A stretch of DNA of 64,000 bases. Origin: Thermoplasmatota archaeon (GTDB lineage: Archaea > Thermoplasmatota > Thermoplasmata > UBA10834). How positions within the stretch are numbered: the first letter of the stretch is position 1; each line of letters opens with the position of its first letter. This document shows, piece after piece, positions 1 to 64,000 of this stretch. The notes below the pieces were generated by a model, which had not been told where the DNA came from, did not search any database, and saw only the letters and a program-made list of their open reading frames with translations. Made by a program: the position numbers and the translations under genes. The stretch is taken from NCBI GenBank assembly GCA_040751795.1, contig JBFMHR010000005.1, forward strand, positions 74,282 to 138,281, given 5' to 3'.

Positions 1-919
1 ACCTGGTCGGGGGCGCCTCGACTATGGGCTCCTCGTCCTCCTTCTGCGTGAACCTGAGGACGAACACCGCCGCGATGACCAGCACTATACCCACGCTCTG
101 CAGGAGGTCGACCGTCTCCGAGATCAGCAGGACCGCCAGTATCACGCCCGACACCGGCTCTATCCCCGCGATCATGCTCGCCCTGCTCGCCTCGATGTGC
201 CTCAGGGCGAACATCGCGACCACGAACCCGAGCGTGCCGGGCAGGAGCCCCACGAGGAACATGTAGAGCCACGCGTCGGCCGAGAGGGGCGAGTCCAGGA
301 CGTCGAACGGGTTGACCGCAATCAGGAGCCCCGGGATCATGAGGAGCGTCATGTAGAGCGCCAGGGTGCTCGACGAGTACACCACAAGGAGCTTCTTGGC
401 CCAGACGTAGTAGACCGTCGCCGCGACGGCGGTGAACATCCCGAGGCCGACGCCGACGATGTTGAGCCTCACCGCCTCCAGGTCGTAGGCCTCCGCGACG
501 AGGACGCACCCCACGAAGGTCAGCGGGAGCGCGACCGCCTTCGAGGCGGTCATCCTCTCGCCGAGGAGGAAGATGGAGGCGATGGTGACCATGCTGGGGT
601 ACGAGTAGAGGAGTATGAGGGCGGTGGAGACGGAGGTCATGTCCACGGCGTTGTACCACGCCAGCGAGAAGAGTGTGCCGGTGATGACTGCGAATACCGT
701 CAGAGCGGGGAGGTCCTTCACCTTTATCCTGAACGCCTTCCTGTCGAACACCGCGAGGAGCCCGACGAGTATCACGGCCGACATCAGCGTCCCGAAGAGG
801 GCGACCTGGTTCGCGGTTGCCCCCGCCTCTATCGCGAGGACGGTGAATGTCCCGGACGTGCCCCACATGACGGCCGCGAAGGCCATCATGCCGTACGCCA
901 GGTTCTTCGAGATGTGCAT
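1..919 (-). CDS. EamA/DMT-family transporter, partial (C-terminal part lies beyond window start)
   Basis: Manual reverse-strand translation from an ATG near 919 (MHISKNLAYGMMAFAAVMWGTSG...) stays open to position 1. It reads as about 10 hydrophobic helices with the two-repeat EamA-like architecture. It is absent from the ORF track because it runs off the window. Start is approximate. Confidence 0.5.
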   Translation of the reverse strand, partial: MHISKNLAYGMMAFAAVMWGTSGTFTVLAIEAGATANQVALFGTLMSAVILVGLLAVFDRKAFRIKVKDLPALTVFAVITGTLFSLAWYNAVDMTSVSTALILLYSYPSMVTIASIFLLGERMTASKAVALPLTFVGCVLVAEAYDLEAVRLNIVGVGLGMFTAVAATVYYVWAKKLLVVYSSSTLALYMTLLMIPGLLIAVNPFDVLDSPLSADAWLYMFLVGLLPGTLGFVVAMFALRHIEASRASMIAGIEPVSGVILAVLLISETVDLLQSVGIVLVIAAVFVLRFTQKEDEEPIVEAPPTR

Positions 920-964
920 GGGTGCGCCCTCCCGGCCCGGTGTATGCGGATGTCCCTGATGAAC

Positions 965-2164
965 CTATGCCGGGCGGCGCCTTCCCGTGGCGACCAGCAG
1001 CACCGACGCCGCCACGGCCGTGCACGCCCCGAAGGCGAAGGTGGCCCACGGCCCCACCGAGTCCCAGAGGAGCCCTGCCACTATCCCGCCGGGGAGCATG
1101 ACGAGCCCGACCGACGTGTGGAAGGCCCCCAGGGCCGTCCCCCTCAGGTCCTTGGGTATCACGTCGACCACGTACGCCTTGAGCACCCCCTCGGAGGTGC
1201 CCTTGTACAGGCCGAACAGGGCGAAGCCGGCCATGAGGAGCACAAGCCCGTCGGCCACGGCCATGGTCGCGCACGTGACGACGAACATGGAGAACGAGAA
1301 CAGCACCACGGGCACCCGCCCGAGCCTGTCCGAGAGGCTCCCGGAGGGGATCGCCACCAGGACGAAGACGACGTTGTACAGTAGGTACAGGGCTATGATG
1401 GTCGTATCGGAGAGGCCGGCGTCCTGCCCCTTCAGCAGGAAGAAGGCGTAGCTGATCTCGCCCACGTAGAAGGTGACCACGACCGCCATGAGCGCCCAGA
1501 ACTCCCTCCCCAGCTTCGACATGTCCCGCAGGAAGGCCCCCCTCGCGGTCCGGGGCGCCCCCCTCCTCTCCCTCACGAACAGGGATATCACGGCCACTGC
1601 CGCGAAAGCCGGGACGACCGCGACCATGAACACGAGCCTGTACCTCTCGAGCTCCTCCATCGACGCCGCGAGGGCGAGCACGGCCAGCGCCGCGACGACG
1701 CCCGCGACCGCTCCCGCGGAGTCCATGGCCTTGTGGAACCCGAACGCCTTGCCCATCGACTCCGGGGCGGTCGAGTCGGCCACCAGGGCGTCCCTCGGGG
1801 CGCTCCTGACCCCCTTGCCGACCCTCTCGGTCACGCGTATGCCCAGGACGTGCCACGGGGACGTGGCGAGGATCAGGAGGGGCTTGACGGCCGCGCTGGA
1901 GCCGTAGCCGCCCAGCAGGAACGGCTTGCGCCTGTTGTACCTGTCCGAGAGCCATCCCGAGGCGACCTTGAGGAGCGACGCGGTCGTCTCGGCCGCCCCC
2001 TCGATCATCCCTATGAGCAGGCCGCCGGCGCCGATGCTCACCAGGAAGAGCGGGAGCACCGCGTAGATCATGTCGCTGCTCAGGTCCGTGAGGAAGCTGA
2101 CCACTCCGAGGACGAGGACGTTCGCGCTCACCCCCCGGAGCAGCCTCCTGCGGGTCTCCGACAT
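965..2164 (-). CDS. MFS-family transporter
   Basis: Track ORF 965..2203 (412 aa) has 12 predicted TM helices and MFS-like loop motifs (e.g. LSDRYNRRKP, LSDRLGR). An internal ATG (MSETRRR...) at 2164 was chosen. The alternative is an alt-start at 2203. Confidence 0.75.
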   Translation of the reverse strand: MSETRRRLLRGVSANVLVLGVVSFLTDLSSDMIYAVLPLFLVSIGAGGLLIGMIEGAAETTASLLKVASGWLSDRYNRRKPFLLGGYGSSAAVKPLLILATSPWHVLGIRVTERVGKGVRSAPRDALVADSTAPESMGKAFGFHKAMDSAGAVAGVVAALAVLALAASMEELERYRLVFMVAVVPAFAAVAVISLFVRERRGAPRTARGAFLRDMSKLGREFWALMAVVVTFYVGEISYAFFLLKGQDAGLSDTTIIALYLLYNVVFVLVAIPSGSLSDRLGRVPVVLFSFSMFVVTCATMAVADGLVLLMAGFALFGLYKGTSEGVLKAYVVDVIPKDLRGTALGAFHTSVGLVMLPGGIVAGLLWDSVGPWATFAFGACTAVAASVLLVATGRRRPA

Positions 2165-2262
2165 CGGCCGTCCCCAGCCTTTGTCGGGATTTAACCTTTG
2201 CACCTCCGACCCGCCGCGCCGCCGGTGAAGCTTATCGAGTACCTAGTGGATTACGTGGCCGC

Positions 2263-3027
2263 ATGAAAGCGAAGGAAGTGCCCGTGGACCTGCGCTCCAG
2301 GCTGAAGGACGCCGCGACCAGGAGGGGGGCGGTCGTGTTCGGCGTGGCGTCGGTCGAGGCCGCCGACTCCCTCCCCAGGGTCAAGGTCGGCTACACGATC
2401 AACAGGTGGACCGAGCCGATCAGGAAGGGCATGCCCCAGGCGAGGAGCGCCGTGGTGTACGGCATACAGTCGGCCGACGACTCCGACGAGCTCGAGGTGA
2501 GGAGGCCGGACGGGCGGCTCGCCTACCCGGGGTACATGCCCATCAGCGTGATAGCCCGCGACCTGATCGCGATACTGAAGAACGAGGGCTGGAGGGCGTC
2601 CTTCGGGCACGAGCTCATACACCACAAGAGCCTCGCGATGCTGGCCGGCGTCGGCTCGTACGGGAAGAACTCGCTCATCATCTCCCCGAAGCACGGGCCG
2701 TGGCTCAGGTTCGGCGTGGTCATCACCGACGCCCCCCTGGAGGCGGACGAGCCCCTCGGCAAGGACCTCTGCGGCAAGTGCACGAGGTGCATGAGGGCGT
2801 GCCCGGCCGGCGCGCTGGAGAAGGCCTTCACGGTGGACGCGGACAGGTGCCTCGTGGGCGCGGGGGAGCTCGAGGACCCCCCGAAGGCGCTCAGGCCCCT
2901 CCTCGCGAAGCACGAGCCGAAGCTCACCCCGCGGACGAGGGTGATGTGCACGGTGTGTCAGATGGCCTGCCCCTACACCCCAGCCGAGAGGAGGCGGAAC
3001 ACCTTCTCCCTCGGCAGGTCCCGGTAG
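2263..3027 (+). CDS. DUF1730/QueG-like 4Fe-4S ferredoxin-domain protein
   Basis: 254 aa. A GKNSLIISPKHGPWLRFGVV block is followed by CGKCTRCMRACP and C..CQMACPY, two CxxCxxCxxxCP-type cluster motifs. This resembles the C-terminal half of epoxyqueuosine-reductase-like proteins. Confidence 0.45.
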   Translation: MKAKEVPVDLRSRLKDAATRRGAVVFGVASVEAADSLPRVKVGYTINRWTEPIRKGMPQARSAVVYGIQSADDSDELEVRRPDGRLAYPGYMPISVIARDLIAILKNEGWRASFGHELIHHKSLAMLAGVGSYGKNSLIISPKHGPWLRFGVVITDAPLEADEPLGKDLCGKCTRCMRACPAGALEKAFTVDADRCLVGAGELEDPPKALRPLLAKHEPKLTPRTRVMCTVCQMACPYTPAERRRNTFSLGRSR

Positions 3028-3087
3028 TCGCCGCAGCCGCCCCCGACGGCGGTACTGGCGCCCTTGGATTGGCCGGCTCGTGACACA

Positions 3088-3102
3088 AGAAGTTTTAAAT
3101 GG
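3088..3102 (+). promoter_or_regulatory. TATA-like box (TTTTAAAT) about 27 nt upstream of the purP ATG
   Basis: An AT-rich hexa/octamer sits in otherwise GC-rich DNA at the canonical archaeal distance from a leaderless start. Coordinates are approximate. Confidence 0.4.
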
Positions 3103-3123
3103 GGTAACCGGATATTGCCGGCA

Positions 3124-4194
3124 ATGGTTCCAAGGGAACGCATAGCCAAGATGGTCGAGGGCTACGACCGCGACAAGCTCACCATAGCGACCGTGTGCTC
3201 CCACACCTCGCTGCAGATCTTCGACGGCGCCCGCAAGGAGGGGCTGAGGACCCTCGGCATCACGGTCGGGCAGCACATCAAGTTCTACGACGCCTTCCCG
3301 AGGGGCAAGCCCGACGAGTTCCTCAAGGTCGGCTCCTACATGGACCTGCTCGACATGTCGGACGAGCTCGCCGCTCGGAACGTCATACTCGTCCCGCACG
3401 GCTCCTTCGTCGAGTACATGACCCCGAAGATGTTCGAGGAGATCGAGGCCCCGACATTCGGCAACAGGCGCGTCCTCGAGTGGGAGAGCAACAGGACGAT
3501 GGAGAGGGAGTGGCTCGTCTCGGCGGGCGCGGAGATGCCCAACATCATCGAGGACCCGAAGATGATCGACCGGCCGGTGCTGGTCAAGTACGACGGCGCC
3601 AAGGGCGGCCGCGGGTTCTTCATCGCCAAGGACTACCCCGACTTCAAGCTCGGGATAGACAGCTCCCAGAGATTCACGATCCAGGAGTACGTCCTCGGCA
3701 CGAGGTACTACGTCCACTTCTTCTACTCGCCCATCAGGACCGAGGGGTACAGGCTGAAGAAGGGCGTGCTCGAGCTCCTGAGCATGGACAGGAGGGACGA
3801 GTCCAACGTCGACGAGATGTACAAGCTCGGCGCGCAGGAGGAGCTGAAGAAGCTCGGCTTCTTCCCGTCGTTCGTGGTCACGGGCAACATCCCCGTGGTC
3901 GCGAGGGAGTCGCTCCTCCCCAAGATGCTGGACCTGGGGGAGAAGGTCGTCGAGCGCTCCATAGAGCTCTTCGGCGGCATGATTGGCCCCTTCTGCCTCG
4001 AGAGCATAGTCACGGACGACCTCAGGATCAAGGTCTTCGAGATCTCCTCGAGGATCGTCGCGGGCACCAACCCGTTCATATCCGGCTCGCCCTACTCTGA
4101 CCTCCTGGAGCCCAACGTGTCCACGGGCCGCAGGATAGCGCAGGAGGTAAGGTACGCGGCCGAGAAGGGCCTCCTCCCGGAGGTGGTCTCGTGA
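3124..4194 (+). CDS. purP: 5-formaminoimidazole-4-carboxamide ribonucleotide (FAICAR) synthetase PurP
   Basis: Strong resemblance to archaeal PurP along the whole length (KLTIATVCSHTSLQI, VPHGSFVEY, FGNRRVLEWES, VKYDGAKGGRGFFIA, VVTGNIPVVARESLLP, GPFCLES). Start set at MVPRER by alignment logic to known PurP N-termini. Confidence 0.85.
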   Translation: MVPRERIAKMVEGYDRDKLTIATVCSHTSLQIFDGARKEGLRTLGITVGQHIKFYDAFPRGKPDEFLKVGSYMDLLDMSDELAARNVILVPHGSFVEYMTPKMFEEIEAPTFGNRRVLEWESNRTMEREWLVSAGAEMPNIIEDPKMIDRPVLVKYDGAKGGRGFFIAKDYPDFKLGIDSSQRFTIQEYVLGTRYYVHFFYSPIRTEGYRLKKGVLELLSMDRRDESNVDEMYKLGAQEELKKLGFFPSFVVTGNIPVVARESLLPKMLDLGEKVVERSIELFGGMIGPFCLESIVTDDLRIKVFEISSRIVAGTNPFISGSPYSDLLEPNVSTGRRIAQEVRYAAEKGLLPEVVS

Positions 4195-4979
4195 GGCAGT
4201 TCTTCTTCATACTCGCCGACGCGGAGCTGGAGCTCATCCCCCCGGAGATACTGGGGGAGAGGTGCATCCAGAACAACGCCCGCGCCAGGGGCAAGGCCCC
4301 GGAGAAGATCCTCCTCGACGCGTCGCACCACCACCCGGCGTTCGGGAAGCTCAGGGACTCCGACAGGCGCGGCAGGCCGGACATAACCCACTTCTTCCTC
4401 ATGCTCTGCCTCGACTCCGACCTCTCCTTCGAGAAGAGGCTCAGGGCCTTCGTGCACACCCGCAACGACGACGTCATCGCCGTGAACCCGGAGACGCGGC
4501 TCCCGCCGAACTACCCGCGCTTCGTCGGCCTCATCGAGACGCTCTACGAGAAGCAGGTCGTCCCGTCCGCCGAGAACGCCCTCCTCGAGCTGAGGCACGG
4601 CGTCCCGCTGGAGACGCTGGTCGCGGCCCTAAAGCCCGACGAGATAGTCGTCCTGGACTCGACGGGCGAGAAGACCGACGTCCTCCCCCGGAGGATGGCC
4701 GAGCTCGAGGGCGAGAGGGTCGTCGTGATCATAGGCGGGTTCTCGAAGGGGTGCTTCCGCACCGACCTCAAGAAGCTGAAGCCGGCGCCAAGGTGCTACT
4801 CGCTCGGCGAGCGCATGATGAAGGTCTGGACGGTGACGGCGAAGGTCCTCTGCTCGATAGACATGTCGGAGAGGATGGCCGTGCCGGCCGAGGCCCCCGG
4901 GCCGGCCGACGCGCCCAAGCCGAAGAAGGTCAGAGCACCTTCAAAACCTCGTCCCGCTCGGAAGAAGAAAGCGGAGTAG
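4191..4979 (+). CDS. nep1: Ribosome biogenesis SPOUT methyltransferase Nep1 (EMG1) with C-terminal Lys-rich extension
   Basis: ILADAELELIPPEI, RGRPDITHFFLMLCLDSDL, HTRNDDVIAVNPETRLPPNYPRFVGL and IIGGFSKG match Nep1 hallmarks. A GTG start overlaps the purP stop (GTGA). About 55 extra C-terminal residues end in a KPKKVRAPSKPRPARKKKAE tail. Confidence 0.8.
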   Translation: MRQFFFILADAELELIPPEILGERCIQNNARARGKAPEKILLDASHHHPAFGKLRDSDRRGRPDITHFFLMLCLDSDLSFEKRLRAFVHTRNDDVIAVNPETRLPPNYPRFVGLIETLYEKQVVPSAENALLELRHGVPLETLVAALKPDEIVVLDSTGEKTDVLPRRMAELEGERVVVIIGGFSKGCFRTDLKKLKPAPRCYSLGERMMKVWTVTAKVLCSIDMSERMAVPAEAPGPADAPKPKKVRAPSKPRPARKKKAE

Positions 4980-5928
4980 ACCTTCCCCCGCTCACCAGCG
5001 TGGACGCGCCCTTCCTGCCGCCGACCTTGCCGATTATCCTGGCGGGGACGCCCCTGGCCTGGAGGGCGGAGACGTACTTCTCCGCGTCGTGCTGCTTGAA
5101 CGTGGCCAGCAGGGCCCCGGAGCCGAGGAGGCCCAGCGGGTCGATGCCGTAGTGGCCGCATATCGCGCGCGTCTCAGGCCCGACGATGACCTCGTCGGCC
5201 CAGAGCTCGATGGACTTCCCTGACGCCTCGGCCAGCTCGCGGACGCCCATGGCGACGCCGCCCTCCGTGGGGTCGTGCATCGAGTGGACGCCGAACTCCA
5301 GCGCCGCCCTCGCCTCGGGCAGCACCGAGAGGCCAGGCCTCAGCAGGTACCTCGCGGCGCGGTCGACCGTGCGCTTCCCGAGCGCCCTGACCAGCTCGCC
5401 CCGTTTCTCCCTGGCGATGAGCGCGGTCCCCTCTATGCCCGCTCCCTTCGTCAGGACGACCGCGTCCCTCGCCTCCGCCGCGCAGGTCATGACCGGGCTG
5501 CCGCCGACGAGGACGCCGTGCATGTCGCCGACCACGATGGGCCTGTCTATCCCGGGGGTGACCTCGGTGTGGCCGCCCGTGACGGCGATGCCGAGCGACT
5601 TGGCCGCCTTGGAGATCTGCCTGAATATGTCCTCGACGAGCGCCTCGCCCGAGCCCTCGGGGAGGAGCACCGTCGCCTGGAACCAGGCGGGCTCAGCGCC
5701 CCTCGTCGCCACGTCGTTGGCGTTGACGTGGACCGCGTACCAGCCGATCATGTCGGCCGCGTACGTGACCGGGTCGGTCTTGAGGACGATGGTGTAGGGC
5801 CCGAGCTTGACCAGGGCCGCGTCCTCGCCCAGTTTCGGCCCCAGCAGCACCCTCCTATCGGGGGCGCCGCCGTGCCTGAGCATCCTCCTCAGGAGCTCCG
5901 GGGGCAGCTTCCCCGTCCTCAGCGCCAT
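4930..5928 (-). CDS. AIR-synthase-related (PurM-like fold) protein
   Basis: A 332-aa reading frame from MALRTGKLPPELL to the stop. It is embedded in a spurious 953-aa track ORF. It has the PurM-like N- and C-domain pattern (GEDAALV..., VTGGHTEV, DPTEGG). The HypE/ThiL/selenophosphate-synthetase-related subfamily was not resolved. Confidence 0.6.
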   Translation of the reverse strand: MALRTGKLPPELLRRMLRHGGAPDRRVLLGPKLGEDAALVKLGPYTIVLKTDPVTYAADMIGWYAVHVNANDVATRGAEPAWFQATVLLPEGSGEALVEDIFRQISKAAKSLGIAVTGGHTEVTPGIDRPIVVGDMHGVLVGGSPVMTCAAEARDAVVLTKGAGIEGTALIAREKRGELVRALGKRTVDRAARYLLRPGLSVLPEARAALEFGVHSMHDPTEGGVAMGVRELAEASGKSIELWADEVIVGPETRAICGHYGIDPLGLLGSGALLATFKQHDAEKYVSALQARGVPARIIGKVGGRKGASTLVSGGRSTPLSSSERDEVLKVL

Positions 5929-6013
5929 CGGCGGTTCGAAGGCCTTCGACGGATAATAGCCTATGCGTCCCGGGTGGCACGCTCCCGCCGCGATGACCAA
6001 AGCCGGACAACAA

Positions 6014-6026
6014 TGCTTTATATTGC
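6014..6026 (+). promoter_or_regulatory. TATA-like box (CTTTATATT) about 28 nt upstream of the aminotransferase ATG
   Basis: AT-rich element in the intergenic region between the divergent PurM-like and aminotransferase genes. Confidence 0.4.
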
Positions 6027-6051
6027 GGCTCCTCCTGACCCCTTCCGGGCG

Positions 6052-7209
6052 ATGCACATGATCGCAGACCGCATCAAGAACGTGAAAGAGTCGGGCACGA
6101 TGAAGATGAAGGAGCTGGCCGGCCAGAAGAAGGCCGAGGGCAAGAAGATCATCTCCTTCACCGTCGGGGAGCCGGACTTCGACACGCCGAAGCACATAGT
6201 GGAGGCCGCGAAGAAGGCGCTGGACGAGGGCAAGACCAGGTACCTGGACGGGCCCGGGCTGCCGGCGCTCAGGGAGGCCATAGCCAAGAGGTCCAAGGCG
6301 GACAACGGCGTCCCGTGCGAGGCGTCCAACGTCATGGTCACGCCCACCAAGCAGGCCATATTCATGACCATCATGGCGACCGTGAACCCGGGCGAGGAGG
6401 TCATCATGCCCGACCCCGCGTGGGTCACCTACGAGCCCTGCGTCGCCCTCGCCGGGGGGAGGGCGGTCCCGGCCATCACGAAGGAGGAGTCCCAGTTCAG
6501 GGTCCTCCCGGAGACGGTCGCGGAGCTCATCACCCCCAAGACGAAGATGATACTCCTCAACTCGCCCTCGAACCCGTGCGGGTCCGTGGCGACGAAGGGG
6601 GACGTCAAGGGCATCGCCGACCTCGCCAAGGACCACGGCCTGGTCGTGCTCTCGGACGAGGTCTACGAGAAGATCATATTCGACGGCCTGAAGCACTACT
6701 CCATCGCCGCCGAGCCGGGGATGTTCGACAGGACCGTGACGATAAGCGGGTTCTCGAAGACCTACGCCATGACCGGCTGGAGGATGGGGTGGCTGGTCGC
6801 GCCGAAGCCCCTGTTCAAGGCCATCAGCAAGATCCAGCAGCACTCGATAACCCACGCCACGACCTTCGCCCAGTACGGCGGCCTCGCGGCGCTGACGGAG
6901 CCGCAGGACTGCGTCGAGGAGATGGTCAAGGAGTTCAACGAGCGCAGGGACCTCATCATGAGGCTGATGAAGGAGATACCCCAGTTCCACTGCGACACCC
7001 CGAAGGGCGCGTTCTACGTCTTCCCCAGGTACGAGGGCAGGATGGGCTCCGAGGAGATGGCCCTCCACCTGATGGACAAGGCGGAGGTCGCGCTCACGGG
7101 AGGCTCGTCGTTCGGCGGCGCGGGCGAGAAGCACCTGCGCATTTCCTACGCGACGGGCAAGAAGAACATCGAGGAGGGCATGGCCAGGCTGAAGAAGGCG
7201 ATGGCCTAG
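6052..7209 (+). CDS. Class-I (AspB-like) aspartate/aromatic aminotransferase, PLP-dependent
   Basis: 385 aa with GEPDFDTP, LNSPSNPCGSV and SGFSKTYAMTGWRMGW (Schiff-base Lys region). Start derived by residue counting from the stop. Confidence 0.8.
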   Translation: MHMIADRIKNVKESGTMKMKELAGQKKAEGKKIISFTVGEPDFDTPKHIVEAAKKALDEGKTRYLDGPGLPALREAIAKRSKADNGVPCEASNVMVTPTKQAIFMTIMATVNPGEEVIMPDPAWVTYEPCVALAGGRAVPAITKEESQFRVLPETVAELITPKTKMILLNSPSNPCGSVATKGDVKGIADLAKDHGLVVLSDEVYEKIIFDGLKHYSIAAEPGMFDRTVTISGFSKTYAMTGWRMGWLVAPKPLFKAISKIQQHSITHATTFAQYGGLAALTEPQDCVEEMVKEFNERRDLIMRLMKEIPQFHCDTPKGAFYVFPRYEGRMGSEEMALHLMDKAEVALTGGSSFGGAGEKHLRISYATGKKNIEEGMARLKKAMA

Positions 7210-7778
7210 GCCGCCTTCCTCCTCAAACCGCTCAACCTCTTCTTCTTCACTACCTTCTTCCTGACGACCTTCGGCTCCTCGGAGAGCATCTTCGTCGCGG
7301 GGAACTTGTCCAGCTCGAGGCGCTTCATCATCATGTGCGGCTTGAAGCCGAGCTGCCCCCACGCCGCCCTCGCCTCGAGGTTGGCCGCCGCCACGTTGAG
7401 CTGGACGGTCGCCACCCTGTTCTTCTTGAACCACCTGAGGGCGACCTTCAGCATCTCCCTGGCGACGCCCCTCTTGCGGAGCTCGGGGGCGACGTAGACG
7501 TCCGAGACGACGCCCAGGGTCCTCTCCTTGAACACGGGGGCGTTGGGGCTCAGGAGGCAGAGCATGAAGCCGACGAGCCGGCCGTCCTGGGTGGCGACCA
7601 ACAGCTTGGTGCTCCTCTCCGAGTACTTGCTGGCCAGGTACTTCGAGAACCTGCGCACGCCGTCCCTGGAGAGGGTGAAGTGGTGGGAGAGCCTGGTGTG
7701 GTGCTCGATCATCTGCTCCCAGAGCCCGACGACGCCGGGGAGGTCCTCCGGGCGCGCCTCGCGCACCTCTATCCTCAC
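7206..7778 (-). CDS. GNAT-family N-acetyltransferase with Lys-rich C-terminal tail
   Basis: 190 aa. An acetyl-CoA binding region (VAPELRKRGVAREML) sits in a GNAT fold pattern. The C-terminus reads VVRKKVVKKKRLSGLRRKAA. Confidence 0.7.
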   Translation of the reverse strand: MRIEVREARPEDLPGVVGLWEQMIEHHTRLSHHFTLSRDGVRRFSKYLASKYSERSTKLLVATQDGRLVGFMLCLLSPNAPVFKERTLGVVSDVYVAPELRKRGVAREMLKVALRWFKKNRVATVQLNVAAANLEARAAWGQLGFKPHMMMKRLELDKFPATKMLSEEPKVVRKKVVKKKRLSGLRRKAA

Positions 7779-7835
7779 GGTGTCGATCCAATCACCCTGC
7801 CCACATGGACGGGGGAATGATTGCCCGGACAGGCC

Positions 7836-9413
7836 TTAAAGCCTGACGTAGGTCGCGGACCTCAGGTCGGGTATGGCCCGGACCTTCTCCATGACCTCGG
7901 GGGGTATCCGGTCGTCGATCTCGAGTATCATCACCGCGGGGCCGCGGGTCTGCCTCCTCGCGACCTCCATGCTGGCGATGTTGACGTCGTTGTCGCCGAG
8001 AACGGTGCCGACCTTCCCTATCATGCCGGGCTTGTCCATGTGCGATATGAGCAGGAGGTCGCCCTCAGGGACGATGTCGACCATGTTGCCGTCTATCTCC
8101 ACCAGCCTCGCGCCCTTGTCGGGCATGAGCGAGCCGGCGACGGAAGCGGCTATGCCGTCCGTGTGCATCGTCACCCTGATGAGGTTCTTGTACGGTCCGG
8201 CGTCCTCGGAGGTGGACGACACTATCTCTATCCCCCTGGCCTTCGCGAAGGCGAGGGCGTTGATGTAGTTCACGGTCGTCTCGTCGGATATGGGCTTCAG
8301 GAGGCCCGTGACGACCGACGCCGATATGATCCGCACGTCCTTCTGGGCCAGCTCGCCCCTGCACGACACCTCGACCCTTCCGGTCCCGGGCTTGCCCACC
8401 TGGCATATGAAGGTTCCGAGCTTCTCCGCGAGGGGCATGTACGGGATGATCTCCGGGTCGAGCTTGGCCGGGAGGTTCAGGGCGTTCCTGATGATGTTGT
8501 CCTTGATGTAGGCGATGACCTGCTCCGCGATCTCCGAGCCGACGTCCTCCTGCGCCTCCTTCGTCGTGGCGCCCAGGTGGGGCGTGAGGACGACGCTGTC
8601 GAGGGTCAGCAGCCTCGAACCCTTCGGCGGCTCCTCCGTGAACACGTCCAGGGCGGCGCCGGCGAGCCTCCCCTCGGCCAGCGCGTCGTAGAGGGCGTCC
8701 TCGTTGACGACCCCTCCCCTGGCGCAGTTGACTATCATGGCGCTCTTCTTCATCCTCGCCAGTTCGGGCCTGCCGAGCATGTCCTTCGTCTGCGGCGTCA
8801 GGGGCGTGTGCACCGTGACGAAGTCCGCCTCCTCCAGGAGCCTGTCGAGCGTGACGAGCCTGACGTGGAGCCTCACGCCCACCTCCGGCGACACGAGCGG
8901 GTCGAAGGCTATGACCTTCATGCCGAGGGCGGCCGCGCGCTTCGAGACCTCCGCGCCGACCCTGCCCAGGCCGACTATGCCCAGGGTCTTCCCGGCTATC
9001 TGGAGCCCCTTGAGCTCCTTCCTCTTCCACTCGCCCCTCTTGGTGGAGGCGTCCGCCTGCGGGATCCTCCGGGCGAGGGCGAACAGCAGCCCTATGGTTA
9101 GCTCCGCCGTGGAGACGACGTTGCCGGACGGGGCGTTCATGACGAGTATGCCCCTCTCGGTGGCCGCGGCCAGGTCGATGTTGTCCACCCCTATCCCGGC
9201 CCTGCCTATGACCTTCAGCCTCGAGGCCTGTATGACCTTCCTCGTGGCCTTGGTGGCGCTCCTCACTATCAGGACGTCGTAGTCGCCGATGGCCTTGACC
9301 AGCTCGTCCTCCTTGAGCCCGAGCTTCACGTCGACCTTGTAGCCCTGGGCCTTCAGCATCTCGACGCCGCCCTTCGATATCTCGTCCGCGACGAGGACCT
9401 TCATCCGTCTCAC
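7836..9413 (-). CDS. serA: D-3-phosphoglycerate dehydrogenase with C-terminal ACT domain
   Basis: 525 aa. NAD-binding GIVGLGRVG, catalytic His region (HLGATT), and ASB plus ACT-like C-terminal domains. Alternative start at MKVLVADE (9401). Confidence 0.85.
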   Translation of the reverse strand: MRRMKVLVADEISKGGVEMLKAQGYKVDVKLGLKEDELVKAIGDYDVLIVRSATKATRKVIQASRLKVIGRAGIGVDNIDLAAATERGILVMNAPSGNVVSTAELTIGLLFALARRIPQADASTKRGEWKRKELKGLQIAGKTLGIVGLGRVGAEVSKRAAALGMKVIAFDPLVSPEVGVRLHVRLVTLDRLLEEADFVTVHTPLTPQTKDMLGRPELARMKKSAMIVNCARGGVVNEDALYDALAEGRLAGAALDVFTEEPPKGSRLLTLDSVVLTPHLGATTKEAQEDVGSEIAEQVIAYIKDNIIRNALNLPAKLDPEIIPYMPLAEKLGTFICQVGKPGTGRVEVSCRGELAQKDVRIISASVVTGLLKPISDETTVNYINALAFAKARGIEIVSSTSEDAGPYKNLIRVTMHTDGIAASVAGSLMPDKGARLVEIDGNMVDIVPEGDLLLISHMDKPGMIGKVGTVLGDNDVNIASMEVARRQTRGPAVMILEIDDRIPPEVMEKVRAIPDLRSATYVRL

Positions 9414-9573
9414 CAGCCCGCGCAGGCCGCGCGGCCCATCTGGAACAGGGGCACCCCGATATCAATCTGTTGCACGGGGCCAGGCAGGGAACGTTGCTTT
9501 GTGTACCTCGCCGGGGCCCGCGCCGGGGAGGCAATACCCCTATATACCTTCCCCGCGCCTCCATTGGGAGACG

Positions 9574-10032
9574 ATGGTCGCGATCAAGCGGACGGCCACG
9601 ATCGCCTCCCCCCAGGAGGACGCCTTCGAGTACGTGGCGGACTGGAGGAACTTCCCGAACTACGTGCCCATGTTCACCGACATGAGCGTGTCGAGCCTGG
9701 TCCAGTACGGGCCGGGGACATCCGTCGACCTGACCATGCTCTTCGGGGACAAGGTGGAGATGAGGGTCGCCCTGGACATAGTCGACTTCCTGAAGAACCA
9801 GAGGGTGGTGTTCAAGTCCAGCAGGGGGCTCAGGACGAGGATCGCCTGGACCTTCAAGGAGTCGGGCGACAAGACCCTGGTGACCCTGGACTTCGACTTC
9901 GAGATGCCCCCGACCATGAACCTCCGCGAGGCCGAGAAGCTGGCGCTCGCGCAGACGATGGAGGAGGCCTGGGGCAAGAGCCTCGACATGCTCAAGTGGA
10001 TACTCGAGTCGATGCCGAAGCGGGCGGAGTGA
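9574..10032 (+). CDS. SRPBCC (START/polyketide-cyclase-like) family protein
   Basis: About 150 aa from MVAIKRT, with typical SRPBCC beta-grip length and composition. A TATA-like CCCTATATACC lies about 28 nt upstream. Confidence 0.5.
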   Translation: MVAIKRTATIASPQEDAFEYVADWRNFPNYVPMFTDMSVSSLVQYGPGTSVDLTMLFGDKVEMRVALDIVDFLKNQRVVFKSSRGLRTRIAWTFKESGDKTLVTLDFDFEMPPTMNLREAEKLALAQTMEEAWGKSLDMLKWILESMPKRAE

Positions 10033-10212
10033 TCACTTCTCGGGCGGGAGCATGTTCGGTATGCCGTCCTCTATGGGGTAGTCGACGGCGCACTTCGGGC
10101 ACCTTATCGTCCCGGACAGGACCTCCCTGTCGTCCTCCTTCGCGACTTTGAGCTCGAGGGGGTGGTGCTTGCACACCGGGCACGCCAGTATGTCCATGAG
10201 CTTCTTCTTCAT
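10033..10212 (-). CDS. Trm112-like zinc-ribbon protein (DUF343), 59 aa
   Basis: Manual translation gives MKKKLMDILACPVCKHHPLELKVAKEDDREVLSGTIRCPKCAVDYPIEDGIPNMLPPEK. The CPxC...CPxC arrangement and IEDGIP.ML ending are hallmarks of Trm112. It is below the ORF-track length cutoff. Coordinates are approximate. Confidence 0.6.
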   Translation of the reverse strand: MKKKLMDILACPVCKHHPLELKVAKEDDREVLSGTIRCPKCAVDYPIEDGIPNMLPPEK

Positions 10213-10337
10213 GCCAAACGACCTAGGCAGGTATCGCCAGGGGGTGATAAGGCTTTGACGGATGTCCCCCGGTTCGCCGGCGCCTGATGGCCACGTTGCA
10301 GCGGAGGTGGGTCCGTCAACGGGTGGATGGGCAGGCC

Positions 10338-10622
10338 TCAGGACAGCCGTATCACAGGGTCCCTGAACACGAACTCGACGGCGATGAACGAGATGTCGGT
10401 GATCCCCGCCTTTCTCAGGTTCGCGAAGACCTCGTCGGACGTGTCCCCCTCGGCCAGGACCTTCCCCCTGTCGATCGCCACGTACTTGTCCGCGTGCCTG
10501 AGGCGCAGCGTGTCCATGTTCTCCAGGGCATAGAGCTTGTTCTTCGCCGACCGCACCATCCTGCGCATGTCGTCCTTTGAGATCGCGGCCGAAGCTGCCT
10601 CGCCGGCGGTCATTCCTGCCAT
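10338..10622 (-). CDS. Small hypothetical protein (about 95 aa)
   Basis: ORF with an internal ATG start (MAGMTAGEAASAAISKDDMRR...). The C-terminal half (KYVAIDRGKVLAEGDTSDEVFANLRKAG) resembles small archaeal DUF-type proteins. No function assigned. Confidence 0.3.
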   Translation of the reverse strand: MAGMTAGEAASAAISKDDMRRMVRSAKNKLYALENMDTLRLRHADKYVAIDRGKVLAEGDTSDEVFANLRKAGITDISFIAVEFVFRDPVIRLS

Positions 10623-10750
10623 CCTGGCCCCTCCATTCGGCCCGGGACTACTTGATCCCGCGTCACAGGTGTAGCAGTAGGAGGTGTAGCGGGTAGGGGG
10701 GCCCATCACCCCCCGAAGGGTTATTTAGCAGCAAGGGGGATTCCGCACCC

Positions 10751-11728
10751 ATGCGCGTGGGCGTGATAGGCGTGGGGTCGATGGGCCAGAACCACGCGAG
10801 GATATTGTCCGACATGGGCATCCTCGCCGGCGTCTCCGACATCTCCGCGGAGGCGGCGAAGAAGGTCGCGGGCAGGTACCATGTGGGCTCGTGGACCGAC
10901 CACCGGGACCTCCTCAAGCAGGACCTCGACGCCGTCGTCATAGTCACGCCGACGACCACTCACAAGAAGGTCGCCGCCGACGCCCTGAACTCCGGGAGGC
11001 ACGTGCTCCTCGAGAAGCCCATGACGGGCAGCTCGGCCGACCTATCGGAGCTGGTCTCGCTCGCATCCAAGAAACGCCTCGTCCTCGCCGGCGGCTTCGT
11101 CGAGAGGCACAACCCGGTCGTCGCGTTCGCCAAGAACGGCCTGATGAGCGGGGAGTACGGCGACCTCATAACCGCGGCCAGCAGGCGCGTCTCCTCCCTC
11201 CCTTCCAGGATCAAGGACGTCGGCGTCGTCATGGACCTCGGCATCCACGACATCGACGTGATACAGCACGTCGTCGGCCACGACGCCAAGTCCGTGTACG
11301 CGCTCGGCGGACGCGGCAAGGGCATGGCCTTCGAGGACCACGCCAACATCCTCATCGACTTCGAGAAGGGCGCCACGGGCTTCATCGAGGTGAACTGGCT
11401 CACGCCCATGAAGGTCCGGAAGATCGCCCTCACCTGCAGCAAGAACTTCGTGGAGCTGGACTACATGGAGCAGAGGGCCCAGGTCTGCTCGTCCACGTTC
11501 AAGCCCTTCGAGGCGGGGAACCTCTTCAACGTCCCGCTCGAGTTCGACCTCAGGCGCATCGCGCTGAGGAAGGAGGAGCCCCTCAGGAGGGAGCTCCTCG
11601 ACTTCGTCGCCGCGGTCGAGAAGGGCTCGAAGCCCCTGGTCCCGGGGGAGAGCGCCGTGAAGACGCTCAAGATCGCCGAGGCGGCGCTGAGGTCCGTGAA
11701 GTCCGGCGGCAAGGAGCCGGTCAAGTGA
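10751..11728 (+). CDS. Gfo/Idh/MocA-family NAD(P)-dependent oxidoreductase (WbpB-like sugar-nucleotide oxidoreductase candidate)
   Basis: An N-terminal Rossmann motif (MRVGVIGVGSMGQNHA) is followed by an EKP motif (LLEKPMT). A TATA-like GGTTATTTAGC lies about 30 nt upstream. Confidence 0.8.
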   Translation: MRVGVIGVGSMGQNHARILSDMGILAGVSDISAEAAKKVAGRYHVGSWTDHRDLLKQDLDAVVIVTPTTTHKKVAADALNSGRHVLLEKPMTGSSADLSELVSLASKKRLVLAGGFVERHNPVVAFAKNGLMSGEYGDLITAASRRVSSLPSRIKDVGVVMDLGIHDIDVIQHVVGHDAKSVYALGGRGKGMAFEDHANILIDFEKGATGFIEVNWLTPMKVRKIALTCSKNFVELDYMEQRAQVCSSTFKPFEAGNLFNVPLEFDLRRIALRKEEPLRRELLDFVAAVEKGSKPLVPGESAVKTLKIAEAALRSVKSGGKEPVK

Positions 11729-11747
11729 GCCTCGAGGAGGTGTCGCC

Positions 11748-12641
11748 TTGAAGGTGCTTGTCACGGGCTCTTCCGGGCAGCTGGGTTCGTACGTATGCGA
11801 GGCGATGGCCGGCGCGCACGAGGTCTCGGGCATGGACATCGTCCCCTCCGGGCACCCGTCCACGCGCGAGCTGACGGTCCGTGGGGACATAAGGTCGCCC
11901 GCGGACGCCGACAGGGCCGTGAAGGGGGCCGAGGCCGTGGTGCACTGCGCCGCCCAGGTCAGCGTCGAGCGGTCCACGGAGGACCCCCTGTCGGACGCGG
12001 AGACCAACGTGCTCGGCACGGTCAACATGCTCAGGGCCGCGTCACGCTCTGGCGTCCGCAGGTTCGTGTACGTCAGCAGCGCGGCGGTGTACGGCGACCC
12101 GGTCAGGGTCCCGATCGCGGAGGACCACCCGACGGAGCCCCTGAGCAACTACGGGGCCAGCAAGCTCTCGGGGGAGAGGTTCGCCCTCTCCTTCGGGCGC
12201 ACCGCGGGGATGGAGGTCGCCGTCGTGAGGCCCTTCAACTTCTACTCGCCCAGGGCGGACCCGAAGAGCCCCTACTCGGGCGTGATCACCAAGTTCGTCG
12301 CGAGGGTCAGGGACGGGAGGCCGCCCGTCATAGAGGGGGACGGCCTCCAGACCAGGGACTTCATACACGCGAGGGACGTGGCCGCGATGGTCGTCCTCCT
12401 GCTCGGAGCGGACGGGGTCCGGGGGAAGGTCTACAACTGCGGCTCCGGCGTCCCGACGAGCATACTGGACCTGGCGAGGGCGACGGTGTCCGCCTCCGGG
12501 CGGAGGTTGGAGCCGGAGTTCACCGCGCCGAGGAAGGGCGACATAAGGCACAGCCTCGCCGACATGGCGAGGGCGAGGGAGGAGCTCGGCTTCTCCGCGA
12601 AGGTGTCGCTCGCTGACGGCCTTGCGGAACTCGTCAGATGA
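11748..12641 (+). CDS. NAD-dependent nucleotide-sugar epimerase/dehydratase (SDR family)
   Basis: VLVTGSSGQLGS glycine motif and a YGASK catalytic YxxxK. TTG start with a GGAGGTG Shine-Dalgarno-like element 8 nt upstream. Immediately downstream of the oxidoreductase, operon-like. Confidence 0.8.
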   Translation: MKVLVTGSSGQLGSYVCEAMAGAHEVSGMDIVPSGHPSTRELTVRGDIRSPADADRAVKGAEAVVHCAAQVSVERSTEDPLSDAETNVLGTVNMLRAASRSGVRRFVYVSSAAVYGDPVRVPIAEDHPTEPLSNYGASKLSGERFALSFGRTAGMEVAVVRPFNFYSPRADPKSPYSGVITKFVARVRDGRPPVIEGDGLQTRDFIHARDVAAMVVLLLGADGVRGKVYNCGSGVPTSILDLARATVSASGRRLEPEFTAPRKGDIRHSLADMARAREELGFSAKVSLADGLAELVR

Positions 12642-13935
12642 GCCGCTTGCCCACGCCGGCGTACTGGACTCCCGCCTTGCGCATCTTGTCGGCGGAGAAG
12701 AGGTCCCGCCCGTCTACGACCATGGGCGTGCGCATCAGCGCCTTGAGCTTGTTCGCCGACAGGCGCGAGTACTGCCTGTGGGCGACCATGAATATGGCCA
12801 TGTCCGCGTCCTCGAGCGCGGCCGCGGCGTCCCTGGTGACGTCGACCCCGTCCAGCTGCGTCACGTAGGGGTCGTGGACCGTGAGCCTCGCGCTCCTCGC
12901 GAAGGCGTGTATCACCGGCAGCGAGGGGGAGTTGCGTATGTCGCCGCTCTCCTCGAGGAAGGACGCGCCCATCACCGCGACGTTGGCCTTCCTGCGCTCT
13001 ATGCCCGCCCTCTCCAGCATCGCGCAGGCGAGCTCCACCATGTGCAGGGGCATCGAGTCGTTGACGGCCCTGGCGGTCGGGATGAGCCTGGGCTTGGCCC
13101 CCTTCCCGCCGTGGACGAGCAGCCACGGGTCCTTCGGGAGGCAGTGCCCGCCCACGCCCGCCCCGGGTATGTGCATGTCCCTGAAGGGGCAGGTGTTCAC
13201 GAGCCTCCTGACCTCGAAGGCGTCCGCCCCCAGCTCCTCGCTGATGAGCGCCACCTCGTTGGCGAAGGCGATCTGCACGTCCCTGTAGGCGTTCTCGGCG
13301 GTCTTGACTATCTCCGCCGTGGTGAGGTCTGTCGGGTGCAGCCGCCCCTTCATGAACCTGGAGTAGATGGCCTTGGCGCGGGAGGCGCTCTGCCGGTCGT
13401 AGCCGCCCAGGACCCGGTCGTATGTCCTGAGGTTCTGCAGGAGCCTCCCCGGCATAACCCTCTCGGGGCAGAAGGCGACCTTGAAGTCCTTGCCCGCGGA
13501 CATCCTGGAGGCGCGCTCCAGGGCGGGCACGAAGGCGCTCAGCATCGTCCCCGGGGCCACGGTCGACTCCACGACCACCAGGGCGCCCTTGCGCATGTGC
13601 TCGCCTATGCCGGCCGCCGCTGCGAGCAGCCGGGAGTTGTTGGGCCGGTGCTCCTCGTCTATGGGGGTGTCGACGCACACGAACACCGCGTCCCTGTCCG
13701 AGCACGCGGAGAAGTCGGTCGAGGCCCTCAGCCTCCCCTTCCCGACCACGTCCCTGAGCAGGTCCGCGAGGCCGGGCTCGTCGCCCTTGAGCGGCAGGAC
13801 GCCCTCGTTGATCTTGAGGGCCCTCTCCGCCACCACGTCCACGCCGACGACGTCGCACCCGCTGTCCGCCAGGAGCACCGACAGCGGTATCCCGACGTAG
13901 CCTAGGCCGACGACCGCCACCTTGGACGAGGGCAT
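12634..13935 (-). CDS. UDP-sugar (UDP-GlcNAc/ManNAc-type) 6-dehydrogenase family protein
   Basis: 433 aa. VAVVGLGYVGIP NAD-binding motif, a catalytic Cys region (GGHCLPKDP), and a C-terminal UDP-binding domain. Confidence 0.85.
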   Translation of the reverse strand: MPSSKVAVVGLGYVGIPLSVLLADSGCDVVGVDVVAERALKINEGVLPLKGDEPGLADLLRDVVGKGRLRASTDFSACSDRDAVFVCVDTPIDEEHRPNNSRLLAAAAGIGEHMRKGALVVVESTVAPGTMLSAFVPALERASRMSAGKDFKVAFCPERVMPGRLLQNLRTYDRVLGGYDRQSASRAKAIYSRFMKGRLHPTDLTTAEIVKTAENAYRDVQIAFANEVALISEELGADAFEVRRLVNTCPFRDMHIPGAGVGGHCLPKDPWLLVHGGKGAKPRLIPTARAVNDSMPLHMVELACAMLERAGIERRKANVAVMGASFLEESGDIRNSPSLPVIHAFARSARLTVHDPYVTQLDGVDVTRDAAAALEDADMAIFMVAHRQYSRLSANKLKALMRTPMVVDGRDLFSADKMRKAGVQYAGVGKRLI

Positions 13936-14055
13936 AGCGTGCGCATACGGCGGCCGGTGTATAATCCTTTCCTCGGGGCGGGCGGCCAGCGCACGCCCTG
14001 GGAGCGGAGAAATGGAAAATCGGGTTTGGAAAGGGTTTGACGCTGTGCGTCCCCC

Positions 14056-16455
14056 TCACTGGGTCGGCGGCGCCGGCGGCTCGGCCGGCGGGGCCGGCTC
14101 GGACTTCGTCAGGCCCGGTCCCCTCGTCTTCAGGAAGGGCACGACGATGAGCAGGAGGATCATCACTATGATGAGCACGAGCATCACGAAGTCTATCGCG
14201 CTCATCCCTATGACCTCCTTGTCCCAGCCGCTCTGGTCCGCCATGACCACGAAGTCGACGCCGTCGCTCGAGAGCCACGTGTTCTCGACGCCGTCGTACA
14301 GGGTCACCCATATGCCGTAGTAGCCGTCAGGGGTGTCCTCGGGCACCGTCACCGTGAGGGTGCCGGACGTGTCGTTGGTCAGGACGTACATGTCGATGTA
14401 GTCGGCGTACGAGTAGTACCTGATCTTGTAGACCGACATGTGCGGCGCGCCGTTGGTCGTGATCTCGTAGCCGAACTCTATCTCCGCGCCGGGCTCGAAC
14501 GCCCTGGACACGTACCCGGAGTCGCTGACGAGCCAGACGGAGATGGTGTACTCCTCCTCGAGCCAGACGCTCGACTCGGCCTCGACGTTGTTGCCCAGGC
14601 CGTCCTTGAGGGTCAGGGTCACAGTGTACTCGGTCGACGGGTCGCTGCCCGGCACCGTGAAGCTGATCATGCCGGAGGTCGCGAAGTCCATCGAAGAGGA
14701 CGCGACCGGCTCGCCGCCGGCGTCCACGACCTCGTAGGAGAGCATGCCCGACGTCATCTCCGTCAGGATCTCGAACTCCCACTGGACCGTGTCGCCGCCG
14801 GAGTAGATCTCCGCTACCGGCGCTATGGCGATGTAGGCCTTCTGGACCCACGCGTCGTCCCAGGCGTCGAGGTAGTAGCCGTTCACTATGGTCACGGCCT
14901 CGATGTCGATCCAGCCGACGTAGTCGTCGGGGACCGCGAAGCTGGCCTCGCCGGAGCTCGTGTTGCCGACCGCGACGTTGCCCAGGGAGCTGTACACGAT
15001 GTAGAAGACCGAGTTGTTCTCGACCTCCTCCACGCCCCATACGGTCGTGAAGGTCACCGTGGCCGTCTCGCCGCTGTAGTACTGGTCCTTGTCCAGCTCA
15101 GCGTCGAGGTCGTACTCCAGGTCGATGTCGAACGTGGTCATCCTCACCACGGTGTAGCCGACCTTCGACATCGTCGCAGTGACGACGTAGGTCCCCGGGT
15201 CCGCGTCGGAGGCGAGCTGGAACTCGTGCTCCACGACGCCGTTGACGCCGGTCGTCAGGTCGGACGCGCCGTACGCGGCTATCGCGGCGCCGTCCTTCTC
15301 GACGACTATGTCCACGTCCGCCTCGGGCAGCGAGTACCAGTTGACCGTCGCCTGGGCGCTGACCACGACGACCTCGCCCGCGAGGTATGTGTCGTCCTCG
15401 GTCCAGACGTCGCCCATCATGTCACCGGTGTAGAACGTTATCCAGGTCTCCATGCTCCTGTCGGCGGTGTCGTTCGCCCAGAAGTAGACGTCGTAGTCCG
15501 AGGTCAGGTTGATCTCGGCCGGGATCGTGAAGATCTCGGTGCCGAAGTAGCCTGGGACCAGCTCGCCTGTGTCGACCTGCAGGACGTTGGTCTCGTTGTA
15601 CCACTCCGCGTTCCACTCGACTGTCACATCGGAGTAGAGCGAGAGGGTGGCCATGTCGACCACCATGTACTCGACCTCGACGTTCTCGCCGGGCAGGACG
15701 TAGTACCTGTCCGTGTCGAGCATCAGGGCGTACTTGGCGACCCAGAACAGCTCGTCGAACCAGAGGGCGTCGGAGGTCTCGGCCCTCACCTCGATGAGGT
15801 ACTCGCCGTCCTTGGCGTCCTCGGGTATGGTGAAGGTCTCGCTCCAGACGCCGTCCTCATCGACGGTCTGGTAGGTCCACGGCGGGACCATGTCGTCGTC
15901 CGTCTCGTTCAGGATCTGGACGTAGAAGGCGTCGGTGTCCCCGGTCGTGACCGTTATGGTCACGTCCTGGCCGGGGTAGTAGTACCAGTCGTTCGGCGGG
16001 TCGAGGCTGAGCCCGGTCTCCTTCAGCACGATCTGCTCCCTGTCGACCTCGGTCCACCACCAGTAGTCCTCGACATAGAGGACTATGTCGCAGACGGTCA
16101 TGTCCCCGCTTATGGGGACCCCGTTGGTGTTCAGGGAGTCTATGGGGATCGCGGCCGAGCTGTTGTAGTACCCATCAACCGGGTCGTCAGTGGTAGTGTA
16201 GATGCTGTCCCTGACGTTCCCGTTCTCATCCACGAGCTCCACCAGTATGTCCGCGTCCACGAGCACGTTCTCGTAGTACAGCGTGACGTTCACATAGACG
16301 TGGTCTCCTCTGAAGAACACGTCCATGGGCAGGCCCGCATCGTCTGTCGTCTGCACAGTGCCCGTGTAGTACACAGCACCCTTCGTCGGAAGGGCGGTGA
16401 ACACGACGGCAATCATGCACAGAGCCAGCGCTAAGCTCAAAATCTTGCCTTTCAT
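14056..16455 (-). CDS. Large acidic secreted/surface protein (S-layer-like glycoprotein candidate) with C-terminal TM anchor
   Basis: 799 aa. N-terminal signal peptide (MKGKILSLALALCMIAVVFTALP). Extremely D/E/T/Y/W-rich with at least 9 N-x-S/T sequons. A C-terminal hydrophobic helix is followed by KTRGPGLTKSEPAPPAEPPAPPTQ. A strong AT-rich promoter lies upstream. Confidence 0.7.
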   Translation of the reverse strand: MKGKILSLALALCMIAVVFTALPTKGAVYYTGTVQTTDDAGLPMDVFFRGDHVYVNVTLYYENVLVDADILVELVDENGNVRDSIYTTTDDPVDGYYNSSAAIPIDSLNTNGVPISGDMTVCDIVLYVEDYWWWTEVDREQIVLKETGLSLDPPNDWYYYPGQDVTITVTTGDTDAFYVQILNETDDDMVPPWTYQTVDEDGVWSETFTIPEDAKDGEYLIEVRAETSDALWFDELFWVAKYALMLDTDRYYVLPGENVEVEYMVVDMATLSLYSDVTVEWNAEWYNETNVLQVDTGELVPGYFGTEIFTIPAEINLTSDYDVYFWANDTADRSMETWITFYTGDMMGDVWTEDDTYLAGEVVVVSAQATVNWYSLPEADVDIVVEKDGAAIAAYGASDLTTGVNGVVEHEFQLASDADPGTYVVTATMSKVGYTVVRMTTFDIDLEYDLDAELDKDQYYSGETATVTFTTVWGVEEVENNSVFYIVYSSLGNVAVGNTSSGEASFAVPDDYVGWIDIEAVTIVNGYYLDAWDDAWVQKAYIAIAPVAEIYSGGDTVQWEFEILTEMTSGMLSYEVVDAGGEPVASSSMDFATSGMISFTVPGSDPSTEYTVTLTLKDGLGNNVEAESSVWLEEEYTISVWLVSDSGYVSRAFEPGAEIEFGYEITTNGAPHMSVYKIRYYSYADYIDMYVLTNDTSGTLTVTVPEDTPDGYYGIWVTLYDGVENTWLSSDGVDFVVMADQSGWDKEVIGMSAIDFVMLVLIIVMILLLIVVPFLKTRGPGLTKSEPAPPAEPPAPPTQ

Positions 16456-16469
16456 GGGCTATCCCATCC

Positions 16470-16540
16470 TCGGTCATTATTTGTTGGTCTATATATATAA
16501 GTTTGCCGTATTTTGTACTGACTATATATAGCGGCCCTCA
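16470..16540 (-). promoter_or_regulatory. Tandem TATA-like elements (TATATATATA, CTATATATAG) upstream of the surface-protein gene
   Basis: Two alternating-AT boxes lie about 38 and 72 nt upstream of the ATG at 16455, in a locally AT-rich intergenic region. This fits a highly expressed gene. Confidence 0.45.
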
Positions 16541-16615
16541 TCGCCGTATAGGGGGTAAGGCGATTGCTGTAGTCGCGGACGCGGGCCGCGCCACCCCCGC
16601 GCGCGCGCCCGGGGC

Positions 16616-17857
16616 TCAGCGCTCGCAGTGGTCGTGGTCGTCCCTGTGCCCCGCTGTCGAGCGCATCTCCTCGATGTTCCCCCTGCTGAACGGGGACATC
16701 GCCCTGAGCTTGGAGATCACCCCGGGCATGACCTCGAGGACGCGGTCCACCTCCGCCTCCGTGTTCCACCTGCCGAGGGTGAACTGCACCGCGCTCTGCG
16801 CCTCCTCGGTCGGTATGCCGCACGCTAGGAGAACGTGCGACGGGAGGAGGCTCTTGGAGGTGCACGGCGAGCTGGACGACACCGACACGCCCATCATGTC
16901 GAGGTTGAGGAGCATCGCCTCCCCCTCGACGAACTTGAACCGGAAGTTGGCGTTGTTGGGCAGGCGCCTCGTCGGGTGCCCGTTGAGGGCGGAGTCCTCG
17001 ACGCGCTCGAGCATCCCCTTGACCAAGCGGTCCCTGAGGGCCGCGATCCTGTCGGCCTCGGAGGCCATCTCGCTCCTCGCTATCTCCGCGGCCGCGCCGA
17101 ACCCGACGATGCCCGGTACGTTCTCGGAGCCGGACCTGAGCCCGCGCTCCTGCCCCCCGCCCTGCTCGACGGCCTCGATCCTCGTGCCGTCCCGGACGTA
17201 GAGGGCGCCGACGCCCTTCGGCCCGTACATGTCGTTGGAGGAGAGGGACATGAGGTCTATGCCGAGCGCCTGCACGTCGACGGGGACCTTGCCCGCCGCG
17301 GGTGCGGCGTCGACGTGGAAGTAGACGTCCTTCTCCTGGAGGAGCTTCCCCACCTCTGCTATCGGCTGCAGGGTGCCGATCTCGTTGTTCGCGAACATGA
17401 GCGACACGAGCACCGTGTCCTTCCGGACCGCCCTCTCCAGCTCGGCGACGTCCACGGACCCGTCCCCCGTCGGGGGGACGAAGGTGACCTCGAAGCCCTG
17501 CTTCTGCAGGTACTTCATGATGTTGAGGACGGAGATGTGCTCGATGGCGGAGGTGACTACGTGGTTCCCCTCCCCCTTCATGCGCATCGCGACCCCCTTG
17601 ATGCCGAGGTTGCTCGACTCGGTCGCCCCGGCGGTGAACACGACCTCCTCCCTGCGCTTCGCGTTGACGAGCCTCGCGACGCTCGTCCTCGCGTCCTCGA
17701 GGGCCCTCTTCGGCTCCCTGCCCGCGCCGTGCAGGGAGGCGGGGTTCCCGTACCTCTCGGTGAAGTAGGGCATCATCCTCTCGAGCACCCTCGGGTCCAC
17801 GGGCGCGGCGGCCGCGTGGTCCATGTAGATCCTCTTGGCTCCGGCAGCCTCGGTCAT
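16616..17857 (-). CDS. Cysteine desulfurase (IscS/NifS class V aminotransferase)
   Basis: PLP-Lys region (SLSSNDMYGPKGVG) and an active-site loop (SSSSPCTSKSL). Start chosen at MTEAAGAKRIYMDHAAAAP. The track ORF is 27 nt longer. Confidence 0.8.
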   Translation of the reverse strand: MTEAAGAKRIYMDHAAAAPVDPRVLERMMPYFTERYGNPASLHGAGREPKRALEDARTSVARLVNAKRREEVVFTAGATESSNLGIKGVAMRMKGEGNHVVTSAIEHISVLNIMKYLQKQGFEVTFVPPTGDGSVDVAELERAVRKDTVLVSLMFANNEIGTLQPIAEVGKLLQEKDVYFHVDAAPAAGKVPVDVQALGIDLMSLSSNDMYGPKGVGALYVRDGTRIEAVEQGGGQERGLRSGSENVPGIVGFGAAAEIARSEMASEADRIAALRDRLVKGMLERVEDSALNGHPTRRLPNNANFRFKFVEGEAMLLNLDMMGVSVSSSSPCTSKSLLPSHVLLACGIPTEEAQSAVQFTLGRWNTEAEVDRVLEVMPGVISKLRAMSPFSRGNIEEMRSTAGHRDDHDHCER

Positions 17858-17896
17858 GTCTCCTCCCTCCCTATTCCGCTTCACGGATGTAATGTC

Positions 17897-18271
17897 TCAG
17901 AAGGTCAAAACGGCATCGTACTCGAGCACGAGGTCGTTCAGGGTCGCGGCGCCCACGACCTTCACGGGCGGCTCGAACTCCTCGGGCGAGGCCTTGGTCC
18001 CCCAGAGCTGCGCGCTCTGGGCGCAGGCGAACATCTCGACGCCCGCGGCCGCGGCCTGGTCCATGACCTCCTTGAGGCTGGGGAAGTCGCCCATCCTGAC
18101 CTTCGCGGGCTCGCCCCTCCTCACGCCGAGGATCCCCTTCGCGAGGAAGTAGACCGCGGCGTCGACGCCCATGGCCTTCGCCGTGGACGCCAGTATGAAC
18201 GGGGAGTAGAGCCTCTCGGGCGTGTCCGGTCCTGATGTCTGCACATAGAGTATCTTCTTCGCCAATTCCAT
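17897..18271 (-). CDS. DsrE/DsrF/TusD-like sulfur-relay family protein
   Basis: 124 aa with DsrE-fold size and pattern (ILYVQTSGPD..., FACAQSAQL). It lies between the IscS and TusA genes. Confidence 0.6.
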   Translation of the reverse strand: MELAKKILYVQTSGPDTPERLYSPFILASTAKAMGVDAAVYFLAKGILGVRRGEPAKVRMGDFPSLKEVMDQAAAAGVEMFACAQSAQLWGTKASPEEFEPPVKVVGAATLNDLVLEYDAVLTF

Positions 18272-18293
18272 CTCCTCCCTGAATGGTGCGGGC

Positions 18294-18548
18294 TCAGGTC
18301 GTCCGTCTGATCAGAAACCGGAACCCGCCGTCCCTCCTCTCGACGGAGAGGAGCTCGTGGCCCGCGTGCTTGGCCCAGCTCCTTATGTCGGAGTCGGAGG
18401 CTGGGTCGTCTGCCAGGACTTCCAGGACCTGTCCAACCTGGACCATCGAGATTTCCTCTCTGGTCCTGAACACCGGTTCCGGACAGTAGAGACCGATGCA
18501 GTCGAGGGTCTTGGTGGGTCGGGGGAATCCTTCGCCTCTATCAGGCAT
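18294..18548 (-). CDS. TusA-like sulfurtransferase
   Basis: 84 aa carrying the diagnostic LDCIGLYCPEP (CPxP) motif. Confidence 0.75.
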   Translation of the reverse strand: MPDRGEGFPRPTKTLDCIGLYCPEPVFRTREEISMVQVGQVLEVLADDPASDSDIRSWAKHAGHELLSVERRDGGFRFLIRRTT

Positions 18549-18666
18549 GACTTCTCCTGGCCGATCTGACAGACGACCTTACTACTAATAACAGCGTTAC
18601 TAATAATCCTTTCCGTTGATATCAGTTACGCCTTGCCGTCGCGGGGGCATATCACAGCGTATAGCG

Positions 18667-19392
18667 TCAAGAAATGGTCATCGCGACCCTTCCCAACCTG
18701 CCCGCGAACCTCTTCGTGCCGAAGCCGACGCTCCTCTTCCTGAACGGGGCGGGGAGGTCGTCCGAGTGCCCCGTGGCGATCACCCTCAGCGCGGCGAGCC
18801 CGGTCGGCGTCGCCCTCTCCCCGGGGTGGTCCCCGGGCGTGTGCGCGAGCCCCCTCAGCAGGAAGGCGGCGGCGGGCGCGGGCACCCTGAAGGTGCCGTG
18901 GGACGTGGCCGTGACGCCGCGCCCGGTGGTGACGGTCGTGCACAGGACCTGCTCCCCCGGAGGGGCGACCATCGGCGCGACGAGCCCTATCCCCGCGATG
19001 TTCAGAAGCGCCTGAGGCCTCCCTATCTCGTGCAGGTGGACCTGCTCCGGCGGGAGGCCGTGCGCGTCCGACTCGGCCTCGAAGATCCGGTCGAGTATCC
19101 TCACGGCCACCTTGCCGTCCGAGCCCAGGAGCCGCGACATCGAAGAGACGGCCGAGTAGGCGTCGGCGTGGGACAGCGTCGGCGCGTGGTCCCCCCCCGC
19201 GACGTAGGAGACCGCGAGGCCTCTCTCTCCTTCCTCCTCGATCTCCGAGCAGTGGAACCCGACCCCGTGGGCGTCGGCGGCGCGTGACATCCTGCGGACG
19301 ACGTCCTCCGACCGCTCGGGCTCAAGCAGCCCTATCGATGCGGCTAGGAGCATGTCGGCGGAGAGCCCCTCGCGGGCGTCGATGTGCAGCAC
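18667..19392 (-). CDS. LarC N-terminal-domain (DUF111) protein, nickel-pincer cofactor Ni-insertion family, lacking the C-terminal half
   Basis: 241 aa. MLHIDAREGLSADMLLAAS matches the DUF111 start. HLHEIG, VPAPAAAFLL and ATPTGLAAL align with LarC1 blocks. The LarC2 portion is not present in the window. Confidence 0.6.
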   Translation of the reverse strand: MLHIDAREGLSADMLLAASIGLLEPERSEDVVRRMSRAADAHGVGFHCSEIEEEGERGLAVSYVAGGDHAPTLSHADAYSAVSSMSRLLGSDGKVAVRILDRIFEAESDAHGLPPEQVHLHEIGRPQALLNIAGIGLVAPMVAPPGEQVLCTTVTTGRGVTATSHGTFRVPAPAAAFLLRGLAHTPGDHPGERATPTGLAALRVIATGHSDDLPAPFRKRSVGFGTKRFAGRLGRVAMTIS

Positions 19393-19444
19393 GGCTCCGA
19401 GAACATGGGCGCGGGAGATAACCGTTGCGGGAGGCGCCCGCCCC

Positions 19445-20287
19445 TCACTGCTTGGCCTTGACCTTCCTGGTCTTGAGCTTCTTCTGCCTCAGCGCCGGTG
19501 CCGGCGACGGCACAGGTGAGGCCGCGGGCGGCGGGGCCGGCTCCCTCGCCTCGGCCGGCTCCTCCGCCGCCTCCTGCGGGACGGCCTCCTCGGGGGCGGG
19601 GGTGGGCTGCGGCTCGGGGACGGGCTCGGGCTGGGGCGCAGGCTCCTGGACGGGCGCCTCGACGACGGGCTCGGGCACCGGCTCCGGCCTCGGCTCCTCG
19701 GCGGGCTGCACCGGCTCGGGCTGCGGCTGCGCCACGGGCTCCGGCTCCGCCTCGGGGACCCAGGGCTCCTGCCGCGGGGCCTCGGCCCGGGGCTCCTCCT
19801 TCGCCGGGGCGGCGGGCTGCTCCTCGGTCACGATGAACAGGGTGCCGCACTCCTCGCACCTGGCGGCGTCGGGCCTGACCAGGGCGGCGCACACGGGGCA
19901 CTGGTAGCTGACGTCGTCGAGGAACCCGGCCCCGCACTTGGGGCACGTCTCCTCGGTCCCGTCGAGCATCCACGAGCACCGCGGGCAGCTCAGGCGCTTG
20001 TCCTCCTGCTTGACCTGGGCCGCCTCGAAGCTGATGATCTCCGTCAGGAGCATGTCTATGCTCTCCTCGGAGTGGGCGCGCTCCGTCCTCCGGCTGAACT
20101 CGGCGTATGAGACCCTGCACGCCGGGCACCTCGGCGAAGTGGCGGGCACGAGCTCCCCGCAGAACGGGCACTCGAACCTGGTGTCGGGCCCGAACTTGGA
20201 GCCGCACCTCGGGCACGCCTCCTCCGAGCCGGAGACCCTGAACCCGCAGACCGGGCAGCCGAACAGTTGCTTCCTCTGGGTGGTCAT
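19445..20287 (-). CDS. Multi-zinc-ribbon protein with Pro/Glu-rich repeat region and Lys-rich tail
   Basis: 280 aa with at least four CPxC...CPxC pairs, then a PEP(V/A)-rich low-complexity stretch, ending in RQKKLKTRKVKAKQ. Confidence 0.55.
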   Translation of the reverse strand: MTTQRKQLFGCPVCGFRVSGSEEACPRCGSKFGPDTRFECPFCGELVPATSPRCPACRVSYAEFSRRTERAHSEESIDMLLTEIISFEAAQVKQEDKRLSCPRCSWMLDGTEETCPKCGAGFLDDVSYQCPVCAALVRPDAARCEECGTLFIVTEEQPAAPAKEEPRAEAPRQEPWVPEAEPEPVAQPQPEPVQPAEEPRPEPVPEPVVEAPVQEPAPQPEPVPEPQPTPAPEEAVPQEAAEEPAEAREPAPPPAASPVPSPAPALRQKKLKTRKVKAKQ

Positions 20288-20499
20288 CGCAGACTGCCAA
20301 TCCTTCCGATACGCTTCCCGACTTAAACACTTTCGGTATATGATGCTACCCCCTCACCCAGCGGCCCTGGCGGGGCCAGAGTTCGAAAGGGATATATCGG
20401 CGCTAAGGCATCACACACCCTGGCACGGGCATGCGCGGACCGCCCACAGCGGCGGCGCACGTCCCGGCCGGGCGTCATCGAGGTGAACGATTGGGTCCA

Positions 20500-21204
20500 G
20501 TGTCGAAGGTGATCAGTGCAGCGCTCGTCATCGCCTCGCTCTCCTCGGTCCTGCTCGCATCAGGATGCGGCGATGGGGGGGGCCCTGCGCCTGCCAAGTC
20601 GATGGACGCGACCACGGACCCGGTCGCGGTCATATCGCCGCTCCCTGAGACGATCTCCAACGGGACCCGCTACGAGCTGAACGCGACGGACTCATACGAC
20701 TACAACGGGACGCTCGTGGGGTACGTCTGGGAGATAGTGCACGGGGACGACACCTGGTACCTGTACGGCAGCATCGACTACTTCTGGTTCCGAGACGAGG
20801 GCCTGTACAGGATCACCCTGACGGTCGAGGACCTCTGGGGCAACACGGACGACGCCTTCACGGCCGTCATCTCCGTGGACGACTCCGACTTCGACGGGAT
20901 GCCGGACTGGTGGGAGATGGCCTACTTCGACACGCTCGGGGAGGAGCCCGCGGACGACTACGAGGGGGACGGCTACTCCAACCTCCGCGAGTACGCCGAC
21001 GGGACCGACCCGACGGTAGTGGACCCGCCGGAGACGGGATTCGAGCTCATCCAGGACAACTGGGTTTACATAGCGGCCATCGTGGCCGCGGCCGTCGCAG
21101 CCGCGGCGGCCCTCTACGTGCGCTCCAAGAGGAGGCAGAAGGAGCGCGAGGAGAAGAAGATCGAGATCGCCATCGAGCTGGAGAAGAGCCTCGACGAGGA
21201 GTGA
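20500..21204 (+). CDS. PKD-like domain lipoprotein/membrane-anchored acidic protein
   Basis: A GTG start gives signal plus lipobox-like LLASGCGDGG. The extracellular domain (YELNATDSYDYNGTLVGYVWEI...) is PKD/Ig-like. A C-terminal TM helix (YIAAIVAAAVAAAAALYV) is followed by a charged tail. Confidence 0.5.
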   Translation: MSKVISAALVIASLSSVLLASGCGDGGGPAPAKSMDATTDPVAVISPLPETISNGTRYELNATDSYDYNGTLVGYVWEIVHGDDTWYLYGSIDYFWFRDEGLYRITLTVEDLWGNTDDAFTAVISVDDSDFDGMPDWWEMAYFDTLGEEPADDYEGDGYSNLREYADGTDPTVVDPPETGFELIQDNWVYIAAIVAAAVAAAAALYVRSKRRQKEREEKKIEIAIELEKSLDEE

Positions 21205-21206
21205 GC

Positions 21207-21998
21207 TCAGAGGGTCAGGAGAAGCACGGCCGCCCCGACCGCAGCGCAGTACACGCCGAACACCCATAGCTTCCTGGCCCGCACCGCCTTGAGCAGGTAT
21301 CCTATCGCAGCGAAGCCGGTGACGAACGCCGCGGCGGCGCCGAGGACGAGGGAGAGCGCGTCGACGTCGTACCTTTCGAGGGTCGTGAGTCCGTAGGCGG
21401 ACGCCCCGACCAGGGCCGGGACGGACAGGAGGAAGGCGAACGTCGCCGCGGCCTCCTTCTCGAGGCCCGAGAGCATCCCCCCCGACAATGTGGAGCCGCT
21501 CCTGGATATGCCAGGCACTATGGACGCCGCCTGGAGCAGCCCCGCGGCGAGGGCGTCCCTCCCCTGCGCGGTCCCCCTCTTGGCGCCCCTCCCGAGCCTC
21601 TCCGAGACGAGGAGCACGGCAGCGTTGACGATGAGGGCGGCCCCGACCAGCGGCAGGGTGAATATCTCCTCAGCGCGGTCCGACAGTAGGAGGCCCACGA
21701 CGGCGACAGGTATGGTGCCCAGGACCAGGAGGAGGCCGAGCCTCCTGAGCCCCTTCGCCTCGTCCCCCCTGTCCCCGGGCCTGGCGAGGGCGAGGAGTAT
21801 CCTCCAGAGCTGCCTCCTGAAGTAGACGCAGACCGCAAGGAGCGTGCCCATGTGGACGGCGAGGTCGAAGACGAGGTTCTCCGACGCCTCCAGCCCGAGG
21901 AGCTCCTGGGCTATGACGAGGTGCCCGGAGCTGGATATCGGGAGCCACTCGGTGATGCCCTGGACTATCCCCAGGATGAGCGCTTGGAGCGCGTCCAT
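21207..21998 (-). CDS. uppP: Undecaprenyl/dolichyl-diphosphate phosphatase UppP (BacA family)
   Basis: 263 aa polytopic protein with GITEWLPISSSGHL, PGISRSGSTL and other BacA signature regions. Confidence 0.8.
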   Translation of the reverse strand: MDALQALILGIVQGITEWLPISSSGHLVIAQELLGLEASENLVFDLAVHMGTLLAVCVYFRRQLWRILLALARPGDRGDEAKGLRRLGLLLVLGTIPVAVVGLLLSDRAEEIFTLPLVGAALIVNAAVLLVSERLGRGAKRGTAQGRDALAAGLLQAASIVPGISRSGSTLSGGMLSGLEKEAAATFAFLLSVPALVGASAYGLTTLERYDVDALSLVLGAAAAFVTGFAAIGYLLKAVRARKLWVFGVYCAAVGAAVLLLTL

Positions 21999-22181
21999 GC
22001 CAGTGGCTGAGGCGCGTGTCCCCTATTCAACCTTGCGAGCGCCTGCCTCGTTATCCAAACTGAGATTGCAGGGATAACGTATTTATCTCCACGAATAGGT
22101 AAGTCGGCCTAGCGCGGAGCCAGCGGAGGCGTGGCTAACACGCTGGCCCACGTGACGACCTGCGCGACCAAAGGTGCACCG

Positions 22182-24341
22182 ATGCGGCTAGCGTTGTTCA
22201 TGAGCGTCATATTCTCGTTGGCCATAGTGCTGGCGGGACCAGTGCAGCCCACGCCGCCGGAGTCGCACGTCCAGAACGTCGTCGCCGAAGTCGCCGCCGA
22301 CATAGACCAATCCGTCTCAGAGGTGGTGGTCGAGGTCGCAGGACCCGACGCCTACGACGCGGTCGAGTCGCTCGTGCTGTCGGGCGGCGCTTCGATCAGC
22401 TACTCGTCCAGGGCGACCGGGATCATGTCCGTCTCCATGGACGGCGCCCGTGAGGGCCTGGTCGACGAGATCTCCGCGGTCCAGGGCGTCGTCAGCGTCT
22501 CCCCCGAGAGGAAGGCGCGGCTGCTCTTCGACCCGGACGACCCGTGGACCTCCTACCAGTGGGCGCTGGACGAGGTCGAGGCATATGACGCGTGGGACAT
22601 CGACCTGGGCAGCCACGACGTCATCGTCGCGGTGCTCGACACGGGCATAGACTGGAACCACGCGGACATCTCCCCCAACATCTGGTCCAACGGCGACGGC
22701 TACCACGGGTACAACTTCATCGACGACAACTGGTTCCCCATGGACGACAACGTCAACGGCTACGACGAGAACGGGGACTGGGTCGCCAACATGTACACCT
22801 ACCACGGGACGCACGTCGCGGGCGTGGTCGGGGCCGCCACCGACAACGGCATAGGCATGGCGGGCCTGGCCCAGGTCCGCCTGATGGCCGTGAAGGTGAT
22901 GAACGACTCCGGCGAGGGGACCGACTCCACCGTCGCGAGCGGGATAAGGTGGGCGACGGACAACGGCGCCCACGTCATAGTCATGAGCCTCGGCGTCGAG
23001 GGAATCTCCCTGCCCCTGCAGAACGCCGTCAACTACGCCGCCAGCAGGGGGGTCGTCCTGGTCGCCGCCGCGGGCAACGACGGGACCAGCGTCCTCAGCT
23101 ACCCGGCCGCGTTCCTGAACGTCATCGCCGTGGGCGCGATAGACGACACCGAGCGCAGGGCGAGCTTCAGCAACTTCGGCACCGAGCTGGACGTCGTGGC
23201 CCCCGGCGTGAACATCTACTCCACCCAGGGCGGCGGGAGCTACCAGTACCTGTCGGGCACATCCGCGGCCGCGCCGCACGTGGCGGCCGTGGCCGCCCTC
23301 ATGCTCACCGTGAACCCGGCCCTCACCCCCGAGGACGTCGGGCAGATCATCAACGAGACCGCGAACGACCTGAGCATCCCCGGCTGGGACACGGGCACGG
23401 GGTGGGGCGTCGTGAGCGCCTTCGGGGCGATAGAGGCGGTCGCGGACCCGACCGTGACCATCACGGACTTCCCGGAGTACGTCGAGCCGAACGGCACCTA
23501 TTCGATCACATGGCTCGTGAGCGGGGGCGACCCCGGCACGATCACCGACACGTACCTCCAGTGGGGCTTCGCCTCCGGCGACGTCGACGGGACGTCGGGC
23601 TCCTTCTCCGGCACGACCTGGGCCGAGTTCACCGTCGAGGGGCTGCCCTCCCTCCCGGGCAACGGGACGATCTACCTCACCGCCTTCGCGGTCGTCGACG
23701 GGACCACCTACTCCTCGGAGGAGCTGGAGATACCCGTCATGGAGGCCCCGGACGACAACCTCTTCATGCAGTTCATCCGGGACGTCCAGGACTTCATATT
23801 CGACGAGCTGGGGGTGTTGAACTTCCTCCTCATCATGTGCGTCCTCGTCGCCGTCCCGGTCATAGCGGTCGTGGCCAGGTCGAGGAGCCGCAGGCTCGCC
23901 GCCGCGAGGGCGAGGGCCGAGGCCGTCAGGCTGGCCCAGGCCCGCTCGACCCTCGAGGGGTACCAGCAGGTCCAGGGGGGCCCGCGCCTCCCGCCGCCAC
24001 CGCCCCCGCCGCCGAGGTTCGAGGCGTACGTGGACATCGTCGGCTCGAACGTCGTGCCGCAGGTCGTGAAGGTGGTCGAGGGGACCAAGGTCGTGTGGGT
24101 GAACAGGACCTGGGCCCCGCCGCCCGGCTCGAGCGTGAAGAGCGGGACGGTCGACGCCTCGGGGGAGCACCACGACGGCCTGTTCTCGAGCGGCCTCCTC
24201 ATAGCGCCGGGGGACTACTGGAGCTGCACCTTCCACAGGGCGGGCGAGTACCCCTACTACCTCACGAACGTGTGGAGGTCGGGAACTGTGATTGTGGAAC
24301 GATATAGAGACTCCCCGCAATCGAGTAGTCCTGACGCCTGA
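22182..24341 (+). CDS. Subtilisin-like S8 serine protease with C-terminal TM helix, poly-Pro linker and cupredoxin-like terminal domain
   Basis: Signal peptide (MRLALFMSVIFSLAIVLAG). Catalytic triad blocks DTGIDWNHADI, HGTHVAGVVGA and GTSAAAPHVAAVAALM. Then a TM helix plus RSRSRR, an 8-Pro run, and a roughly 110-aa beta-rich domain with an H..C.FH-type pattern (SGEHHDGLF...YWSCTFHRAGEYPYY). Confidence 0.75.
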   Translation: MRLALFMSVIFSLAIVLAGPVQPTPPESHVQNVVAEVAADIDQSVSEVVVEVAGPDAYDAVESLVLSGGASISYSSRATGIMSVSMDGAREGLVDEISAVQGVVSVSPERKARLLFDPDDPWTSYQWALDEVEAYDAWDIDLGSHDVIVAVLDTGIDWNHADISPNIWSNGDGYHGYNFIDDNWFPMDDNVNGYDENGDWVANMYTYHGTHVAGVVGAATDNGIGMAGLAQVRLMAVKVMNDSGEGTDSTVASGIRWATDNGAHVIVMSLGVEGISLPLQNAVNYAASRGVVLVAAAGNDGTSVLSYPAAFLNVIAVGAIDDTERRASFSNFGTELDVVAPGVNIYSTQGGGSYQYLSGTSAAAPHVAAVAALMLTVNPALTPEDVGQIINETANDLSIPGWDTGTGWGVVSAFGAIEAVADPTVTITDFPEYVEPNGTYSITWLVSGGDPGTITDTYLQWGFASGDVDGTSGSFSGTTWAEFTVEGLPSLPGNGTIYLTAFAVVDGTTYSSEELEIPVMEAPDDNLFMQFIRDVQDFIFDELGVLNFLLIMCVLVAVPVIAVVARSRSRRLAAARARAEAVRLAQARSTLEGYQQVQGGPRLPPPPPPPPRFEAYVDIVGSNVVPQVVKVVEGTKVVWVNRTWAPPPGSSVKSGTVDASGEHHDGLFSSGLLIAPGDYWSCTFHRAGEYPYYLTNVWRSGTVIVERYRDSPQSSSPDA

Positions 24342-24427
24342 TATCGAGTTCTATCTTGAGTACTGTCCAGATTCGAGAGTCACACATCTGGAGCAACTAT
24401 GCGGCTTCTTCTATCACCTCAATCCAC

Positions 24428-25363
24428 TTACTGACCCGGCTCCCAAGTGAATCTGGAAGTGATGGTATCGCACCTTGAACAAGGAGAGAGGTTTCTTCTG
24501 CCATTCGTATTCAATTCGTTTCTGATCCTCGCTAGCTGTTTCCCTCTCCAGATATCGATCATTGTCTCTTTGTTCATATCGCCAACGATGTTCTCATAAT
24601 AGACATCATTGCAGCAAATATGGACGAGTCCAGAGGAATTGACATTGAATTGTCTGAATGGCCAACTGCACCATCTCTTCTGCGTTATCCAATCATCAAC
24701 TCTCCATGTACTCTCTCCCAACCTGTTGGGTGCATTTCCTCCGCGCCTCGTCAGTCTTGCATTCTTGTCCCTGAGCTGAAAGACAATCGTCAAATCCTTT
24801 TCAATCTGAGTTCCGCGGATATCTGAGAGCAATTGCTGCATTCTCGCGCTCATCTTCATGTCATCGGTATAGTCATTTATTCGCAGCAATGCCTTGCCAT
24901 TCAGTCCATTGGAGTAAAGCTCAGTGAGCTTGTCAAAGTCGAGTAGTATGCCATTGGTCCATACCCCAATGCCTGCATGTGGTAAGTTCATCCTGATCTC
25001 GGATATGAACGACGCCATCCTTGAATCTAGCAGGGGTTCATTGTTATGGAACGGGTATATCCATCCCGTGTATCTGAGTTGCTTAAGTTGCCTCACTATC
25101 TCTGAGAATATCTCCTCCTTTAGATGGATGGGTTTCCGCTTATCAACATGCATATTTGCCGGGCAAAATGCGCAATCATTGTTGCATCGATTGAAGGTCT
25201 CAATCTCCACATGGTTGAACAGAGGTGGATCATAGGGATTCCAGTTGCATGAATTCCTCTTAATCTCGCCGTGAACTGTGACTGCCAGTTCGGATATGAG
25301 GGGGATGTGATATCTCTTGAAGTAATGGAATGGTTGTTGCGTCTCGATTACCGTCACCGGCAA
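24428..25363 (-). CDS. Radical SAM enzyme with SPASM/twitch-like C-terminal Cys-rich domain
   Basis: 311 aa. CNNDCAFCP is a CxxxCxxC motif. GEPLL-like and TNG motifs are present. C-terminal CSWPF...HICCND...CSRCD cysteines. It lies in a short low-GC patch flanked by GC-rich DNA. Confidence 0.7.
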   Translation of the reverse strand: MPVTVIETQQPFHYFKRYHIPLISELAVTVHGEIKRNSCNWNPYDPPLFNHVEIETFNRCNNDCAFCPANMHVDKRKPIHLKEEIFSEIVRQLKQLRYTGWIYPFHNNEPLLDSRMASFISEIRMNLPHAGIGVWTNGILLDFDKLTELYSNGLNGKALLRINDYTDDMKMSARMQQLLSDIRGTQIEKDLTIVFQLRDKNARLTRRGGNAPNRLGESTWRVDDWITQKRWCSWPFRQFNVNSSGLVHICCNDVYYENIVGDMNKETMIDIWRGKQLARIRNELNTNGRRNLSPCSRCDTITSRFTWEPGQ

Positions 25364-25509
25364 GGCTATCAGATCCGTTCTCCCTTGCCAATGCCGTCCA
25401 GGTCTATGGATTTTGTGATTGCCTGATACACGGGCACAGTTCGATTCCAGTGGCAGACGCCATCAAATGCATAAGATGGGTGGCTTCTGAAAACCATGTA
25501 AGAAGATTT

Positions 25510-25676
25510 GGGAAGTGAGCCCGCGCCCCGGGTCTGGACGCCTCCGAGCGCCTCGACGGCCGCGCAGACGAACGCTCGCGGTCGCCTGTGACGGGCCTCT
25601 GTCAGGGCCGCCTCGGCGCCTTTCAGCCTCCTTCGCTGGGATGCGGGCTCACCTCATTTTGTTTCGGTCACTTCCC
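25510..25676. repeat. Imperfect long-range inverted repeat (GGGAAGTGAGCCCGC ... GCGGGCTCAC[18 nt]TCACTTCCC) enclosing about 118 bp of GC-rich non-coding DNA
   Basis: Read directly from the sequence. The right arm is the reverse complement of the left arm, interrupted by an 18-nt AT-rich insert, and it overlaps the stop codon of the downstream acidic-protein gene. Confidence 0.45.
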
Positions 25677-26339
25677 GGACTGGACCTTGCCGTCCTGGCC
25701 GCCGTTGCACTCGCCGTTCTGCTCGCCTCCGGACTCGCCCTCCTCGGCAGTGTCGTCATCCTCGGGCTCGTCCTCGTAGTCGCAGTCAGCCGGCTCGTCC
25801 TCGGCGTCCTCGGTGGATGACTGGTGGTCCTCGGAGTGCATCTCGCAGTTCTGCTGCTCAGAGCCTGCGTTGCGCTCGCGGTGCCTCCAGCAGTTCCCGT
25901 TCTGTTCCCCGTTGCCCTCCTGCTCGTCGTCGTCCTCGTCCTGGTCGTCGTCGCCCTCATCGTCATCGGCGTCGTCGTCATCGTCGGACTGGTCGTCGTC
26001 ATCGTCGTCGGGGACCTCGTCGTCCTGCTCATCGTCATCCGGCAGCTCGTCGTCGTCCGATCCCTCGTCATCGTCTCCGTCAGGAACCTCGTCGTCGGAT
26101 GTGTCGTCCTGGTCTCCGTCCGTCGTGTCGTCAGAATCGGACGTGTCGTCGGAGGAGCCGTCAGTATCGTCAGAAGAGGAATCGTCGTCGGCGGTGTCGT
26201 CCTGGCTGTCGTCGGGCAGTTGGTCATCCGCAGGGGGCGGGTCGATGTTGATGTCGGGCTTGTCATCGCCACCTATCAACGATACGACTAGCACCGCGGT
26301 AATGATGAGCGCGGCGCTGGCCACCACTGTGGTGCGCAA
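25668..26339 (-). CDS. Signal-anchored poly-acidic (Asp/Glu about 50%) low-complexity protein with four Cys in the C-terminal part
   Basis: The minus frame gives a TTG start, an N-terminal hydrophobic anchor (AALIITAVLVVSLIGG), then DDxxDD-rich sequence. GGAGGTGA lies about 25 nt upstream and AAGAGG immediately upstream. A TATA-like ATATAAATA lies about 80 nt upstream. A plus-strand Ser-rich frame is also open, so strand and coding status are uncertain. Confidence 0.35.
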   Translation of the reverse strand: MRTTVVASAALIITAVLVVSLIGGDDKPDINIDPPPADDQLPDDSQDDTADDDSSSDDTDGSSDDTSDSDDTTDGDQDDTSDDEVPDGDDDEGSDDDELPDDDEQDDEVPDDDDDDQSDDDDDADDDEGDDDQDEDDDEQEGNGEQNGNCWRHRERNAGSEQQNCEMHSEDHQSSTEDAEDEPADCDYEDEPEDDDTAEEGESGGEQNGECNGGQDGKVQSGK

Positions 26340-26537
26340 CCTCTTGCTTAATCTAATCTAGTCACCTCCTCTGCCCCGCATCCCAAGGGGCTTGACAAGT
26401 GTTATGGCCGAAATGCTATTTATATCCTCTGCGTCAGACAGCGTTTCCTGGCTGTCGAAAATGCTGTCAGACAGACCTCCGGGACGGCGCATCCTCTCTT
26501 ATCCGGACCGGCGCGCCGACGTGCGTGCGCGAGCCGC

Positions 26538-27992
26538 TCACGGCAGCGGCGGGAGGGGCTCCCCGCCGAGGCATTCGACGATCTCCGCGTACCCGTCGTA
26601 GAGTGCGGCCGCCCCCTCGTCGGAGAGGTGGCTCCCCTGGCTGGCCGCGCGCACCTGGTGGTAGAAGGCGTCCAGGAGGTTGAGGCATAGGTCGGTCTGG
26701 CCGAGGTCGAACGCGGCCTGAGCGACGATGATCTCCGCTATGAGCCCGTTCTCGGAATAGCCGGGGAACTCGTCTGAGTAGGCCTGCACTATCGGCAGCA
26801 GGTCCATGGGCTCGCACAGGTCCACGGGCGGCTCCTCGTCCCGCACCTCTACGAGCATCTCCACGGACGACATGGGCGCCTTCCCGTCCCACCCGCCGAT
26901 CGCCAGGACGGTCCCGTTGGCGGTGACGGCGCTGCCGTGCATGCCCCGCGCCTTGGCCATCGCGTCCTCCACTCTCCACGAGAAATCGCACGGGCAGAGG
27001 CTCTCTGTCGAGTTGGACGTGCCCAGGGTGCTCCACGAGCCCGTGGACACGATCCATCCGGCCGGCAGCACCTCGAGTCCGAAATTGGCCCTGGGCGAGG
27101 CCATCCCGTCCACCGGGACCCACATCCCCAGGCTCGGGCCGTACACCTCCGCCGACGACAGGACCGTCCCGTCGGAGACACCCCCGGAGACGAGGACGTC
27201 CCCGTCCCCGAGGACTGCCGACGACGCGCTGTAGCGCTTGTACGCCATGTCGGCGACGGAGCCCCAGGAGTTGCCGTCCGGGTCGTACTCCTCGCTCGTG
27301 CCCTCGGAGTCCCCTCCTATGGCGAGGGCGCCCCCGTCGGGCAGCGGCTGGATCGTGAAGAAGGCCCTTGCATAGGCCATCGTGCCGGCGGGGACGAACG
27401 AGTGCGTGCCGGGGTCGTAGGCCTCGGCGTACTTCCACACGCCGGTCACCCAGTCGGTGCCTCCCGCTACGAGGACATCCCCGTCCCCCAGGCGCAGGGC
27501 GGCGTGCCCGGACCTCGCGAAGGCCATGTCGCCGACATAGAGGCATGCGCCGAGCCCGAGGTCCAGGACCTCCGCGGACGAGGTGGCGCCGGAGCCGGTG
27601 TCCCCTCCAGCGATGAGGACGGTGCCGTCCGAGAGCAGGGTAGCCGTGTGGCCCACGCGGGCGACGTTCATGCTCGGTCCCGGCCTCCAGGAGTCGCCCT
27701 CGGGGTCGTACACCTCGGTCGTCTTGGTGGGCCCGGCGGTCGACATCCCGCCTATGACCAGAATGTCACCATCTGGCAGTTCTACAACCTGGGGCGATGA
27801 GCGCGGGAAGATCATGGGGGCGGCGTCGAACCAGAGGAGCGAAGTGCTCCCCGTGTCGAGGTCGGGGACCCTGTCGATCGGGAAGGTGGAGTAAGCGTAC
27901 GGGGCTGCGCCTCCGAGGCCCATCACGAGGATGAGGGAGAGGACGGCCGCCGCTGAGCCCCTGAAGTCTCCCTTGGAATAGAGTGCATCCAC
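26538..27992 (-). CDS. Secreted Kelch-repeat beta-propeller protein
   Basis: 484 aa with a signal-like N-terminus and at least six repeats of the GG...VYDP..(D/N)SW Kelch pattern. GTG start. Confidence 0.65.
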   Translation of the reverse strand: MDALYSKGDFRGSAAAVLSLILVMGLGGAAPYAYSTFPIDRVPDLDTGSTSLLWFDAAPMIFPRSSPQVVELPDGDILVIGGMSTAGPTKTTEVYDPEGDSWRPGPSMNVARVGHTATLLSDGTVLIAGGDTGSGATSSAEVLDLGLGACLYVGDMAFARSGHAALRLGDGDVLVAGGTDWVTGVWKYAEAYDPGTHSFVPAGTMAYARAFFTIQPLPDGGALAIGGDSEGTSEEYDPDGNSWGSVADMAYKRYSASSAVLGDGDVLVSGGVSDGTVLSSAEVYGPSLGMWVPVDGMASPRANFGLEVLPAGWIVSTGSWSTLGTSNSTESLCPCDFSWRVEDAMAKARGMHGSAVTANGTVLAIGGWDGKAPMSSVEMLVEVRDEEPPVDLCEPMDLLPIVQAYSDEFPGYSENGLIAEIIVAQAAFDLGQTDLCLNLLDAFYHQVRAASQGSHLSDEGAAALYDGYAEIVECLGGEPLPPLP

Positions 27993-28112
27993 TCCTGTCC
28001 CTCCCCCGGAACGGCTGTGCCCGCGCGGTCTCCCCGACGCTGCTAAGACAGGCCTTCGCTACGTACCCGAACGCGCAGCCCGATTATGCACTTTTCGATG
28101 CACTGACTCGGC

Positions 28113-29330
28113 TCACGCCTCGGCGGTCTCGTTCGCCTCGGGCTGCGGCTCGGGGGGCACCTCGACGATGGGCTCCACGACCTTCGCGGAGCGCTCGAGG
28201 AGGGCCAACTCCTTGGTGCTCAGGACCCGCGGGTCTATTACGACGACAATGGCGCAGTCGTGGGCGAGGACGAAGTCGTGAAGGTGGTTCACGAACCTCA
28301 GGACCGTCTCGAAGTCGTTCTGGGTGATGAGGTACTCCGCCCCCTCGATCAGCACGACGGTCTTGGCGCGGTCCTCGACGAACCTGGAGATCTTGAGGCT
28401 CACGAGGCTGAGCTCGGTGGGATCCACGTGGCTCGCGCCGGCCCTGCGGGTGAGCCAGAGGATGCTCTTCGCCTCGAACTCGTGCACCTCCTTGAGCCTG
28501 TTGGGGTGCTCCCTGGATATGAGCATCCCCTCGGCGCCGTGGGCCACGGCCTCGTTGTACATGGAGAACGCGACGTTCGGCCTCTTCTCCTTGACCAGGT
28601 AGATGAACCCCCTCTCGATGGGGAACTGCTCGCCCGGGAGGGGCCTCAGGACGGGGAACCCCTCGCCGTTCACGGCCGTCACCGCGGCTGCCCTTGCGGA
28701 GGCCCCGCCAGCGCCGGAGCCGCGCCTGTAGTAGAGCACCGCGCCTATGGCGCCGAGCGAGATGACCAGGGCCGCGGCGGCGATGTACGGGATGTAGTCG
28801 GTGGAGACGGTAGCGCCATTGGTGGGCAGCTCCTGCTCCTCCGCCTCGACCACGAAGTCCCTGTAGGTTATGCCCGTGCCCCAGACATAGGAGATGTTCC
28901 CCCAGGCCGTGTGCACCAGGTAGTCGAGCCTGAAGTAGTAGCTGTATGTCTGGGCGCAGGCGTCGTCCGGCACGGTGAGGTTGACGGCGTAGGTCTCGAT
29001 GCCGACCCCGTCGGGCGCGAGCCAGGAGGAGTTGCCCGAGACGTTGTTCCAGGCCCACTCGTTCGGGGCCATCCAGTAGAAGTGGACGCTGACGTTGGTC
29101 ACCTTGACCATGTACGCCAACGAGTCGTAGACGTAGTCCCCTGAGGCCATCTGGTTGACCACGGTGACCTCGATCGAGAAGTCGTCCCCGGCGCAGTAGG
29201 AGCTCTGGGCGGGGACGAAGCCGAAGTCGACGGATATGGCGTCCTCGAGGGCGGACGAGCCGGAGGACGCGGCTAGGAGCGCTAGCGGTATGAGCATCAC
29301 TGCGAGAACGGGCCTCGGTGCCGCGGCCAT
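28113..29330 (-). CDS. Membrane protein with extracellular sequon-rich domain and cytoplasmic DUF835 domain
   Basis: Signal peptide, an extracytoplasmic domain (several N-x-S/T), and one TM helix (YIPYIAAAALVISLGAIGAVLYY). The C-terminal region (GAEGMLISREHP...VVLIEGAEYLITQNDFETVLRFVNHLHDFVLAHDCAIVVVIDP) matches the DUF835 pattern seen in archaeal sensor-like proteins. Confidence 0.55.
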   Translation of the reverse strand: MAAAPRPVLAVMLIPLALLAASSGSSALEDAISVDFGFVPAQSSYCAGDDFSIEVTVVNQMASGDYVYDSLAYMVKVTNVSVHFYWMAPNEWAWNNVSGNSSWLAPDGVGIETYAVNLTVPDDACAQTYSYYFRLDYLVHTAWGNISYVWGTGITYRDFVVEAEEQELPTNGATVSTDYIPYIAAAALVISLGAIGAVLYYRRGSGAGGASARAAAVTAVNGEGFPVLRPLPGEQFPIERGFIYLVKEKRPNVAFSMYNEAVAHGAEGMLISREHPNRLKEVHEFEAKSILWLTRRAGASHVDPTELSLVSLKISRFVEDRAKTVVLIEGAEYLITQNDFETVLRFVNHLHDFVLAHDCAIVVVIDPRVLSTKELALLERSAKVVEPIVEVPPEPQPEANETAEA

Positions 29331-29404
29331 CTCCCTTCCCCGACGCGGTCAGTGCGCGTCGTCACCCCAATCACCGAATCGCTACATAAACAGTTGGCCA
29401 ACGG

Positions 29405-29881
29405 TCAGACCAGTACGCGCTTCTCCTCCTTGGTGATGTTGAGGACGACCTGCGTGTAGGTGCGGTCGACGTTCGGGTGGTCCAGGACCTTCTTGACGAA
29501 GGTGTTCAGCTCCGCCCTGGACTTGAACCTCGCCTCGACTATGGCGTCCCATTCTCCCGTGGAATCATAGACGGCGAACACCCCGGCCTCCTTGGCGAGG
29601 TCCTTCTCCGTGTCGATGATCTTCCCGTGCATGACCTTGATGCCTATGACGGCCATGATGTCGTACCCGAGCTTGGTCGCGTCGACGACGGGGATGTAGC
29701 CCTGGATGATGCCGGTGCGCTCGAGGATCTTGACCCTGTTGGAGACGGTCGTGAGGGAGACCTGGAGCTCCTTGGCGATGTCCCTGAAGCTCTTGCGGGC
29801 GTTCTCGTTCAGGCTCCTGATGATGTCCATGTCGAGCTCGTCCAGGTCCACGACGTCCGCGACCCTCTTTTCAGCCGCCAT
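29405..29881 (-). CDS. Lrp/AsnC-family transcriptional regulator
   Basis: A 158-aa frame from MAAEKRV with an HTH region (SFRDIAKELQVSLTTVSNRVKILE) and a C-terminal RAM domain. A TATA-like AGATATTTATC lies about 28 nt upstream in an AT-rich intergenic region. Confidence 0.8.
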   Translation of the reverse strand: MAAEKRVADVVDLDELDMDIIRSLNENARKSFRDIAKELQVSLTTVSNRVKILERTGIIQGYIPVVDATKLGYDIMAVIGIKVMHGKIIDTEKDLAKEAGVFAVYDSTGEWDAIVEARFKSRAELNTFVKKVLDHPNVDRTYTQVVLNITKEEKRVLV

Positions 29882-30202
29882 CGGGACGCCCAAGCACTTC
29901 TGCTGATAAATATCTTGCACCTGTACGCCCATTGTGTGGTCGAAATAGCGGGATTGCGCTAATATTATGGTCATTCGACCTGTTTTTCCCGAACAATGTT
30001 GATATATGGCCGAATACATACAGTACGTGCCGGAGGTCGTCAAGTATGCCAGGGGATGCTATTTGTTCTGAGGCGCGCCTGAAGTACTGGGAGGAGGAGT
30101 GGCTGTCCCAGCTGATCTCGGAGGCGCTCCGGCTGAAGAAGCACGCCCCGGAGGAGGACAAGTCCGCGTCCTCCGTGAAGGGCCAGGACCTCTCGTGAAC
30201 GG

Positions 30203-31483
30203 TCAGGCCTTCGTCGGTTTCTCGTCCCTGGGCTCCGCTATCTTCCTGAAGAATAGGTAGAAGATCAGCGTGCCGGCGATGTACATGATCGATGTGTAGT
30301 AGAAAGGCTCCGCGCTCGAGTAGTCGTTCGCCCAGATGTAGCCGCTGACGGCGTACGCGGCGGAGAACGCCAGGGTCCATGCGAGCTGGCTGATGGCCCA
30401 GAACGAGGCCCTCACCTCCTCGCTCACGATGTTCATGAGGTACGCGTTCAGGACCGGGATGGGCACGAGCATGAGCAGGCTCCTGAGGGTGAAGAGCACC
30501 GCCACGAGCAGGAGCGAGAACGCGGAGTAGGGTATGGCGAAGAGGAACCCGACGGAGGCGAGCTGGCACACGGTTATGAGCAGGACGGACCCCCGTGCCT
30601 CCGCGTACTTGGGGACGACGAACCAGCCCACGGCGACGGCTATGTTGGAGGCGGTGACCATCGCCGTCAGCTGGAGGGAGTCGGCGCCCATGCCCTCCTG
30701 GAAGACCAGGGGGAGCCAGGGGATGACGAGGCCTGCGCCGACGCCTATGAGGGCGTTCTGGAAGGAGTAGACGAAGAGCCTCTTGAGGAAGACCCGGTCG
30801 AAGCTCACCCTCAACTTCTCGCCCTTGGCCTTGACCTCCGACACCCTGAGGATGTAGAACACGGGCACGACGCTCGCCAGGGCGGCGGCGAGGACCACGA
30901 GCCAGTAGCCGTCGGTGAGCTCGAAGCCGTAGTTGGTCAGGAGGAACCCGGGGAAGAAGATGCCCGTGGCGCTGGCGATGGTGATGGCTATCTGGTTGGA
31001 GAAGCCCTGGAGTCCGTAGAAGAACTTGAGCCTGGTCGGGGCGGCCTTGCTCGCCATGAGGGCGACGATCGATGGCTGGACCAGGGACGAGCCGAGGCTG
31101 ATGAGCCCCTCGGCGACGATGAACACGGCGAGGTTCGGCTCGTACAGGAAGAGCGCCGCGCCGGCCGTGTTGAAGACGAGCCCCATCAGGAGGAGCTTCT
31201 TGCGGCCCAGGATGTCGGCGAGGAAGCCGCTGAAGAGGAGGCTGACGACGCCGACAGCGGAGCCGATGCCGCCGATGAGGCCGATCTCCTCCGAGGTGAA
31301 GCCGAGGGCGTCCCAGTAGAGGGAGATGACGTACCAGGTGACGCCGCCCAGGATTCCCATGAAGAAGGAGGCGTTGATGATCCGGTGCTCGTCCTTGCTG
31401 CTGGATGAGTAATACCGGAAGGTCTCCCCGGCGCTTGCCTGCCCCGCCTGCGCAAGCCCCTTGACGGTCCCTCGCATCCCCAT
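30203..31483 (-). CDS. MFS-family transporter
   Basis: 426 aa with 12 TM helices and an ADILGRKK-type MFS loop motif. Confidence 0.7.
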   Translation of the reverse strand: MGMRGTVKGLAQAGQASAGETFRYYSSSSKDEHRIINASFFMGILGGVTWYVISLYWDALGFTSEEIGLIGGIGSAVGVVSLLFSGFLADILGRKKLLLMGLVFNTAGAALFLYEPNLAVFIVAEGLISLGSSLVQPSIVALMASKAAPTRLKFFYGLQGFSNQIAITIASATGIFFPGFLLTNYGFELTDGYWLVVLAAALASVVPVFYILRVSEVKAKGEKLRVSFDRVFLKRLFVYSFQNALIGVGAGLVIPWLPLVFQEGMGADSLQLTAMVTASNIAVAVGWFVVPKYAEARGSVLLITVCQLASVGFLFAIPYSAFSLLLVAVLFTLRSLLMLVPIPVLNAYLMNIVSEEVRASFWAISQLAWTLAFSAAYAVSGYIWANDYSSAEPFYYTSIMYIAGTLIFYLFFRKIAEPRDEKPTKA

Positions 31484-31561
31484 TATATTGCGACCTTGGT
31501 CGAGAGAATGCGCTCGTTCGTATTAATGTGACGATGGCACCGTCTGTATGTGGTTAATCTT

Positions 31562-32623
31562 ATGACTGAGCACTGTCCTCTGCATGGTGTGGCCAATGTC
31601 TGGGGACGCCTGACCGAGGTCGTCGATCGATTCTTCCCACTTGATAGCCCACGAAGGAAGGTAGTCCAGCTAGTATCCGTAGTCCTGTTAGTCGAGGGCA
31701 TTTCGGTTCTTCTCCTCTTTTCCTACGTCGGCCCTCTGCTCGGGCTCATCTCCATTCTACTCGGCGCGGGTCTCATGGCTCTGTTCTTCAGAGCTGAGGA
31801 GGAGCAGCGAGCGCAATCATATGAGCCGCTTGGCATGCGAATCGTATCGACACTCACTAGGAGTATTGGCGGCGAGTATGCGTTGATGGTTCTCGGCGCG
31901 GTTCTGATCATTCTTGTGGTCCTATACAACGCATTTGTCTCGGAGACCCCGGACTACGGAGACGTCGACGTCATAATAATGGTGTTCAGCGGACTGTTGA
32001 TAGTCTTCCCATTCGTGCCAGATCAATGGCGGATTGAGGCGACGTTCGCAGTAGTGTTCATCGGATTCGTCACTCTGCTGTTGGCTGTTCCTCAAGCAAT
32101 CACATCTCTGGGTGGCGAGGGAGACGCTAGCTCCATAGGCAATTGGTATGTCCACTACATGCTCGCGGCCCCATTCGCATCAATCTTGGATCTACTAGGG
32201 ATTCCATCGAGTTCAATCGGGAATCTGGTGACTCTGCAATTCCAGGACGGATCCATTCACACACTGGAGATATCTGCATATTGTGCTGGCCTCTATTCAT
32301 TCTCGATTTTCTTGTCCGCGTTCTTCTCGTACGTATTAGTTCTTGAGAAGCTCAGGGCCAGTGTCTTGGCGGCAGTTCTTGGACTGGGCGTCTTGGTTGC
32401 CTATCTGGGGAACCTCTTCAGGATGGTAGTCGTGGGCGTCGTGGGATACTACTGGGGAATAGAAGCGCTGCATTGGGCTCACCAGAATGCTGGATGGATC
32501 ATCTTCATATCATGGTCGGCGTTGTTCTGGTGGATTATCCTCAGCCGCTTCAGCAGCGATGTGCCCGCGAGAGAAGGTCAGCTGAGTCCAGAGGCGACCC
32601 GAGAGCATGAGGAGACTGACTGA
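31562..32623 (+). CDS. Exosortase/archaeosortase-family polytopic membrane protein (archaeosortase candidate)
   Basis: About 8 TM helices, a conserved-looking Cys in ISAYCAGLYSFS, and an N..R pair in GNLFRMV consistent with the Cys/Arg/Asn catalytic signature of this family. ATG at 31562 with a TATA-like GTATTAATG about 30 nt upstream. First gene after the GC drop. Confidence 0.5.
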   Translation: MTEHCPLHGVANVWGRLTEVVDRFFPLDSPRRKVVQLVSVVLLVEGISVLLLFSYVGPLLGLISILLGAGLMALFFRAEEEQRAQSYEPLGMRIVSTLTRSIGGEYALMVLGAVLIILVVLYNAFVSETPDYGDVDVIIMVFSGLLIVFPFVPDQWRIEATFAVVFIGFVTLLLAVPQAITSLGGEGDASSIGNWYVHYMLAAPFASILDLLGIPSSSIGNLVTLQFQDGSIHTLEISAYCAGLYSFSIFLSAFFSYVLVLEKLRASVLAAVLGLGVLVAYLGNLFRMVVVGVVGYYWGIEALHWAHQNAGWIIFISWSALFWWIILSRFSSDVPAREGQLSPEATREHEETD

Positions 32624-32769
32624 CGCGCCCCCTCCAACAGACTCGTCGTCTTGACGAATGCTGGCGTTGATATCTTAGTCGATGTGGCTGATGCACACCG
32701 CTTCATGCTTCACGTTAGTCTATGAGTACGAAGCGTGGCCCCATCAATCGTCTTCGAAGCCGCACTTTC

Positions 32770-33768
32770 CTATAGCGGCTTGGACTCGGAGGGCGGGAAG
32801 AATCTGCGCTTGAGAATCCACGAGCCTACGCGGAATGGATGGGCCTTGATCAGGCTTCTCGTGTTGCAGACCATCCAGCAATCCATGTTGCAGTTCGTCA
32901 CGGCCTTTCTGAGATCGTATTCGTCGATGTTCGCCGCAAATTCGTCCCAACTGCGGTGTTGGGTGATGTTGCCGAGCTTCTTGTTCATCACATTGCACGG
33001 ATAGACATCCCCATTTGGCGCTATGAAGACGTACTCTTTTCCGGCCTCACATGAAGATGTATATCGGTGTCTCTCGCCGACGTCGATTATCCCGTTTGTG
33101 TGATATGCTCTCAGCCAGTCCTTCGCGTGTTTCGAATGGAGCTGGGCTTCAACGACTGAGGCTATGCTATTCGAGTCACTGATCCCACTGCTCGTTTCAG
33201 TAGGGTTGTCATCTTTGCAGAAGTAAACATCAGAGTTGTGGACATGGACGCACGTGAATTCGACGTCAAGGCCGCGAGCCAGGGCAAAGACGTCTCGTAC
33301 TTCCTTTGAATTCTCACGCATGATGGTCATTGCGATTCTTAGGTCGCGTATCCCGAGATTCTTGAGGGCAGTCACTGTGGTCAGGGCCTTATCATAGGCT
33401 CCTTCAATTCCTCTGATGGTATCGTGTGTCTTTCCTATGCCATCGATGGACACACCAACGCCCACGCGAGGGTGGAAGTGCATTATCTCCTTGATCGTCG
33501 ACGTGATTCGCGCAGTCAGAAACCCGTTCGTCGAGAACACTATCCGAGAAGATGGGACAATGCTGTGAATCTCTCTTATGACTTCTACTAAGTCATGGCG
33601 AAGAAATGGCTCTCCGCCGGTTATGTTGATTGTTTTGAGGGATGGCGGTATCTTGTGATAATCCGCAGGTGTCATCTCTGCGCCAGGATCCAGCTTCCAG
33701 ATGTTACACATGCTGCACTTGGAATTGCACCTGTAAGTGACAGCGATAAAAGCCTCTCGGATCCTCAC
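32770..33768 (-). CDS. Radical SAM enzyme with SPASM-like C-terminal domain
   Basis: YRCNSKCSMCN is a CxxxCxxC motif near the N-terminus. GGEPFL and STNG motifs are present. C-terminal cysteines (CEAG...YPCNVM...CNMDCWMVC). Confidence 0.7.
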   Translation of the reverse strand: MRIREAFIAVTYRCNSKCSMCNIWKLDPGAEMTPADYHKIPPSLKTINITGGEPFLRHDLVEVIREIHSIVPSSRIVFSTNGFLTARITSTIKEIMHFHPRVGVGVSIDGIGKTHDTIRGIEGAYDKALTTVTALKNLGIRDLRIAMTIMRENSKEVRDVFALARGLDVEFTCVHVHNSDVYFCKDDNPTETSSGISDSNSIASVVEAQLHSKHAKDWLRAYHTNGIIDVGERHRYTSSCEAGKEYVFIAPNGDVYPCNVMNKKLGNITQHRSWDEFAANIDEYDLRKAVTNCNMDCWMVCNTRSLIKAHPFRVGSWILKRRFFPPSESKPL

Positions 33769-33891
33769 ATCAGTTTATGAGCGAACAAGGTCTATATATC
33801 TATTGTTGGCCTATAGCCAGGTCTGCGAGATCCGGATTTCTGATGGATCTTGCTGGTCTGCGCGGCTCGTGAACCGAGAGGTCTGTGGCGA

Positions 33892-35112
33892 ATGCGGAAC
33901 ATGAGAGTTCTGATGCTTGCACCGGAGTTCCTTCCCGTCAGAGGAGGTGTCGGCAACTACATTGCAGAGATATCAAAGCGGGTCCCGCACGATGTGGAAA
34001 TGTACGTTGTGACTCCCAGGCAGGGCACAAATGAGTCGGAACATGCACAGATCAACGGCAATGAGGATTTCGTGTCTTCAGACAATGTTCACGTGGTGTA
34101 TCTTGGAGAAGCACAGGACTACTTCTTCGGCAATTTCCCATTTCAGGTCAACTGCGGATTTGAATTGAGAAGAATGATTCGCGATTTGAGGATAGATATC
34201 GTCCATTCTCACAGCGCGATGCCCGACTACTTCGTTTCCCCGGACTCCACCGGGGTTCCGTTCTTGACCACCATTCACACTACCCTTGAGGGACACAAGA
34301 ACGCCCTGAAGGCGTCTGGAAGCAGATTCACGGAGCTTTCGATGCACGAGAGGTTCGCTCTTCTCCTCGCACCCGCTCTGAAACGCTTCGAGGACGCATA
34401 TTACAGTAAGAATCGACACTATTCAACAGTCTCAGAATGGGGCAGGGAGAGAATCGTTGAAGAGAAGAAGATACCCCGCGACAGAGTCCGAGTGATTCGA
34501 CCAGGGGTTGACACATCCATATTCAGCCCTTCAAAGAGAGAAGTGCCATTAGAGGCGATTGACGACATAGAGTCTCCAAGAGTCCTGTATCTCTCTAGGA
34601 TGGCAACCAGGAAGGGCATATACCTCCTTCTCAAGGCTATTCCTAGGATCCTCAAGAGACTGGACGCTCACTTCCTCATCGCTGGATCTGGGACACTCCA
34701 GGCAGAGTTGGTCCCGCGGAGCAACACAACGTTTCTAGGACAAGTTCCAATGTCACATCCCCCACTTCTCTATGCCAAATCCGATGTCTTCGTGTTGCCA
34801 TCGCTCTATGAGAATTTGCCGGTCTGTCTATTGGAATCGATGGCGTCAGGTTGCGCTGTTGTATGCTCGGACGTAGGCGGTGTGAGGGAGGTGGTCGATC
34901 ATGAGAGGACCGGATTGGTCATTAGGCCGAATGACATCACATCCATTGAGACTGCCATCATTCGTATGATTGAGGACGACAATCTCAGAAGAGAGATGAC
35001 AAGGAATGCGATGCAATCAATCACTAGGGAGTTCAAGTGGGAGTCGACAGCATCACAGACAATGGCTCACTATCAAGACATCCTTGATGGAGTGGAAAGG
35101 ACCAGTGAGTGA
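33892..35112 (+). CDS. Glycosyltransferase family 4 (GT-B, retaining)
   Basis: N-terminal MRVLMLAPEFLPVRGGVGNY. C-terminal E-x7-E region (ENLPVCLLESMASGCAVV). A TATA-like box lies in the divergent intergenic region. Confidence 0.75.
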   Translation: MRNMRVLMLAPEFLPVRGGVGNYIAEISKRVPHDVEMYVVTPRQGTNESEHAQINGNEDFVSSDNVHVVYLGEAQDYFFGNFPFQVNCGFELRRMIRDLRIDIVHSHSAMPDYFVSPDSTGVPFLTTIHTTLEGHKNALKASGSRFTELSMHERFALLLAPALKRFEDAYYSKNRHYSTVSEWGRERIVEEKKIPRDRVRVIRPGVDTSIFSPSKREVPLEAIDDIESPRVLYLSRMATRKGIYLLLKAIPRILKRLDAHFLIAGSGTLQAELVPRSNTTFLGQVPMSHPPLLYAKSDVFVLPSLYENLPVCLLESMASGCAVVCSDVGGVREVVDHERTGLVIRPNDITSIETAIIRMIEDDNLRREMTRNAMQSITREFKWESTASQTMAHYQDILDGVERTSE

Positions 35113-35139
35113 ACGGAGGTCGATGGTATCAGGTTCCTG

Positions 35140-36333
35140 ATGGTGAGCACGTATTTCCCGCCCTATCATGCGGGCGGGGATGCAATGATGGTGAAATACC
35201 TCTCTGACGAACTCATGCGTAGAGGACACGAAGTCGCTGTCTTCTCAAACCCCTCCATCTATCGTCTGCTGAAGTCCGCGGAACCGAAGAAGGATGATAG
35301 AACGGACGCGCCGTCGATTCATGCTTGCGAATACTCACCTTTGTCGGGCCGGCTCGAACTATTCGCCGACTATTTCCTGGGATTGTCTGACAGAGCATCC
35401 AAGCACCTGCGTACCCTGGTCAGGGACTATCGGCCGGATGTCGTGCACTGGCACAATACCAAGGGATTCATGAGCACACCGGTTCGTGTAGATGGTCCGA
35501 TATCGTTGTATACCGCTCACGATTACTATGCATTCTGCCCTAGGACGAATCTAATCACGCCTAACAGCATCTCGTGCCTAAGTCCAGCTTACTGTCAGCT
35601 ATGTCTGTTAAGGTGGCACAAGTTGCCGCAGCCATGGAGATGCGGAGGTCGAAGGGTCCTTAGATTACCCTCCGATACAAGAGTCATAGCTCCATCTCAA
35701 TACATGGCAACGAGACTGGAGGCGGAAGGCATCAAGAGCCCCAGAGTAATCAGGAACTTCGTTCTGGACCGGGGCATCGTTTCTGGACCAACACATAGGG
35801 ATTCTATGACCTATTTGGGGGTTCTTGAACCCCATAAGGGTTTGGGGACCTTGATGGACGCATTCATGAAGAGTGCATCGAGCCATGATTTCAACCTGAA
35901 CATCATCGGGCAGGGTTCAATGAAAGGGTCTTTGGAGAGCAGGGCTTCGAAGAGCGGCTTGTCAGACCGAATTCGCATCCACGGGTTCATCCCCTACAGC
36001 CAACTCGATGAGATTCTCAGAGGGACAGCAGCTCTCCTGGTGCCATCCGAATGGCCTGAGAACTCTCCCCTCGTGGTACTGGAGGCCTTGTCCAAGGGAA
36101 TCCCCGTGATAGGTTCGCGTGTGGGTGGGCTGCCAGAGATCATCAATGAGGCGTCTGGTTCTCTTCTGTTTGAACCTGGAGATGTTACGCAACTCTCAGA
36201 GGCAATGCAAACAGTCTGGAGTGACGGTGACTTCTCCAGCACTCGCCAGCGGAAGGCCAGAGTCTCATACGAGTCCATGTTCACCCCTGATGCGCATATT
36301 AATGCGTATCTCAGATTGATACATAGCATCTGA
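35140..36333 (+). CDS. Glycosyltransferase family 4
   Basis: FPPYHAGGDAMMVKYL N-terminus and EWPENSPLVVLEALSKGIPVIGSRVGGLPE C-terminal GT4 signature. 27-nt spacer after the previous GT4 with a GGAGGT element. Confidence 0.75.
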   Translation: MVSTYFPPYHAGGDAMMVKYLSDELMRRGHEVAVFSNPSIYRLLKSAEPKKDDRTDAPSIHACEYSPLSGRLELFADYFLGLSDRASKHLRTLVRDYRPDVVHWHNTKGFMSTPVRVDGPISLYTAHDYYAFCPRTNLITPNSISCLSPAYCQLCLLRWHKLPQPWRCGGRRVLRLPSDTRVIAPSQYMATRLEAEGIKSPRVIRNFVLDRGIVSGPTHRDSMTYLGVLEPHKGLGTLMDAFMKSASSHDFNLNIIGQGSMKGSLESRASKSGLSDRIRIHGFIPYSQLDEILRGTAALLVPSEWPENSPLVVLEALSKGIPVIGSRVGGLPEIINEASGSLLFEPGDVTQLSEAMQTVWSDGDFSSTRQRKARVSYESMFTPDAHINAYLRLIHSI

Positions 36334-36464
36334 GTCTTTGAATCACGTGACGCATGGAGGATTTCGGCGCGGTCCCCGCCCTCGACGAAGGTCGCGGTCA
36401 CGTTTTAGATGAAGTCCTAAGGCTTGAGGTGTGACGACTCCATCACTCTTGCTACGAGTGCTAT

Positions 36465-36818
36465 TTAGATTTCCATCTGGACTTCGTTCTTGAGACAGTC
36501 CAAACAATGCATCAATGTCTGATAGGCGCTGTCTGGAGAGAGGCCGATGCCGATGATCTCAGGCATGTACGTCCCCTCATACCGCTCGGCGATGGTGTAC
36601 TTGGGACTTGGATTCGGTAAGCGATTGGCGGCCATGATGAACGCCCGCTCGCCTACCAGCTGCCCGTTCCTCTTCGGGGCTGCCTGGCTGACGGTGTCTA
36701 TCGACCCAAACCGCTCCGCGATGGCGTGGAGCTCCTTCGCCGTGTCGTACTCAATCGTTACTCCCACCTGCGTCCTCCTTCTTTGGAGAGGTCCCCACAA
36801 TGCATCCCGGGAAGGCAT
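36465..36818 (-). CDS. Hypothetical protein (117 aa)
   Basis: Open frame with no recognisable motif. Could be spurious. Confidence 0.2.
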   Translation of the reverse strand: MPSRDALWGPLQRRRTQVGVTIEYDTAKELHAIAERFGSIDTVSQAAPKRNGQLVGERAFIMAANRLPNPSPKYTIAERYEGTYMPEIIGIGLSPDSAYQTLMHCLDCLKNEVQMEI

Positions 36819-36948
36819 CGAGTCAGGATGTCTTCAGCCTATTGGCAGGGATGCTAGCTCAAAGAATTGCATAAGATGGGCTCGGTCGTCGAGAACATCG
36901 TATCCACCTTCGCCCGCTGATGGCAAGCGCATTCGACGAACTCCCTCT

Positions 36949-38073
36949 TCAGCCTCCGCTCGCACCTGTCAAAGGTGGACTGAGAGCATCGAGCAATGCC
37001 TCTACCACTGTCGACACCTCATCACGGGTCATTTGAGGAAACATTGGCAGAGATAGCACAGACTCAGATACAGCCTCCGTTATTGGCAGTTTGAAATCAT
37101 GGCTACTTTTCTTGTACGACTCCTGCAGATGGACGGGTACGGGATAATGTATGCTTGTCCCTATTCCTCTCGAATTCAGTTCCTTCTGAAGGCGCTGTCT
37201 GTTCTCCGTTCTGATGACGAATTGATGATAGACATGTGTGGCATGTGGTGCTTCGATGGGCAGGACTATGCTCGCATTCCCTAATCCGTTCCGGTACATT
37301 CGGGCTATGTCTCTGCGTTTCGCATTCCAGTCATCAAGATGTCCCAACTTCACTCTCAACACTGCCGCTTGAATCTCGTCGAGTCTGCTATTAATGCCTA
37401 CTGTTTCGTAGTAATATTTCTGGGATTGTCCATAGTTGCTCATCTTGCTCACTTTCTCTGCAATTTCCTCGTTGCTTGTCACCACGATTCCTGCATCTCC
37501 GTAAGCGCCCATGTTTTTCGTCGGGTAAAAGCTGAAACATGCAGCGTCTGCTAGTGACCCGACCCTCCTGCCTTGGTACGTGGCGCCATGTGCCTGGCAC
37601 GCGTCTTCGATGACAAAGATGTCCTTGTCTTCAGCAATCTCCATGATTTCATCCATTCTTGATGGATGTCCGTAGATGTGGACCGGGAGAATCGCCTTCG
37701 TCCTGTCCCCGATTTTTTCTCGTATTTTTGAGGCATCGATGCAGTATGTATGGGGGTCAATATCAACTAGAATTGGTCTTGCTCCATTCCTCGTTATGGC
37801 ATCGACAGTTGAAATGAACGTGTGAGCAGTTGTGATCACTTCATCACCCGGGCCAATTCCAAGCGCCCTAATTGTCGTCAGAAGGGCATCTGAGCCTGAA
37901 TTGACTCCAATGCCAAACCTCGTTCCCACATATGCGGAAAACTCCGATTCAAAGGCTCTACATTCCGCGCCATTGACAAACTGGCCAACGGTGAGCACCC
38001 TCTCAATTGAGTCGAGAACAGCCTCTCCAATCTCTTCAAGTTCTCTCGAAAGGTCGATCGATTTCACAGACAT
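36949..38073 (-). CDS. DegT/DnrJ/EryC1/StrS-family PLP-dependent sugar aminotransferase (FdtB/QdtB/WbpE-like)
   Basis: 374 aa with the characteristic family layout. Candidate PLP-Lys at SFYPTKNMGAYGDAG. Confidence 0.85.
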   Translation of the reverse strand: MSVKSIDLSRELEEIGEAVLDSIERVLTVGQFVNGAECRAFESEFSAYVGTRFGIGVNSGSDALLTTIRALGIGPGDEVITTAHTFISTVDAITRNGARPILVDIDPHTYCIDASKIREKIGDRTKAILPVHIYGHPSRMDEIMEIAEDKDIFVIEDACQAHGATYQGRRVGSLADAACFSFYPTKNMGAYGDAGIVVTSNEEIAEKVSKMSNYGQSQKYYYETVGINSRLDEIQAAVLRVKLGHLDDWNAKRRDIARMYRNGLGNASIVLPIEAPHATHVYHQFVIRTENRQRLQKELNSRGIGTSIHYPVPVHLQESYKKSSHDFKLPITEAVSESVLSLPMFPQMTRDEVSTVVEALLDALSPPLTGASGG

Positions 38074-38147
38074 GGTGGTTTCGCCGCATCATTCAAGTAG
38101 TCATATTCATGAAGAAAGGACATGCATGGGTCTGCAAACACACACGT

Positions 38148-39095
38148 TTACTCCCAATTGACCTCATAAGTATCATACACCGTCGCTCTCGCGCCAAAGG
38201 TGCTCTTGTAGTCTGATAGACTGGAATTTAGATATTGGCCTGCATTTTCTGTAGAAATCCCGAAATCAAAGTACCTCTTGTCGATATAGTATTCGTTTAT
38301 CAAATAGTCTAGCACGCAGTCCACAACGTGCGATTTCCTTCCCGCTTCGGTTGAGGCGATGTACTGAGTGTGCGCGACGTTCCTGCTTTCATACATGATC
38401 ACACCTCCTTCCATGCGCCCGTCAATCACACCGGCGAACAGTCTTATGTTCTCCGGGAATCTCTGAGCTAGAAGAATCATCTCTTCCTTTGTGTGCGTAG
38501 GTCTGACGCCGTGTCTAGATTCCAAACACTTCTTCTCGATTTCCATATAGTTTCCGAAATCGGAGCTTTCCTCGACCTCTGTGCCACGAGACTGAGCCTT
38601 CCTAACACACCACCGACGTTCCTTGGCGAAAGGTGTCCTTTCTGGCATGAAAATAGTGGAGGAGACATCTCGCCTAACTAGCTTCGCATCCGTGAGAAAG
38701 AGGGCGTACAAATCCTCTTCTGCTGGAATGGAATGATAGATGTGTGGTATAGCTTTGTACACGAGCTTCTTGATGCCCATCTCCTTCAGGTGTTTCCCTA
38801 AATCATGAAAGAGATCTACCATGTCCGTGGCCCTCAGTCTGCTATCCGTTATAATTCCCCCGAACGTTAATCCTGCATGACTTGTCATCACGTCTCCTTC
38901 AATAGTGGCTGGCATGACTGCCGTTAAGTCCATGACATCGAAGAAGAATAGCAGAGAACTGTCCCTGAATCTATCCGAATGGTAGTCCATGTACTTCCTA
39001 TCGAAGAGGAATAGTCCATTTCTCGAAGCCTTAACGAATTGATTCCAGCTATCTTCAAGTTCGGGACTATATGCGGTGATTCTGAACATATCCAA
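38148..39095 (-). CDS. FemAB/BioF2-like GNAT-fold acyl(aminoacyl)transferase candidate
   Basis: 315 aa. Two-lobed layout and local similarity pattern recall the Acetyltransf_6/FemAB clan. Weak call from sequence alone. Confidence 0.35.
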   Translation of the reverse strand: MDMFRITAYSPELEDSWNQFVKASRNGLFLFDRKYMDYHSDRFRDSSLLFFFDVMDLTAVMPATIEGDVMTSHAGLTFGGIITDSRLRATDMVDLFHDLGKHLKEMGIKKLVYKAIPHIYHSIPAEEDLYALFLTDAKLVRRDVSSTIFMPERTPFAKERRWCVRKAQSRGTEVEESSDFGNYMEIEKKCLESRHGVRPTHTKEEMILLAQRFPENIRLFAGVIDGRMEGGVIMYESRNVAHTQYIASTEAGRKSHVVDCVLDYLINEYYIDKRYFDFGISTENAGQYLNSSLSDYKSTFGARATVYDTYEVNWE

Positions 39096-39106
39096 CCCTT
39101 AGTGCC

Positions 39107-40018
39107 TCAGATTTCCAACTCTGCGTAACCGAATCCGGTTCTGCCCATATCGTTCCCGTTGTAGAACATAATCGTCCTTTCCCGGACTCGTATTGTGGCA
39201 GGGTAGCACAAATGTTTCGAATCCCACCCCTCCTTTGACAGTGAGATTCCTGCTTCAGAATCCTTCCTTATCCATGAGATTCCATCTTTGGATTCAGCAT
39301 ATCCTGGGATGTAGTCCCCGGTGAGAGTCCCCTTCGTATAGAACATGCAATAGGTATCTCCATCTTTGACTACTCTTGGTCTTCCGATTCGGTACTCGTT
39401 TTCAGTATTATCGATGCAAACCGTCCCTCGGTCTGGGAAATGGATTCCGTCCCTCGACTCGTAGAGCCTGATGTTGTACCTCGGATACGGTTTACCCCCG
39501 ATAGTCTCCCAGCCACTTCCGACGCCGCACCAGGCTCTCCAGATGCCGTTCTCTCTGAGAACGGAGTGTATCGCCCTTATGTACAATCCGTCGTCCGATC
39601 GGTCAAGGATGGGAGTGTTGCTGCATCGCTGGAATCTCTCCCCGCCATCCACACTGACTGCTAGGCCACTGAATGCCAAGAACTTCACTTTCTCCACCAA
39701 TTGGAAGCCAACATAATACATCAGCAACTTCCTGCCGAGTTGCGCAATATCGCCAAGAATCACTCCATTGTCATCGAAACAACCAGGCAGGCCGACGTCG
39801 AGGACTGGGCTATCTGACACCGCTACAATCCTTGATGGTTTGTCGGCGTCAACATCCACATAGCCGATTCTACTTGCTCCCGTATTGTCGCGCATTCCTG
39901 CATAGACGCGAATCTTGTCATCTTCCAGTTGAATCGGAGTCGGCGTTAAAGCGGAGTGTTGTGACCAGTTGGATCGCCCATTTGGGCAATAGACTAACCC
40001 CATCTTTTTCCACTTCAA
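39107..40018 (-). CDS. Five-bladed beta-propeller glycosidase/phosphorylase-like protein (GH43/GH130-superfamily-like)
   Basis: Repeated S/T-x-DG-x-x-(W/F) blade motifs (SVDGGERF, SRDGIHF, SKDGISW) and a C-terminal FYNGND. Family assignment tentative. Confidence 0.35.
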   Translation of the reverse strand: MKWKKMGLVYCPNGRSNWSQHSALTPTPIQLEDDKIRVYAGMRDNTGASRIGYVDVDADKPSRIVAVSDSPVLDVGLPGCFDDNGVILGDIAQLGRKLLMYYVGFQLVEKVKFLAFSGLAVSVDGGERFQRCSNTPILDRSDDGLYIRAIHSVLRENGIWRAWCGVGSGWETIGGKPYPRYNIRLYESRDGIHFPDRGTVCIDNTENEYRIGRPRVVKDGDTYCMFYTKGTLTGDYIPGYAESKDGISWIRKDSEAGISLSKEGWDSKHLCYPATIRVRERTIMFYNGNDMGRTGFGYAELEI

Positions 40019-40021
40019 GAG

Positions 40022-40705
40022 TTATTCCTCACTTACTCCAAAGCTCTCGTAACTGCTCTTGTCGAGAGGGCGCGCAGGATTTCCAACGCACACCTTTCCA
40101 GGCTCGGTATCTCTGATTACTACAGCACCCGAGCCAACAATACAGTCTTTCGCGATTTTGATGCGATCATTATACGTGCTATTCACACCGAGGAAGCAGT
40201 TTTCGCCGATGTCACAGTAACCTGATATGACGCAGTGTGAGGACACGTAACAGTTATCGCGGATGTAAGTTCGATGGCCCACGTGGTTGCCACTCCAGAG
40301 TACCACATTGTTGCCAATCTTGACCTTGTGTTGAAGGACGTTGTTTTCGAATATGAATGAATTCTCGCCAATCTCTACATTGTGCCAAACGAAAGCCTTT
40401 GAACTGACGTAGGATACGAGTCGAAACCCCTTTTTCTTCACTTCGTTATACAGCCTCGTCCTCACTCGGTTGAGCTGGGTATAGGTCACCGCGACATAGA
40501 CGCTGTATTTGGATGGGCTAAAGATCTTATCCAGTTCCTCGAATGGTACCACCGGCAGGCCGAGCAGATCCTTCTCTTTCAGGAAATCTCTCTCGACTGA
40601 GAACGCCACAACTTCGTATTGGGAGTCATGCGTGAAGTACTCGTATGCAATTTGAGCGAACTCACCCGCTCCGACGATGATGATCTGGCCTTTCTTGTCC
40701 CTCAT
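40022..40705 (-). CDS. NeuD/PglD/WbpD-like sugar N-acetyltransferase (hexapeptide LbH with N-terminal Rossmann-like domain)
   Basis: IIIVGAGEFAQ N-terminal motif followed by isoleucine-rich hexapeptide repeats (IGENSFI..., IGNNVVL..., IGENCFLG...). Confidence 0.7.
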   Translation of the reverse strand: MRDKKGQIIIVGAGEFAQIAYEYFTHDSQYEVVAFSVERDFLKEKDLLGLPVVPFEELDKIFSPSKYSVYVAVTYTQLNRVRTRLYNEVKKKGFRLVSYVSSKAFVWHNVEIGENSFIFENNVLQHKVKIGNNVVLWSGNHVGHRTYIRDNCYVSSHCVISGYCDIGENCFLGVNSTYNDRIKIAKDCIVGSGAVVIRDTEPGKVCVGNPARPLDKSSYESFGVSEE

Positions 40706-41160
40706 ATCCGCTTATCCTCCCTCGGGGTTCCGCTCTTGCCCCCGCTCGCTTTCCTTCGACCTACCATCTTGAGGAATACTTGTTTGTCCCTAATGTAGTC
40801 CTCGACCTTGTAGAAATCTGATGCAAGAACCAAGCAGACGGCTCCTGATGAGAAGTTGTCAAGTTTCCTCCATGTCATTGGTGGAATGTACAAACCGTAG
40901 TGAGCTCTGTTGAGGTGAAACCGCTTGCGGTTCTTCCCATCTTCAAGTACGACATCGAAGCTGCCACTCATGGCAATCATCAGCTGCTCGAGTCTCCTAT
41001 GCGCATGTTCTCCTCTTTCCTCTCCTCCTGGAACATCATAGAGATAGTATATTCGTTTGATGTCGAATGGGATATGACGCGTTGATTCTACAAATGTGAG
41101 ATTGCCCTTTTCGTTTGCGATTTTTGGGAGGCTCACAATCCTGCAATCGGCTAGCGACAT
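40702..41160 (-). CDS. WxcM/FdtA-like cupin sugar 3,4-ketoisomerase
   Basis: MSLADCRIVSLPKIANEKGNLTFVE...IPFDIKRIYYLYDVP matches the FdtA/QdtA N-terminal signature. 4-nt overlap with the downstream acetyltransferase. Confidence 0.65.
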   Translation of the reverse strand: MSLADCRIVSLPKIANEKGNLTFVESTRHIPFDIKRIYYLYDVPGGEERGEHAHRRLEQLMIAMSGSFDVVLEDGKNRKRFHLNRAHYGLYIPPMTWRKLDNFSSGAVCLVLASDFYKVEDYIRDKQVFLKMVGRRKASGGKSGTPREDKRI

Positions 41161-41238
41161 AATCTCACCTTCTGCGCGCCAAATGCGGCTCAAACGACAT
41201 TTGCATATCACCATACACTACGTTTGCTGTTCCGCTAA

Positions 41239-42723
41239 CTATTGTCGAGGTATTCTGGGCGATATGGATCGTATGAAGCACCACAGCCTTGCTCTTTCCG
41301 TCTCATCTAGAATGGCTATCACGAATATAAAGGATGCAGCGACCGATATCACACACTTCGGCCAGAATACAATCTCATCATTCCAGCAGAATACCGAGGC
41401 AATTGCGATGATACTCAGTCCTCCGAGCCAAGAACTCTTCAGGCGAGAATCAGAACGGAAGCCATGTCTTCTAATCAGATAAATGAATGCGAACGCGACG
41501 TACACGGAATTGACTACAACGTACGAAATGCCCACGCCCTCAAGGGAACTCAAGACGTCCATTGCTCCCAAGGAAATGGTCAAGAACCCCATCGACGAAC
41601 AGCACTCGAGGGCGAGGAAAGTTCGCACGTCTGCATACGCAAACATAGGCATTGCAAGAACCCATCCCGTCACCCTCATGTAGTCTCCCACGAGCATCCA
41701 CCTAGTCATGCTCGTCGCCTCCAGGAACTCCCCTGAAAACAGGAGTGAGATCACGAATTGCTTTGCGGTAACGATGAATACGGCGATGGGCACAATAATC
41801 ATGATAGAGATTCTGAGGTAATCTCTGATTAGCGAGAGTTTCTCGCCTTGAGCATTAGTCTTGCTGAGAGTCGGAAGGTAGTAAGTGCCGCACGATACAA
41901 GAATAGCACCAACATATGTCATACTTAGAGACCAAGCAGCATTGAAAACACCTGCCTTGTCCATCCCTCCATTTTGGATGATTGACAGCCGGACTATGAG
42001 CAGGACGAAGGATGAGAGGAGTGCCGTTGCCAGCGTTGTTCCAGCGAGCGAGACGAAGTGCCGGACCGACTCTTTGTCGAAAGACTCGCGGAGCCTGAGC
42101 ACTAGCGGCTTGATCCATCCATTTCGCAAGGCCACGTAAAGATTCAAGACCAGACTCATCGAGGAAGTGGCAGTCATCAGCCAGACAAGCGCAAGAAGGT
42201 AGCCACTATCTGCAGCTAAGCACACCGGGTAGGCAATCGCTGCGTTAGTGCCTGCGACTACAATTTGGATTACGGCCATACGACCTATAGCACGGTATCC
42301 ATTGAGGATACCTGCAAAGTACGTGGCAAATGCGTTCAGGGCCACCGGCAGTGAAAGGAAACGAACCAACCACACATTCACTGAATCGCCAGATCCCAGC
42401 ACTGCAGGTGCAATCACTGGCGCCGTAATGACAAGCGCGAGAGCAGTCACGAACCCGCCAATGAGGAATATCAGAAAGATGGCACGGACATATCTCTCTC
42501 TCGCTGCCTTTTCCCTGCGGGCGATTCCCTGCACTAGCGCTGGTCCGCCCGCCAGAGTTGCCAGCAGTCCTGATGTTTGGCTCATTTGAATTAGCATTGA
42601 GTATAGGCCCACGCCTGCTGGGCCAAGAATCACCGCCATGATCTTTGATGAGGCCACGCCAAGAAGCGAGGAGACTGCGAATCCCCCGCTCGTTTTGGAC
42701 ATTGCCTTGAGGATGTCACGCAT
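41239..42723 (-). CDS. Wzx-like polysaccharide/oligosaccharide flippase (MOP superfamily)
   Basis: About 495 aa with 12-14 TM helices. N-terminal MRDILKAMSKTSGGFAVSSLLGVASSKIMAVILGPAGVGLY is typical of polysaccharide biosynthesis export proteins. Confidence 0.75.
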   Translation of the reverse strand: MRDILKAMSKTSGGFAVSSLLGVASSKIMAVILGPAGVGLYSMLIQMSQTSGLLATLAGGPALVQGIARREKAARERYVRAIFLIFLIGGFVTALALVITAPVIAPAVLGSGDSVNVWLVRFLSLPVALNAFATYFAGILNGYRAIGRMAVIQIVVAGTNAAIAYPVCLAADSGYLLALVWLMTATSSMSLVLNLYVALRNGWIKPLVLRLRESFDKESVRHFVSLAGTTLATALLSSFVLLIVRLSIIQNGGMDKAGVFNAAWSLSMTYVGAILVSCGTYYLPTLSKTNAQGEKLSLIRDYLRISIMIIVPIAVFIVTAKQFVISLLFSGEFLEATSMTRWMLVGDYMRVTGWVLAMPMFAYADVRTFLALECCSSMGFLTISLGAMDVLSSLEGVGISYVVVNSVYVAFAFIYLIRRHGFRSDSRLKSSWLGGLSIIAIASVFCWNDEIVFWPKCVISVAASFIFVIAILDETERARLWCFIRSISPRIPRQ

Positions 42724-43091
42724 ATTCCAGGTCAGCTCCGAACGGACCTTCGAATGGCACTGGTCAGTCACGTCTCAGCGCTCATGCGCCACCTGGTAGA
42801 GAAAGCCCTCTAGGTTCATCTTGGTTTCGCACTCATTTGGCACATCAACCGCATTGAGGGGAATCGGTTTCATAGGATTCAATTGGCTATGCATCATCTC
42901 TCGTTCAGCGGTAGAGGGATGGCCACACCTTTCGAGTGGTCACATGGCATGCTTCGCGCGTTGAGCATGGGATTCCTCTTTTCAGTCAATTGCGAAGGTA
43001 TTTGCGTTTTCAAACGCAATTATGACGTCGGCCCTGGTACAGCACTCTATCCGACACTATGATGGGTAGCTGAACCATTTGCTATCAATTC

Positions 43092-44100
43092 TTGTGCAAG
43101 AATATTAATGTGCGGTCCAAGCCATTTGCCAATTGGCAGACAGGTCAGCAGGTCGGTTGCCACGGAAATCGTATTGCCTCGTGGGATAGTCAACTCTTCC
43201 GGATAGACGAGCACGGACACGTTTCCCTAGATTCCGACGAACTGTCCATCGACTTCGAACGCTATGACGATGTTGCGATCCAAGGTCTCCACCTGGCCAT
43301 GATCACCATCAGGAGGTATGCTGATGAGTTCCCATTCTGGCAGAGGCGGAAGAGGGTGGGCAGACCAGGGACGGACGAGCGCACTCTGCGGATAGTTCTC
43401 ATGCTCCAGCAGCTCATCGGCCTCTCCTTCCGGGAGGCTGATGGCACCCTGTCTTTGGCCTGAGAGTACTAATGGATCGGACACGTGCTCGTCCATTCGA
43501 CGATGTCCAGGACGCTCTCGCCCATGAGGTGGTCCACGATCCCGGACAGGTTCTTCGAGCATCTCATCACACCCCTGCCGGAACGCGATGCGGTCGTGGT
43601 CTCTGATGCTGCGGACTGCAGCGACAGGTGACGTGCCTGGCGCGTCATGGAGAGTTGGTGCAAAGCTGTGTGCTCATTGAAATGGACAGGTTCGCCATGC
43701 TGTCGTTCGGGTTCACCAACTCGAACATACACGAGAGCCAGGTGTTCGAGACAGTTTGGAGCGCTCTCCCAAGCAACGTCGTCCCGATGCAGAGCCTCGC
43801 CGACTCCAGCTACGTGGGGAATGACTGACTGGCTGTTGCCAGGCTGCGCGGGAAGACTTCGCTCCACAAAATCAAGAGGCACTCGAAGAGCTGCGAGGAT
43901 CCGGAGATGTCTTACGAGAAGCTGGTGAACTTCGCGCACCGCTAGCCGAACCGGAGCCATGTCGGAATCGTGTTTAGCATGGTCGACAGCCCGCTTGGTT
44001 ATCCATTGAGTTGTCGGACAAGGAGAGGGCGAAGAAACGACGTGAGGACGAAGTACTGCTTGCTAGACATGGTTCAGATGGCCATGATGCCTGGGTTCTG
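43092..44100 (+). mobile_element. Decayed IS4/IS5-superfamily transposase remnant (pseudogene, multiple frameshifts/stops)
   Basis: Frame 1 has an N-terminal-type motif (KRVGRPGTDERTLRIVLMLQQLIGLSFREADG). Downstream in other frames are DDE-region-like fragments (AVVVSDAADCS; LADSSYVGND). No intact ORF. Terminal inverted repeats not identified. Confidence 0.4.
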
Positions 44101-44101
44101 G

Positions 44102-45013
44102 TCAGCGTATTTTTCCAGCAAGACCCACAATGATCTTAGGGATGTGAATTGGCATTGCCATGGGGTCAAGCTTGAGCGCTTCGCATATTTCGTAGAATGC
44201 CTTCCTTCTGTTGCCAAGGCGTAGACACCCACCACCAATTTCAGCATGTATTCTCGCTATCTCTTCTCTGGATATCTCATTCTTGCACTCCTTCAACAGC
44301 CATTCTTTGAGCTTAACGCCGTCACTTAGCCAGCTGAGACCGTCTCGACTTACTGTATTTTGCCCATGCAGTCGATAGTATGCAAGTGGTTCCTCTAAGA
44401 AGTAGTACGAGTGCCTTCTTGCCAGACTAAGTTCGAACTTGTAGTCATTCAAGAACTTAAGTTCCTCATCATACATTACGCTCAATGCGCTTTCTCGCTT
44501 CAGTATTCGACTCGAGCCGAAGATGAAATTGCCTTTCAGAAGATCTTCGAAGATGCGCCCACTCTTCGGTTTGCCTTGCGAATTGTGAATGCGAGTGAAG
44601 GTTTGTCCAGTCAACTTGCCAGCTGCATCGATTATCTCGCCTTCTGACCACACAATCAACGTATCATCAGATTCGAGCACAGCGAGCTGCTTTTCGAGTT
44701 TGTCACTCTTCCAGACATCATCAGATGCAATGAACGCTAGAAATTCTCCGTCAGCGTTCTTCATGCCATCGTTGAGTGTTCTTGCTATGCCCAGGTTGTT
44801 GGTGTGAAACACAGCTCGAATCCTGTCGTCCCAGGCAACTGCCTGTTCAATCAACTCTCGGGATCCGTCCTGAGATCCATCGTCAACAATCAATAGCTCT
44901 AGACCACGAACACTTTGCGAGAGAACACTCTCTATTGCAGTTCGAATGTAGGGCAAGTGATTGTATGATGACATTATGACACTGACTCTAGGCAGGGTTC
45001 TCATCTCCATCAT
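44102..45013 (-). CDS. Glycosyltransferase family 2 (GT-A)
   Basis: VSVIMSSYNHLPYIRTAIESVLSQS and LLIVDDGSQDGS (DxD region). 303 aa. Confidence 0.8.
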   Translation of the reverse strand: MMEMRTLPRVSVIMSSYNHLPYIRTAIESVLSQSVRGLELLIVDDGSQDGSRELIEQAVAWDDRIRAVFHTNNLGIARTLNDGMKNADGEFLAFIASDDVWKSDKLEKQLAVLESDDTLIVWSEGEIIDAAGKLTGQTFTRIHNSQGKPKSGRIFEDLLKGNFIFGSSRILKRESALSVMYDEELKFLNDYKFELSLARRHSYYFLEEPLAYYRLHGQNTVSRDGLSWLSDGVKLKEWLLKECKNEISREEIARIHAEIGGGCLRLGNRRKAFYEICEALKLDPMAMPIHIPKIIVGLAGKIR

Positions 45014-45432
45014 GCATCATCTTTCGTGACCCGATCTTCTTTTAGTGAACGCTATTTGAGTATAGAAACCTCGCACAAGTGTCACAGACAACTGAGAATT
45101 GATATCTCTATTCAGGATTCAGTAGTTCGTGATCACCACCACTTTGAGCCAGCGGCACTTCTTTCAGAGGGACTTCGACATCCCTTATGAACTAGTACTC
45201 ACTCTCGAGGATGTACTGGCGCATGGCCAAGAACTTCGGGTGGGAGAGGAAATCATCGTGGGCCGTCCTCCCTCCTGGTCCCCTCCTCGCGGTGGGGAGG
45301 GTCGTCCACTTCCATTCCGCCCATGCATTCACGAGGGGTATCTTTCCTCTTCCCGTGCACTATCGCTAGCATTAAGAGCCGGATATCCTTCGCCTGGGGT
45401 ATCGGATGATGTCTGCTGTGAAGAACGCACGG

Positions 45433-45900
45433 TTAAGCTAGAGGCACTTGAACTCGATGCCCTAGCCGTCGACGAGACGGATGACATCCTTGATGACGGC
45501 CAGCTTCCCGTTCGAACTCTTGACGAACGCTAGCGCGGCCGTCCCCCCTCTTCCCCGAGAGGACCGTATAGGCGGTCGCATAGGCGTGGAACCAGGTGGT
45601 GCCCGGCTTCGGTCTACCTCTCACGACCTTGTCTTTCTTCCCCTTGGGTCTCCCGTGGTACGGGATGAGCATATTGTCGATGGCGATTTTTAGGAGGCGT
45701 TTCGGGAGGAAGCCGGCCGCCTGTTCCACCGAGAGACGGTTCGCGTGCTTGCGCAATAGTCTGAGCGTGGGGCTGCGAAGGCGGTATCGAATCACACCAT
45801 CGCGAGGAGAGGGTTCATGCTCCTGGCATTTCCTGCTCGTAGATATCTTACTGGACGCGGCGAGCGCGAGCTCGCTCGCCATGTCCATCGGGGAGTGCAT
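45433..45900 (-). pseudogene. GC-rich transposase-like fragment (GRPKG...GRPKPGTTW motif region), probably non-functional
   Basis: An isolated GC-rich patch inside low-GC DNA. The frame continues in another phase (…LAFVKSSNGKLAVIKDVIRLVDG). No intact domain. Identity uncertain. Confidence 0.25.
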
Positions 45901-46149
45901 TCATTGGAGCCGCCTGCCAAGAGACTCTGGGATTCAGAACACGGCTATCTTGATGATCTCCTCAGCGGAGACTCCCTGCCGGCGGTTCCGGAGGCAATAG
46001 TCATTTGCTACACAAGCTCATGCGCCTTCGGAGCCATCCAGGGGTCTGCCATCCCATCCTTGACTCTTGTTCACCAAACACTGGCACGGGAGAGATGGCT
46101 CCTCGTTGCTCCTGAGAGGACAATATTGTCAGCAGAAGCCATTTGCGTC

Positions 46150-46467
46150 CAGAACCGACTTTGCCAACTACTGAATCTAGGCAATGATATCTGGACGTTT
46201 CCACTGGCTCATCTCTATAATGATATGCACCCGCCATGCAATAGGTGTATGGAGGGATCCGTTGTTGAGGATGGGGCGGTGATCGGCTCAGGGGCAATCA
46301 TACTGCCGAAGGTTCACGCCGGTGAGGACGCCGTTGTGGCAGCGGATTCGATAGTGACCAAGGACGTCCATGGCAGCATGCTAGTAATGGGAGTTCCAGC
46401 AAGGGTTGTTGCGGAAGTGGGTGACGTCAGATGTGCTGTGGACAATGTTGCCAGACCGTACCCATAG
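46150..46467 (+). pseudogene. C-terminal fragment of a hexapeptide-repeat (LbH) O-acetyltransferase
   Basis: The C-terminal about 100 aa of track ORF 45817..46467 read GSVVEDGAVIGSGAIILPKVHAGEDAVVAADSIVTKDVHGSMLVMGVPARVV, typical of MAT/GAT-type acetyltransferase ends. The N-terminal part of the ORF has no LbH character. Confidence 0.4.
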
Positions 46468-46626
46468 AGGAATAGAGGAGTCTGGGTACGGTAGCTGCAG
46501 GATTCTTGCCTCTGGTTACAGGTAGCTAGCTATTGACATTGGAGAAACGCTGATGTAGCGGTGCTCATATACGCCGATTAGGTAACTGGTTTGCGAGAAG
46601 ATAGGAATCATTCGAGTTATGAAGAG

Positions 46627-47553
46627 ATGATTGAACAAGAAGCGGCGTTTTGGGCCGGCCAAGCCGAAGATGCTGCCATGAAAGGGTTCTCTCCTGATCT
46701 CGAGAAACCATTTGCGGCCACTACTGTCCAGGCTATTTGGGACGATTCTGAGCTCGATTTCATGATTAGGGGGAAATACATTGATAGGATTTTGGATTAT
46801 TGCTCAGGCAGACCACAACTTGATTGTCTGGAACTCTGTTGTGGGACAGGCATGCTTGCACTTGGCGTTTCAAGGCGAGGGGCAAGGGTAATCGGCATTG
46901 ACGTGTCACCACGAGTTATCGAAATCGCTGAGACGTATGCTCGAGACTCAGGCATCCCCCCTGAGAGATTGGAGTACCACGTCTGTGACCTTAACCGAGT
47001 GTCCTTGCCTGAAGAGAGGTTTGATGTCGTTTTCGCCTGGGATGGTCTTCATCATATAGCAGAGATCGAGCACCTCGTTAGTGAGGTCAGGAAGACTCTC
47101 AGAGATGGAGGGGTATTCGTCGTCCACGACCATGCGAAGGGTGATTCTAGGATAGGAGACATTGTGCTGCAGGGACTGGCGGCAATATTGGGTCTGATTG
47201 TTCCTACGGATTCTAGCTTCCTAGCTAAGCTAAAGATGGTCTTCAAACGCGCCTCTCCAATGACAGCCCCCACCTCTGTTGACAATCATAGGCTTCTTGA
47301 TTCCCCATTTGAGGATGTCTCAGGGGAGGGTATAGTAGAGAGTATTACCGAGAATTTCAGAATCCTGGAATTCGAGAGGTATCTCTCATTGCCCGGGACT
47401 CTATACGCTAGGGTCTGGCGGAACCCCAAGACCCGAACGCGGACTATCGGCGCACTTATGGCGTTTGATAGACTGCTATGTGGCTTACACATTCTTCATC
47501 CTGAGTACTTCTTCATCATGGCAAAGAAAGAGACTGTACATAGTGATGACTAG
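46627..47553 (+). CDS. Class I SAM-dependent methyltransferase
   Basis: Motif I LELCCGTGMLALG, then an acidic residue (IGIDVS) and motif-post-I/II patterns. ATG at 46627 (MIEQEAAFW). Confidence 0.75.
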   Translation: MIEQEAAFWAGQAEDAAMKGFSPDLEKPFAATTVQAIWDDSELDFMIRGKYIDRILDYCSGRPQLDCLELCCGTGMLALGVSRRGARVIGIDVSPRVIEIAETYARDSGIPPERLEYHVCDLNRVSLPEERFDVVFAWDGLHHIAEIEHLVSEVRKTLRDGGVFVVHDHAKGDSRIGDIVLQGLAAILGLIVPTDSSFLAKLKMVFKRASPMTAPTSVDNHRLLDSPFEDVSGEGIVESITENFRILEFERYLSLPGTLYARVWRNPKTRTRTIGALMAFDRLLCGLHILHPEYFFIMAKKETVHSDD

Positions 47554-47906
47554 ACACATCCCTCTCTCAAGGCAAAGCGGGGACACAGTTATCAGCGCGA
47601 AAGCGAACTCGCTAATGGCCAATTAGGCAAAAGTGAGAAGGTGATTCCCCGTTCGCATATCCGCGCGAAGGAATGGTCTGCGATTTGAGGAATGCCAGAG
47701 GCTGTGCATGAGAGTCACAGAGGAATTGGGCGAGATACATCGACCTGGGTATGTGCAGTCACTATCTGCCAAGGATCATGTTCCTCTGCCATTGATTCGA
47801 GATTAAGCACGAATGAGCTCATTTCCATCGATATCGCTGTGCTTCTCTCTGCAGCAGCGCGTTAGTATCATTGAAATATCGCCGATGGTAATATGCTGCT
47901 GCGACA

Positions 47907-49166
47907 ATGAAGATTGCCCAGATATCAATGATCAATGGCGCGATAACCGAAGGAAACGTGATGCGAGTTTCGGGACTCTCCCAGGGCCTTCATGACCTCG
48001 GACACTCAGTTCTAGTTGTCTGCAAGTTGAATTCGAAGAGACTGGTCGGTGGTTTTGAGAAGGCCGATGCTCCTCTTCTGAAGTCATTGGTTTGGCTATA
48101 TGGTCCGAGGTCTCCTGTTGAGACTGTGGCGAGCAGGAGTCCGTATGCGAGATTGGCGGCGTATAGACTTCTGTCGCCCTTACCCTATGCCAACATGAGG
48201 GTTACTGACACATGTTCCGTCTTGCACTGTCATCTTCTCGGAGTTGCCTCGCTAATGCTGAGAAAGAGGAGACAGGGGCAGAAGGTATTGCTCGACTTCC
48301 ATGGAATGCTGATGCTTACTGACACATCAGGTACCCCCATAGCTGATACGCGAGGTACCCCTGTGGACTCCCTTGATGATGAATCTCGGTTGAGAGCTCT
48401 CAAATGGCAATCTCAGGTATTCGAAGAAGTGGATGGAGTCTCTTTTGTAACCGCTGCTCTCCGTGATAAGATAACACCGTTGTATGACATCGATCCAGGA
48501 AAGACATATGTCATACCGGATGGAGTGAATTTCCGTCGAATATCTCGGGATTGGCAGAACAGCGATATCCTCAGATTGCGGCAATCATGGGGGAAACCAT
48601 CCGATGTCGTCGTCATGTATGTCGGAGCGCTGGATTCGCTCCATGGGGCATCATATCTCGAGAAGGTTATCCGCGAGTTGTTGGGGAATTCTAGGGTAAG
48701 CACTTCCGTGAGGGTTGTTTTGATTGGCGGAGGTGTTCTCTCGCATTTGTTTGCAGACCTCCAAAGAGGGTTTGGAGATCGATTCGTCCGCATTCGTCGC
48801 GTTTCCTATGAGATGTTGCCCACATATCTAGCAAGTGCTGATATACTCCTTGTGCCCCATGCGAGGAATATGCTAATGGAGAATATCGAATCTGGAAAAC
48901 TTCTCAACTATCTCGCCAGTGGAAAGCCCACGGTGGTGACGTCGCTCGCATCAGTCTCAGATTTCCTGGAGGACAATGTGTCATGCATCATGTGTCATCC
49001 GGATCATCCGTCTACTATGGTATCAGGAATCGAGCGCCTTGTAGATTCTCCTGAACTTAGACAGGCGATAGGCAAGCGGGGAGCTGAAGTCGTGGAGAGA
49101 GGACGTGATTGGTCATTTGTGGCCCAAGGAGCATTGCAGGTCTACCATGATTTGACCAGACCATAG
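47907..49166 (+). CDS. Glycosyltransferase family 4
   Basis: MKIAQIS...GLSQGLHDLGHSV N-terminus and a C-terminal nucleotide-sugar binding half with the GT4 pattern. Confidence 0.7.
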   Translation: MKIAQISMINGAITEGNVMRVSGLSQGLHDLGHSVLVVCKLNSKRLVGGFEKADAPLLKSLVWLYGPRSPVETVASRSPYARLAAYRLLSPLPYANMRVTDTCSVLHCHLLGVASLMLRKRRQGQKVLLDFHGMLMLTDTSGTPIADTRGTPVDSLDDESRLRALKWQSQVFEEVDGVSFVTAALRDKITPLYDIDPGKTYVIPDGVNFRRISRDWQNSDILRLRQSWGKPSDVVVMYVGALDSLHGASYLEKVIRELLGNSRVSTSVRVVLIGGGVLSHLFADLQRGFGDRFVRIRRVSYEMLPTYLASADILLVPHARNMLMENIESGKLLNYLASGKPTVVTSLASVSDFLEDNVSCIMCHPDHPSTMVSGIERLVDSPELRQAIGKRGAEVVERGRDWSFVAQGALQVYHDLTRP

Positions 49167-49337
49167 ATCTCATGCTTCCTGGTAGATTACGGTTCATATA
49201 CGGCGACGAATGGCTAGATGGGCGTCGGCTGCTCTGGAGTTGCCCAAATTCGATGAGTGAAGACGGGTCTCTAGTAATCAATTTCCTACCCATCTTCAAA
49301 TGAACAGATTCGTCTAAATACATGCATGTGATACTGA

Positions 49338-51098
49338 GTGCCTGCCTTTGCCGCAGTGCCATCAGTTTGGGTTACTATGGTGACTCTATCTAAGAAGACC
49401 GTGTTTCTTGCCCTTCTCGCACTTGTTGTTCTCTCATTAGCACTTCGTTATCCCCTTTTGGACCATGAGCGACAGCAATCAGACTCCTATTTCATACATG
49501 GTCTAGCGAACCTGATTGCCGTCAACGGCAGGGCAGAATGGACGATACACCCCCTCTCCTACTTCGGCTATTATCCGTTGTCATACCCTTCAGGAGCCCC
49601 GTTTCTGCTATCCGAATCCGCGATGATGGCTGGAATCCCTTTGGAGGCAGCGGTATTGATGATGGGCATGATTCTAGGCATTGTGCAATGCCTAGCATCG
49701 TTCTGCTTTCTGCGACTATTCATCGTGCGCCCTGAGTTTGTATTGCTCGGCACTTTCCTGTGCGTGGTCTCTTCTAGGTTAGTAGATGTGACCTATTGGA
49801 CGGCTACTGCACGAGGTCCATTCGCTGTCCTCATGCTGGTCACAATTGCCTTCTTAATTGAAGCAGGTAGGAGGGCAGATTTCAGATTGATGTCTGTGGG
49901 TTCATTGTTAGTGATATCCTGCGTGTCCTTGCACCACATGGCCATATTCCTCGTCTTATTCGCACTGGCACAGATAGTGGTTTCCCTAGGATATGAGCAC
50001 TTCAGCCATTATGGATACAAAGGCCGACTGTCTTTGCCCATGTACTATGGGATGATTGCTGGCGCAGTCATTCTCACCGGCTTCGGAATCTGGACCTATC
50101 TCGGGTCGAGAGCTATTAGCAGTCTCGGAAGCACGACGTGGTTCGACTTCACGCCTCGGTTTCTTTCGGTCATGGTCAACGCGCTGGCTGTCTACTCTAG
50201 CCAGATAGGGTTTATAGTCCCTCTTGCCTTCCTCGGGATCCCGTATTTGCTGCGTAAGCGCCAGGGGGATCTGAGGATGATGTTCCTACTCGCAGTTCTC
50301 ATCTTCTTCATTCCCTTCATCGGGTACCAGCTGTATGTAGCGATAATAATCGCTCCCTACCTCATTGCACTCGGCATCATCTGGCTCTATTCGTTCAGTC
50401 GTCAGAACAGATGGAGAAACCTGGCCGTTCCCCTGATTGTGATACTAGTCGCCTCCTCTCTTGTGCTCCCCCCATTGATGATTGACCGATGGAACGAGAA
50501 GGAATACGTAGAAGGGGACAAGGTCGTTGTGGACCCCGATGTGTTCAATATTGCGACCTACTGCGAGGTGAATTATGGATCTGATCCATCAATATCGAAC
50601 GCAGCAATCATGAAGGGATTGATAGGGACGATTGCCGGAGTCCCATTTTCAGGTCCAGGGCTATCGTCGCTGCTGAATGGCGACATCACACCGGAAGAGG
50701 TACGCTCTAGAATTGAACCCACGAGCGGATTTACCCCCGACTCTATGTATATATGGTTCAGGTATGAGGAGAGTCTCTTCGTTGGCTACTTCGAGGTGGG
50801 GTTGATGACGCAAGGGATTGAAGCCTTCTATAGCGCGAGTTATCTTCTGGATTTCGAGTCCCGCGAGTATCTCGTGAATCACTCTCGTCTGGTCGTGTAT
50901 GTTGACAACAACTGGCCTAGTAGCTACTCAACGATCTATGCGGATAGGCCCGCTGTCTTCCTGTCGGAACTCCAGAAGTCGCAGAGCGAGTCAGAATACT
51001 CCGTTGGATTCGGATCCATGGGCTTTGCGTCGTATATGACCTACGCAACCCATCGGTCATCAGTCTATATTGTGCAGTTGCCTCCTGCCTCCTGGTGA
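49338..51098 (+). CDS. Polytopic membrane protein (about 12 TM plus C-terminal soluble domain) with acidic first loop; candidate GT-C-like glycosyltransferase or glycan polymerase; paralog of 55521..57311
   Basis: The first extracytoplasmic loop carries LLDHERQQSDSYF and PLSYPSGAPF. These are shared with the second protein (FNNDGMTESRIAEDI; GLSYPSDAFY). No WWDYG (AglB/STT3) motif. Confidence 0.45.
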   Translation: MPAFAAVPSVWVTMVTLSKKTVFLALLALVVLSLALRYPLLDHERQQSDSYFIHGLANLIAVNGRAEWTIHPLSYFGYYPLSYPSGAPFLLSESAMMAGIPLEAAVLMMGMILGIVQCLASFCFLRLFIVRPEFVLLGTFLCVVSSRLVDVTYWTATARGPFAVLMLVTIAFLIEAGRRADFRLMSVGSLLVISCVSLHHMAIFLVLFALAQIVVSLGYEHFSHYGYKGRLSLPMYYGMIAGAVILTGFGIWTYLGSRAISSLGSTTWFDFTPRFLSVMVNALAVYSSQIGFIVPLAFLGIPYLLRKRQGDLRMMFLLAVLIFFIPFIGYQLYVAIIIAPYLIALGIIWLYSFSRQNRWRNLAVPLIVILVASSLVLPPLMIDRWNEKEYVEGDKVVVDPDVFNIATYCEVNYGSDPSISNAAIMKGLIGTIAGVPFSGPGLSSLLNGDITPEEVRSRIEPTSGFTPDSMYIWFRYEESLFVGYFEVGLMTQGIEAFYSASYLLDFESREYLVNHSRLVVYVDNNWPSSYSTIYADRPAVFLSELQKSQSESEYSVGFGSMGFASYMTYATHRSSVYIVQLPPASW

Positions 51099-51248
51099 CC
51101 GCACCCTCCTGAGCGGCGCAATTCTGTCCAACGACTCACAGGCCTATGCTATGACGGGAGAAGCATCTCTGATGTCCTTCTGTGAGAGGATATTCGCGAG
51201 CAGCAGGAACACTGCTACAGAGATTGCGCACCTCATCTTCGTTAGTCC

Positions 51249-52535
51249 TCATTGAATGCGTAATCGTTCGTAGAGCGTTATTGCGAACCAGAGTCTCCTT
51301 CTAGATGACACCCACATTCTAAAGCGGAGCATCCTAGCGGATAGACGATCGGCAGCACCGACGTCCGGAAGAGGGCGATGGTACTCTGGAACGGTCCTTC
51401 CCTTTCTTGCCAGGTAGCGAATCATGGCTGCTCTGCGCCTCTGCAAGTAGTCGATAGATTGTGATTCTTGGACATCCTCTTTGCTCGCTATTCTGATATC
51501 GACCATGCCAGATTGCGCCGCCCTCTCGATGAGCGATATTGCCGAGCCTGTCCTAGCTATGACCAGAGACGTCCCAGACCTATCACCAGAAAAACGGGGG
51601 AGCCATGCATCCATGAATGAAGCATCTGAGAGTTCTGCGGTCTTGTCAATGCATAATGTGCACCGTGGTGGAAAGAAGAACTTGTGAAAGATAAGTCCCC
51701 AGTATGATTTCGAGCCAAAAGGTATGGTCCTCCGGCTCCCATCGCGCAGTTGCAGGGAGAGGACCCCCGGCCACCCTCCTCCACGGTAGGAAATCTCGGC
51801 AACCATCTCCTTCGAAATCCCATTTCGTCTCAGAAGATATTCTGTGGCATGATGCGAGGGCGTGTGGTTGCATACGAGGCCGAAGATTAGGACAATCCGT
51901 TCCTTCAATTCTGGATAGACCTCCATAGCCTTGCATATTCCGTGAATGTGGCAAGGGAGACCAATTACTGCGTATCTGCCTGGATTGGCGAGCAGCTCTC
52001 GCAGTGCGGTGTTGGCTGACACCGGGCAGTATTTCGACCCCGCGGAAGAGAGTATATCCTCGCGAGTCCGAGCTAGAAATGTCGCAGGTTCAAGCGGAGA
52101 TGACTGATTCATCCCTGTGACTAGAGCTGCGTCGATGATTCCCGCATCTAATGCAAACACTAGAAGTGAAGTAGCAAGCCCACCAGATGATGATGATACT
52201 CGGATACCGATGTCTGCAGCATTGCCGGCGAACACCTCCTTGATACAGCCTGCATTGGAATCATCAGGTCGTTTCCCGAAGCGGGCAATATTCAGTCCAT
52301 CGAGATCGACAGAGTGCCCAGGACATGTTCTCAGGCACTTCCTGCAACTGACGCATATGCCATCTCTTACTGATGGGGTTTGTATGCCTAAGCGGTCATC
52401 AGTGCAAATTGCGATGGCACGAGTCTCACAGATTGATACGCATGTTCCACAGCCTGTGCAGAGTCCATGTTCGACCACGGACGAGATATTCCGCCATTGC
52501 GACACCGTTTCCACTTGAGTGTCACCGGCATACAA
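51249..52535 (-). CDS. Coenzyme F420 hydrogenase/dehydrogenase beta-subunit-like (FrhB/FdhB family) protein with N-terminal 2x[4Fe-4S] ferredoxin domain
   Basis: CTGCGTCVSICE and CVSCRKCLRTCP cluster motifs, then an FrhB-like flavin-binding body. Adjacent to a pyruvyl transferase, as in many bacterial polysaccharide loci. Confidence 0.65.
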   Translation of the reverse strand: MYAGDTQVETVSQWRNISSVVEHGLCTGCGTCVSICETRAIAICTDDRLGIQTPSVRDGICVSCRKCLRTCPGHSVDLDGLNIARFGKRPDDSNAGCIKEVFAGNAADIGIRVSSSSGGLATSLLVFALDAGIIDAALVTGMNQSSPLEPATFLARTREDILSSAGSKYCPVSANTALRELLANPGRYAVIGLPCHIHGICKAMEVYPELKERIVLIFGLVCNHTPSHHATEYLLRRNGISKEMVAEISYRGGGWPGVLSLQLRDGSRRTIPFGSKSYWGLIFHKFFFPPRCTLCIDKTAELSDASFMDAWLPRFSGDRSGTSLVIARTGSAISLIERAAQSGMVDIRIASKEDVQESQSIDYLQRRRAAMIRYLARKGRTVPEYHRPLPDVGAADRLSARMLRFRMWVSSRRRLWFAITLYERLRIQ

Positions 52536-52873
52536 TATCGCACTGGCTATTCAAACTCTCCGCCACTTGAGCCGCAGCGATAGGTCTGCTCATCGAGCTT
52601 GGATATGTTTGAAGACACAGATCACGAGCGGGAGAACTCAGGGAGTCTGCAATTGTCATTGGGTGTGCCCACCCCGCAACGTCAACCCCGCAGATTCGTT
52701 GTCTTCCCTGAGGCAGTTGTCGTAGGGCATTACGGTGAACCCCATCCCGCATGGTGGCTGCCGATTGACCATTGGCGCAATCTTGGCTGAGTGCCTATGG
52801 CAAGACCTGCATCAAACCATCAACAGAAGTCCGTTCGCAGTTGATGGAGCAGATACCTCAATCCTTCCTGTCC

Positions 52874-54145
52874 TCACATGTTCTTCTGCACGACGCGCTC
52901 TGAGATCAATTCTGCCGTTCTCCTTGCCAACGCCTGGATCTCCGGGATCCTATCCAGGAGTGTTCGTCTGATCTGCGTTCGTCTTTCCCATGCGTCTTCG
53001 ACTGTTTCCAGCAATCGCTCAGGGGGGTCATCCCAATTACGAACATACTGGTCCTGGCCTGCCATTGACATTATTCCCGGCGTCTTGTTGCTGTATGAGA
53101 TTGCCACCGTGGGGACATGCATCGTGAGTGCAGCAATGTTGGCGTGCATACGAGCACCGATGAAGAGGGTGCATAGTCCGATGATTCCTCGTATCACTTC
53201 TGGCTGATATGCACCTTCTATCACGAACACTCTTTCGCGATATTTGGATTTCTTTGCAGCGGCAACAGCGATGTCCCGATCATTCGGGTTCAGATTTGGG
53301 TCAGTGACATGAGGTATGAAGACAACATCAACATCGTGTTCCTCAATCATGTGATCTGCAAGCTCTGCGAGATTAAGCAGGTACTCCCCAGCTGCCACCC
53401 CTTCTCTTGAGCGAGAGAACCTGAAAAGGAGCTCGCTCGGTGCTATTCCGACAAGCGGGCGTCCGTTGTCCACCGGAATTCGCTCCATCTTCAGGGTTTC
53501 CCTGGCTTCGTTCTCCGAAATCGCCCCCAGGAGGAATGCGCCATCTGCAGTCATAAGCACTTCCTGTTTCACTCCAATCTGAATCAGATAGTTTCTGCTA
53601 ATCTCCTCTCGGACAATCAGCAAGTCCACTCTATCAAGAAAGAATCGTGCGATTCTCCTGGCGATTCCATTGCGGAAGGGACCGATTGACTGGGAGTGAA
53701 TGACTACCGGGACTCTTAGGATAATGCACCAGAAGAACGGGAGCCATGACCTGACGGAACGTACGACTCCAAAATCATCGGTTAGCCCGTCACCCGACAG
53801 ATTCACGACAACGTCTGATCTCTTGTATTCGCTCTTCCTCGTCTCTCCGCCAACTAGCTCAATCCTCAGACATCTCTCGAGGACTATCAGAATGGTTTCT
53901 GCGAATATCCTGATGTTGGATACATCATGAGGAATCCTGATGGCTAGTGCGGTCTCGAAGCGTCTGTCTCTTTCGGGACTATAGGAGATGAACGTGATCG
54001 CAGGGTTCTCGAATACTCTCCTAATCTCCATGATCGCGGACAGAACTATGGATGCCGTCCCTCGATTCCTCGAGAGTTCTGCCCCGACTAGCAAGAATCT
54101 CAGGCCAGTCATTGCTATTATCAGACTGGAGTGAATTGACTGCAC
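52874..54145 (-). CDS. Polysaccharide pyruvyl transferase (CsaB/WcaK family)
   Basis: 423 aa with the VVNLSGDGLTDDFG block and overall PS_pyruv_trans layout. Confidence 0.7.
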   Translation of the reverse strand: MQSIHSSLIIAMTGLRFLLVGAELSRNRGTASIVLSAIMEIRRVFENPAITFISYSPERDRRFETALAIRIPHDVSNIRIFAETILIVLERCLRIELVGGETRKSEYKRSDVVVNLSGDGLTDDFGVVRSVRSWLPFFWCIILRVPVVIHSQSIGPFRNGIARRIARFFLDRVDLLIVREEISRNYLIQIGVKQEVLMTADGAFLLGAISENEARETLKMERIPVDNGRPLVGIAPSELLFRFSRSREGVAAGEYLLNLAELADHMIEEHDVDVVFIPHVTDPNLNPNDRDIAVAAAKKSKYRERVFVIEGAYQPEVIRGIIGLCTLFIGARMHANIAALTMHVPTVAISYSNKTPGIMSMAGQDQYVRNWDDPPERLLETVEDAWERRTQIRRTLLDRIPEIQALARRTAELISERVVQKNM

Positions 54146-54534
54146 ATAAGCTTAACTGGACGCAATGCACCATCTCTGGATCTCATGCCGATTTGACTGG
54201 CCATAACCTTGTTAATCATGGGCGTGCTCGATTGGGATGGTCCCCGCTATGCATGTTTGATGCTCCTGCTCAAGTCACAGATACTAAACTCGCCGCTCAG
54301 AAGTGGATTGATGAGAACCCTGCCCAATCTGCACCTTCTTGTCTCTGCCCCGCGGTGAGCACATGGATTCAACGCCAGGTTTCATCCTTACCTGTCAATC
54401 CTGACACTCAGCGGTGCTTCATCCCCGATGTTACCGAGAACCCCAGGCAAATCCGATTCGGAGGCGCCTAGCACCATGGCGTGATCGCATCGCTTCATGA
54501 TAGGGGTCTGAAAACATAATTATACTTCAGCTTC

Positions 54535-55503
54535 ATGACGGAGAAGGTATCGATGGTCAACGTCCTAGCATTCATCGGGTCATTTGCGGTTGCCTTCTTG
54601 GTGACATTCATCATCATTCCTTGGTTGATACCCCAGTTGAAAGCTAGGGGAATTGTCGGGAAGGATCTGAACAAGCCTAGCCAACCAGAGATTGCTGAGA
54701 TGGGCGGAATTGCGGTCGTGATTGGCTTCTTTGCAGGAGTGAGCATACTCCTTGCCATGGATGATGTGACCAACAAGGAGGTCTTCAATGTCTCCCTCTC
54801 AGTCCTCATGGGGTCTGCATTCATCGGCATGATAGACGATCTATTTGAGTTGAGACAGAGGCAGAAAGCCCTTTTCCCTTTTCTGCTGGCTTTGCCATTT
54901 GGTGCATCTCTCAATCCCGTGGTAAGCCTCCCTTTCATTGGAGAGGTGCACTTCGGAATCGCTATGATTATCGCTGCACCATTTGCCATCACATGTGCAG
55001 CGAACGCAGGCAACATGCTCGAAGGGTTCAACGGTCTAGGCACAGGACTTGGAATCATCATGTCTTCCACGCTGATTCTGCTAGCCTTTGAACATGATAG
55101 ACTTGACGGGCTCTATCTACTCATCCCCTTGCTGGGAACCCTGCTCGCCTTTCTATGGTTCAATAAGTATCCGTCGCGAATATTCCCAGGCGACACCCTC
55201 ATGCTGTTCATCGGCACGACTCTAGCCGTCTCTGGAATGCTCTCTGGCTTACATTTCCAGACCGGTTTCATCTTCATGCCCATGATAATCGAGTTCTTTC
55301 TGAAATGGCGTGGGCGTTTCAAGGCTGAGAACTATGCATCTGGACTGAAGGGTGGTTATCTGGAATATCACGGCAGGATTGAATCCATCACACACTTATT
55401 CATGAAGCATGCTAGGGTTACCGAAAGATCTTTGACAATCGCCATCTGGGCTATCGAGGCGGTCTTCTGCGCCTTGGTGGTTGTCGGGGATTCGGTCATC
55501 TGA
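54535..55503 (+). CDS. Polyprenyl(dolichyl)-phosphate GlcNAc/HexNAc-1-phosphate transferase (MraY/WecA/AglH family, initiating phosphoglycosyltransferase)
   Basis: 10-11 TM helices. DDxxD (GMIDDLFEL), NAGNMLEGFNGLGTGLG (N..N..DG.DGL-type motif) and PGDTLMLFIG. Confidence 0.75.
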   Translation: MTEKVSMVNVLAFIGSFAVAFLVTFIIIPWLIPQLKARGIVGKDLNKPSQPEIAEMGGIAVVIGFFAGVSILLAMDDVTNKEVFNVSLSVLMGSAFIGMIDDLFELRQRQKALFPFLLALPFGASLNPVVSLPFIGEVHFGIAMIIAAPFAITCAANAGNMLEGFNGLGTGLGIIMSSTLILLAFEHDRLDGLYLLIPLLGTLLAFLWFNKYPSRIFPGDTLMLFIGTTLAVSGMLSGLHFQTGFIFMPMIIEFFLKWRGRFKAENYASGLKGGYLEYHGRIESITHLFMKHARVTERSLTIAIWAIEAVFCALVVVGDSVI

Positions 55504-55520
55504 GCAGATTGCAGGAATTC

Positions 55521-57311
55521 TCAAGATTGAAAGGCAATAATCCTATTGTCGGAGGGTCCTCCGATATACACAACATTCGAATCATCTAGAACGGTATCCA
55601 CCTCATTGCTGTCGAGAAATATCCGTCCTTGAGGGTAGTTGTTCACACCTAGAGCGCTCCATTCATCAAGCAGCAAGTTGATGCTTTCGGGGCTCAGCTG
55701 TTCAGATTCAGCGAGCCGACGCGGCAGACTGGGATCCTGCGCGTAATCATACAGAGCGCGCGCAATATAGGAGATACGCTCGTCAGACCGAATATTCATA
55801 TCAAGGCCGCAAGTATCATGTGCCCATGTGATGGCATCGAATTCGTACAATTCTGTATCATGCCTGACTCCCGTGAGCGTATCAGTTGCGTAACTGAATG
55901 GAAATGACACTATCAGCACCGCAGAGAGGATGATGACAAGTGCCTTTCTCATTCGTGGTCTTCGATATACAGCTGCACACGCAGCGCCAACACCTAATGC
56001 CAACGGTATCTCAGAGAAGTCATATGTGCGGTAGATGAGCGCATGCCCCATCTGCGCCGAATCCTCTAGAATTGCCAGAAGAAGGAACATGAAGATGGGC
56101 AGCAGGAATCCAAGCGGGACAGACCTGTATCTTGAGTGTGACTCAATTAGGTACTCCATTCCGTACCAGCCAACACCAACGACTATCGCCATACAGAATG
56201 CTAGGATCATCACGTAGTGCGGGGCAGCTTGTTCGTATTCGAACATGGGGTTAATGTAATCAATGATGAAGAGGGAGAACACAAGCGTCGCCGGGATGGG
56301 GGCGAAGGACACGCGGTATCTCGATTCCTTATTCAGGTAAAGGTAAGTTATTGCGACTATGACCGCAAGAGAGCCGCCAATCATTGCGATCTCCTGAACG
56401 CTATCGGCGTAGGCTAGACGGTTCAATGAGTTCATGGAGTAGTAGGCATAGGTGACAAGTGTCGTGGCAATCATTGCCACCAGATCACGCACATGACGGG
56501 TTCTCAGTACCTGCGCCTTGGCAGCAAAGGCAAGGGAGACCAGAGTCAGATACCATAGCGCCAAGTATACGATTGCCGCAATGAGGTGGTGGACAATTGG
56601 GAGGACGAGTAGAATAGTCATGCTGAGCAGGAACATCCTGATATCGCTACGGCTGATGTATAGATAGATTATGAATGCGATGAGGGCTACGCCGAGCGAC
56701 TCCTTCCAGGCTGACCCGGATAGAAACACGAACGAGCCAAACAAGCCGAGTACAAAGGATGATAACATTGCAGCAATGGCGTTCGAAGAGACTTTGAGTG
56801 CAACTGCATAGATTCCCACAACGGTAAGCACTGAAAATGCCGCAACCAGAAACTGGGCCACCCAGAATGGCGAAGTCCCTAACATTAGTGCTGCAAATGC
56901 CAGAATAAGGTTGAATGCAGGTGTTATCACGCTGTGAGAATCTGCGTAGAATGCATCAGAGGGATATGAGAGGCCGCCGCTCGAAATGATGTCCTCGGCA
57001 ATCCGACTCTCAGTCATGCCATCATTATTGAAGGGGAATGGAGAAATTGCGAGTGGCACCAATCGAGTAGATAGGGCCATGAACACCAGCGACAGTATAA
57101 TGGCACGCCGCATTCCTCCAAATCCTCTTATGGACTTCCCGATGCTAAGGATTCTCGCAATGAGTGGTTGTCTCGAGTTGTTCTGATGCACAGTTGGAGA
57201 TTCATGTTCCGCTTCATTAAAGGGCTGTCCTTCCTGCCTGATAGGATTTAAGGAAGTGCGGTTGGCCACCTTTGGGTCTGAGTCCAATCCGGGGGATTTC
57301 ATGATATGCAT
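55521..57311 (-). CDS. Polytopic membrane protein (about 13 TM plus C-terminal soluble domain), paralog of 49338..51098; candidate GT-C-like glycosyltransferase
   Basis: Shares first-loop motifs with its paralog (FNNDGMTESRIAEDI, GLSYPSDAFY). Possible alternative start at 57113 (MRRAIILSLVF). Confidence 0.45.
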   Translation of the reverse strand: MHIMKSPGLDSDPKVANRTSLNPIRQEGQPFNEAEHESPTVHQNNSRQPLIARILSIGKSIRGFGGMRRAIILSLVFMALSTRLVPLAISPFPFNNDGMTESRIAEDIISSGGLSYPSDAFYADSHSVITPAFNLILAFAALMLGTSPFWVAQFLVAAFSVLTVVGIYAVALKVSSNAIAAMLSSFVLGLFGSFVFLSGSAWKESLGVALIAFIIYLYISRSDIRMFLLSMTILLVLPIVHHLIAAIVYLALWYLTLVSLAFAAKAQVLRTRHVRDLVAMIATTLVTYAYYSMNSLNRLAYADSVQEIAMIGGSLAVIVAITYLYLNKESRYRVSFAPIPATLVFSLFIIDYINPMFEYEQAAPHYVMILAFCMAIVVGVGWYGMEYLIESHSRYRSVPLGFLLPIFMFLLLAILEDSAQMGHALIYRTYDFSEIPLALGVGAACAAVYRRPRMRKALVIILSAVLIVSFPFSYATDTLTGVRHDTELYEFDAITWAHDTCGLDMNIRSDERISYIARALYDYAQDPSLPRRLAESEQLSPESINLLLDEWSALGVNNYPQGRIFLDSNEVDTVLDDSNVVYIGGPSDNRIIAFQS

Positions 57312-57860
57312 GTCATTTCGACCTCGAAATGTCTATCTACGCGGGACTCAATAGTCAGATTTCCAATATCGAACTCCACACAATGCATCTCATCCGGCCT
57401 CATCCGATGTCGCATCTGGAAATCTCTACCTGGTCTTATCGCATCGTCTGGCTGCTGCAGCTCTTTGGTTCATGATATCCCATACAATGCTATGTCTCGG
57501 TTTGCACCGCATGCGGTTTGGATTACTCATGCATCACCGATGTTGAATCGCCAGATGAACGAAGCCGTTCTATATATTCGTTGGCTGCACATTGCGGTGG
57601 GGAGAGGCATGAAGACTACTGAGCCACTCGCCATGGATCCGGATGGCTGTCCAGCTGCGGCTCGAGTACTATGTGAGGTTTCAACGACTGCAAGTGCCAG
57701 AACCTGCCACGCGGTCTGCTGTGGTATGCTAGACAAGACAATGCCCCTCACCTGCCACCTAGAGATACCAAGATATATTGGGATACCCACTCATGCCAAT
57801 CAGATCGGCCATCATGTCATCTCAATTGGCGCAATGGCCGATACTCATGAGTGATGACCA

Positions 57861-59033
57861 ATGTCAGTGCGGCTAATAAGAGTGGTAATCTTCCACAATC
57901 TGCCAACATCATACAGACTCCAGTGGTTCCAGCACATTCTCCGAGACCCCGACCTCGACGTTAGGATATTCCTTACTGGACGACCCAGGTCGAATCGTCC
58001 GTATTGGGTCGATGCTCCGGAATTCCGAGATGGGCGGGTTACAGCCCTTCGCGGACTGGGCTTCCCGCTCAAAGGCCTAGACAATGACAGGTACAATATC
58101 AATCCCGGACTCTTGAGAGTCCTCGATGGGCGCCCAGATGTAGTCATGCTGTTCGGATACGCTGAGCCGACCAACCTCGCGGTCGCAATGCTTTGTCGAC
58201 TGAGAGGGATTCCTTACATACTGTCTGCCGAAGTGTCAGATGTCTGGGGCCAGTCTCTGACTGGAAGGATAAGCATGCCTCTTGTCAAGCGAGTAGTCAG
58301 GAACGCAGCTGGTCTAGCTCCGGCTAGCACGACGTGTGCTCGGTTCTTCGAGAGTCTTGGCGGAAATCGTGAGTCTATGTCGATTATTCCATGTGTTCCC
58401 GACGTTGAACCTCTCAGACGTGCGAGGGAATCGCTAGGATTAGATGCATCGATTATCAAGGATCGTTTGAATCTGAAGGGGATGTCCATCGTTCTGTTCG
58501 TTGGGCGATTGCACGACTACAAAGGGGTGCGCGAGGCAATCGAGGCGCTCGGAATAGTAAGGCGATCAAGACCTGACGTCGTGATGGTGATTGTGGGGAG
58601 CGGACCTTTGGGGAGTTATGTCGAGGAAATGAGCAGACAGCTGGCGCCTAACCTCATGTTCCTCGGAACTGTCGATGACGCTACTCTTCGGGACTTGTAC
58701 TTGGCATCGGATATACACATCATGCCTTCATGGCATGAGGCCTTTGGCGTCGTCTGTGCTGAAGCGCTCGGGTATGGAGTGCCATCAATAGTCACGCGAA
58801 CCTCAGGATGCAGCGATTTGGTGACCGATGGGGAGAATGGATACATCATCAATCCTGGAGATGCTCAGGAACTCGCCCATGCGATTATCGTGTCCCTCTC
58901 TGACCCGATTGCCCTCGACCGTATGAAGAAACTTGCTTTTTCGAAGTCAGAAGACTTTTCGATGAGCATCATTATGGCCAGGCTCAAGAGACTTATCCAT
59001 GAAGTGGCAGAGCGTTCACGAGTATCAAGATGA
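57861..59033 (+). CDS. Glycosyltransferase family 4
   Basis: C-terminal EAFGVVCAEALGYGVPSIVTRTSG (E-x7-E) signature. Confidence 0.75.
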   Translation: MSVRLIRVVIFHNLPTSYRLQWFQHILRDPDLDVRIFLTGRPRSNRPYWVDAPEFRDGRVTALRGLGFPLKGLDNDRYNINPGLLRVLDGRPDVVMLFGYAEPTNLAVAMLCRLRGIPYILSAEVSDVWGQSLTGRISMPLVKRVVRNAAGLAPASTTCARFFESLGGNRESMSIIPCVPDVEPLRRARESLGLDASIIKDRLNLKGMSIVLFVGRLHDYKGVREAIEALGIVRRSRPDVVMVIVGSGPLGSYVEEMSRQLAPNLMFLGTVDDATLRDLYLASDIHIMPSWHEAFGVVCAEALGYGVPSIVTRTSGCSDLVTDGENGYIINPGDAQELAHAIIVSLSDPIALDRMKKLAFSKSEDFSMSIIMARLKRLIHEVAERSRVSR

Positions 59034-59373
59034 CACTCAGCGAACGGTCAATTGAATTCTAGGGCGCGACTCATGATTCTCTCAAATGAGATATCGAGAC
59101 CTCCAATCGCAGGCGAGTTCTGAATCTCAACTCACCATCGCGCGTTAGTGGGGCGGCGCGTCTCGACTCAGCAGTCCCATTGGCTGCCTCTTTCCGCGAA
59201 CCACCGATTAGTGTGATGGAGACATGAAGTCCAAGCTTACGCCCTTCTGGAGGATTCTGCAGGGCAGGGCGAGGGAAAGACATATCTGTGCCGTTTGGCT
59301 ATTGCATCTTGCTGCCAATCAATAGGCACCGCTGAGGGATCGCTGGCTATTCATTAATCGAGGCTGTTGGAAG

Positions 59374-60654
59374 ATGTCGGATGCGGGAAATGGAACTGCG
59401 AATGTCATCAAAGATGCCTATGTCGAAGCCAGTAAGGAGACTCGCACGAGCGACTTGCCCACAGTCTACTTCCTGGGCGGCCACCATCCGTCAAACGAGC
59501 CATTCATACGATCTCCCCCTTCGAATGTGAGACTGTGTTCAAGGGTGACTGCGAAGGAATTCGAGGAATTCGGTAGGCTCAAACAGTATAGTGGCATGTG
59601 GCCGGTAATGAAGAAGACAAATGATGCTCTCTACAGATCCATTGGCATGCCGCGCCTTCTTCCTGTATTCGGCAGATACGACCTCGTGCACACGAATGGC
59701 TCAGTGATACCTTTGTGTCCCGGCCCATGGGTTGCCAGCATAGAGAACCCTTCAGCATTCTATGGATTCGATGAGAGGTGGCATGAGATTCCGCGTATGA
59801 GGAAACGGCTTGCATCATTCTTGATATCGGAGAGATGCAGGGCAATAATGCCATATTCAGAGGCATCAAAGAGGTACCTGATGATGGGGCTAGCTGACTG
59901 GAAAGAGACCCTCGAACTCAAGACCGAAGTCATTCCCCTAGCGATTGATAAACGCCTCATAAGGAAGAAACCTGAGGACTTGAAGGCTAGGGATGTATCT
60001 GAGAAGATGCGATTCCTCTTCGTTGGCAATCACTTCTTCGACAAAGGCGGACGGGAAGTCTTGAGAGCTTTCCGCAACATTCGTGATTATCACGACTCTG
60101 AACTCACAATCGTCACTTCCGCGCCACCGCACCACTCCAAGGAGTTCCAGGAGTACATACCTAAGATCAAGGCCGAGAAGGATGTAAGATTCTATCATAC
60201 TGGTATTCCAAGGTCTGAGCTAATGAAGCTCTATGACTCATCGCATGTGTTTGCGTTCCCATCATATATGGATCAAGTCCCGTTCGTATTCCTTGAAGCT
60301 ATGGCGGCAGGGTTGCCTCTGATAGGCTCCAACTCCTACGCGATGCCAGAGATGTCAATCGATGGCTCTAATGGCTTCGTTGTTGAGAGTCCTTGGGTTG
60401 CATTTCCTAAATCAGAGTTGAGAACTGTGCGCCATCTCGTCGCCTATCGCTCTGCAGTACTCGAGGAACGTAATTTCGACGGAGTTGTCGAGAACCTGAT
60501 TGATAAGATGAAGTTCCTGATTGACCACGAAGATACAAGGATGATGTTCGCCAGGGAGTCACTTGAGATGGTGATTAATGGCAGATACTCTTTGGGTTGC
60601 AGGAACAAGGCGTTGTCTGCCGTATACTCTAGGAGTCTGCCGAGAATTCGATGA
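59374..60654 (+). CDS. Glycosyltransferase family 4-like
   Basis: C-terminal PFVFLEAMAAGLPLIGSNSYAMPE signature. The N-terminal half is divergent. Confidence 0.6.
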   Translation: MSDAGNGTANVIKDAYVEASKETRTSDLPTVYFLGGHHPSNEPFIRSPPSNVRLCSRVTAKEFEEFGRLKQYSGMWPVMKKTNDALYRSIGMPRLLPVFGRYDLVHTNGSVIPLCPGPWVASIENPSAFYGFDERWHEIPRMRKRLASFLISERCRAIMPYSEASKRYLMMGLADWKETLELKTEVIPLAIDKRLIRKKPEDLKARDVSEKMRFLFVGNHFFDKGGREVLRAFRNIRDYHDSELTIVTSAPPHHSKEFQEYIPKIKAEKDVRFYHTGIPRSELMKLYDSSHVFAFPSYMDQVPFVFLEAMAAGLPLIGSNSYAMPEMSIDGSNGFVVESPWVAFPKSELRTVRHLVAYRSAVLEERNFDGVVENLIDKMKFLIDHEDTRMMFARESLEMVINGRYSLGCRNKALSAVYSRSLPRIR

Positions 60655-60981
60655 TAGTTTCATAGAGCGGGGCAGCCGATTGACGATTCTGGATTCATAA
60701 TCATCCACCAGAAGGGCCTGGTCATAGATATTGAACCCCAGTGTCCATCCCGAGCATATATCATTTGAACTCGACTTCGATTCGAACCACCCCGTTGCCC
60801 ATTCTCCGGTGTTGTACAGAAGTGGACGGACTTATGTGGCCAACGCTCGGCCGGGAGGAGGTTCCCACAGACTCTGTTGGGACTTGAACACAGAGGCCAT
60901 TTTTCCCACGCGATTCACCCAACCCGGTCTATTAATGGAGAGGATTATTATCTTCGATGCCTCTCCAAGCTTGGCTTCGAC

Positions 60982-61962
60982 ATGATTATCTCTAGGACTC
61001 CTTTGAGGGTCAGCCTCGCTGGCGGAGGCACGGATATGGCCGATTACTACCGCTCAGGTTTCGGGGCGGTCACTGCGTCCGCAATCAAGAAGTACATGTA
61101 TGTGACAGTGAACAAGAGGTTCGAGGACAACATCCGTGTCAGTTACTCCAAGACTGAGATCGTTGCTACCCTTGATGCGCTCGAGCACGGGATTGTCAGA
61201 GAGTGCCTCAGGAAAGTGGGTATAAGGAGCGGAATCGAGGTTACAACAATAGCAGACATCCCCTCGAAGGGCACAGGCCTGGGCTCGTCCTCCGCGCTTG
61301 CAGTGGGACTCCTGAATGCTCTATATGCCTTCAAAGGGTATCGAGCCTCTCCGAAGAAGCTCGCCGAGGAGGCGTGCGAGATCGAGATTGAGCAGCTGCA
61401 TGAGCCAATCGGCAAGCAGGATCAATATATGGCTGCCTATGGAGGGCTTCAGCACTTCAGGTTCAATGCGGATGAGACCGTACTTATAGACCCTGTCGTG
61501 TGTCCTGCGAAGACTAAGCGGGATATTGAGCAGCACCTGATGTTGTTCTTCACTGGCCGAAGCAGGAACGCTAGGGATATTCTGACAGCCCAGAAGAGCA
61601 ACGCAGGCAAGAAGAAGGAGACGCTCGACATCATGCGCGACCAGGCTGTCAGCCTCTTCCAGGACCTTGTCTCACTCCAGGTCGGCCGGATAGGGGAGGT
61701 CCTCAGGGAGGGGTGGAACCTGAAGAAGTCCCTGGCCGAAGGCATCTCGGACAAGGAGATAGATGCACTCATGGAGAAGGCGATGACTGCGGGAGCAGTC
61801 GGTGGCAAGATCACAGGGGCTGGGGGAGGAGGATTCATGGTGCTCTTCGTTCCTCCTGAGCGGCAATGGGGCGTGAGGAACGCACTCGTGGACCTCAAGG
61901 AGGTAGAATTCAAGATTGAACCTCAGGGTTCACGGATAATCTATGTCGGAGATGAGATGTGA
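60982..61962 (+). CDS. GHMP-family sugar kinase, D-glycero-D-manno-heptose-7-phosphate kinase (HddA)-like
   Basis: MIISRTPLRVSLAGGGTD N-terminus, GHMP motif PSKGTGLGSSSALAV, and C-terminal KITGAGGGGF. Confidence 0.75.
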   Translation: MIISRTPLRVSLAGGGTDMADYYRSGFGAVTASAIKKYMYVTVNKRFEDNIRVSYSKTEIVATLDALEHGIVRECLRKVGIRSGIEVTTIADIPSKGTGLGSSSALAVGLLNALYAFKGYRASPKKLAEEACEIEIEQLHEPIGKQDQYMAAYGGLQHFRFNADETVLIDPVVCPAKTKRDIEQHLMLFFTGRSRNARDILTAQKSNAGKKKETLDIMRDQAVSLFQDLVSLQVGRIGEVLREGWNLKKSLAEGISDKEIDALMEKAMTAGAVGGKITGAGGGGFMVLFVPPERQWGVRNALVDLKEVEFKIEPQGSRIIYVGDEM

Positions 61963-62555
61963 TGGGTGACGTGGATCATCGGACTGTCAAGTATCTTGAT
62001 GAGGTCATCCGTTCCCTTGAGGGCATGAAGAGAGACTTCCCCTCGAAGGCGACCGAGATCGTCTCAATACTGACTCGAGCCAGAACCTCCGGAAAGAAGG
62101 TGTACGTGATGGGGAACGGCGGCAGCGCATCGACCGCCTCGCACATGGCGTCCGACCTCAACAAGGGTGCCAACAGGGACGATGCCCCCAGGTTCAGAGC
62201 GATAGCGTTGACCGACAACATCCCATTGATGATGGCCTGGGCGAATGATTCCTCCTATGATGATGTGTTCGTGGAGCAGCTGAGAAATCACCTCGAGGAG
62301 GGCGACGTGGTCATAGGGATCAGCGGTTCTGGCAACTCCCCGAACGTGTTGAAGGCGGTCGAATATGCCAACACGAACGGGGCAGTCACGATAGGCATCA
62401 CCGGCTTTGACGGCGGGAAGCTGGCCAAGATGGCGAGAGTCGCCTACGTCGTCCCTTCGCACTGCATGCAACAGGTGGAGGACGCACACTTGATTATGGA
62501 ACACATGCTCTCCATGATACTGAGGGACTCCCCGGAATGCGCCTGCGGGCGATGA
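61962..62555 (+). CDS. gmhA: Phosphoheptose (sedoheptulose-7-P) isomerase, SIS domain
   Basis: VYVMGNGGSASTASHMASDL and VVIGISGSGNSPNV are GmhA signatures. The start overlaps the upstream stop by 1 nt. Confidence 0.8.
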   Translation: MGDVDHRTVKYLDEVIRSLEGMKRDFPSKATEIVSILTRARTSGKKVYVMGNGGSASTASHMASDLNKGANRDDAPRFRAIALTDNIPLMMAWANDSSYDDVFVEQLRNHLEEGDVVIGISGSGNSPNVLKAVEYANTNGAVTIGITGFDGGKLAKMARVAYVVPSHCMQQVEDAHLIMEHMLSMILRDSPECACGR

Positions 62556-62582
62556 GGACCTCCGAGATCGGAATGAGATACA

Positions 62583-63170
62583 ATGCCCACCCACTTCACG
62601 TCCCCGAAGGGAAGGATTGCAGTCTTCGTCGACAGGGACGGAACGATATGTTTCGACAGACACTATCTTGCGGATCCAGATGGCCTTGAGCTGATACCTA
62701 CGGTGATTGAAGGCATCAAGAAGCTCAATGACGTGGGTCTGCCCGTCATAGTGGTGACGAACCAGTCCGGAATAGCCAGGGGCAAGTTCGACGAGAAGCG
62801 ATTGGATGAGATCCATGCGAGGTTGCGCGGGCTTTTGTCTGCAGGCGGCGCTCACATAGACGACCTCTTCTTCTGTCCTCATATGCCGGATGCAGGGTGC
62901 AGATGCAGGAAACCCGCTGTGGGGATGCTCCTGGATGCAGCCGATAGACATGGAATCCACCTGAAAGGGTCGTTCATGATTGGGGATAGGATGATGGACA
63001 TCGAGATGGCACACAAGGTGGGTGCCAGGGCCGCGTTGGTTCCGGAGCCCGGCGACCAGTACGACGTCGCGTCTGAGATGAGACTGTCGAGGGAGAGACC
63101 AGACATCCAGTTGAATACGTTCGTCGAAGCAGTGGATTGGATTCTGGGCAATATCAGAGATGAACCGTAG
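62583..63170 (+). CDS. gmhB: D,D-heptose-1,7-bisphosphate phosphatase (HAD family, GmhB-like)
   Basis: VFVDRDGTI HAD motif I. VVTNQSGIARG. CPHMPDAGCRCRKP zinc-binding loop typical of GmhB. Confidence 0.75.
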   Translation: MPTHFTSPKGRIAVFVDRDGTICFDRHYLADPDGLELIPTVIEGIKKLNDVGLPVIVVTNQSGIARGKFDEKRLDEIHARLRGLLSAGGAHIDDLFFCPHMPDAGCRCRKPAVGMLLDAADRHGIHLKGSFMIGDRMMDIEMAHKVGARAALVPEPGDQYDVASEMRLSRERPDIQLNTFVEAVDWILGNIRDEP

Positions 63171-64000
63171 TGTTCTCGCCCACGACCAGTCTCTCTCCTT
63201 TGGGGAGCATGCCCGCCGAACTGAGTATCTTCGACCCTCTGCCGATGACGCTTCTGACGATCTTGCGTTCCACGTTGATGACGGCGTCCTCCATGACCAT
63301 GGAGTCGTCGACCTCGGCTGACGATATCTGGCACCTGTCCCCCACTGCGGTGTAGGGGCCGATGTACGCCCCTGGGCCTATCTTGCACCCTTCGCCGATT
63401 ATCGCCGGTCCCCTGACGACGGACCTTCCAGTGACTACCGTCCCCTTGCCAATCCTGACCCTCCCAACCACAGAGGAGCCAGATTCGATCTTTCCATCGT
63501 TCAATGATTCGATTCCATCGAGGATGAGGTGGTTCGCATCGAGAATGTCATCAGGCCTTCCTGTGTCCTTCCACCATCCCTCGACGCGGTGAGGCGTGAC
63601 CTTGTAACCCGCATCTATCAGCATGGAGATCGCGTCGGTTATCTCCATCTCATTCCTCCAGGAGGGCCTCAACCTGGGATACACCTCGAAGAAGGTGGAG
63701 TTGAAGGCGTAGATACCTATCACTGCCAGGTCCGACTTCGGTTCCTTCGGCTTCTCCACGGTCCTGAGCACGGTCTTCCCGTCCTCAGACAGCTCCGCGA
63801 TGCCATACCTCTGGGGCTCCTTCACGGGCATGAGGGATATCACACAGTCAGCCTTCTCTTCGGCCATCTTCTTCGGGATCTCCCGGATGCCCGATTTCAG
63901 CAGGTTGTCTCCGAGGTAGACTATGAACGGGTCGTCACCCATGAACTCCTTTGAGCAGTTCACCGCATGGGCGATACCCATGGGCTTCCCCTGCACGATG
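63154..64000 (-). CDS. Sugar-1-phosphate nucleotidyltransferase with C-terminal left-handed beta-helix, partial (N-terminus beyond window end)
   Basis: The C-terminal part of an NTP-transferase domain (LGDNLL, EKPK) is followed by LbH repeats (IGKGTVVTGRSVV, IGEGCKIGPGAYIGPYT). Convergent with gmhB, 17-nt overlap. Confidence 0.7.
   Translation of the reverse strand, partial: IVQGKPMGIAHAVNCSKEFMGDDPFIVYLGDNLLKSGIREIPKKMAEEKADCVISLMPVKEPQRYGIAELSEDGKTVLRTVEKPKEPKSDLAVIGIYAFNSTFFEVYPRLRPSWRNEMEITDAISMLIDAGYKVTPHRVEGWWKDTGRPDDILDANHLILDGIESLNDGKIESGSSVVGRVRIGKGTVVTGRSVVRGPAIIGEGCKIGPGAYIGPYTAVGDRCQISSAEVDDSMVMEDAVINVERKIVRSVIGRGSKILSSAGMLPKGERLVVGENTTVHL

Follow-up and report, generated by a model that had tools for sequence, protein, structure and literature searches.

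A pyruvyl transferase and an FrhB-like iron-sulfur flavoprotein in an archaeal glycan island: a candidate two-enzyme module for sugar lactyl ethers

The window (the whole 64,000-nucleotide stretch of DNA that was analysed) carries on its minus strand a pyruvyl transferase gene, P0002 (52874..54145), and the gene of an FrhB-like iron-sulfur flavoprotein, P0001 (51249..52535); both are real genes at these coordinates. The earlier note had named the two families correctly, as the matches to Pfam PF04230 (P0002) and to PF04422 and PF04432 (P0001) all lie above their cut-offs. It had, however, set the transferase directly downstream of the FrhB-like gene; with transcription from the minus strand, P0002 in fact lies upstream, and a spacer of 338 bp (52536..52873) separates the two. 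The spacer holds only short open reading frames of odd composition, none of them credible, and gives no Rfam match at E ≤ 0.1. Compared with other copies of the module described below, it is unusually long. The P0002 frame opens at GTG 54145 and has its PS_pyruv_trans domain at about 53087-54046; the start is likely to be ATG 54112, since the resulting 412 residues agree with the public gene call. P0001 has 428 residues when read from TTG 52535, with GTG 52514 and GTG 52505 as other possible starts, and the public call for this gene (328 residues) cuts off the ferredoxin domain. The pair sits in a low-GC glycan-biosynthesis island (31000..64000; GC about 50% versus 65-69%) whose other genes include a Wzx-like flippase, GT2 and GT4 transferases, a methyltransferase and amino-sugar genes. 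Two polytopic membrane proteins that have no Pfam match flank the pair, and a Glycos_transf_4 initiating transferase of the MraY/WecA/AglH type (54535..55503, plus strand; PF00953, E 5e-29) is transcribed divergently. The genome is archaeal, as had been proposed, with S19e present.

P0001 scores 73.6 bits (E 1.5e-20) against FrhB_FdhB_N (residues 101-178) and 101.7 bits (E 4.4e-29) against FrhB_FdhB_C (residues 187-348), which together make up an FrhB core at 51492..52235. The core is preceded by an N-terminal 2x[4Fe-4S] ferredoxin domain (residues ~17-80, 52296..52487), which is matched by Fer4_7, Fer4_6 and Fer4 and by the 4Fe-4S dicluster domain. The two ferredoxin-type clusters that had been read from the sequence correspond to two CxxCxxCxxxC motifs, C26/C29/C32/C36 and C61/C64/C67/C71, and all eight cysteines are invariant in 24 homologues. 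Four more cysteines (C195, C222, C292 and C295) align with cysteines of FrhB (3ZFS_C) and are invariant in the homologues, so that the core is predicted to add a third cluster. The SGGL-T and SKY flavin-site motifs, also invariant, align with the same FrhB chain, while C170 and H196, which do not vary either, are peculiar to the P0001 family. The AF2 model (pLDDT 89.7, pTM 0.90) finds its best structural matches in FrhB-type modules (8RIU_B, 8RJA_E, Fsr 7NP8, FrhB and HCAR 5DQR), with target-normalised TM values of 0.7-0.8 against FrhB-type targets. P0001 shares with these modules (in Fsr, the N-terminal half) the fold, the FrhB_N and FrhB_C domains, the [4Fe-4S] ligands and the flavin-site motifs, and its dicluster domain resembles that of Fsr and 8RIU_B. 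It differs from them in C170 and H196, in its genome, which lacks a hydrogenase or F420 context, and in a C-terminal helical extension of ~80 residues (51252..51491). FrhB chains (278-291 residues) align with P0001 only up to about residue 348 and the extension is absent from FrhB proper, although present in the homologues of P0001; its helices (361-377, 394-410 and 413-427 in the model) are rich in basic and aromatic residues and may form a membrane-association element.

The family names of P0001 suggest a link with coenzyme F420. The protein, however, falls below the equivalog cut-offs for frhB (76.8 versus 331.5) and FpoF (65 versus 475), and it is the single PF04432 gene of the host genome, in which (a MAG, 92.8% complete) CofD, CofE, CofH and McrA were not found. 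The earlier note had proposed a check on the F420- and FAD-binding residues, and the answer is divided: the flavin-site motifs are kept, but F420 is unlikely as the cofactor since CofD, CofE and CofH were not found. As the genome has one copy of each of the two families, and neither F420 biosynthesis nor McrA could be detected in it, the label "F420 hydrogenase" is misleading for P0001. HCAR offers a precedent within the FrhB family for a ferredoxin-dependent substrate reductase, and it is among the structural matches of P0001; BciB also belongs to the FrhB-family modules. By analogy with these two enzymes, the substrate of P0001 is probably an organic compound that is reduced with electrons of the ferredoxin type.

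P0002 matches PF04230 with 115.7 bits (cut-off 25.3, E 4.8e-33) over profile positions 8-280 of 280, and lies below the NCBIfam equivalog cut-offs for CsaB (86.2 versus 213.1) and WcaK (72.2 versus 399 and 58 versus 727). All of 31 homologues keep eight residues unchanged (D119, R179, D201, H279, D289, R332, H334 and K354); the conserved catalytic residues on which the earlier note had made its assignment depend are thus present (D119, R179, D201, R332 and H334), and R179, D201 and H334 are common to WcaK and to the transferase of the Escherichia coli O146 antigen cluster. PEP-binding or catalytic residues are D106, R217, R337 and H339 in Pvg1p and H308 in CsaB (PMC4872226, PMC10435577). R332-x-H334 of P0002 corresponds to the RLH motif of Pvg1p (R337, H339), and a weak profile alignment pairs its GARMHA motif with DRLHAH of 5AX7. 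The AF2 model (pLDDT 92.2) has a GT-B-like two-Rossmann fold whose best structural matches are GT-B enzymes and UDP-GlcNAc 2-epimerases, Pvg1p falling outside the top matches listed; a sequence search against the PDB gave no match and a profile search reaches Pvg1p weakly (E 0.45).

P0002 therefore has the Pfam family, the GT-B-like fold and the Arg/His/Asp core in common with the ketal pyruvyltransferases CsaB, WcaK and Pvg1p. EpsO, GumL and ExoV are further ketal-forming members of PF04230. CsaB, WcaK and Pvg1p act alone and give cyclic ketals, whereas the P0002 subfamily is mostly partnered with a reductase. The profile of this subfamily scores WcaK at 163 bits and gives no hit to the O146 transferase; on sequence comparison it is nearer to the ketal enzyme. 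The nearest neighbours of P0002 in the tree are all partnered. A search for residues by which transferases with a reductase partner could be told from those without one was negative, so the sequence of the transferase alone does not predict an enol ether.

The two families are tightly linked. We collected 80 species-level loci with a P0001 homologue, from at least 12 phyla and both domains of life, and 73 of them have a pyruvyl transferase in the flank. Among the apparent exceptions, two (L021 and L048) hold divergent PF04230 genes and four others end at a contig edge. The genes are directly adjacent in 63 of the 80 loci, 27 pairs being convergent, 20 having the transferase first and 16 the reductase first. 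Every long P0001 homologue (45 of 45, 750-1412 residues) also carries PF04230 and is a fusion; at least 19 run reductase-transferase and at least seven transferase-reductase, and the occurrence of both orders implies repeated independent fusion. This co-occurrence is far beyond chance and bears out the statement that the pairing recurs in polysaccharide loci. In the reverse direction, 53 metagenomic relatives of P0002 could be evaluated: the reductase is adjacent in 33 and nearby in four, and 16 have none nearby. The P0001 family occurs mostly in anaerobes, and cultured organisms that carry the pair include Methanosarcina, Methanothermobacter and Pelotomaculum terephthalicicum. P0001 and P0002 are the only members of their families in the host genome, and they are arranged as we define the module, with a 2x[4Fe-4S] FrhB-like gene directly beside a PF04230 gene in a glycan locus, here on the same strand. 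Whether the two genes are co-conserved in related genomes, a point raised in the earlier note, has a mixed answer. Conservation is patchy, as only two of 12 genomes of the genus have the FrhB-like protein, yet the transferase adjoins it wherever it occurs; the genus has one further reductase-bearing genome (43% identity), in which the gene order is opposite and the transferase is again adjacent.

A different partner was found in two Bathyarchaeia genomes, where the gene immediately after a full-length P0001 relative is a true MurA, scoring 497 and 491 bits against TIGR01072 (cut-off 392.7). The reductase genes lie at 7983-9287 of locus L021 and at 7983-9281 of locus L018. MurB_C was not found in either genome, an absence which, like that of the F420 genes in the host, is judged from incomplete MAGs, and a true MurA was found in none of 400 other sampled genomes of the same phylum. 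In the FrhB-family trees, all built with FastTree, the MurA-partnered reductases fall into the small clades that contain P0001 (SH-like support 95 and 85).

Knowledge of sugar lactic-acid ethers in capsules, O-antigens and exopolysaccharides goes back to the 1970s. Apart from MurA/MurB, the searchable literature yielded no paper that assigns and tests the enzymes making them. Among the Klebsiella cps loci, K66, for which AB924602 is the reference locus, alone has a "coenzyme F420 hydrogenase", which is next to the pyruvyltransferase wcqF, and the K22/K37 loci combine the pyruvyl transferase wclZ with a nitroreductase; the authors of that survey class the K66 and K22/K37 capsules as not pyruvylated (PMC4616057). 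A tabulation of Klebsiella capsules (Table 1 of PMC6856556) gives β-Glcp-O-lac in K66 only and β-GlcpA-O-lac in K22/K37 only, and the title of a cited work describes the K22 substituent as 4-O-[(S)-1-carboxyethyl]-GlcA. The E. coli O146 antigen bears lactyl-glucose, no ketal being reported for it, and O164 is O124 without its lactyl group, through a frameshift in the single gene wfeP (PMC7685785). In strain ATCC 8739, where we found no FrhB-family gene, the O146 cluster includes a gene of the nitroreductase family and another of the pyruvyl-transferase family, and a DNA-level search with these two genes matched O146 clusters only (17 genomes). The enterobacterial lactyl loci (K66 with HG203 and WcqF, K22/K37, O146 and O124/O164 with wfeP) thus resemble the archaeal locus in joining a PS_pyruv_trans gene to a flavoprotein gene in a Wzx/Wzy-type glycan locus. 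They differ in having bacterial hosts and gene assignments of a genetic or correlative kind; in K22/K37 and O146 the partner has a nitroreductase fold rather than an FrhB-like one, and the O146 transferase is of another subfamily. The lactyl link of the FrhB-type partner comes from one structurally known capsule, K66, whose pair has the same two annotated families as P0001 and P0002; the K66 and O124 genes are matched to the archaeal pair by annotation. No homologue of the O146 nitroreductase occurs in any of 160 loci, so the unpartnered transferases do not use this alternative. Literature searches for an explicit role of the FrhB-like partner returned the Klebsiella survey only, and no biochemical assay of any module member was found in the searchable literature.

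We consider it probable that P0002 and P0001 act together as one functional module, which places an O-(1-carboxyethyl) (lactyl ether) group on a sugar of the island's lipid- or nucleotide-linked surface glycan, by enolpyruvyl transfer from PEP followed by flavin reduction. In the first step, proposed from family membership, the GT-B-type P0002 would transfer a C3 carboxyvinyl/pyruvyl unit from phosphoenolpyruvate to a hydroxyl group of the sugar. In the second, suggested by the exchange of partners and by the antigen structures, the flavin site of P0001 would reduce this unit to the lactyl ether. The substrate would sit where FrhB holds F420, and electrons would come from a low-potential donor such as ferredoxin, rather than from F420, passing the 2x[4Fe-4S] domain at the N terminus and the [4Fe-4S] cluster of the core on the way. 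With carboxyvinyl transfer to a sugar hydroxyl and flavin-dependent reduction, the logic would be that by which MurA and MurB make a D-lactyl ether, and the pair would be their non-homologous counterpart: P0002 is GT-B-like and does not have the MurA/EPSPS fold, and P0001 is an FrhB-family iron-sulfur protein and does not have the NADPH-dependent MurB fold. The expected product is a hexose carrying +72 Da, as against +70 Da for a ketal. The ketal-pyruvylated sugars (+70 Da) predicted in the earlier note are therefore probably wrong, given that the antigens made with a transferase and a flavoprotein carry lactyl ethers and that P0001 relatives pair with MurA; its side remark that the redox partner could hint at a reductive modification becomes the main point of the reading that we prefer.

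An ordinary ketal is nevertheless the alternative that deserves most attention. P0002 would make a cyclic pyruvate ketal, and the redox reaction of P0001 would be a separate one on this glycan, such as the reduction of a keto-sugar or of another substituent. P0002 keeps the full conserved PS_pyruv_trans core, it is closer to WcaK than to the lactyl-associated O146 transferase, and a third of the evaluable members of its subfamily are without a reductase, all of which speaks for a ketal. We suggest that the reading is unlikely, if credible, as it leaves unexplained why adjacency and repeated fusion bind the reductase to a single transferase family, why the only other partner found, MurA, is likewise a PEP-dependent enolpyruvyl transferase, and why the capsules with a transferase and a flavoprotein are lactylated and not ketal-pyruvylated. 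It is also doubtful, in our judgement, that the same lactyl ether arises by another route, in which P0001 reductively opens a ketal or intercepts an enzyme-bound oxocarbenium or phospholactyl intermediate of P0002. As this route would release no free enol ether, the two proteins would have to act as a complex. The repeated fusion in both orders does suggest close physical cooperation, and no sequence signature sets the partnered transferases apart from ketal-forming ones; however, the product released by MurA, the partner of some P0001 relatives, is a free enolpyruvyl ether, and the 27 convergent pairs among the 63 adjacent ones show that co-translational assembly is not needed. P0001 might instead sense redox state, or serve as an activator, in the regulation or maturation of the transferase and leave the sugar substituent untouched, a role that would suit its three Fe-S clusters and the anaerobic habit of the family. 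We regard it as very unlikely: the flavin-site motifs of the catalytic FrhB core are invariant, the characterised pyruvyl transferases CsaB and Pvg1p work without such a partner, and both the exchange for MurA and the correlation with lactyl groups would be left unexplained. Finally, that P0001 truly depends on F420 and serves energy metabolism, for instance as a subunit of an F420 hydrogenase or dehydrogenase, and lies next to the transferase by chance is scarcely conceivable despite its Pfam and NCBIfam names and its structural likeness to FrhB, Fsr and F420-reducing CODH/Fwd modules, since the equivalog cut-offs for frhB, FpoF and related families are missed widely, no other FrhB-family gene, CofD/E/H or McrA was found in the genome, and in 73 of 80 species the family has the transferase as a neighbour, including Planctomycetota and Bacillota, phyla in which F420 is not generally known.

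The proposed lactyl-ether module provides a concrete two-enzyme candidate for making these substituents. Beyond the present locus, we lean slightly towards seeing in the FrhB-like family a widespread group of enolpyruvyl-ether reductases that are driven by ferredoxin without F420 and that stand in for MurB, to which they are unrelated, alongside GT-B-type pyruvyl transferases or MurA. The archaeal pair described here adds an argument for the independence of the enzyme from F420, and the MurA-partnered relatives point to a simple assay substrate, UDP-GlcNAc-enolpyruvate. If the reading is true, it puts right the name "coenzyme F420 hydrogenase subunit beta", a misannotation that is very common in bacterial and archaeal glycan loci, and means that mass spectrometry of glycans should look for +72 rather than +70 Da; candidate organisms would be the non-methanogenic host archaeon, Methanosarcina, Methanothermobacter and Bathyarchaeia. 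We know of no report of lactyl-ether surface sugars or of muramic-acid-type sugars from archaea. Our reading predicts acidic, ether-linked decorations, stable to base and acid, on archaeal cell surfaces; if it is true, many archaea would carry lactyl-ether sugars on their surface glycans, and some Bathyarchaeia would make sugars of the muramic-acid type.

The GC content of the window drops from 65-69% in the first 30 kb or so to about 50% over 31-64 kb, and this low-GC part is a glycan-biosynthesis island. The island encodes a Glycos_transf_4 initiating transferase, several GT4 and GT2 transferases, a methyltransferase and a Wzx-like flippase, and also holds an amino-sugar operon, a radical SAM gene and an archaeosortase-like gene. 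Within it, both on the minus strand, lie the genes for P0002 (52874-54145), a full-length PS_pyruv_trans protein that reaches neither the CsaB nor the WcaK equivalog cut-off, and P0001 (51249-52535), the FrhB-like reductase, in which a 2x[4Fe-4S] ferredoxin domain is followed by FrhB_FdhB_N and FrhB_FdhB_C and which falls well short of the equivalog cut-offs for frhB and FpoF. Profile searches found both domain sets named in the earlier note, including the two ferredoxin-type clusters. The gene order given there, with the transferase downstream, must be reversed: on the minus strand, P0002 lies upstream, followed by a 338-bp spacer (no credible ORF by ORF scan, no Rfam match) and then P0001. 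Two polytopic membrane protein ORFs of about 590 aa that lack a Pfam match (49338-51098, plus strand; 55521-57311, minus strand) flank the pair and could serve the island as polymerase, ligase or oligosaccharyltransferase. The ORF at 45817-46467 (plus strand) has a weak hexapeptide-repeat match, under the Pfam cut-off, that fits a truncated acetyltransferase remnant.

We establish here, on our own evidence, that the public gene model of P0001 is truncated. The public call is 328 aa long, starts near 52235 and misses the 2x[4Fe-4S] domain entirely. Alignments with homologues of 40-69% identity begin at about residue 8-17, and the gene must therefore start at TTG 52535 or at either of two GTG codons 21-30 nt downstream of it.

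The pairing had been said to recur in polysaccharide loci, and this is borne out. With an alignment of 24 P0001 homologues, 80 loci were retrieved, each from a different GTDB species, spread over Methanobacteriota, Bathyarchaeia, other Thermoproteota, Altarchaeota, Promethearchaeota, Chloroflexota, Planctomycetota, Bacillota, Pseudomonadota and others. A profile of P0002 relatives matches a flanking ORF in 73 of the 80, and a near full-length transferase directly adjoins the reductase in 63 (27 convergent, 20 with the transferase first, 16 with the reductase first). Every one of the 45 long P0001 homologues (750-1412 aa) is a fusion with a PF04230 domain, and as both domain orders occur, fusion must have arisen more than once. 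Two apparent exceptions, L021 and L048, carry more divergent PF04230 genes, four others are cut by contig ends, and in L007 (a Dehalococcoidales chromosome, 7977-12827) no transferase was seen among the neighbours scanned. We conclude that the P0001/P0002 pair is real and functionally coupled. In L007 the FrhB-like gene is seemingly split (7977-8849 and 8853-9263); after it come a second FrhB-like gene, this one lacking a ferredoxin domain, and the alpha subunit of an indolepyruvate:ferredoxin oxidoreductase. In three Bathyarchaeia loci (L010, L014, L031) a single FrhB-like gene lies between two pyruvyl transferases, and here one reductase may serve both.

In the reverse test, 80 metagenomic relatives of P0002 were fetched, of which 27 were undecidable; the reductase is adjacent in 33, within a few kb in 4, and missing in 16 (about 30% of those evaluable), all with 1.5 kb or more of sequence to either side. 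The nearest tree neighbours of P0002 are all reductase-partnered (this tree and that of the reductase were built with FastTree only), and WcaK (24% identity) and the E. coli O146 transferase (20%) are far removed from it. No residue signature was found that splits reductase-partnered from unpartnered transferases. Five reductase-less relatives adjoin asparagine-synthase-like (AsnB-family) genes (L133, 7281-9146; L134, 3367-5265; L127, 4935-6806; L140, 7245-9128; L151, 7560-9122), which may supply an alternative tailoring step, for example amidation of the pyruvyl carboxylate; another adjoins an aldo/keto reductase (L156, 7344-8387).

Co-conservation in related genomes, whose lack the earlier note had named as refuting its reading, holds only in part. 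Among 30 relatives of the source archaeon the reductase occurs in just one, a genome of the same genus, and there too the transferase is beside it. The pair in that genome (G011:C2:85682-89767, L168) has the opposite gene order and lies in a 48%-GC stretch, and its reductase shows only 43% identity, which suggests that the module was acquired independently within the genus. Rather than being vertically conserved, the module is thus mobile cargo of variable glycan islands, yet its two genes travel together.

The product that had been proposed for the pair is a pyruvate ketal. P0002 keeps the Arg, His and Asp implicated in PEP/acceptor binding in Pvg1p and CsaB, so the conserved catalytic residues of PS_pyruv_trans are present, its predicted model has a GT-B-like fold (pLDDT 92.2), and its subfamily lies nearer to WcaK, a ketal enzyme, than to the transferase of E. 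coli O146. Enterobacterial antigens point elsewhere. In a survey of 79 Klebsiella cps loci, a 'coenzyme F420 hydrogenase' was annotated only in capsule type K66, adjoining the K66-specific pyruvyltransferase, and a 'nitroreductase' only in K22/K37, adjoining their pyruvyl transferase; pyruvyltransferase genes are present in K8, K22, K37 and K66, yet the capsules of these four types lack pyruvylation (PMC4616057). O-lactyl sugars occur in exactly three Klebsiella types, as beta-Glcp-O-lac in K66 and beta-GlcpA-O-lac in K22 and K37 (PMC6856556, composition table), and the K22 structure paper gives 4-O-[(S)-1-carboxyethyl]-glucuronic acid. The E. coli O-antigens O58, O124, O146, O69 and O150 carry lactyl groups, and loss of glucolactilic acid in O164 was attributed to a frameshift in a single gene, wfeP (PMC7685785). 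The O146 cluster of E. coli ATCC 8739 contains a nitroreductase-family gene, wzx and a pyruvyl-transferase-family gene, and no FrhB homologue was found on that chromosome. In three independent antigens (K66, K22/K37, O146), a pyruvyl transferase with a flavoprotein therefore accompanies a lactyl ether, not a ketal. The flavoprotein is FrhB-type in one of the three, and the FrhB-type partner is tied to a known lactyl structure through K66 only, by annotation.

An F420-dependent role for P0001, a homologue of 'F420 hydrogenase beta', is unlikely, since CofD, CofE, CofH and McrA were not found in the 92.8%-complete MAG (2.05 Mb), which holds exactly one PF04432 and one PF04230 gene, P0001 and P0002. 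The genome encodes ribosomal protein S19e and is therefore archaeal, as had been supposed; we establish here that the pair is an archaeal case of the module, unfused and in a genome without a detectable F420 pathway. The model of P0001, predicted with confidence (pLDDT 89.7, pTM 0.90), matches FrhB, Fsr and the FrhB-type modules of F420-reducing CODH and Fwd complexes, and also the ferredoxin-dependent chlorophyll reductase HCAR. The four core-cluster Cys and the SGGL-T and SKY motifs are kept. C170 and H196 are invariant in the P0001 family but not in FrhB, and we suggest them as candidates for substrate protonation. P0001 also has about 80 extra C-terminal residues, helical and rich in basic and aromatic side chains, that may hold it at the membrane.

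A second, independent line of evidence comes from MurA. In two Bathyarchaeia genomes a true MurA directly follows the FrhB-like gene (L021, 7983-10562, TIGR01072 497 bits against a cut-off of 392.7; L018, 7983-10543, also over the cut-off), and L018 additionally carries a second reductase-transferase pair. MurB_C was not found in either MAG, and true MurA was found in 0 of 400 further genomes sampled from the phylum. In the reductase tree P0001 clusters with L029, L003 and the MurA-partnered L018 protein (SH-like support 95), and the next clade out adds that of L021 (85). We thus establish that MurA replaces the transferase beside close P0001 relatives, in genomes where MurB was not found. Unrelated in fold, MurA and PS_pyruv_trans both transfer the three-carbon unit of PEP to a sugar hydroxyl, and the MurA product is an enolpyruvyl ether that needs reduction to a lactyl ether. 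As the reductase partners interchangeably with either, P0001 would most simply be an enolpyruvyl-ether reductase. Of the ketal-pyruvylated glycan first proposed, the coupled pair stands, and the antigens and the MurA exchange make a lactyl ether the probable product in place of the ketal. The MurA-reductase loci may represent an archaeal route to a muramic-acid-type sugar.

Follow-up and report, generated by a model that had tools for sequence, protein, structure and literature searches.

A GmhA-, HddA- and GmhB-like gene trio next to rmlA in a glycan-assembly island of a Thermoplasmatota archaeon

Gene content and layout of the locus

The window analysed here, a stretch of 64,000 nucleotides, belongs to a Candidatus Thermoplasmatota MAG, in agreement with the archaeal-type genome proposed by an earlier sequence-only reading of the same DNA. 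A haloarchaeal origin, suggested by the high GC, was ruled out as the proteins are not acidic. The four open reading frames reported at 60982-64000 are all present:

60982..61962, + strand: GHMP-family sugar-phosphate kinase, HddA-like, 326 aa (Pfam GHMP_kinases_N and GHMP_kinases_C, NCBIfam and PDB matches)
61962..62555, + strand: GmhA-like SIS_2 isomerase, 197-198 aa (Pfam SIS_2 and SIS, TIGR00441, PDB GmhA)
62583..63170, + strand: GmhB-like HAD-IIIA heptose-1,7-bisphosphate 7-phosphatase, 195 aa (NF006506, TIGR01656, TIGR01662, PDB GmhB)
63154..64000, - strand: 3' part (281 codons) of a long-form RmlA (RmlA-long) with an LbH C-terminal domain (TIGR01208)

The first three genes, hereafter the trio, form a translationally coupled operon of co-oriented genes (60982-63170): the isomerase ATG shares one base with the kinase TGA (junction TGATG; a GTG at 61959 could serve as an alternative start), and a gap of 27 bp separates the isomerase from the phosphatase. 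The fourth gene, a nucleotidyltransferase, has its stop codon at 63154-63156 on the minus strand, overlaps the 3' end of the phosphatase gene by 17 bp in convergent orientation, and leaves the window at 64000 with its first 77 codons outside. Of the contiguous four-gene set proposed earlier, the adjacency thus stands and the common orientation does not. The kinase-SIS-HAD unit recurs in five relatives (L001, L002, L084, L086 and L088) with varying flanking genes, and its clustering is therefore not a matter of chance.

The kinase and the phosphatase

The kinase, which starts MIISRTPLRVSLAGGGTD and is 100% identical to protein P0001 (326 aa), contains the domains PF00288 and PF08544 in a Pfam search. 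It bears the three GHMP motifs PLR..AGGGTD, GxGLGSSSA and GAGGGGF, which are invariant in our alignment and align to 3K85, 4N3O and 4USM. Among NCBIfam models it matches HddA (NF049969) best, with 165 bits, well under the equivalog cut-off of 600 bits; fucokinase follows with 89, mevalonate kinase with 82 and galactokinase with 53 bits. A more canonical HddA paralogue encoded in L088 scores 289 bits and likewise falls under this cut-off. The best PDB matches are the heptose-7-phosphate kinases 3K85, 4N3O and 4USK (E-values from 5e-41 to 5e-36), and a fucokinase comes next (3e-16). Both sets of scores thus place the protein nearest to the heptose-7-phosphate kinases (HddA/WcbL), as the sequence-only reading had it, and the galacto- or mevalonate-type identity that could have overturned that reading was rejected on its far weaker scores. 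By analogy with HddA/WcbL, the kinase product would be the alpha anomer at C1 of the heptose.

The phosphatase contains FFCPHMPDAGCRCRKP and carries the HAD-IIIA motifs (DxDGT, TNQ, K, GDxxxD), here as FVDRDGT, VVTNQSG and IGDRMMD, together with a zinc loop CPH...CRCRKP (Cys-x-His...Cys-x-Cys). It passes the domain cut-offs of TIGR01656 (136.7 bits; cut-off 84) and TIGR01662 (112.5; 44.6), stays narrowly under those of the GmhB models NF006506 (163.1 bits; 178) and TIGR00213 (118.7; 149.6), and aligns to the PDB GmhB structures 3L8E and 2GMW (E-value 3e-28). These matches bear out the GmhB-like identity read earlier from the CxCRKP loop. A histidinol phosphatase (HisB-N) was rejected: 87.5 bits against 163.1 for the GmhB-type NF006506.

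A variant GmhA-like isomerase

The isomerase, which contains VMGNGGSASTASHMASDL, is a single-domain protein with a GNGGS motif and with PF13580 (SIS_2) and PF01380 (SIS) as its only Pfam domains. The GmhA models score best, albeit below their cut-offs (TIGR00441 gmhA, 117 bits against 209; NF010546, 108 against 276), and the PDB GmhA matches reach an E-value of 7e-25 over residues 40-187, the top one being the Q175E mutant 5LTZ. The GmhA type assigned earlier is thereby upheld. The other candidate raised against it, a KpsF/GutQ arabinose-5-phosphate isomerase, was checked and rejected since the CBS domain pair is absent and the GmhA models rank on top. DiaA, which binds DnaA, was rejected as well: archaea are not known to have DnaA, and the genomic context is one of sugar biosynthesis.

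Canonical GmhA enzymes carry His64, Glu68, Gln175 and His183 (B. pseudomallei numbering) and a Ser-Thr-Ser phosphate loop; the Glu and Gln contact C1-O1 and C2-O2 of the substrate, and the Thr is conserved (PMC7705670). The window isomerase departs from this pattern: its catalytic set is His/Asp/Glu/His with Ser-Gly-Ser, i.e., Asp for Glu, Glu for Gln and Gly for Thr. It is not alone in this. In a comparison of 49 sequences, 44 of the 46 full-length isomerases that neighbour this kinase type in bacterial and archaeal loci, among the matches listed, have His-Asp...Glu-His and Ser-x-Ser, with Gly, Ser or Val at the Thr position. Judged from these residues, the variant isomerases are a coherent subfamily, for which our search of the PDB and the literature found no characterised or structurally solved member. 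The changes are conservative, so that activity still seems plausible; the substrate or product may nevertheless differ from those of the textbook pathway. In L088 a canonical HddA/GmhA pair, with a GmhA paralogue that scores 178 bits with TIGR00441 and 181 with NF010546, is found just 7 kb away from the variant trio, an arrangement suggesting that the two sets are not redundant.

The fourth gene is RmlA-long

The full-length transferase, P0121 (358 aa), has a hexapeptide/LbH C-terminal domain. Both the 281-aa part in the window (324.1 bits) and the complete protein (441.7 bits) pass the TIGR01208 cut-off of 320.25 bits for RmlA-long, a glucose-1-phosphate thymidylyltransferase. This answers the earlier query whether the N-terminus outside the window is HddC-like (GTP) or RmlA-like. 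HddC, a short protein of about 220-240 aa lacking LbH (NF049965), is absent from the 11 families listed for P0121 at E <= 1e-20, and the part in the window scores 39 bits against an HMM of the HddC-like transferases that flank the kinase type elsewhere.

The context of the orthologues agrees with this assignment. In L084, L088 and L090, orthologues of the transferase (78-91% identity) belong to rmlD-rmlA/rmlC-rmlB blocks, where rmlA overlaps rmlD and faces rmlC-rmlB; the neighbouring rml genes pass TIGR01214 and TIGR01181. From these loci we infer that rmlD, rmlC and rmlB of the source genome lie beyond position 64000. The adjacency of rmlA and the trio is not conserved among the relatives: in L001, L002, L084 and L088 RmlA-long and the trio are no more than 10 kb apart, L086 has no nucleotidyltransferase at this distance from its trio, and in L090, whose transferase is 91% identical, no trio follows rmlA. 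We assign the long-form nucleotidyltransferase to dTDP-sugar synthesis rather than to heptose.

Besides RmlA-long, neither an HddC-like nor any other nucleotidyltransferase was found in the 64 kb window, and the NDP-heptose pathway once thought complete here lacks its last enzyme in the window. A relic of HddC upstream of the kinase was rejected, with no match in the 327-bp spacer. The ADP-heptose beta pathway (HldE, or HldA plus HldC) was rejected too: the kinase is of the GHMP and not the PfkB type, the HxGH adenylyltransferase motif is missing, and the 64 kb hold no HldC-like gene, GxFDxxHxGH being absent from all six frames.

The surrounding glycan island

The trio occupies the right end of a low-GC island for glycan assembly, which spans at least 32 kb and whose main features to the left of the trio are:

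57861-59033 and 59374-60654, + strand: two GT4-family glycosyltransferases (Pfam Glycos_transf_1, Glyco_trans_1_4)
54535..55503, + strand: MraY/WecA/AglH-type polyprenyl-phosphate sugar-phosphate transferase (weak matches to NCBIfam mraY, archaeal MraY and wecA, all below cut-off)
41239..42771, - strand: Wzx-like polysaccharide flippase (Pfam Polysacc_synt_3, Polysacc_synt)
36949..41214, - strand: dTDP-3-acylamino-3,6-dideoxyhexose genes (FdtA PF05523, 190 bits; TIGR03570, 194 bits, above cut-off)

Altogether the island holds the flippase, five GT4 and one GT2 glycosyltransferases, the WecA/AglH-like initiator, whose product likely starts a lipid-linked glycan, and a pyruvyl transferase. The pair of GT4 genes, just upstream of the trio and on the same strand, may be users of the activated heptose. 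The genes at 36949..41214 encode a DegT aminotransferase, a GNAT-like protein, a GH130-like protein, a NeuD/VioB acetyltransferase and the FdtA 3,4-ketoisomerase; they need dTDP-glucose, and RmlA therefore has a task within the island itself. The trio stands among glycosyltransferases and flippases in the window as well as in all five close relatives.

The kinase type in other lineages

Our survey covered, among the matches listed, 57 genome loci in which the kinase type is flanked by 5 kb or more of sequence on each side. The matches of the genome-contig profile scan were relatives at 43-54% identity; the clade at 75-90% was reached via contigs encoding homologues. For the phosphatase and the transferase, stand-alone proteins were used to build the HMMs and the domains were scored separately, as fusions bridge both families. 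Among these matches, a SIS gene lies within 5 kb of the kinase in 42 of the 57 loci and a HAD gene in 35; a short HddC/ManC-like transferase is found in 34 (directly adjoining the kinase in 25), and transferase-phosphatase fusions occur in 13. Such linkage, fusions included, ties the kinase type to the NDP-heptose pathway. The window differs from these other lineages in having no co-oriented adjacent or fused HddC-like gene by the kinase. In two loci of another Thermoplasmata clade (L015 and L064) the kinase-isomerase pair is flanked by an XPD helicase and a CBS protein. The stretches examined there contain neither a phosphatase nor glycan genes, a context that hints at other roles for the pair. 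Current annotation of the kinase type is either too specific (the KO-based 'HddA') or too vague ('GHMP kinase').

Proposed pathway and alternatives

The analysis establishes the enzyme families, the order of the genes, the trio's conservation, and what RmlA is and where its orthologues lie; the substrate, the anomer, the product stereochemistry, the activating enzyme and the recipient glycan we infer. In our preferred reading, to which we give a probability of roughly 70%, the trio makes heptose-1-phosphate from sedoheptulose-7-phosphate for a surface glycan, and its neighbour is the RmlA of an rml block. The GmhA-like isomerase would convert sedoheptulose-7-phosphate into aldoheptose-7-phosphate, the HddA-like kinase would add a phosphate at the anomeric carbon, and the GmhB-like phosphatase would remove the 7-phosphate to yield heptose-1-phosphate; the heptose would end up in a surface glycan, probably N-linked. 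RmlA of the rmlBCDA block would supply dTDP-glucose to two routes, rhamnose synthesis and the island's dTDP-aminodideoxyhexose genes. As no dedicated activating gene is present here, heptose-1-phosphate would be activated by an unlinked transferase or by a side activity of RmlA-long. The family and structure-sequence matches of the three enzymes favour a heptose pathway over the alternatives, and those to solved heptose enzymes are decisive for the fold; against the preferred reading count the scores of all three proteins, below the equivalog cut-offs, the exchanged residues of the isomerase, the setting of the kinase-isomerase pair in the other Thermoplasmata clade, and a donor route that is incomplete without a transferase.

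That gap would vanish if the four adjacent genes made up one complete NDP-heptose pathway in which RmlA-long gives, e.g., dTDP-, UDP- or GDP-heptose. The transferase does adjoin the trio with its 17-bp convergent overlap, is the only one found within the window and, in four relatives, is no more than 10 kb away from the trio; moreover, kinase and RmlA-long homologues come from contigs equal in reported length (among them short ones of 3651 and 5786 bp), which suggests that they share contigs. Archaeal long-form sugar-1-phosphate nucleotidyltransferases are, in addition, promiscuous. We nevertheless consider this arrangement unlikely. The transferase passes the TIGR01208 cut-off, the families listed for it do not include HddC, and the HddC-like HMM gives its truncated part 39 bits; it lies on the opposite strand, its orthologues belong to rml blocks, either partner occurs without the other (the trio in L086 with no transferase within 10 kb, rmlA in L090), and the island separately needs dTDP-glucose. 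Another view, about as doubtful, takes the trio for a 'type 2' heptose module in its own right, with a variant isomerase that would give a non-manno aldoheptose-7-phosphate, for example the C2 epimer D-glycero-D-gluco, which a single 4-epimerisation would turn into the D-glycero-D-galacto form known from Thermoplasma glycans. It draws on the 44 of 46 isomerases, among the matches listed, that carry the variant signature at the very residues contacting C1-O1 and C2-O2 (PMC7705670), and on the T. acidophilum heptose being galacto- and not manno-configured (PMC12448462). The canonical pair beside the variant trio in L088 points the same way. Asp for Glu and Glu for Gln are conservative exchanges, however, and the same chemistry may persist. 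Furthermore, heptose stereochemistry is set in Campylobacter by enzymes acting on the NDP-sugar, and other enzymes at that level could fix it here as well. It is similarly improbable, going by the sequences, that all parts of the broadest version hold, namely a second heptose module type spread over many bacterial phyla and several archaeal lineages, with a non-manno product and with RmlA-long making dTDP- or UDP-heptose in Thermoplasmatota, which have no linked HddC; if true, the second module type plus RmlA-long could be the route to the D-glycero-D-galacto-heptose of the Thermoplasma N-glycan.

Less probable still is that the trio serves no glycan precursor at all: it would then handle another sugar phosphate, or be metabolic or regulatory in function, and would lie in the island by coincidence. 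The missed equivalog cut-offs of all three proteins and the kinase-isomerase pair of L015 and L064, by an XPD helicase and a CBS protein and with no phosphatase or glycan genes in the stretches examined, would fit such a role. Against it, heptose enzymes come first by wide margins in all the family searches, the kinase type is frequently linked (or its partners fused) to HddC-like genes, and the trio stands amid glycosyltransferases and flippases in the window and five relatives.

Comparison with known systems

The trio shares with the HddA-route pathway its SIS_2 isomerase, GHMP kinase and zinc-loop HAD-IIIA phosphatase as well as its closest solved structures; it differs in the absence of HddC, in the Asp/Glu/Gly isomerase, in the archaeal host, in the RmlA-long neighbour and in its sub-cut-off scores. 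The nearest known system for the fourth gene is the rmlABCD dTDP-L-rhamnose operon with long-form RmlA: the gene passes TIGR01208 and has orthologues beside rmlD, rmlC and rmlB, and the window itself holds only the 3' part of rmlA. The most useful by-product of the analysis is the signature His-Asp...Glu-His with Ser-x-Ser, which separates a large isomerase subfamily from canonical GmhA.

Enzymes for NDP-beta-D-manno-heptose are described as spanning kingdoms, archaea included (Tang et al. 2024, as summarised in PMC11461863 and PMC11573728); they are of the HldE/HldC type (cytidylyltransferase fold) and follow the beta route, and none occurs in the window. Closer at hand is 'Iplasma', an AMD archaeon of the Thermoplasmata lineage (Yelton et al. 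2013, PMC3750248), with a heptose cluster beside dTDP-L-rhamnose and GDP-fucose genes; there, essentially as here, heptose genes lie near rhamnose and N-glycosylation genes, except that the window has a GHMP-type kinase (alpha route) and neither ADP-heptose transferase nor epimerase. Heptose genes near rhamnose genes in an archaeon are thus not new, and the finding is largely ordinary. Nor is heptose in an archaeal surface glycan the rarity it was first taken for, being already documented in Thermoplasmatota (PMC11407970, PMC12448462, PMC3750248).

The N-glycan of T. acidophilum, from the same phylum, contains D-glycero-D-galacto-heptose (PMC11407970, PMC12448462) and was also modelled on the CdiP pilus of Thermoplasmatales (PMC12448462). 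A heptose-bearing surface N-glycan of this kind is the likeliest destination for the product of the trio. The T. acidophilum heptose is galacto-configured and its biosynthetic genes are not assigned in the literature that we found; our search gave nothing useful on a phosphoheptose isomerase in Thermoplasma or on D-glycero-D-galacto-heptose biosynthesis. The trio, set in a low-GC, strain-variable and rml-anchored glycan island of uncultured Thermoplasmatota, could plausibly be the genetic source of the heptose that chemical analysis has revealed in Thermoplasma-type N-glycans.

Probable heptose enzymes at the window end

The contig, 276 kb long, comes from a MAG that carries the label Candidatus Thermoplasmatota archaeon. 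Four ORFs fill the final 3 kb of the window:

60982-61962, +, GHMP kinase (326 aa)
61962-62555, +, SIS protein (197 aa), whose ATG begins on the last base of the kinase stop (TGATG)
62583-63170, +, HAD-IIIA phosphatase (195 aa), preceded by a 27-bp gap
stop codon 63154-63156, -, long-form nucleotidyltransferase (3' 281 codons)

All four members of the set read from the sequence are thus in place, the first three as a single co-oriented, coupled unit (hereafter the trio); the fourth is convergent, its 3' end overlapping that of the phosphatase gene by 17 bp. Among NCBIfam models the kinase matches HddA best (165 bits; fucokinase 89, mevalonate kinase 82, galactokinase 53), and the solved structures closest to it are those of heptose-7-phosphate kinases (3K85, 4N3O, and WcbL 4USK/4USM), at E 5e-41 to 5e-36, with the next family reaching only E 3e-16. 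The best matches of the SIS protein are GmhA models and GmhA structures; it contains SIS domains only, which rules out a KpsF/GutQ identity. The phosphatase, carrying the HAD-IIIA motifs and a Cys-x-His...Cys-x-Cys loop, scores 163 bits with GmhB, above histidinol phosphatase, and matches the PDB GmhB entries 3L8E and 2GMW at E 3e-28. All three proteins miss the curated equivalog cut-offs (kinase 165 of 600 bits, isomerase 117 of 209, phosphatase 163 of 178). Because family, structure, and domain matches favour the heptose enzymes, the HddA, GmhA, and GmhB assignments of the sequence-only reading are supported at the level of family likeness, and the galacto/mevalonate-type kinase that it had named as an alternative is dismissed as well.

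We put the probability that the trio is a heptose-1-phosphate module at about 0.7. From homology and gene order, the isomerase would convert sedoheptulose-7-phosphate to aldoheptose-7-phosphate, the kinase would phosphorylate this at C1 (to the alpha anomer, if it acts as HddA does), and removal of the C7 phosphate would yield heptose-1-phosphate. Activation to NDP-heptose would fall to an unlinked transferase or to a side activity of an RmlA-long enzyme. A glycosyltransferase of the surrounding island, perhaps one of two GT4 enzymes encoded just upstream, would then transfer the heptose to a lipid-linked glycan, probably started by a WecA/AglH-like enzyme and flipped by a Wzx-like protein.

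The glycan-assembly island

The GC content is 64-70% at 1-30 kb and, after a sharp break, about 50% from about 31.5 kb to the window end. The gene at 30203-31483 has a third-position GC of 0.95; most genes to the right have 0.50-0.63, and the trio and the nucleotidyltransferase gene are intermediate (0.68-0.77). By its predicted gene content the low-GC right half, which continues past the window end, is an island for glycan assembly: it encodes five GT4 and one GT2 glycosyltransferases, a Wzx-like flippase, and a WecA/AglH-like initiating transferase. Further features are:

24428-25363 (-) and 32770-33768 (-), two radical-SAM/SPASM proteins
31550-32623, +, exosortase/archaeosortase family protein (PF09721, 46 bits), exactly at the island's left edge
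36949-41214, -, five-gene run: DegT aminotransferase, GNAT-like protein (Acetyltransf_6), weakly GH130-like protein, NeuD/VioB-family acetyltransferase, FdtA 3,4-ketoisomerase
49338-51098 (+) and 55521-57311 (-), polytopic membrane proteins of ~590 aa
51249-54145, -, polysaccharide pyruvyl transferase (CsaB/WcaK-like) and adjoining FrhB/FdhB-like iron-sulfur protein

The five-gene run looks like a dTDP-3-acylamino-3,6-dideoxyhexose pathway, which would need RmlA and RmlB, and the pairing of pyruvyl transferase and FrhB-like protein suggests a pyruvylated glycan. No Pfam family, not even STT3, matches either ~590-aa membrane protein at E 1e-3; each is a candidate glycan polymerase or unusual oligosaccharyltransferase-like enzyme. 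The first radical-SAM/SPASM gene sits in a local GC dip (0.55) inside the high-GC left part. Between 43400 and 46500 the ORFs are short or broken and the GC is somewhat raised, to 55-60%; they include a very basic 155-aa ORF (45433-45900) that has no Pfam match and a 216-aa ORF (45817-46467) with only a weak, C-terminal hexapeptide-repeat match, and may be gene remnants within the island. In a close relative (L084, 12430-17082; likewise L085) the gene directly downstream of the trio encodes a secreted-looking protein of 1550 aa with PKD, Kre9_KNH, and Flg_new_2 matches, a possible glycoprotein substrate.

The fourth gene and the activating step

The part of the nucleotidyltransferase inside the window scores 324.1 bits and passes the RmlA-long equivalog cut-off of 320.25. 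The full-length protein (P0121, 358 aa, 100% identical, named glucose-1-phosphate thymidylyltransferase at NCBI) reaches 441.7 bits, and HddC is absent among the matches listed for it; the HddC-like identity considered for this gene is not supported. Its orthologue overlaps rmlD and faces rmlC-rmlB in three related loci, L084 (79% identity), L088 (78%), and L090 (91%); in L088, rmlD passes TIGR01214 and rmlB passes TIGR01181. In the window rmlA adjoins the trio, and the rest of the block would lie past position 64000. Block and trio are 4-5 kb apart and in a different orientation in L084 and L088, and ~9 kb apart in L001 and L002; in L086 the 10 kb around the trio hold no nucleotidyltransferase gene. 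In L090, a GT2 gene and phosphonate genes follow rmlA, and no trio was seen. Given this varying arrangement, the rml block looks like a conserved anchor bordering a variable island. The phosphonate set of L090 (5000-9861), the locus with the closest RmlA relative, comprises a PEP mutase with a fused cytidylyltransferase-like domain, a TPP-dependent decarboxylase, an Fe-alcohol dehydrogenase, and a CDP-glycerol-type transferase, which suggests that this strain decorates a glycan with phosphonate.

An HMM built from transferases that flank kinases of the window's type elsewhere picked out no further transferase in the 64 kb, and motif searches found no second NTP-transferase P-loop or HldC-type HxGH motif there. 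Since these searches return no other transferase, the predicted NDP-heptose pathway is three-quarters encoded in the window and not complete; the sequence-only reading had it as complete-looking. The five closest loci likewise have no dedicated short transferase; L002 has only RmlA-long and a glucose-1-phosphate cytidylyltransferase passing TIGR02623.

Loci of other lineages often do have a dedicated short HddC-like transferase. Scanning one genome per species for window-type kinases, we found at least 80 loci at 43-54% identity, those among the matches listed belonging to many bacterial phyla and to Woesearchaeota, Micrarchaeota, and Thermoplasmata. Domain-resolved neighbourhoods covered the 57 listed loci that extend 5 kb or more past the kinase in both directions: a SIS gene lies within 5 kb of the kinase in 42, a HAD gene nearby in 35, and a short transferase (~230 aa) in 34, of which 25 abut the kinase, in many cases overlapping it by 4 bp. 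The best models for these short transferases are mannose-1-phosphate guanylyltransferase (151 bits) and HddC (140 bits). Transferase-phosphatase fusions of ~440 aa occur in 13 of the 57; fusions of this order adjoin the kinase at L009, L019, L022, L023, L029, L033, L037, L039, L044, L056, L059, L060, L061, L072, L075, L076, and L079, and the archaeal L066 has the reverse, phosphatase-transferase, order. In the actinobacterial L032 and L050 a GmhB-like phosphatase adjoining the kinase is fused to the isomerase instead. The transferase fusions and adjacencies make a good case that kinases of this type normally serve a four-step NDP-heptose pathway; they also show the form that a dedicated transferase takes, and the window has none of that form.

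A variant isomerase subfamily

Characterised GmhA enzymes, numbered as in B. pseudomallei, have His64, Glu68, Gln175, and His183, and their loop reads Ser-Thr-Ser, whereas the window isomerase has His, Asp, Glu, and His at these positions and a Ser-Gly-Ser loop. Among PDB entries it matches the GmhA Q175E mutant 5LTZ best. We aligned 46 complete SIS proteins, the window's included, encoded beside window-type kinases among the matches listed: the two catalytic positions are occupied by Asp and Glu in all 46, the complete His-Asp...Glu-His set occurs in 44, and in 45 the loop Thr is replaced by Gly, Ser, Val, Ala, or Cys. By contrast, Glu, Gln, and Thr are kept in B. pseudomallei GmhA and in a second, more canonical GmhA of L088. 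The latter belongs to a canonical HddA/GmhA pair (L088 1372-2980, -; likewise L089) scoring 289 and 178 bits, which lies in the same island, 7 kb from the variant trio, and is without its own phosphatase or transferase.

In a rough NJ distance tree, which carries no support values, the canonical L088 kinase falls outside the whole set of window-type kinases, on a long branch, and bacterial sequences fall between the window's Thermoplasmatota clade and a second Thermoplasmata clade. This two-clade pattern is suggestive only; for the horizontal transfer raised in the sequence-only reading, the kinase tree and the atypical GC are compatible with exchange between domains and are not proof of it. 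Members of the second clade (L015 7707-12415, L064 7997-12419) have a window-type kinase-isomerase pair between the genes of an XPD/Rad3-type helicase (upstream) and a ~280-aa CBS-pair protein (downstream), with no phosphatase or HddC-like transferase by our models and no glycan gene among the ORFs examined.

Two further readings concern the proposed route. RmlA-long might itself activate heptose-1-phosphate, as its adjacency to the trio could suggest; the gene's distance from the trio varies among relatives, RmlA has a clear function in the island through the FdtA-type genes, and we consider such an activity improbable. The variant isomerase might give a non-manno product, which seems unlikely. 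HygP, reportedly a member of the GmhA family, offers a comparison. It shows that an enzyme isomerising sedoheptulose-7-phosphate can lead to another stereoisomer, a D-glycero-D-altro-heptose (PMC10948575). Of the GmhA residues replaced in the variant, Glu and Gln are described as those that contact the substrate at C1-O1 and C2-O2, and Thr as fully conserved (PMC7705670).

Comparison with known heptose systems

The only potentially new elements are the variant isomerase subfamily, for which no characterised member was found, and the missing transferase. Heptose in an archaeal surface glycan, thought unusual in the sequence-only reading, is already established in the same phylum, Thermoplasmatota: the N-glycan of T. 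acidophilum has a rare isomer of heptose (PMC11407970), given as D-glycero-D-galacto-heptose, the heptose-bearing glycan of that species has been modelled on a Thermoplasmatales pilus (PMC12448462), and in 'Iplasma' heptose-pathway genes were reported to cluster next to those for dTDP-L-rhamnose and GDP-fucose (Yelton et al. 2013, PMC3750248). Beta-heptose enzymes that function have been demonstrated in archaea (Tang et al. 2024, PMC11461863). As archaeal heptose glycans, clusters, and enzymes have all been reported, the trio adds to a known kind of system.
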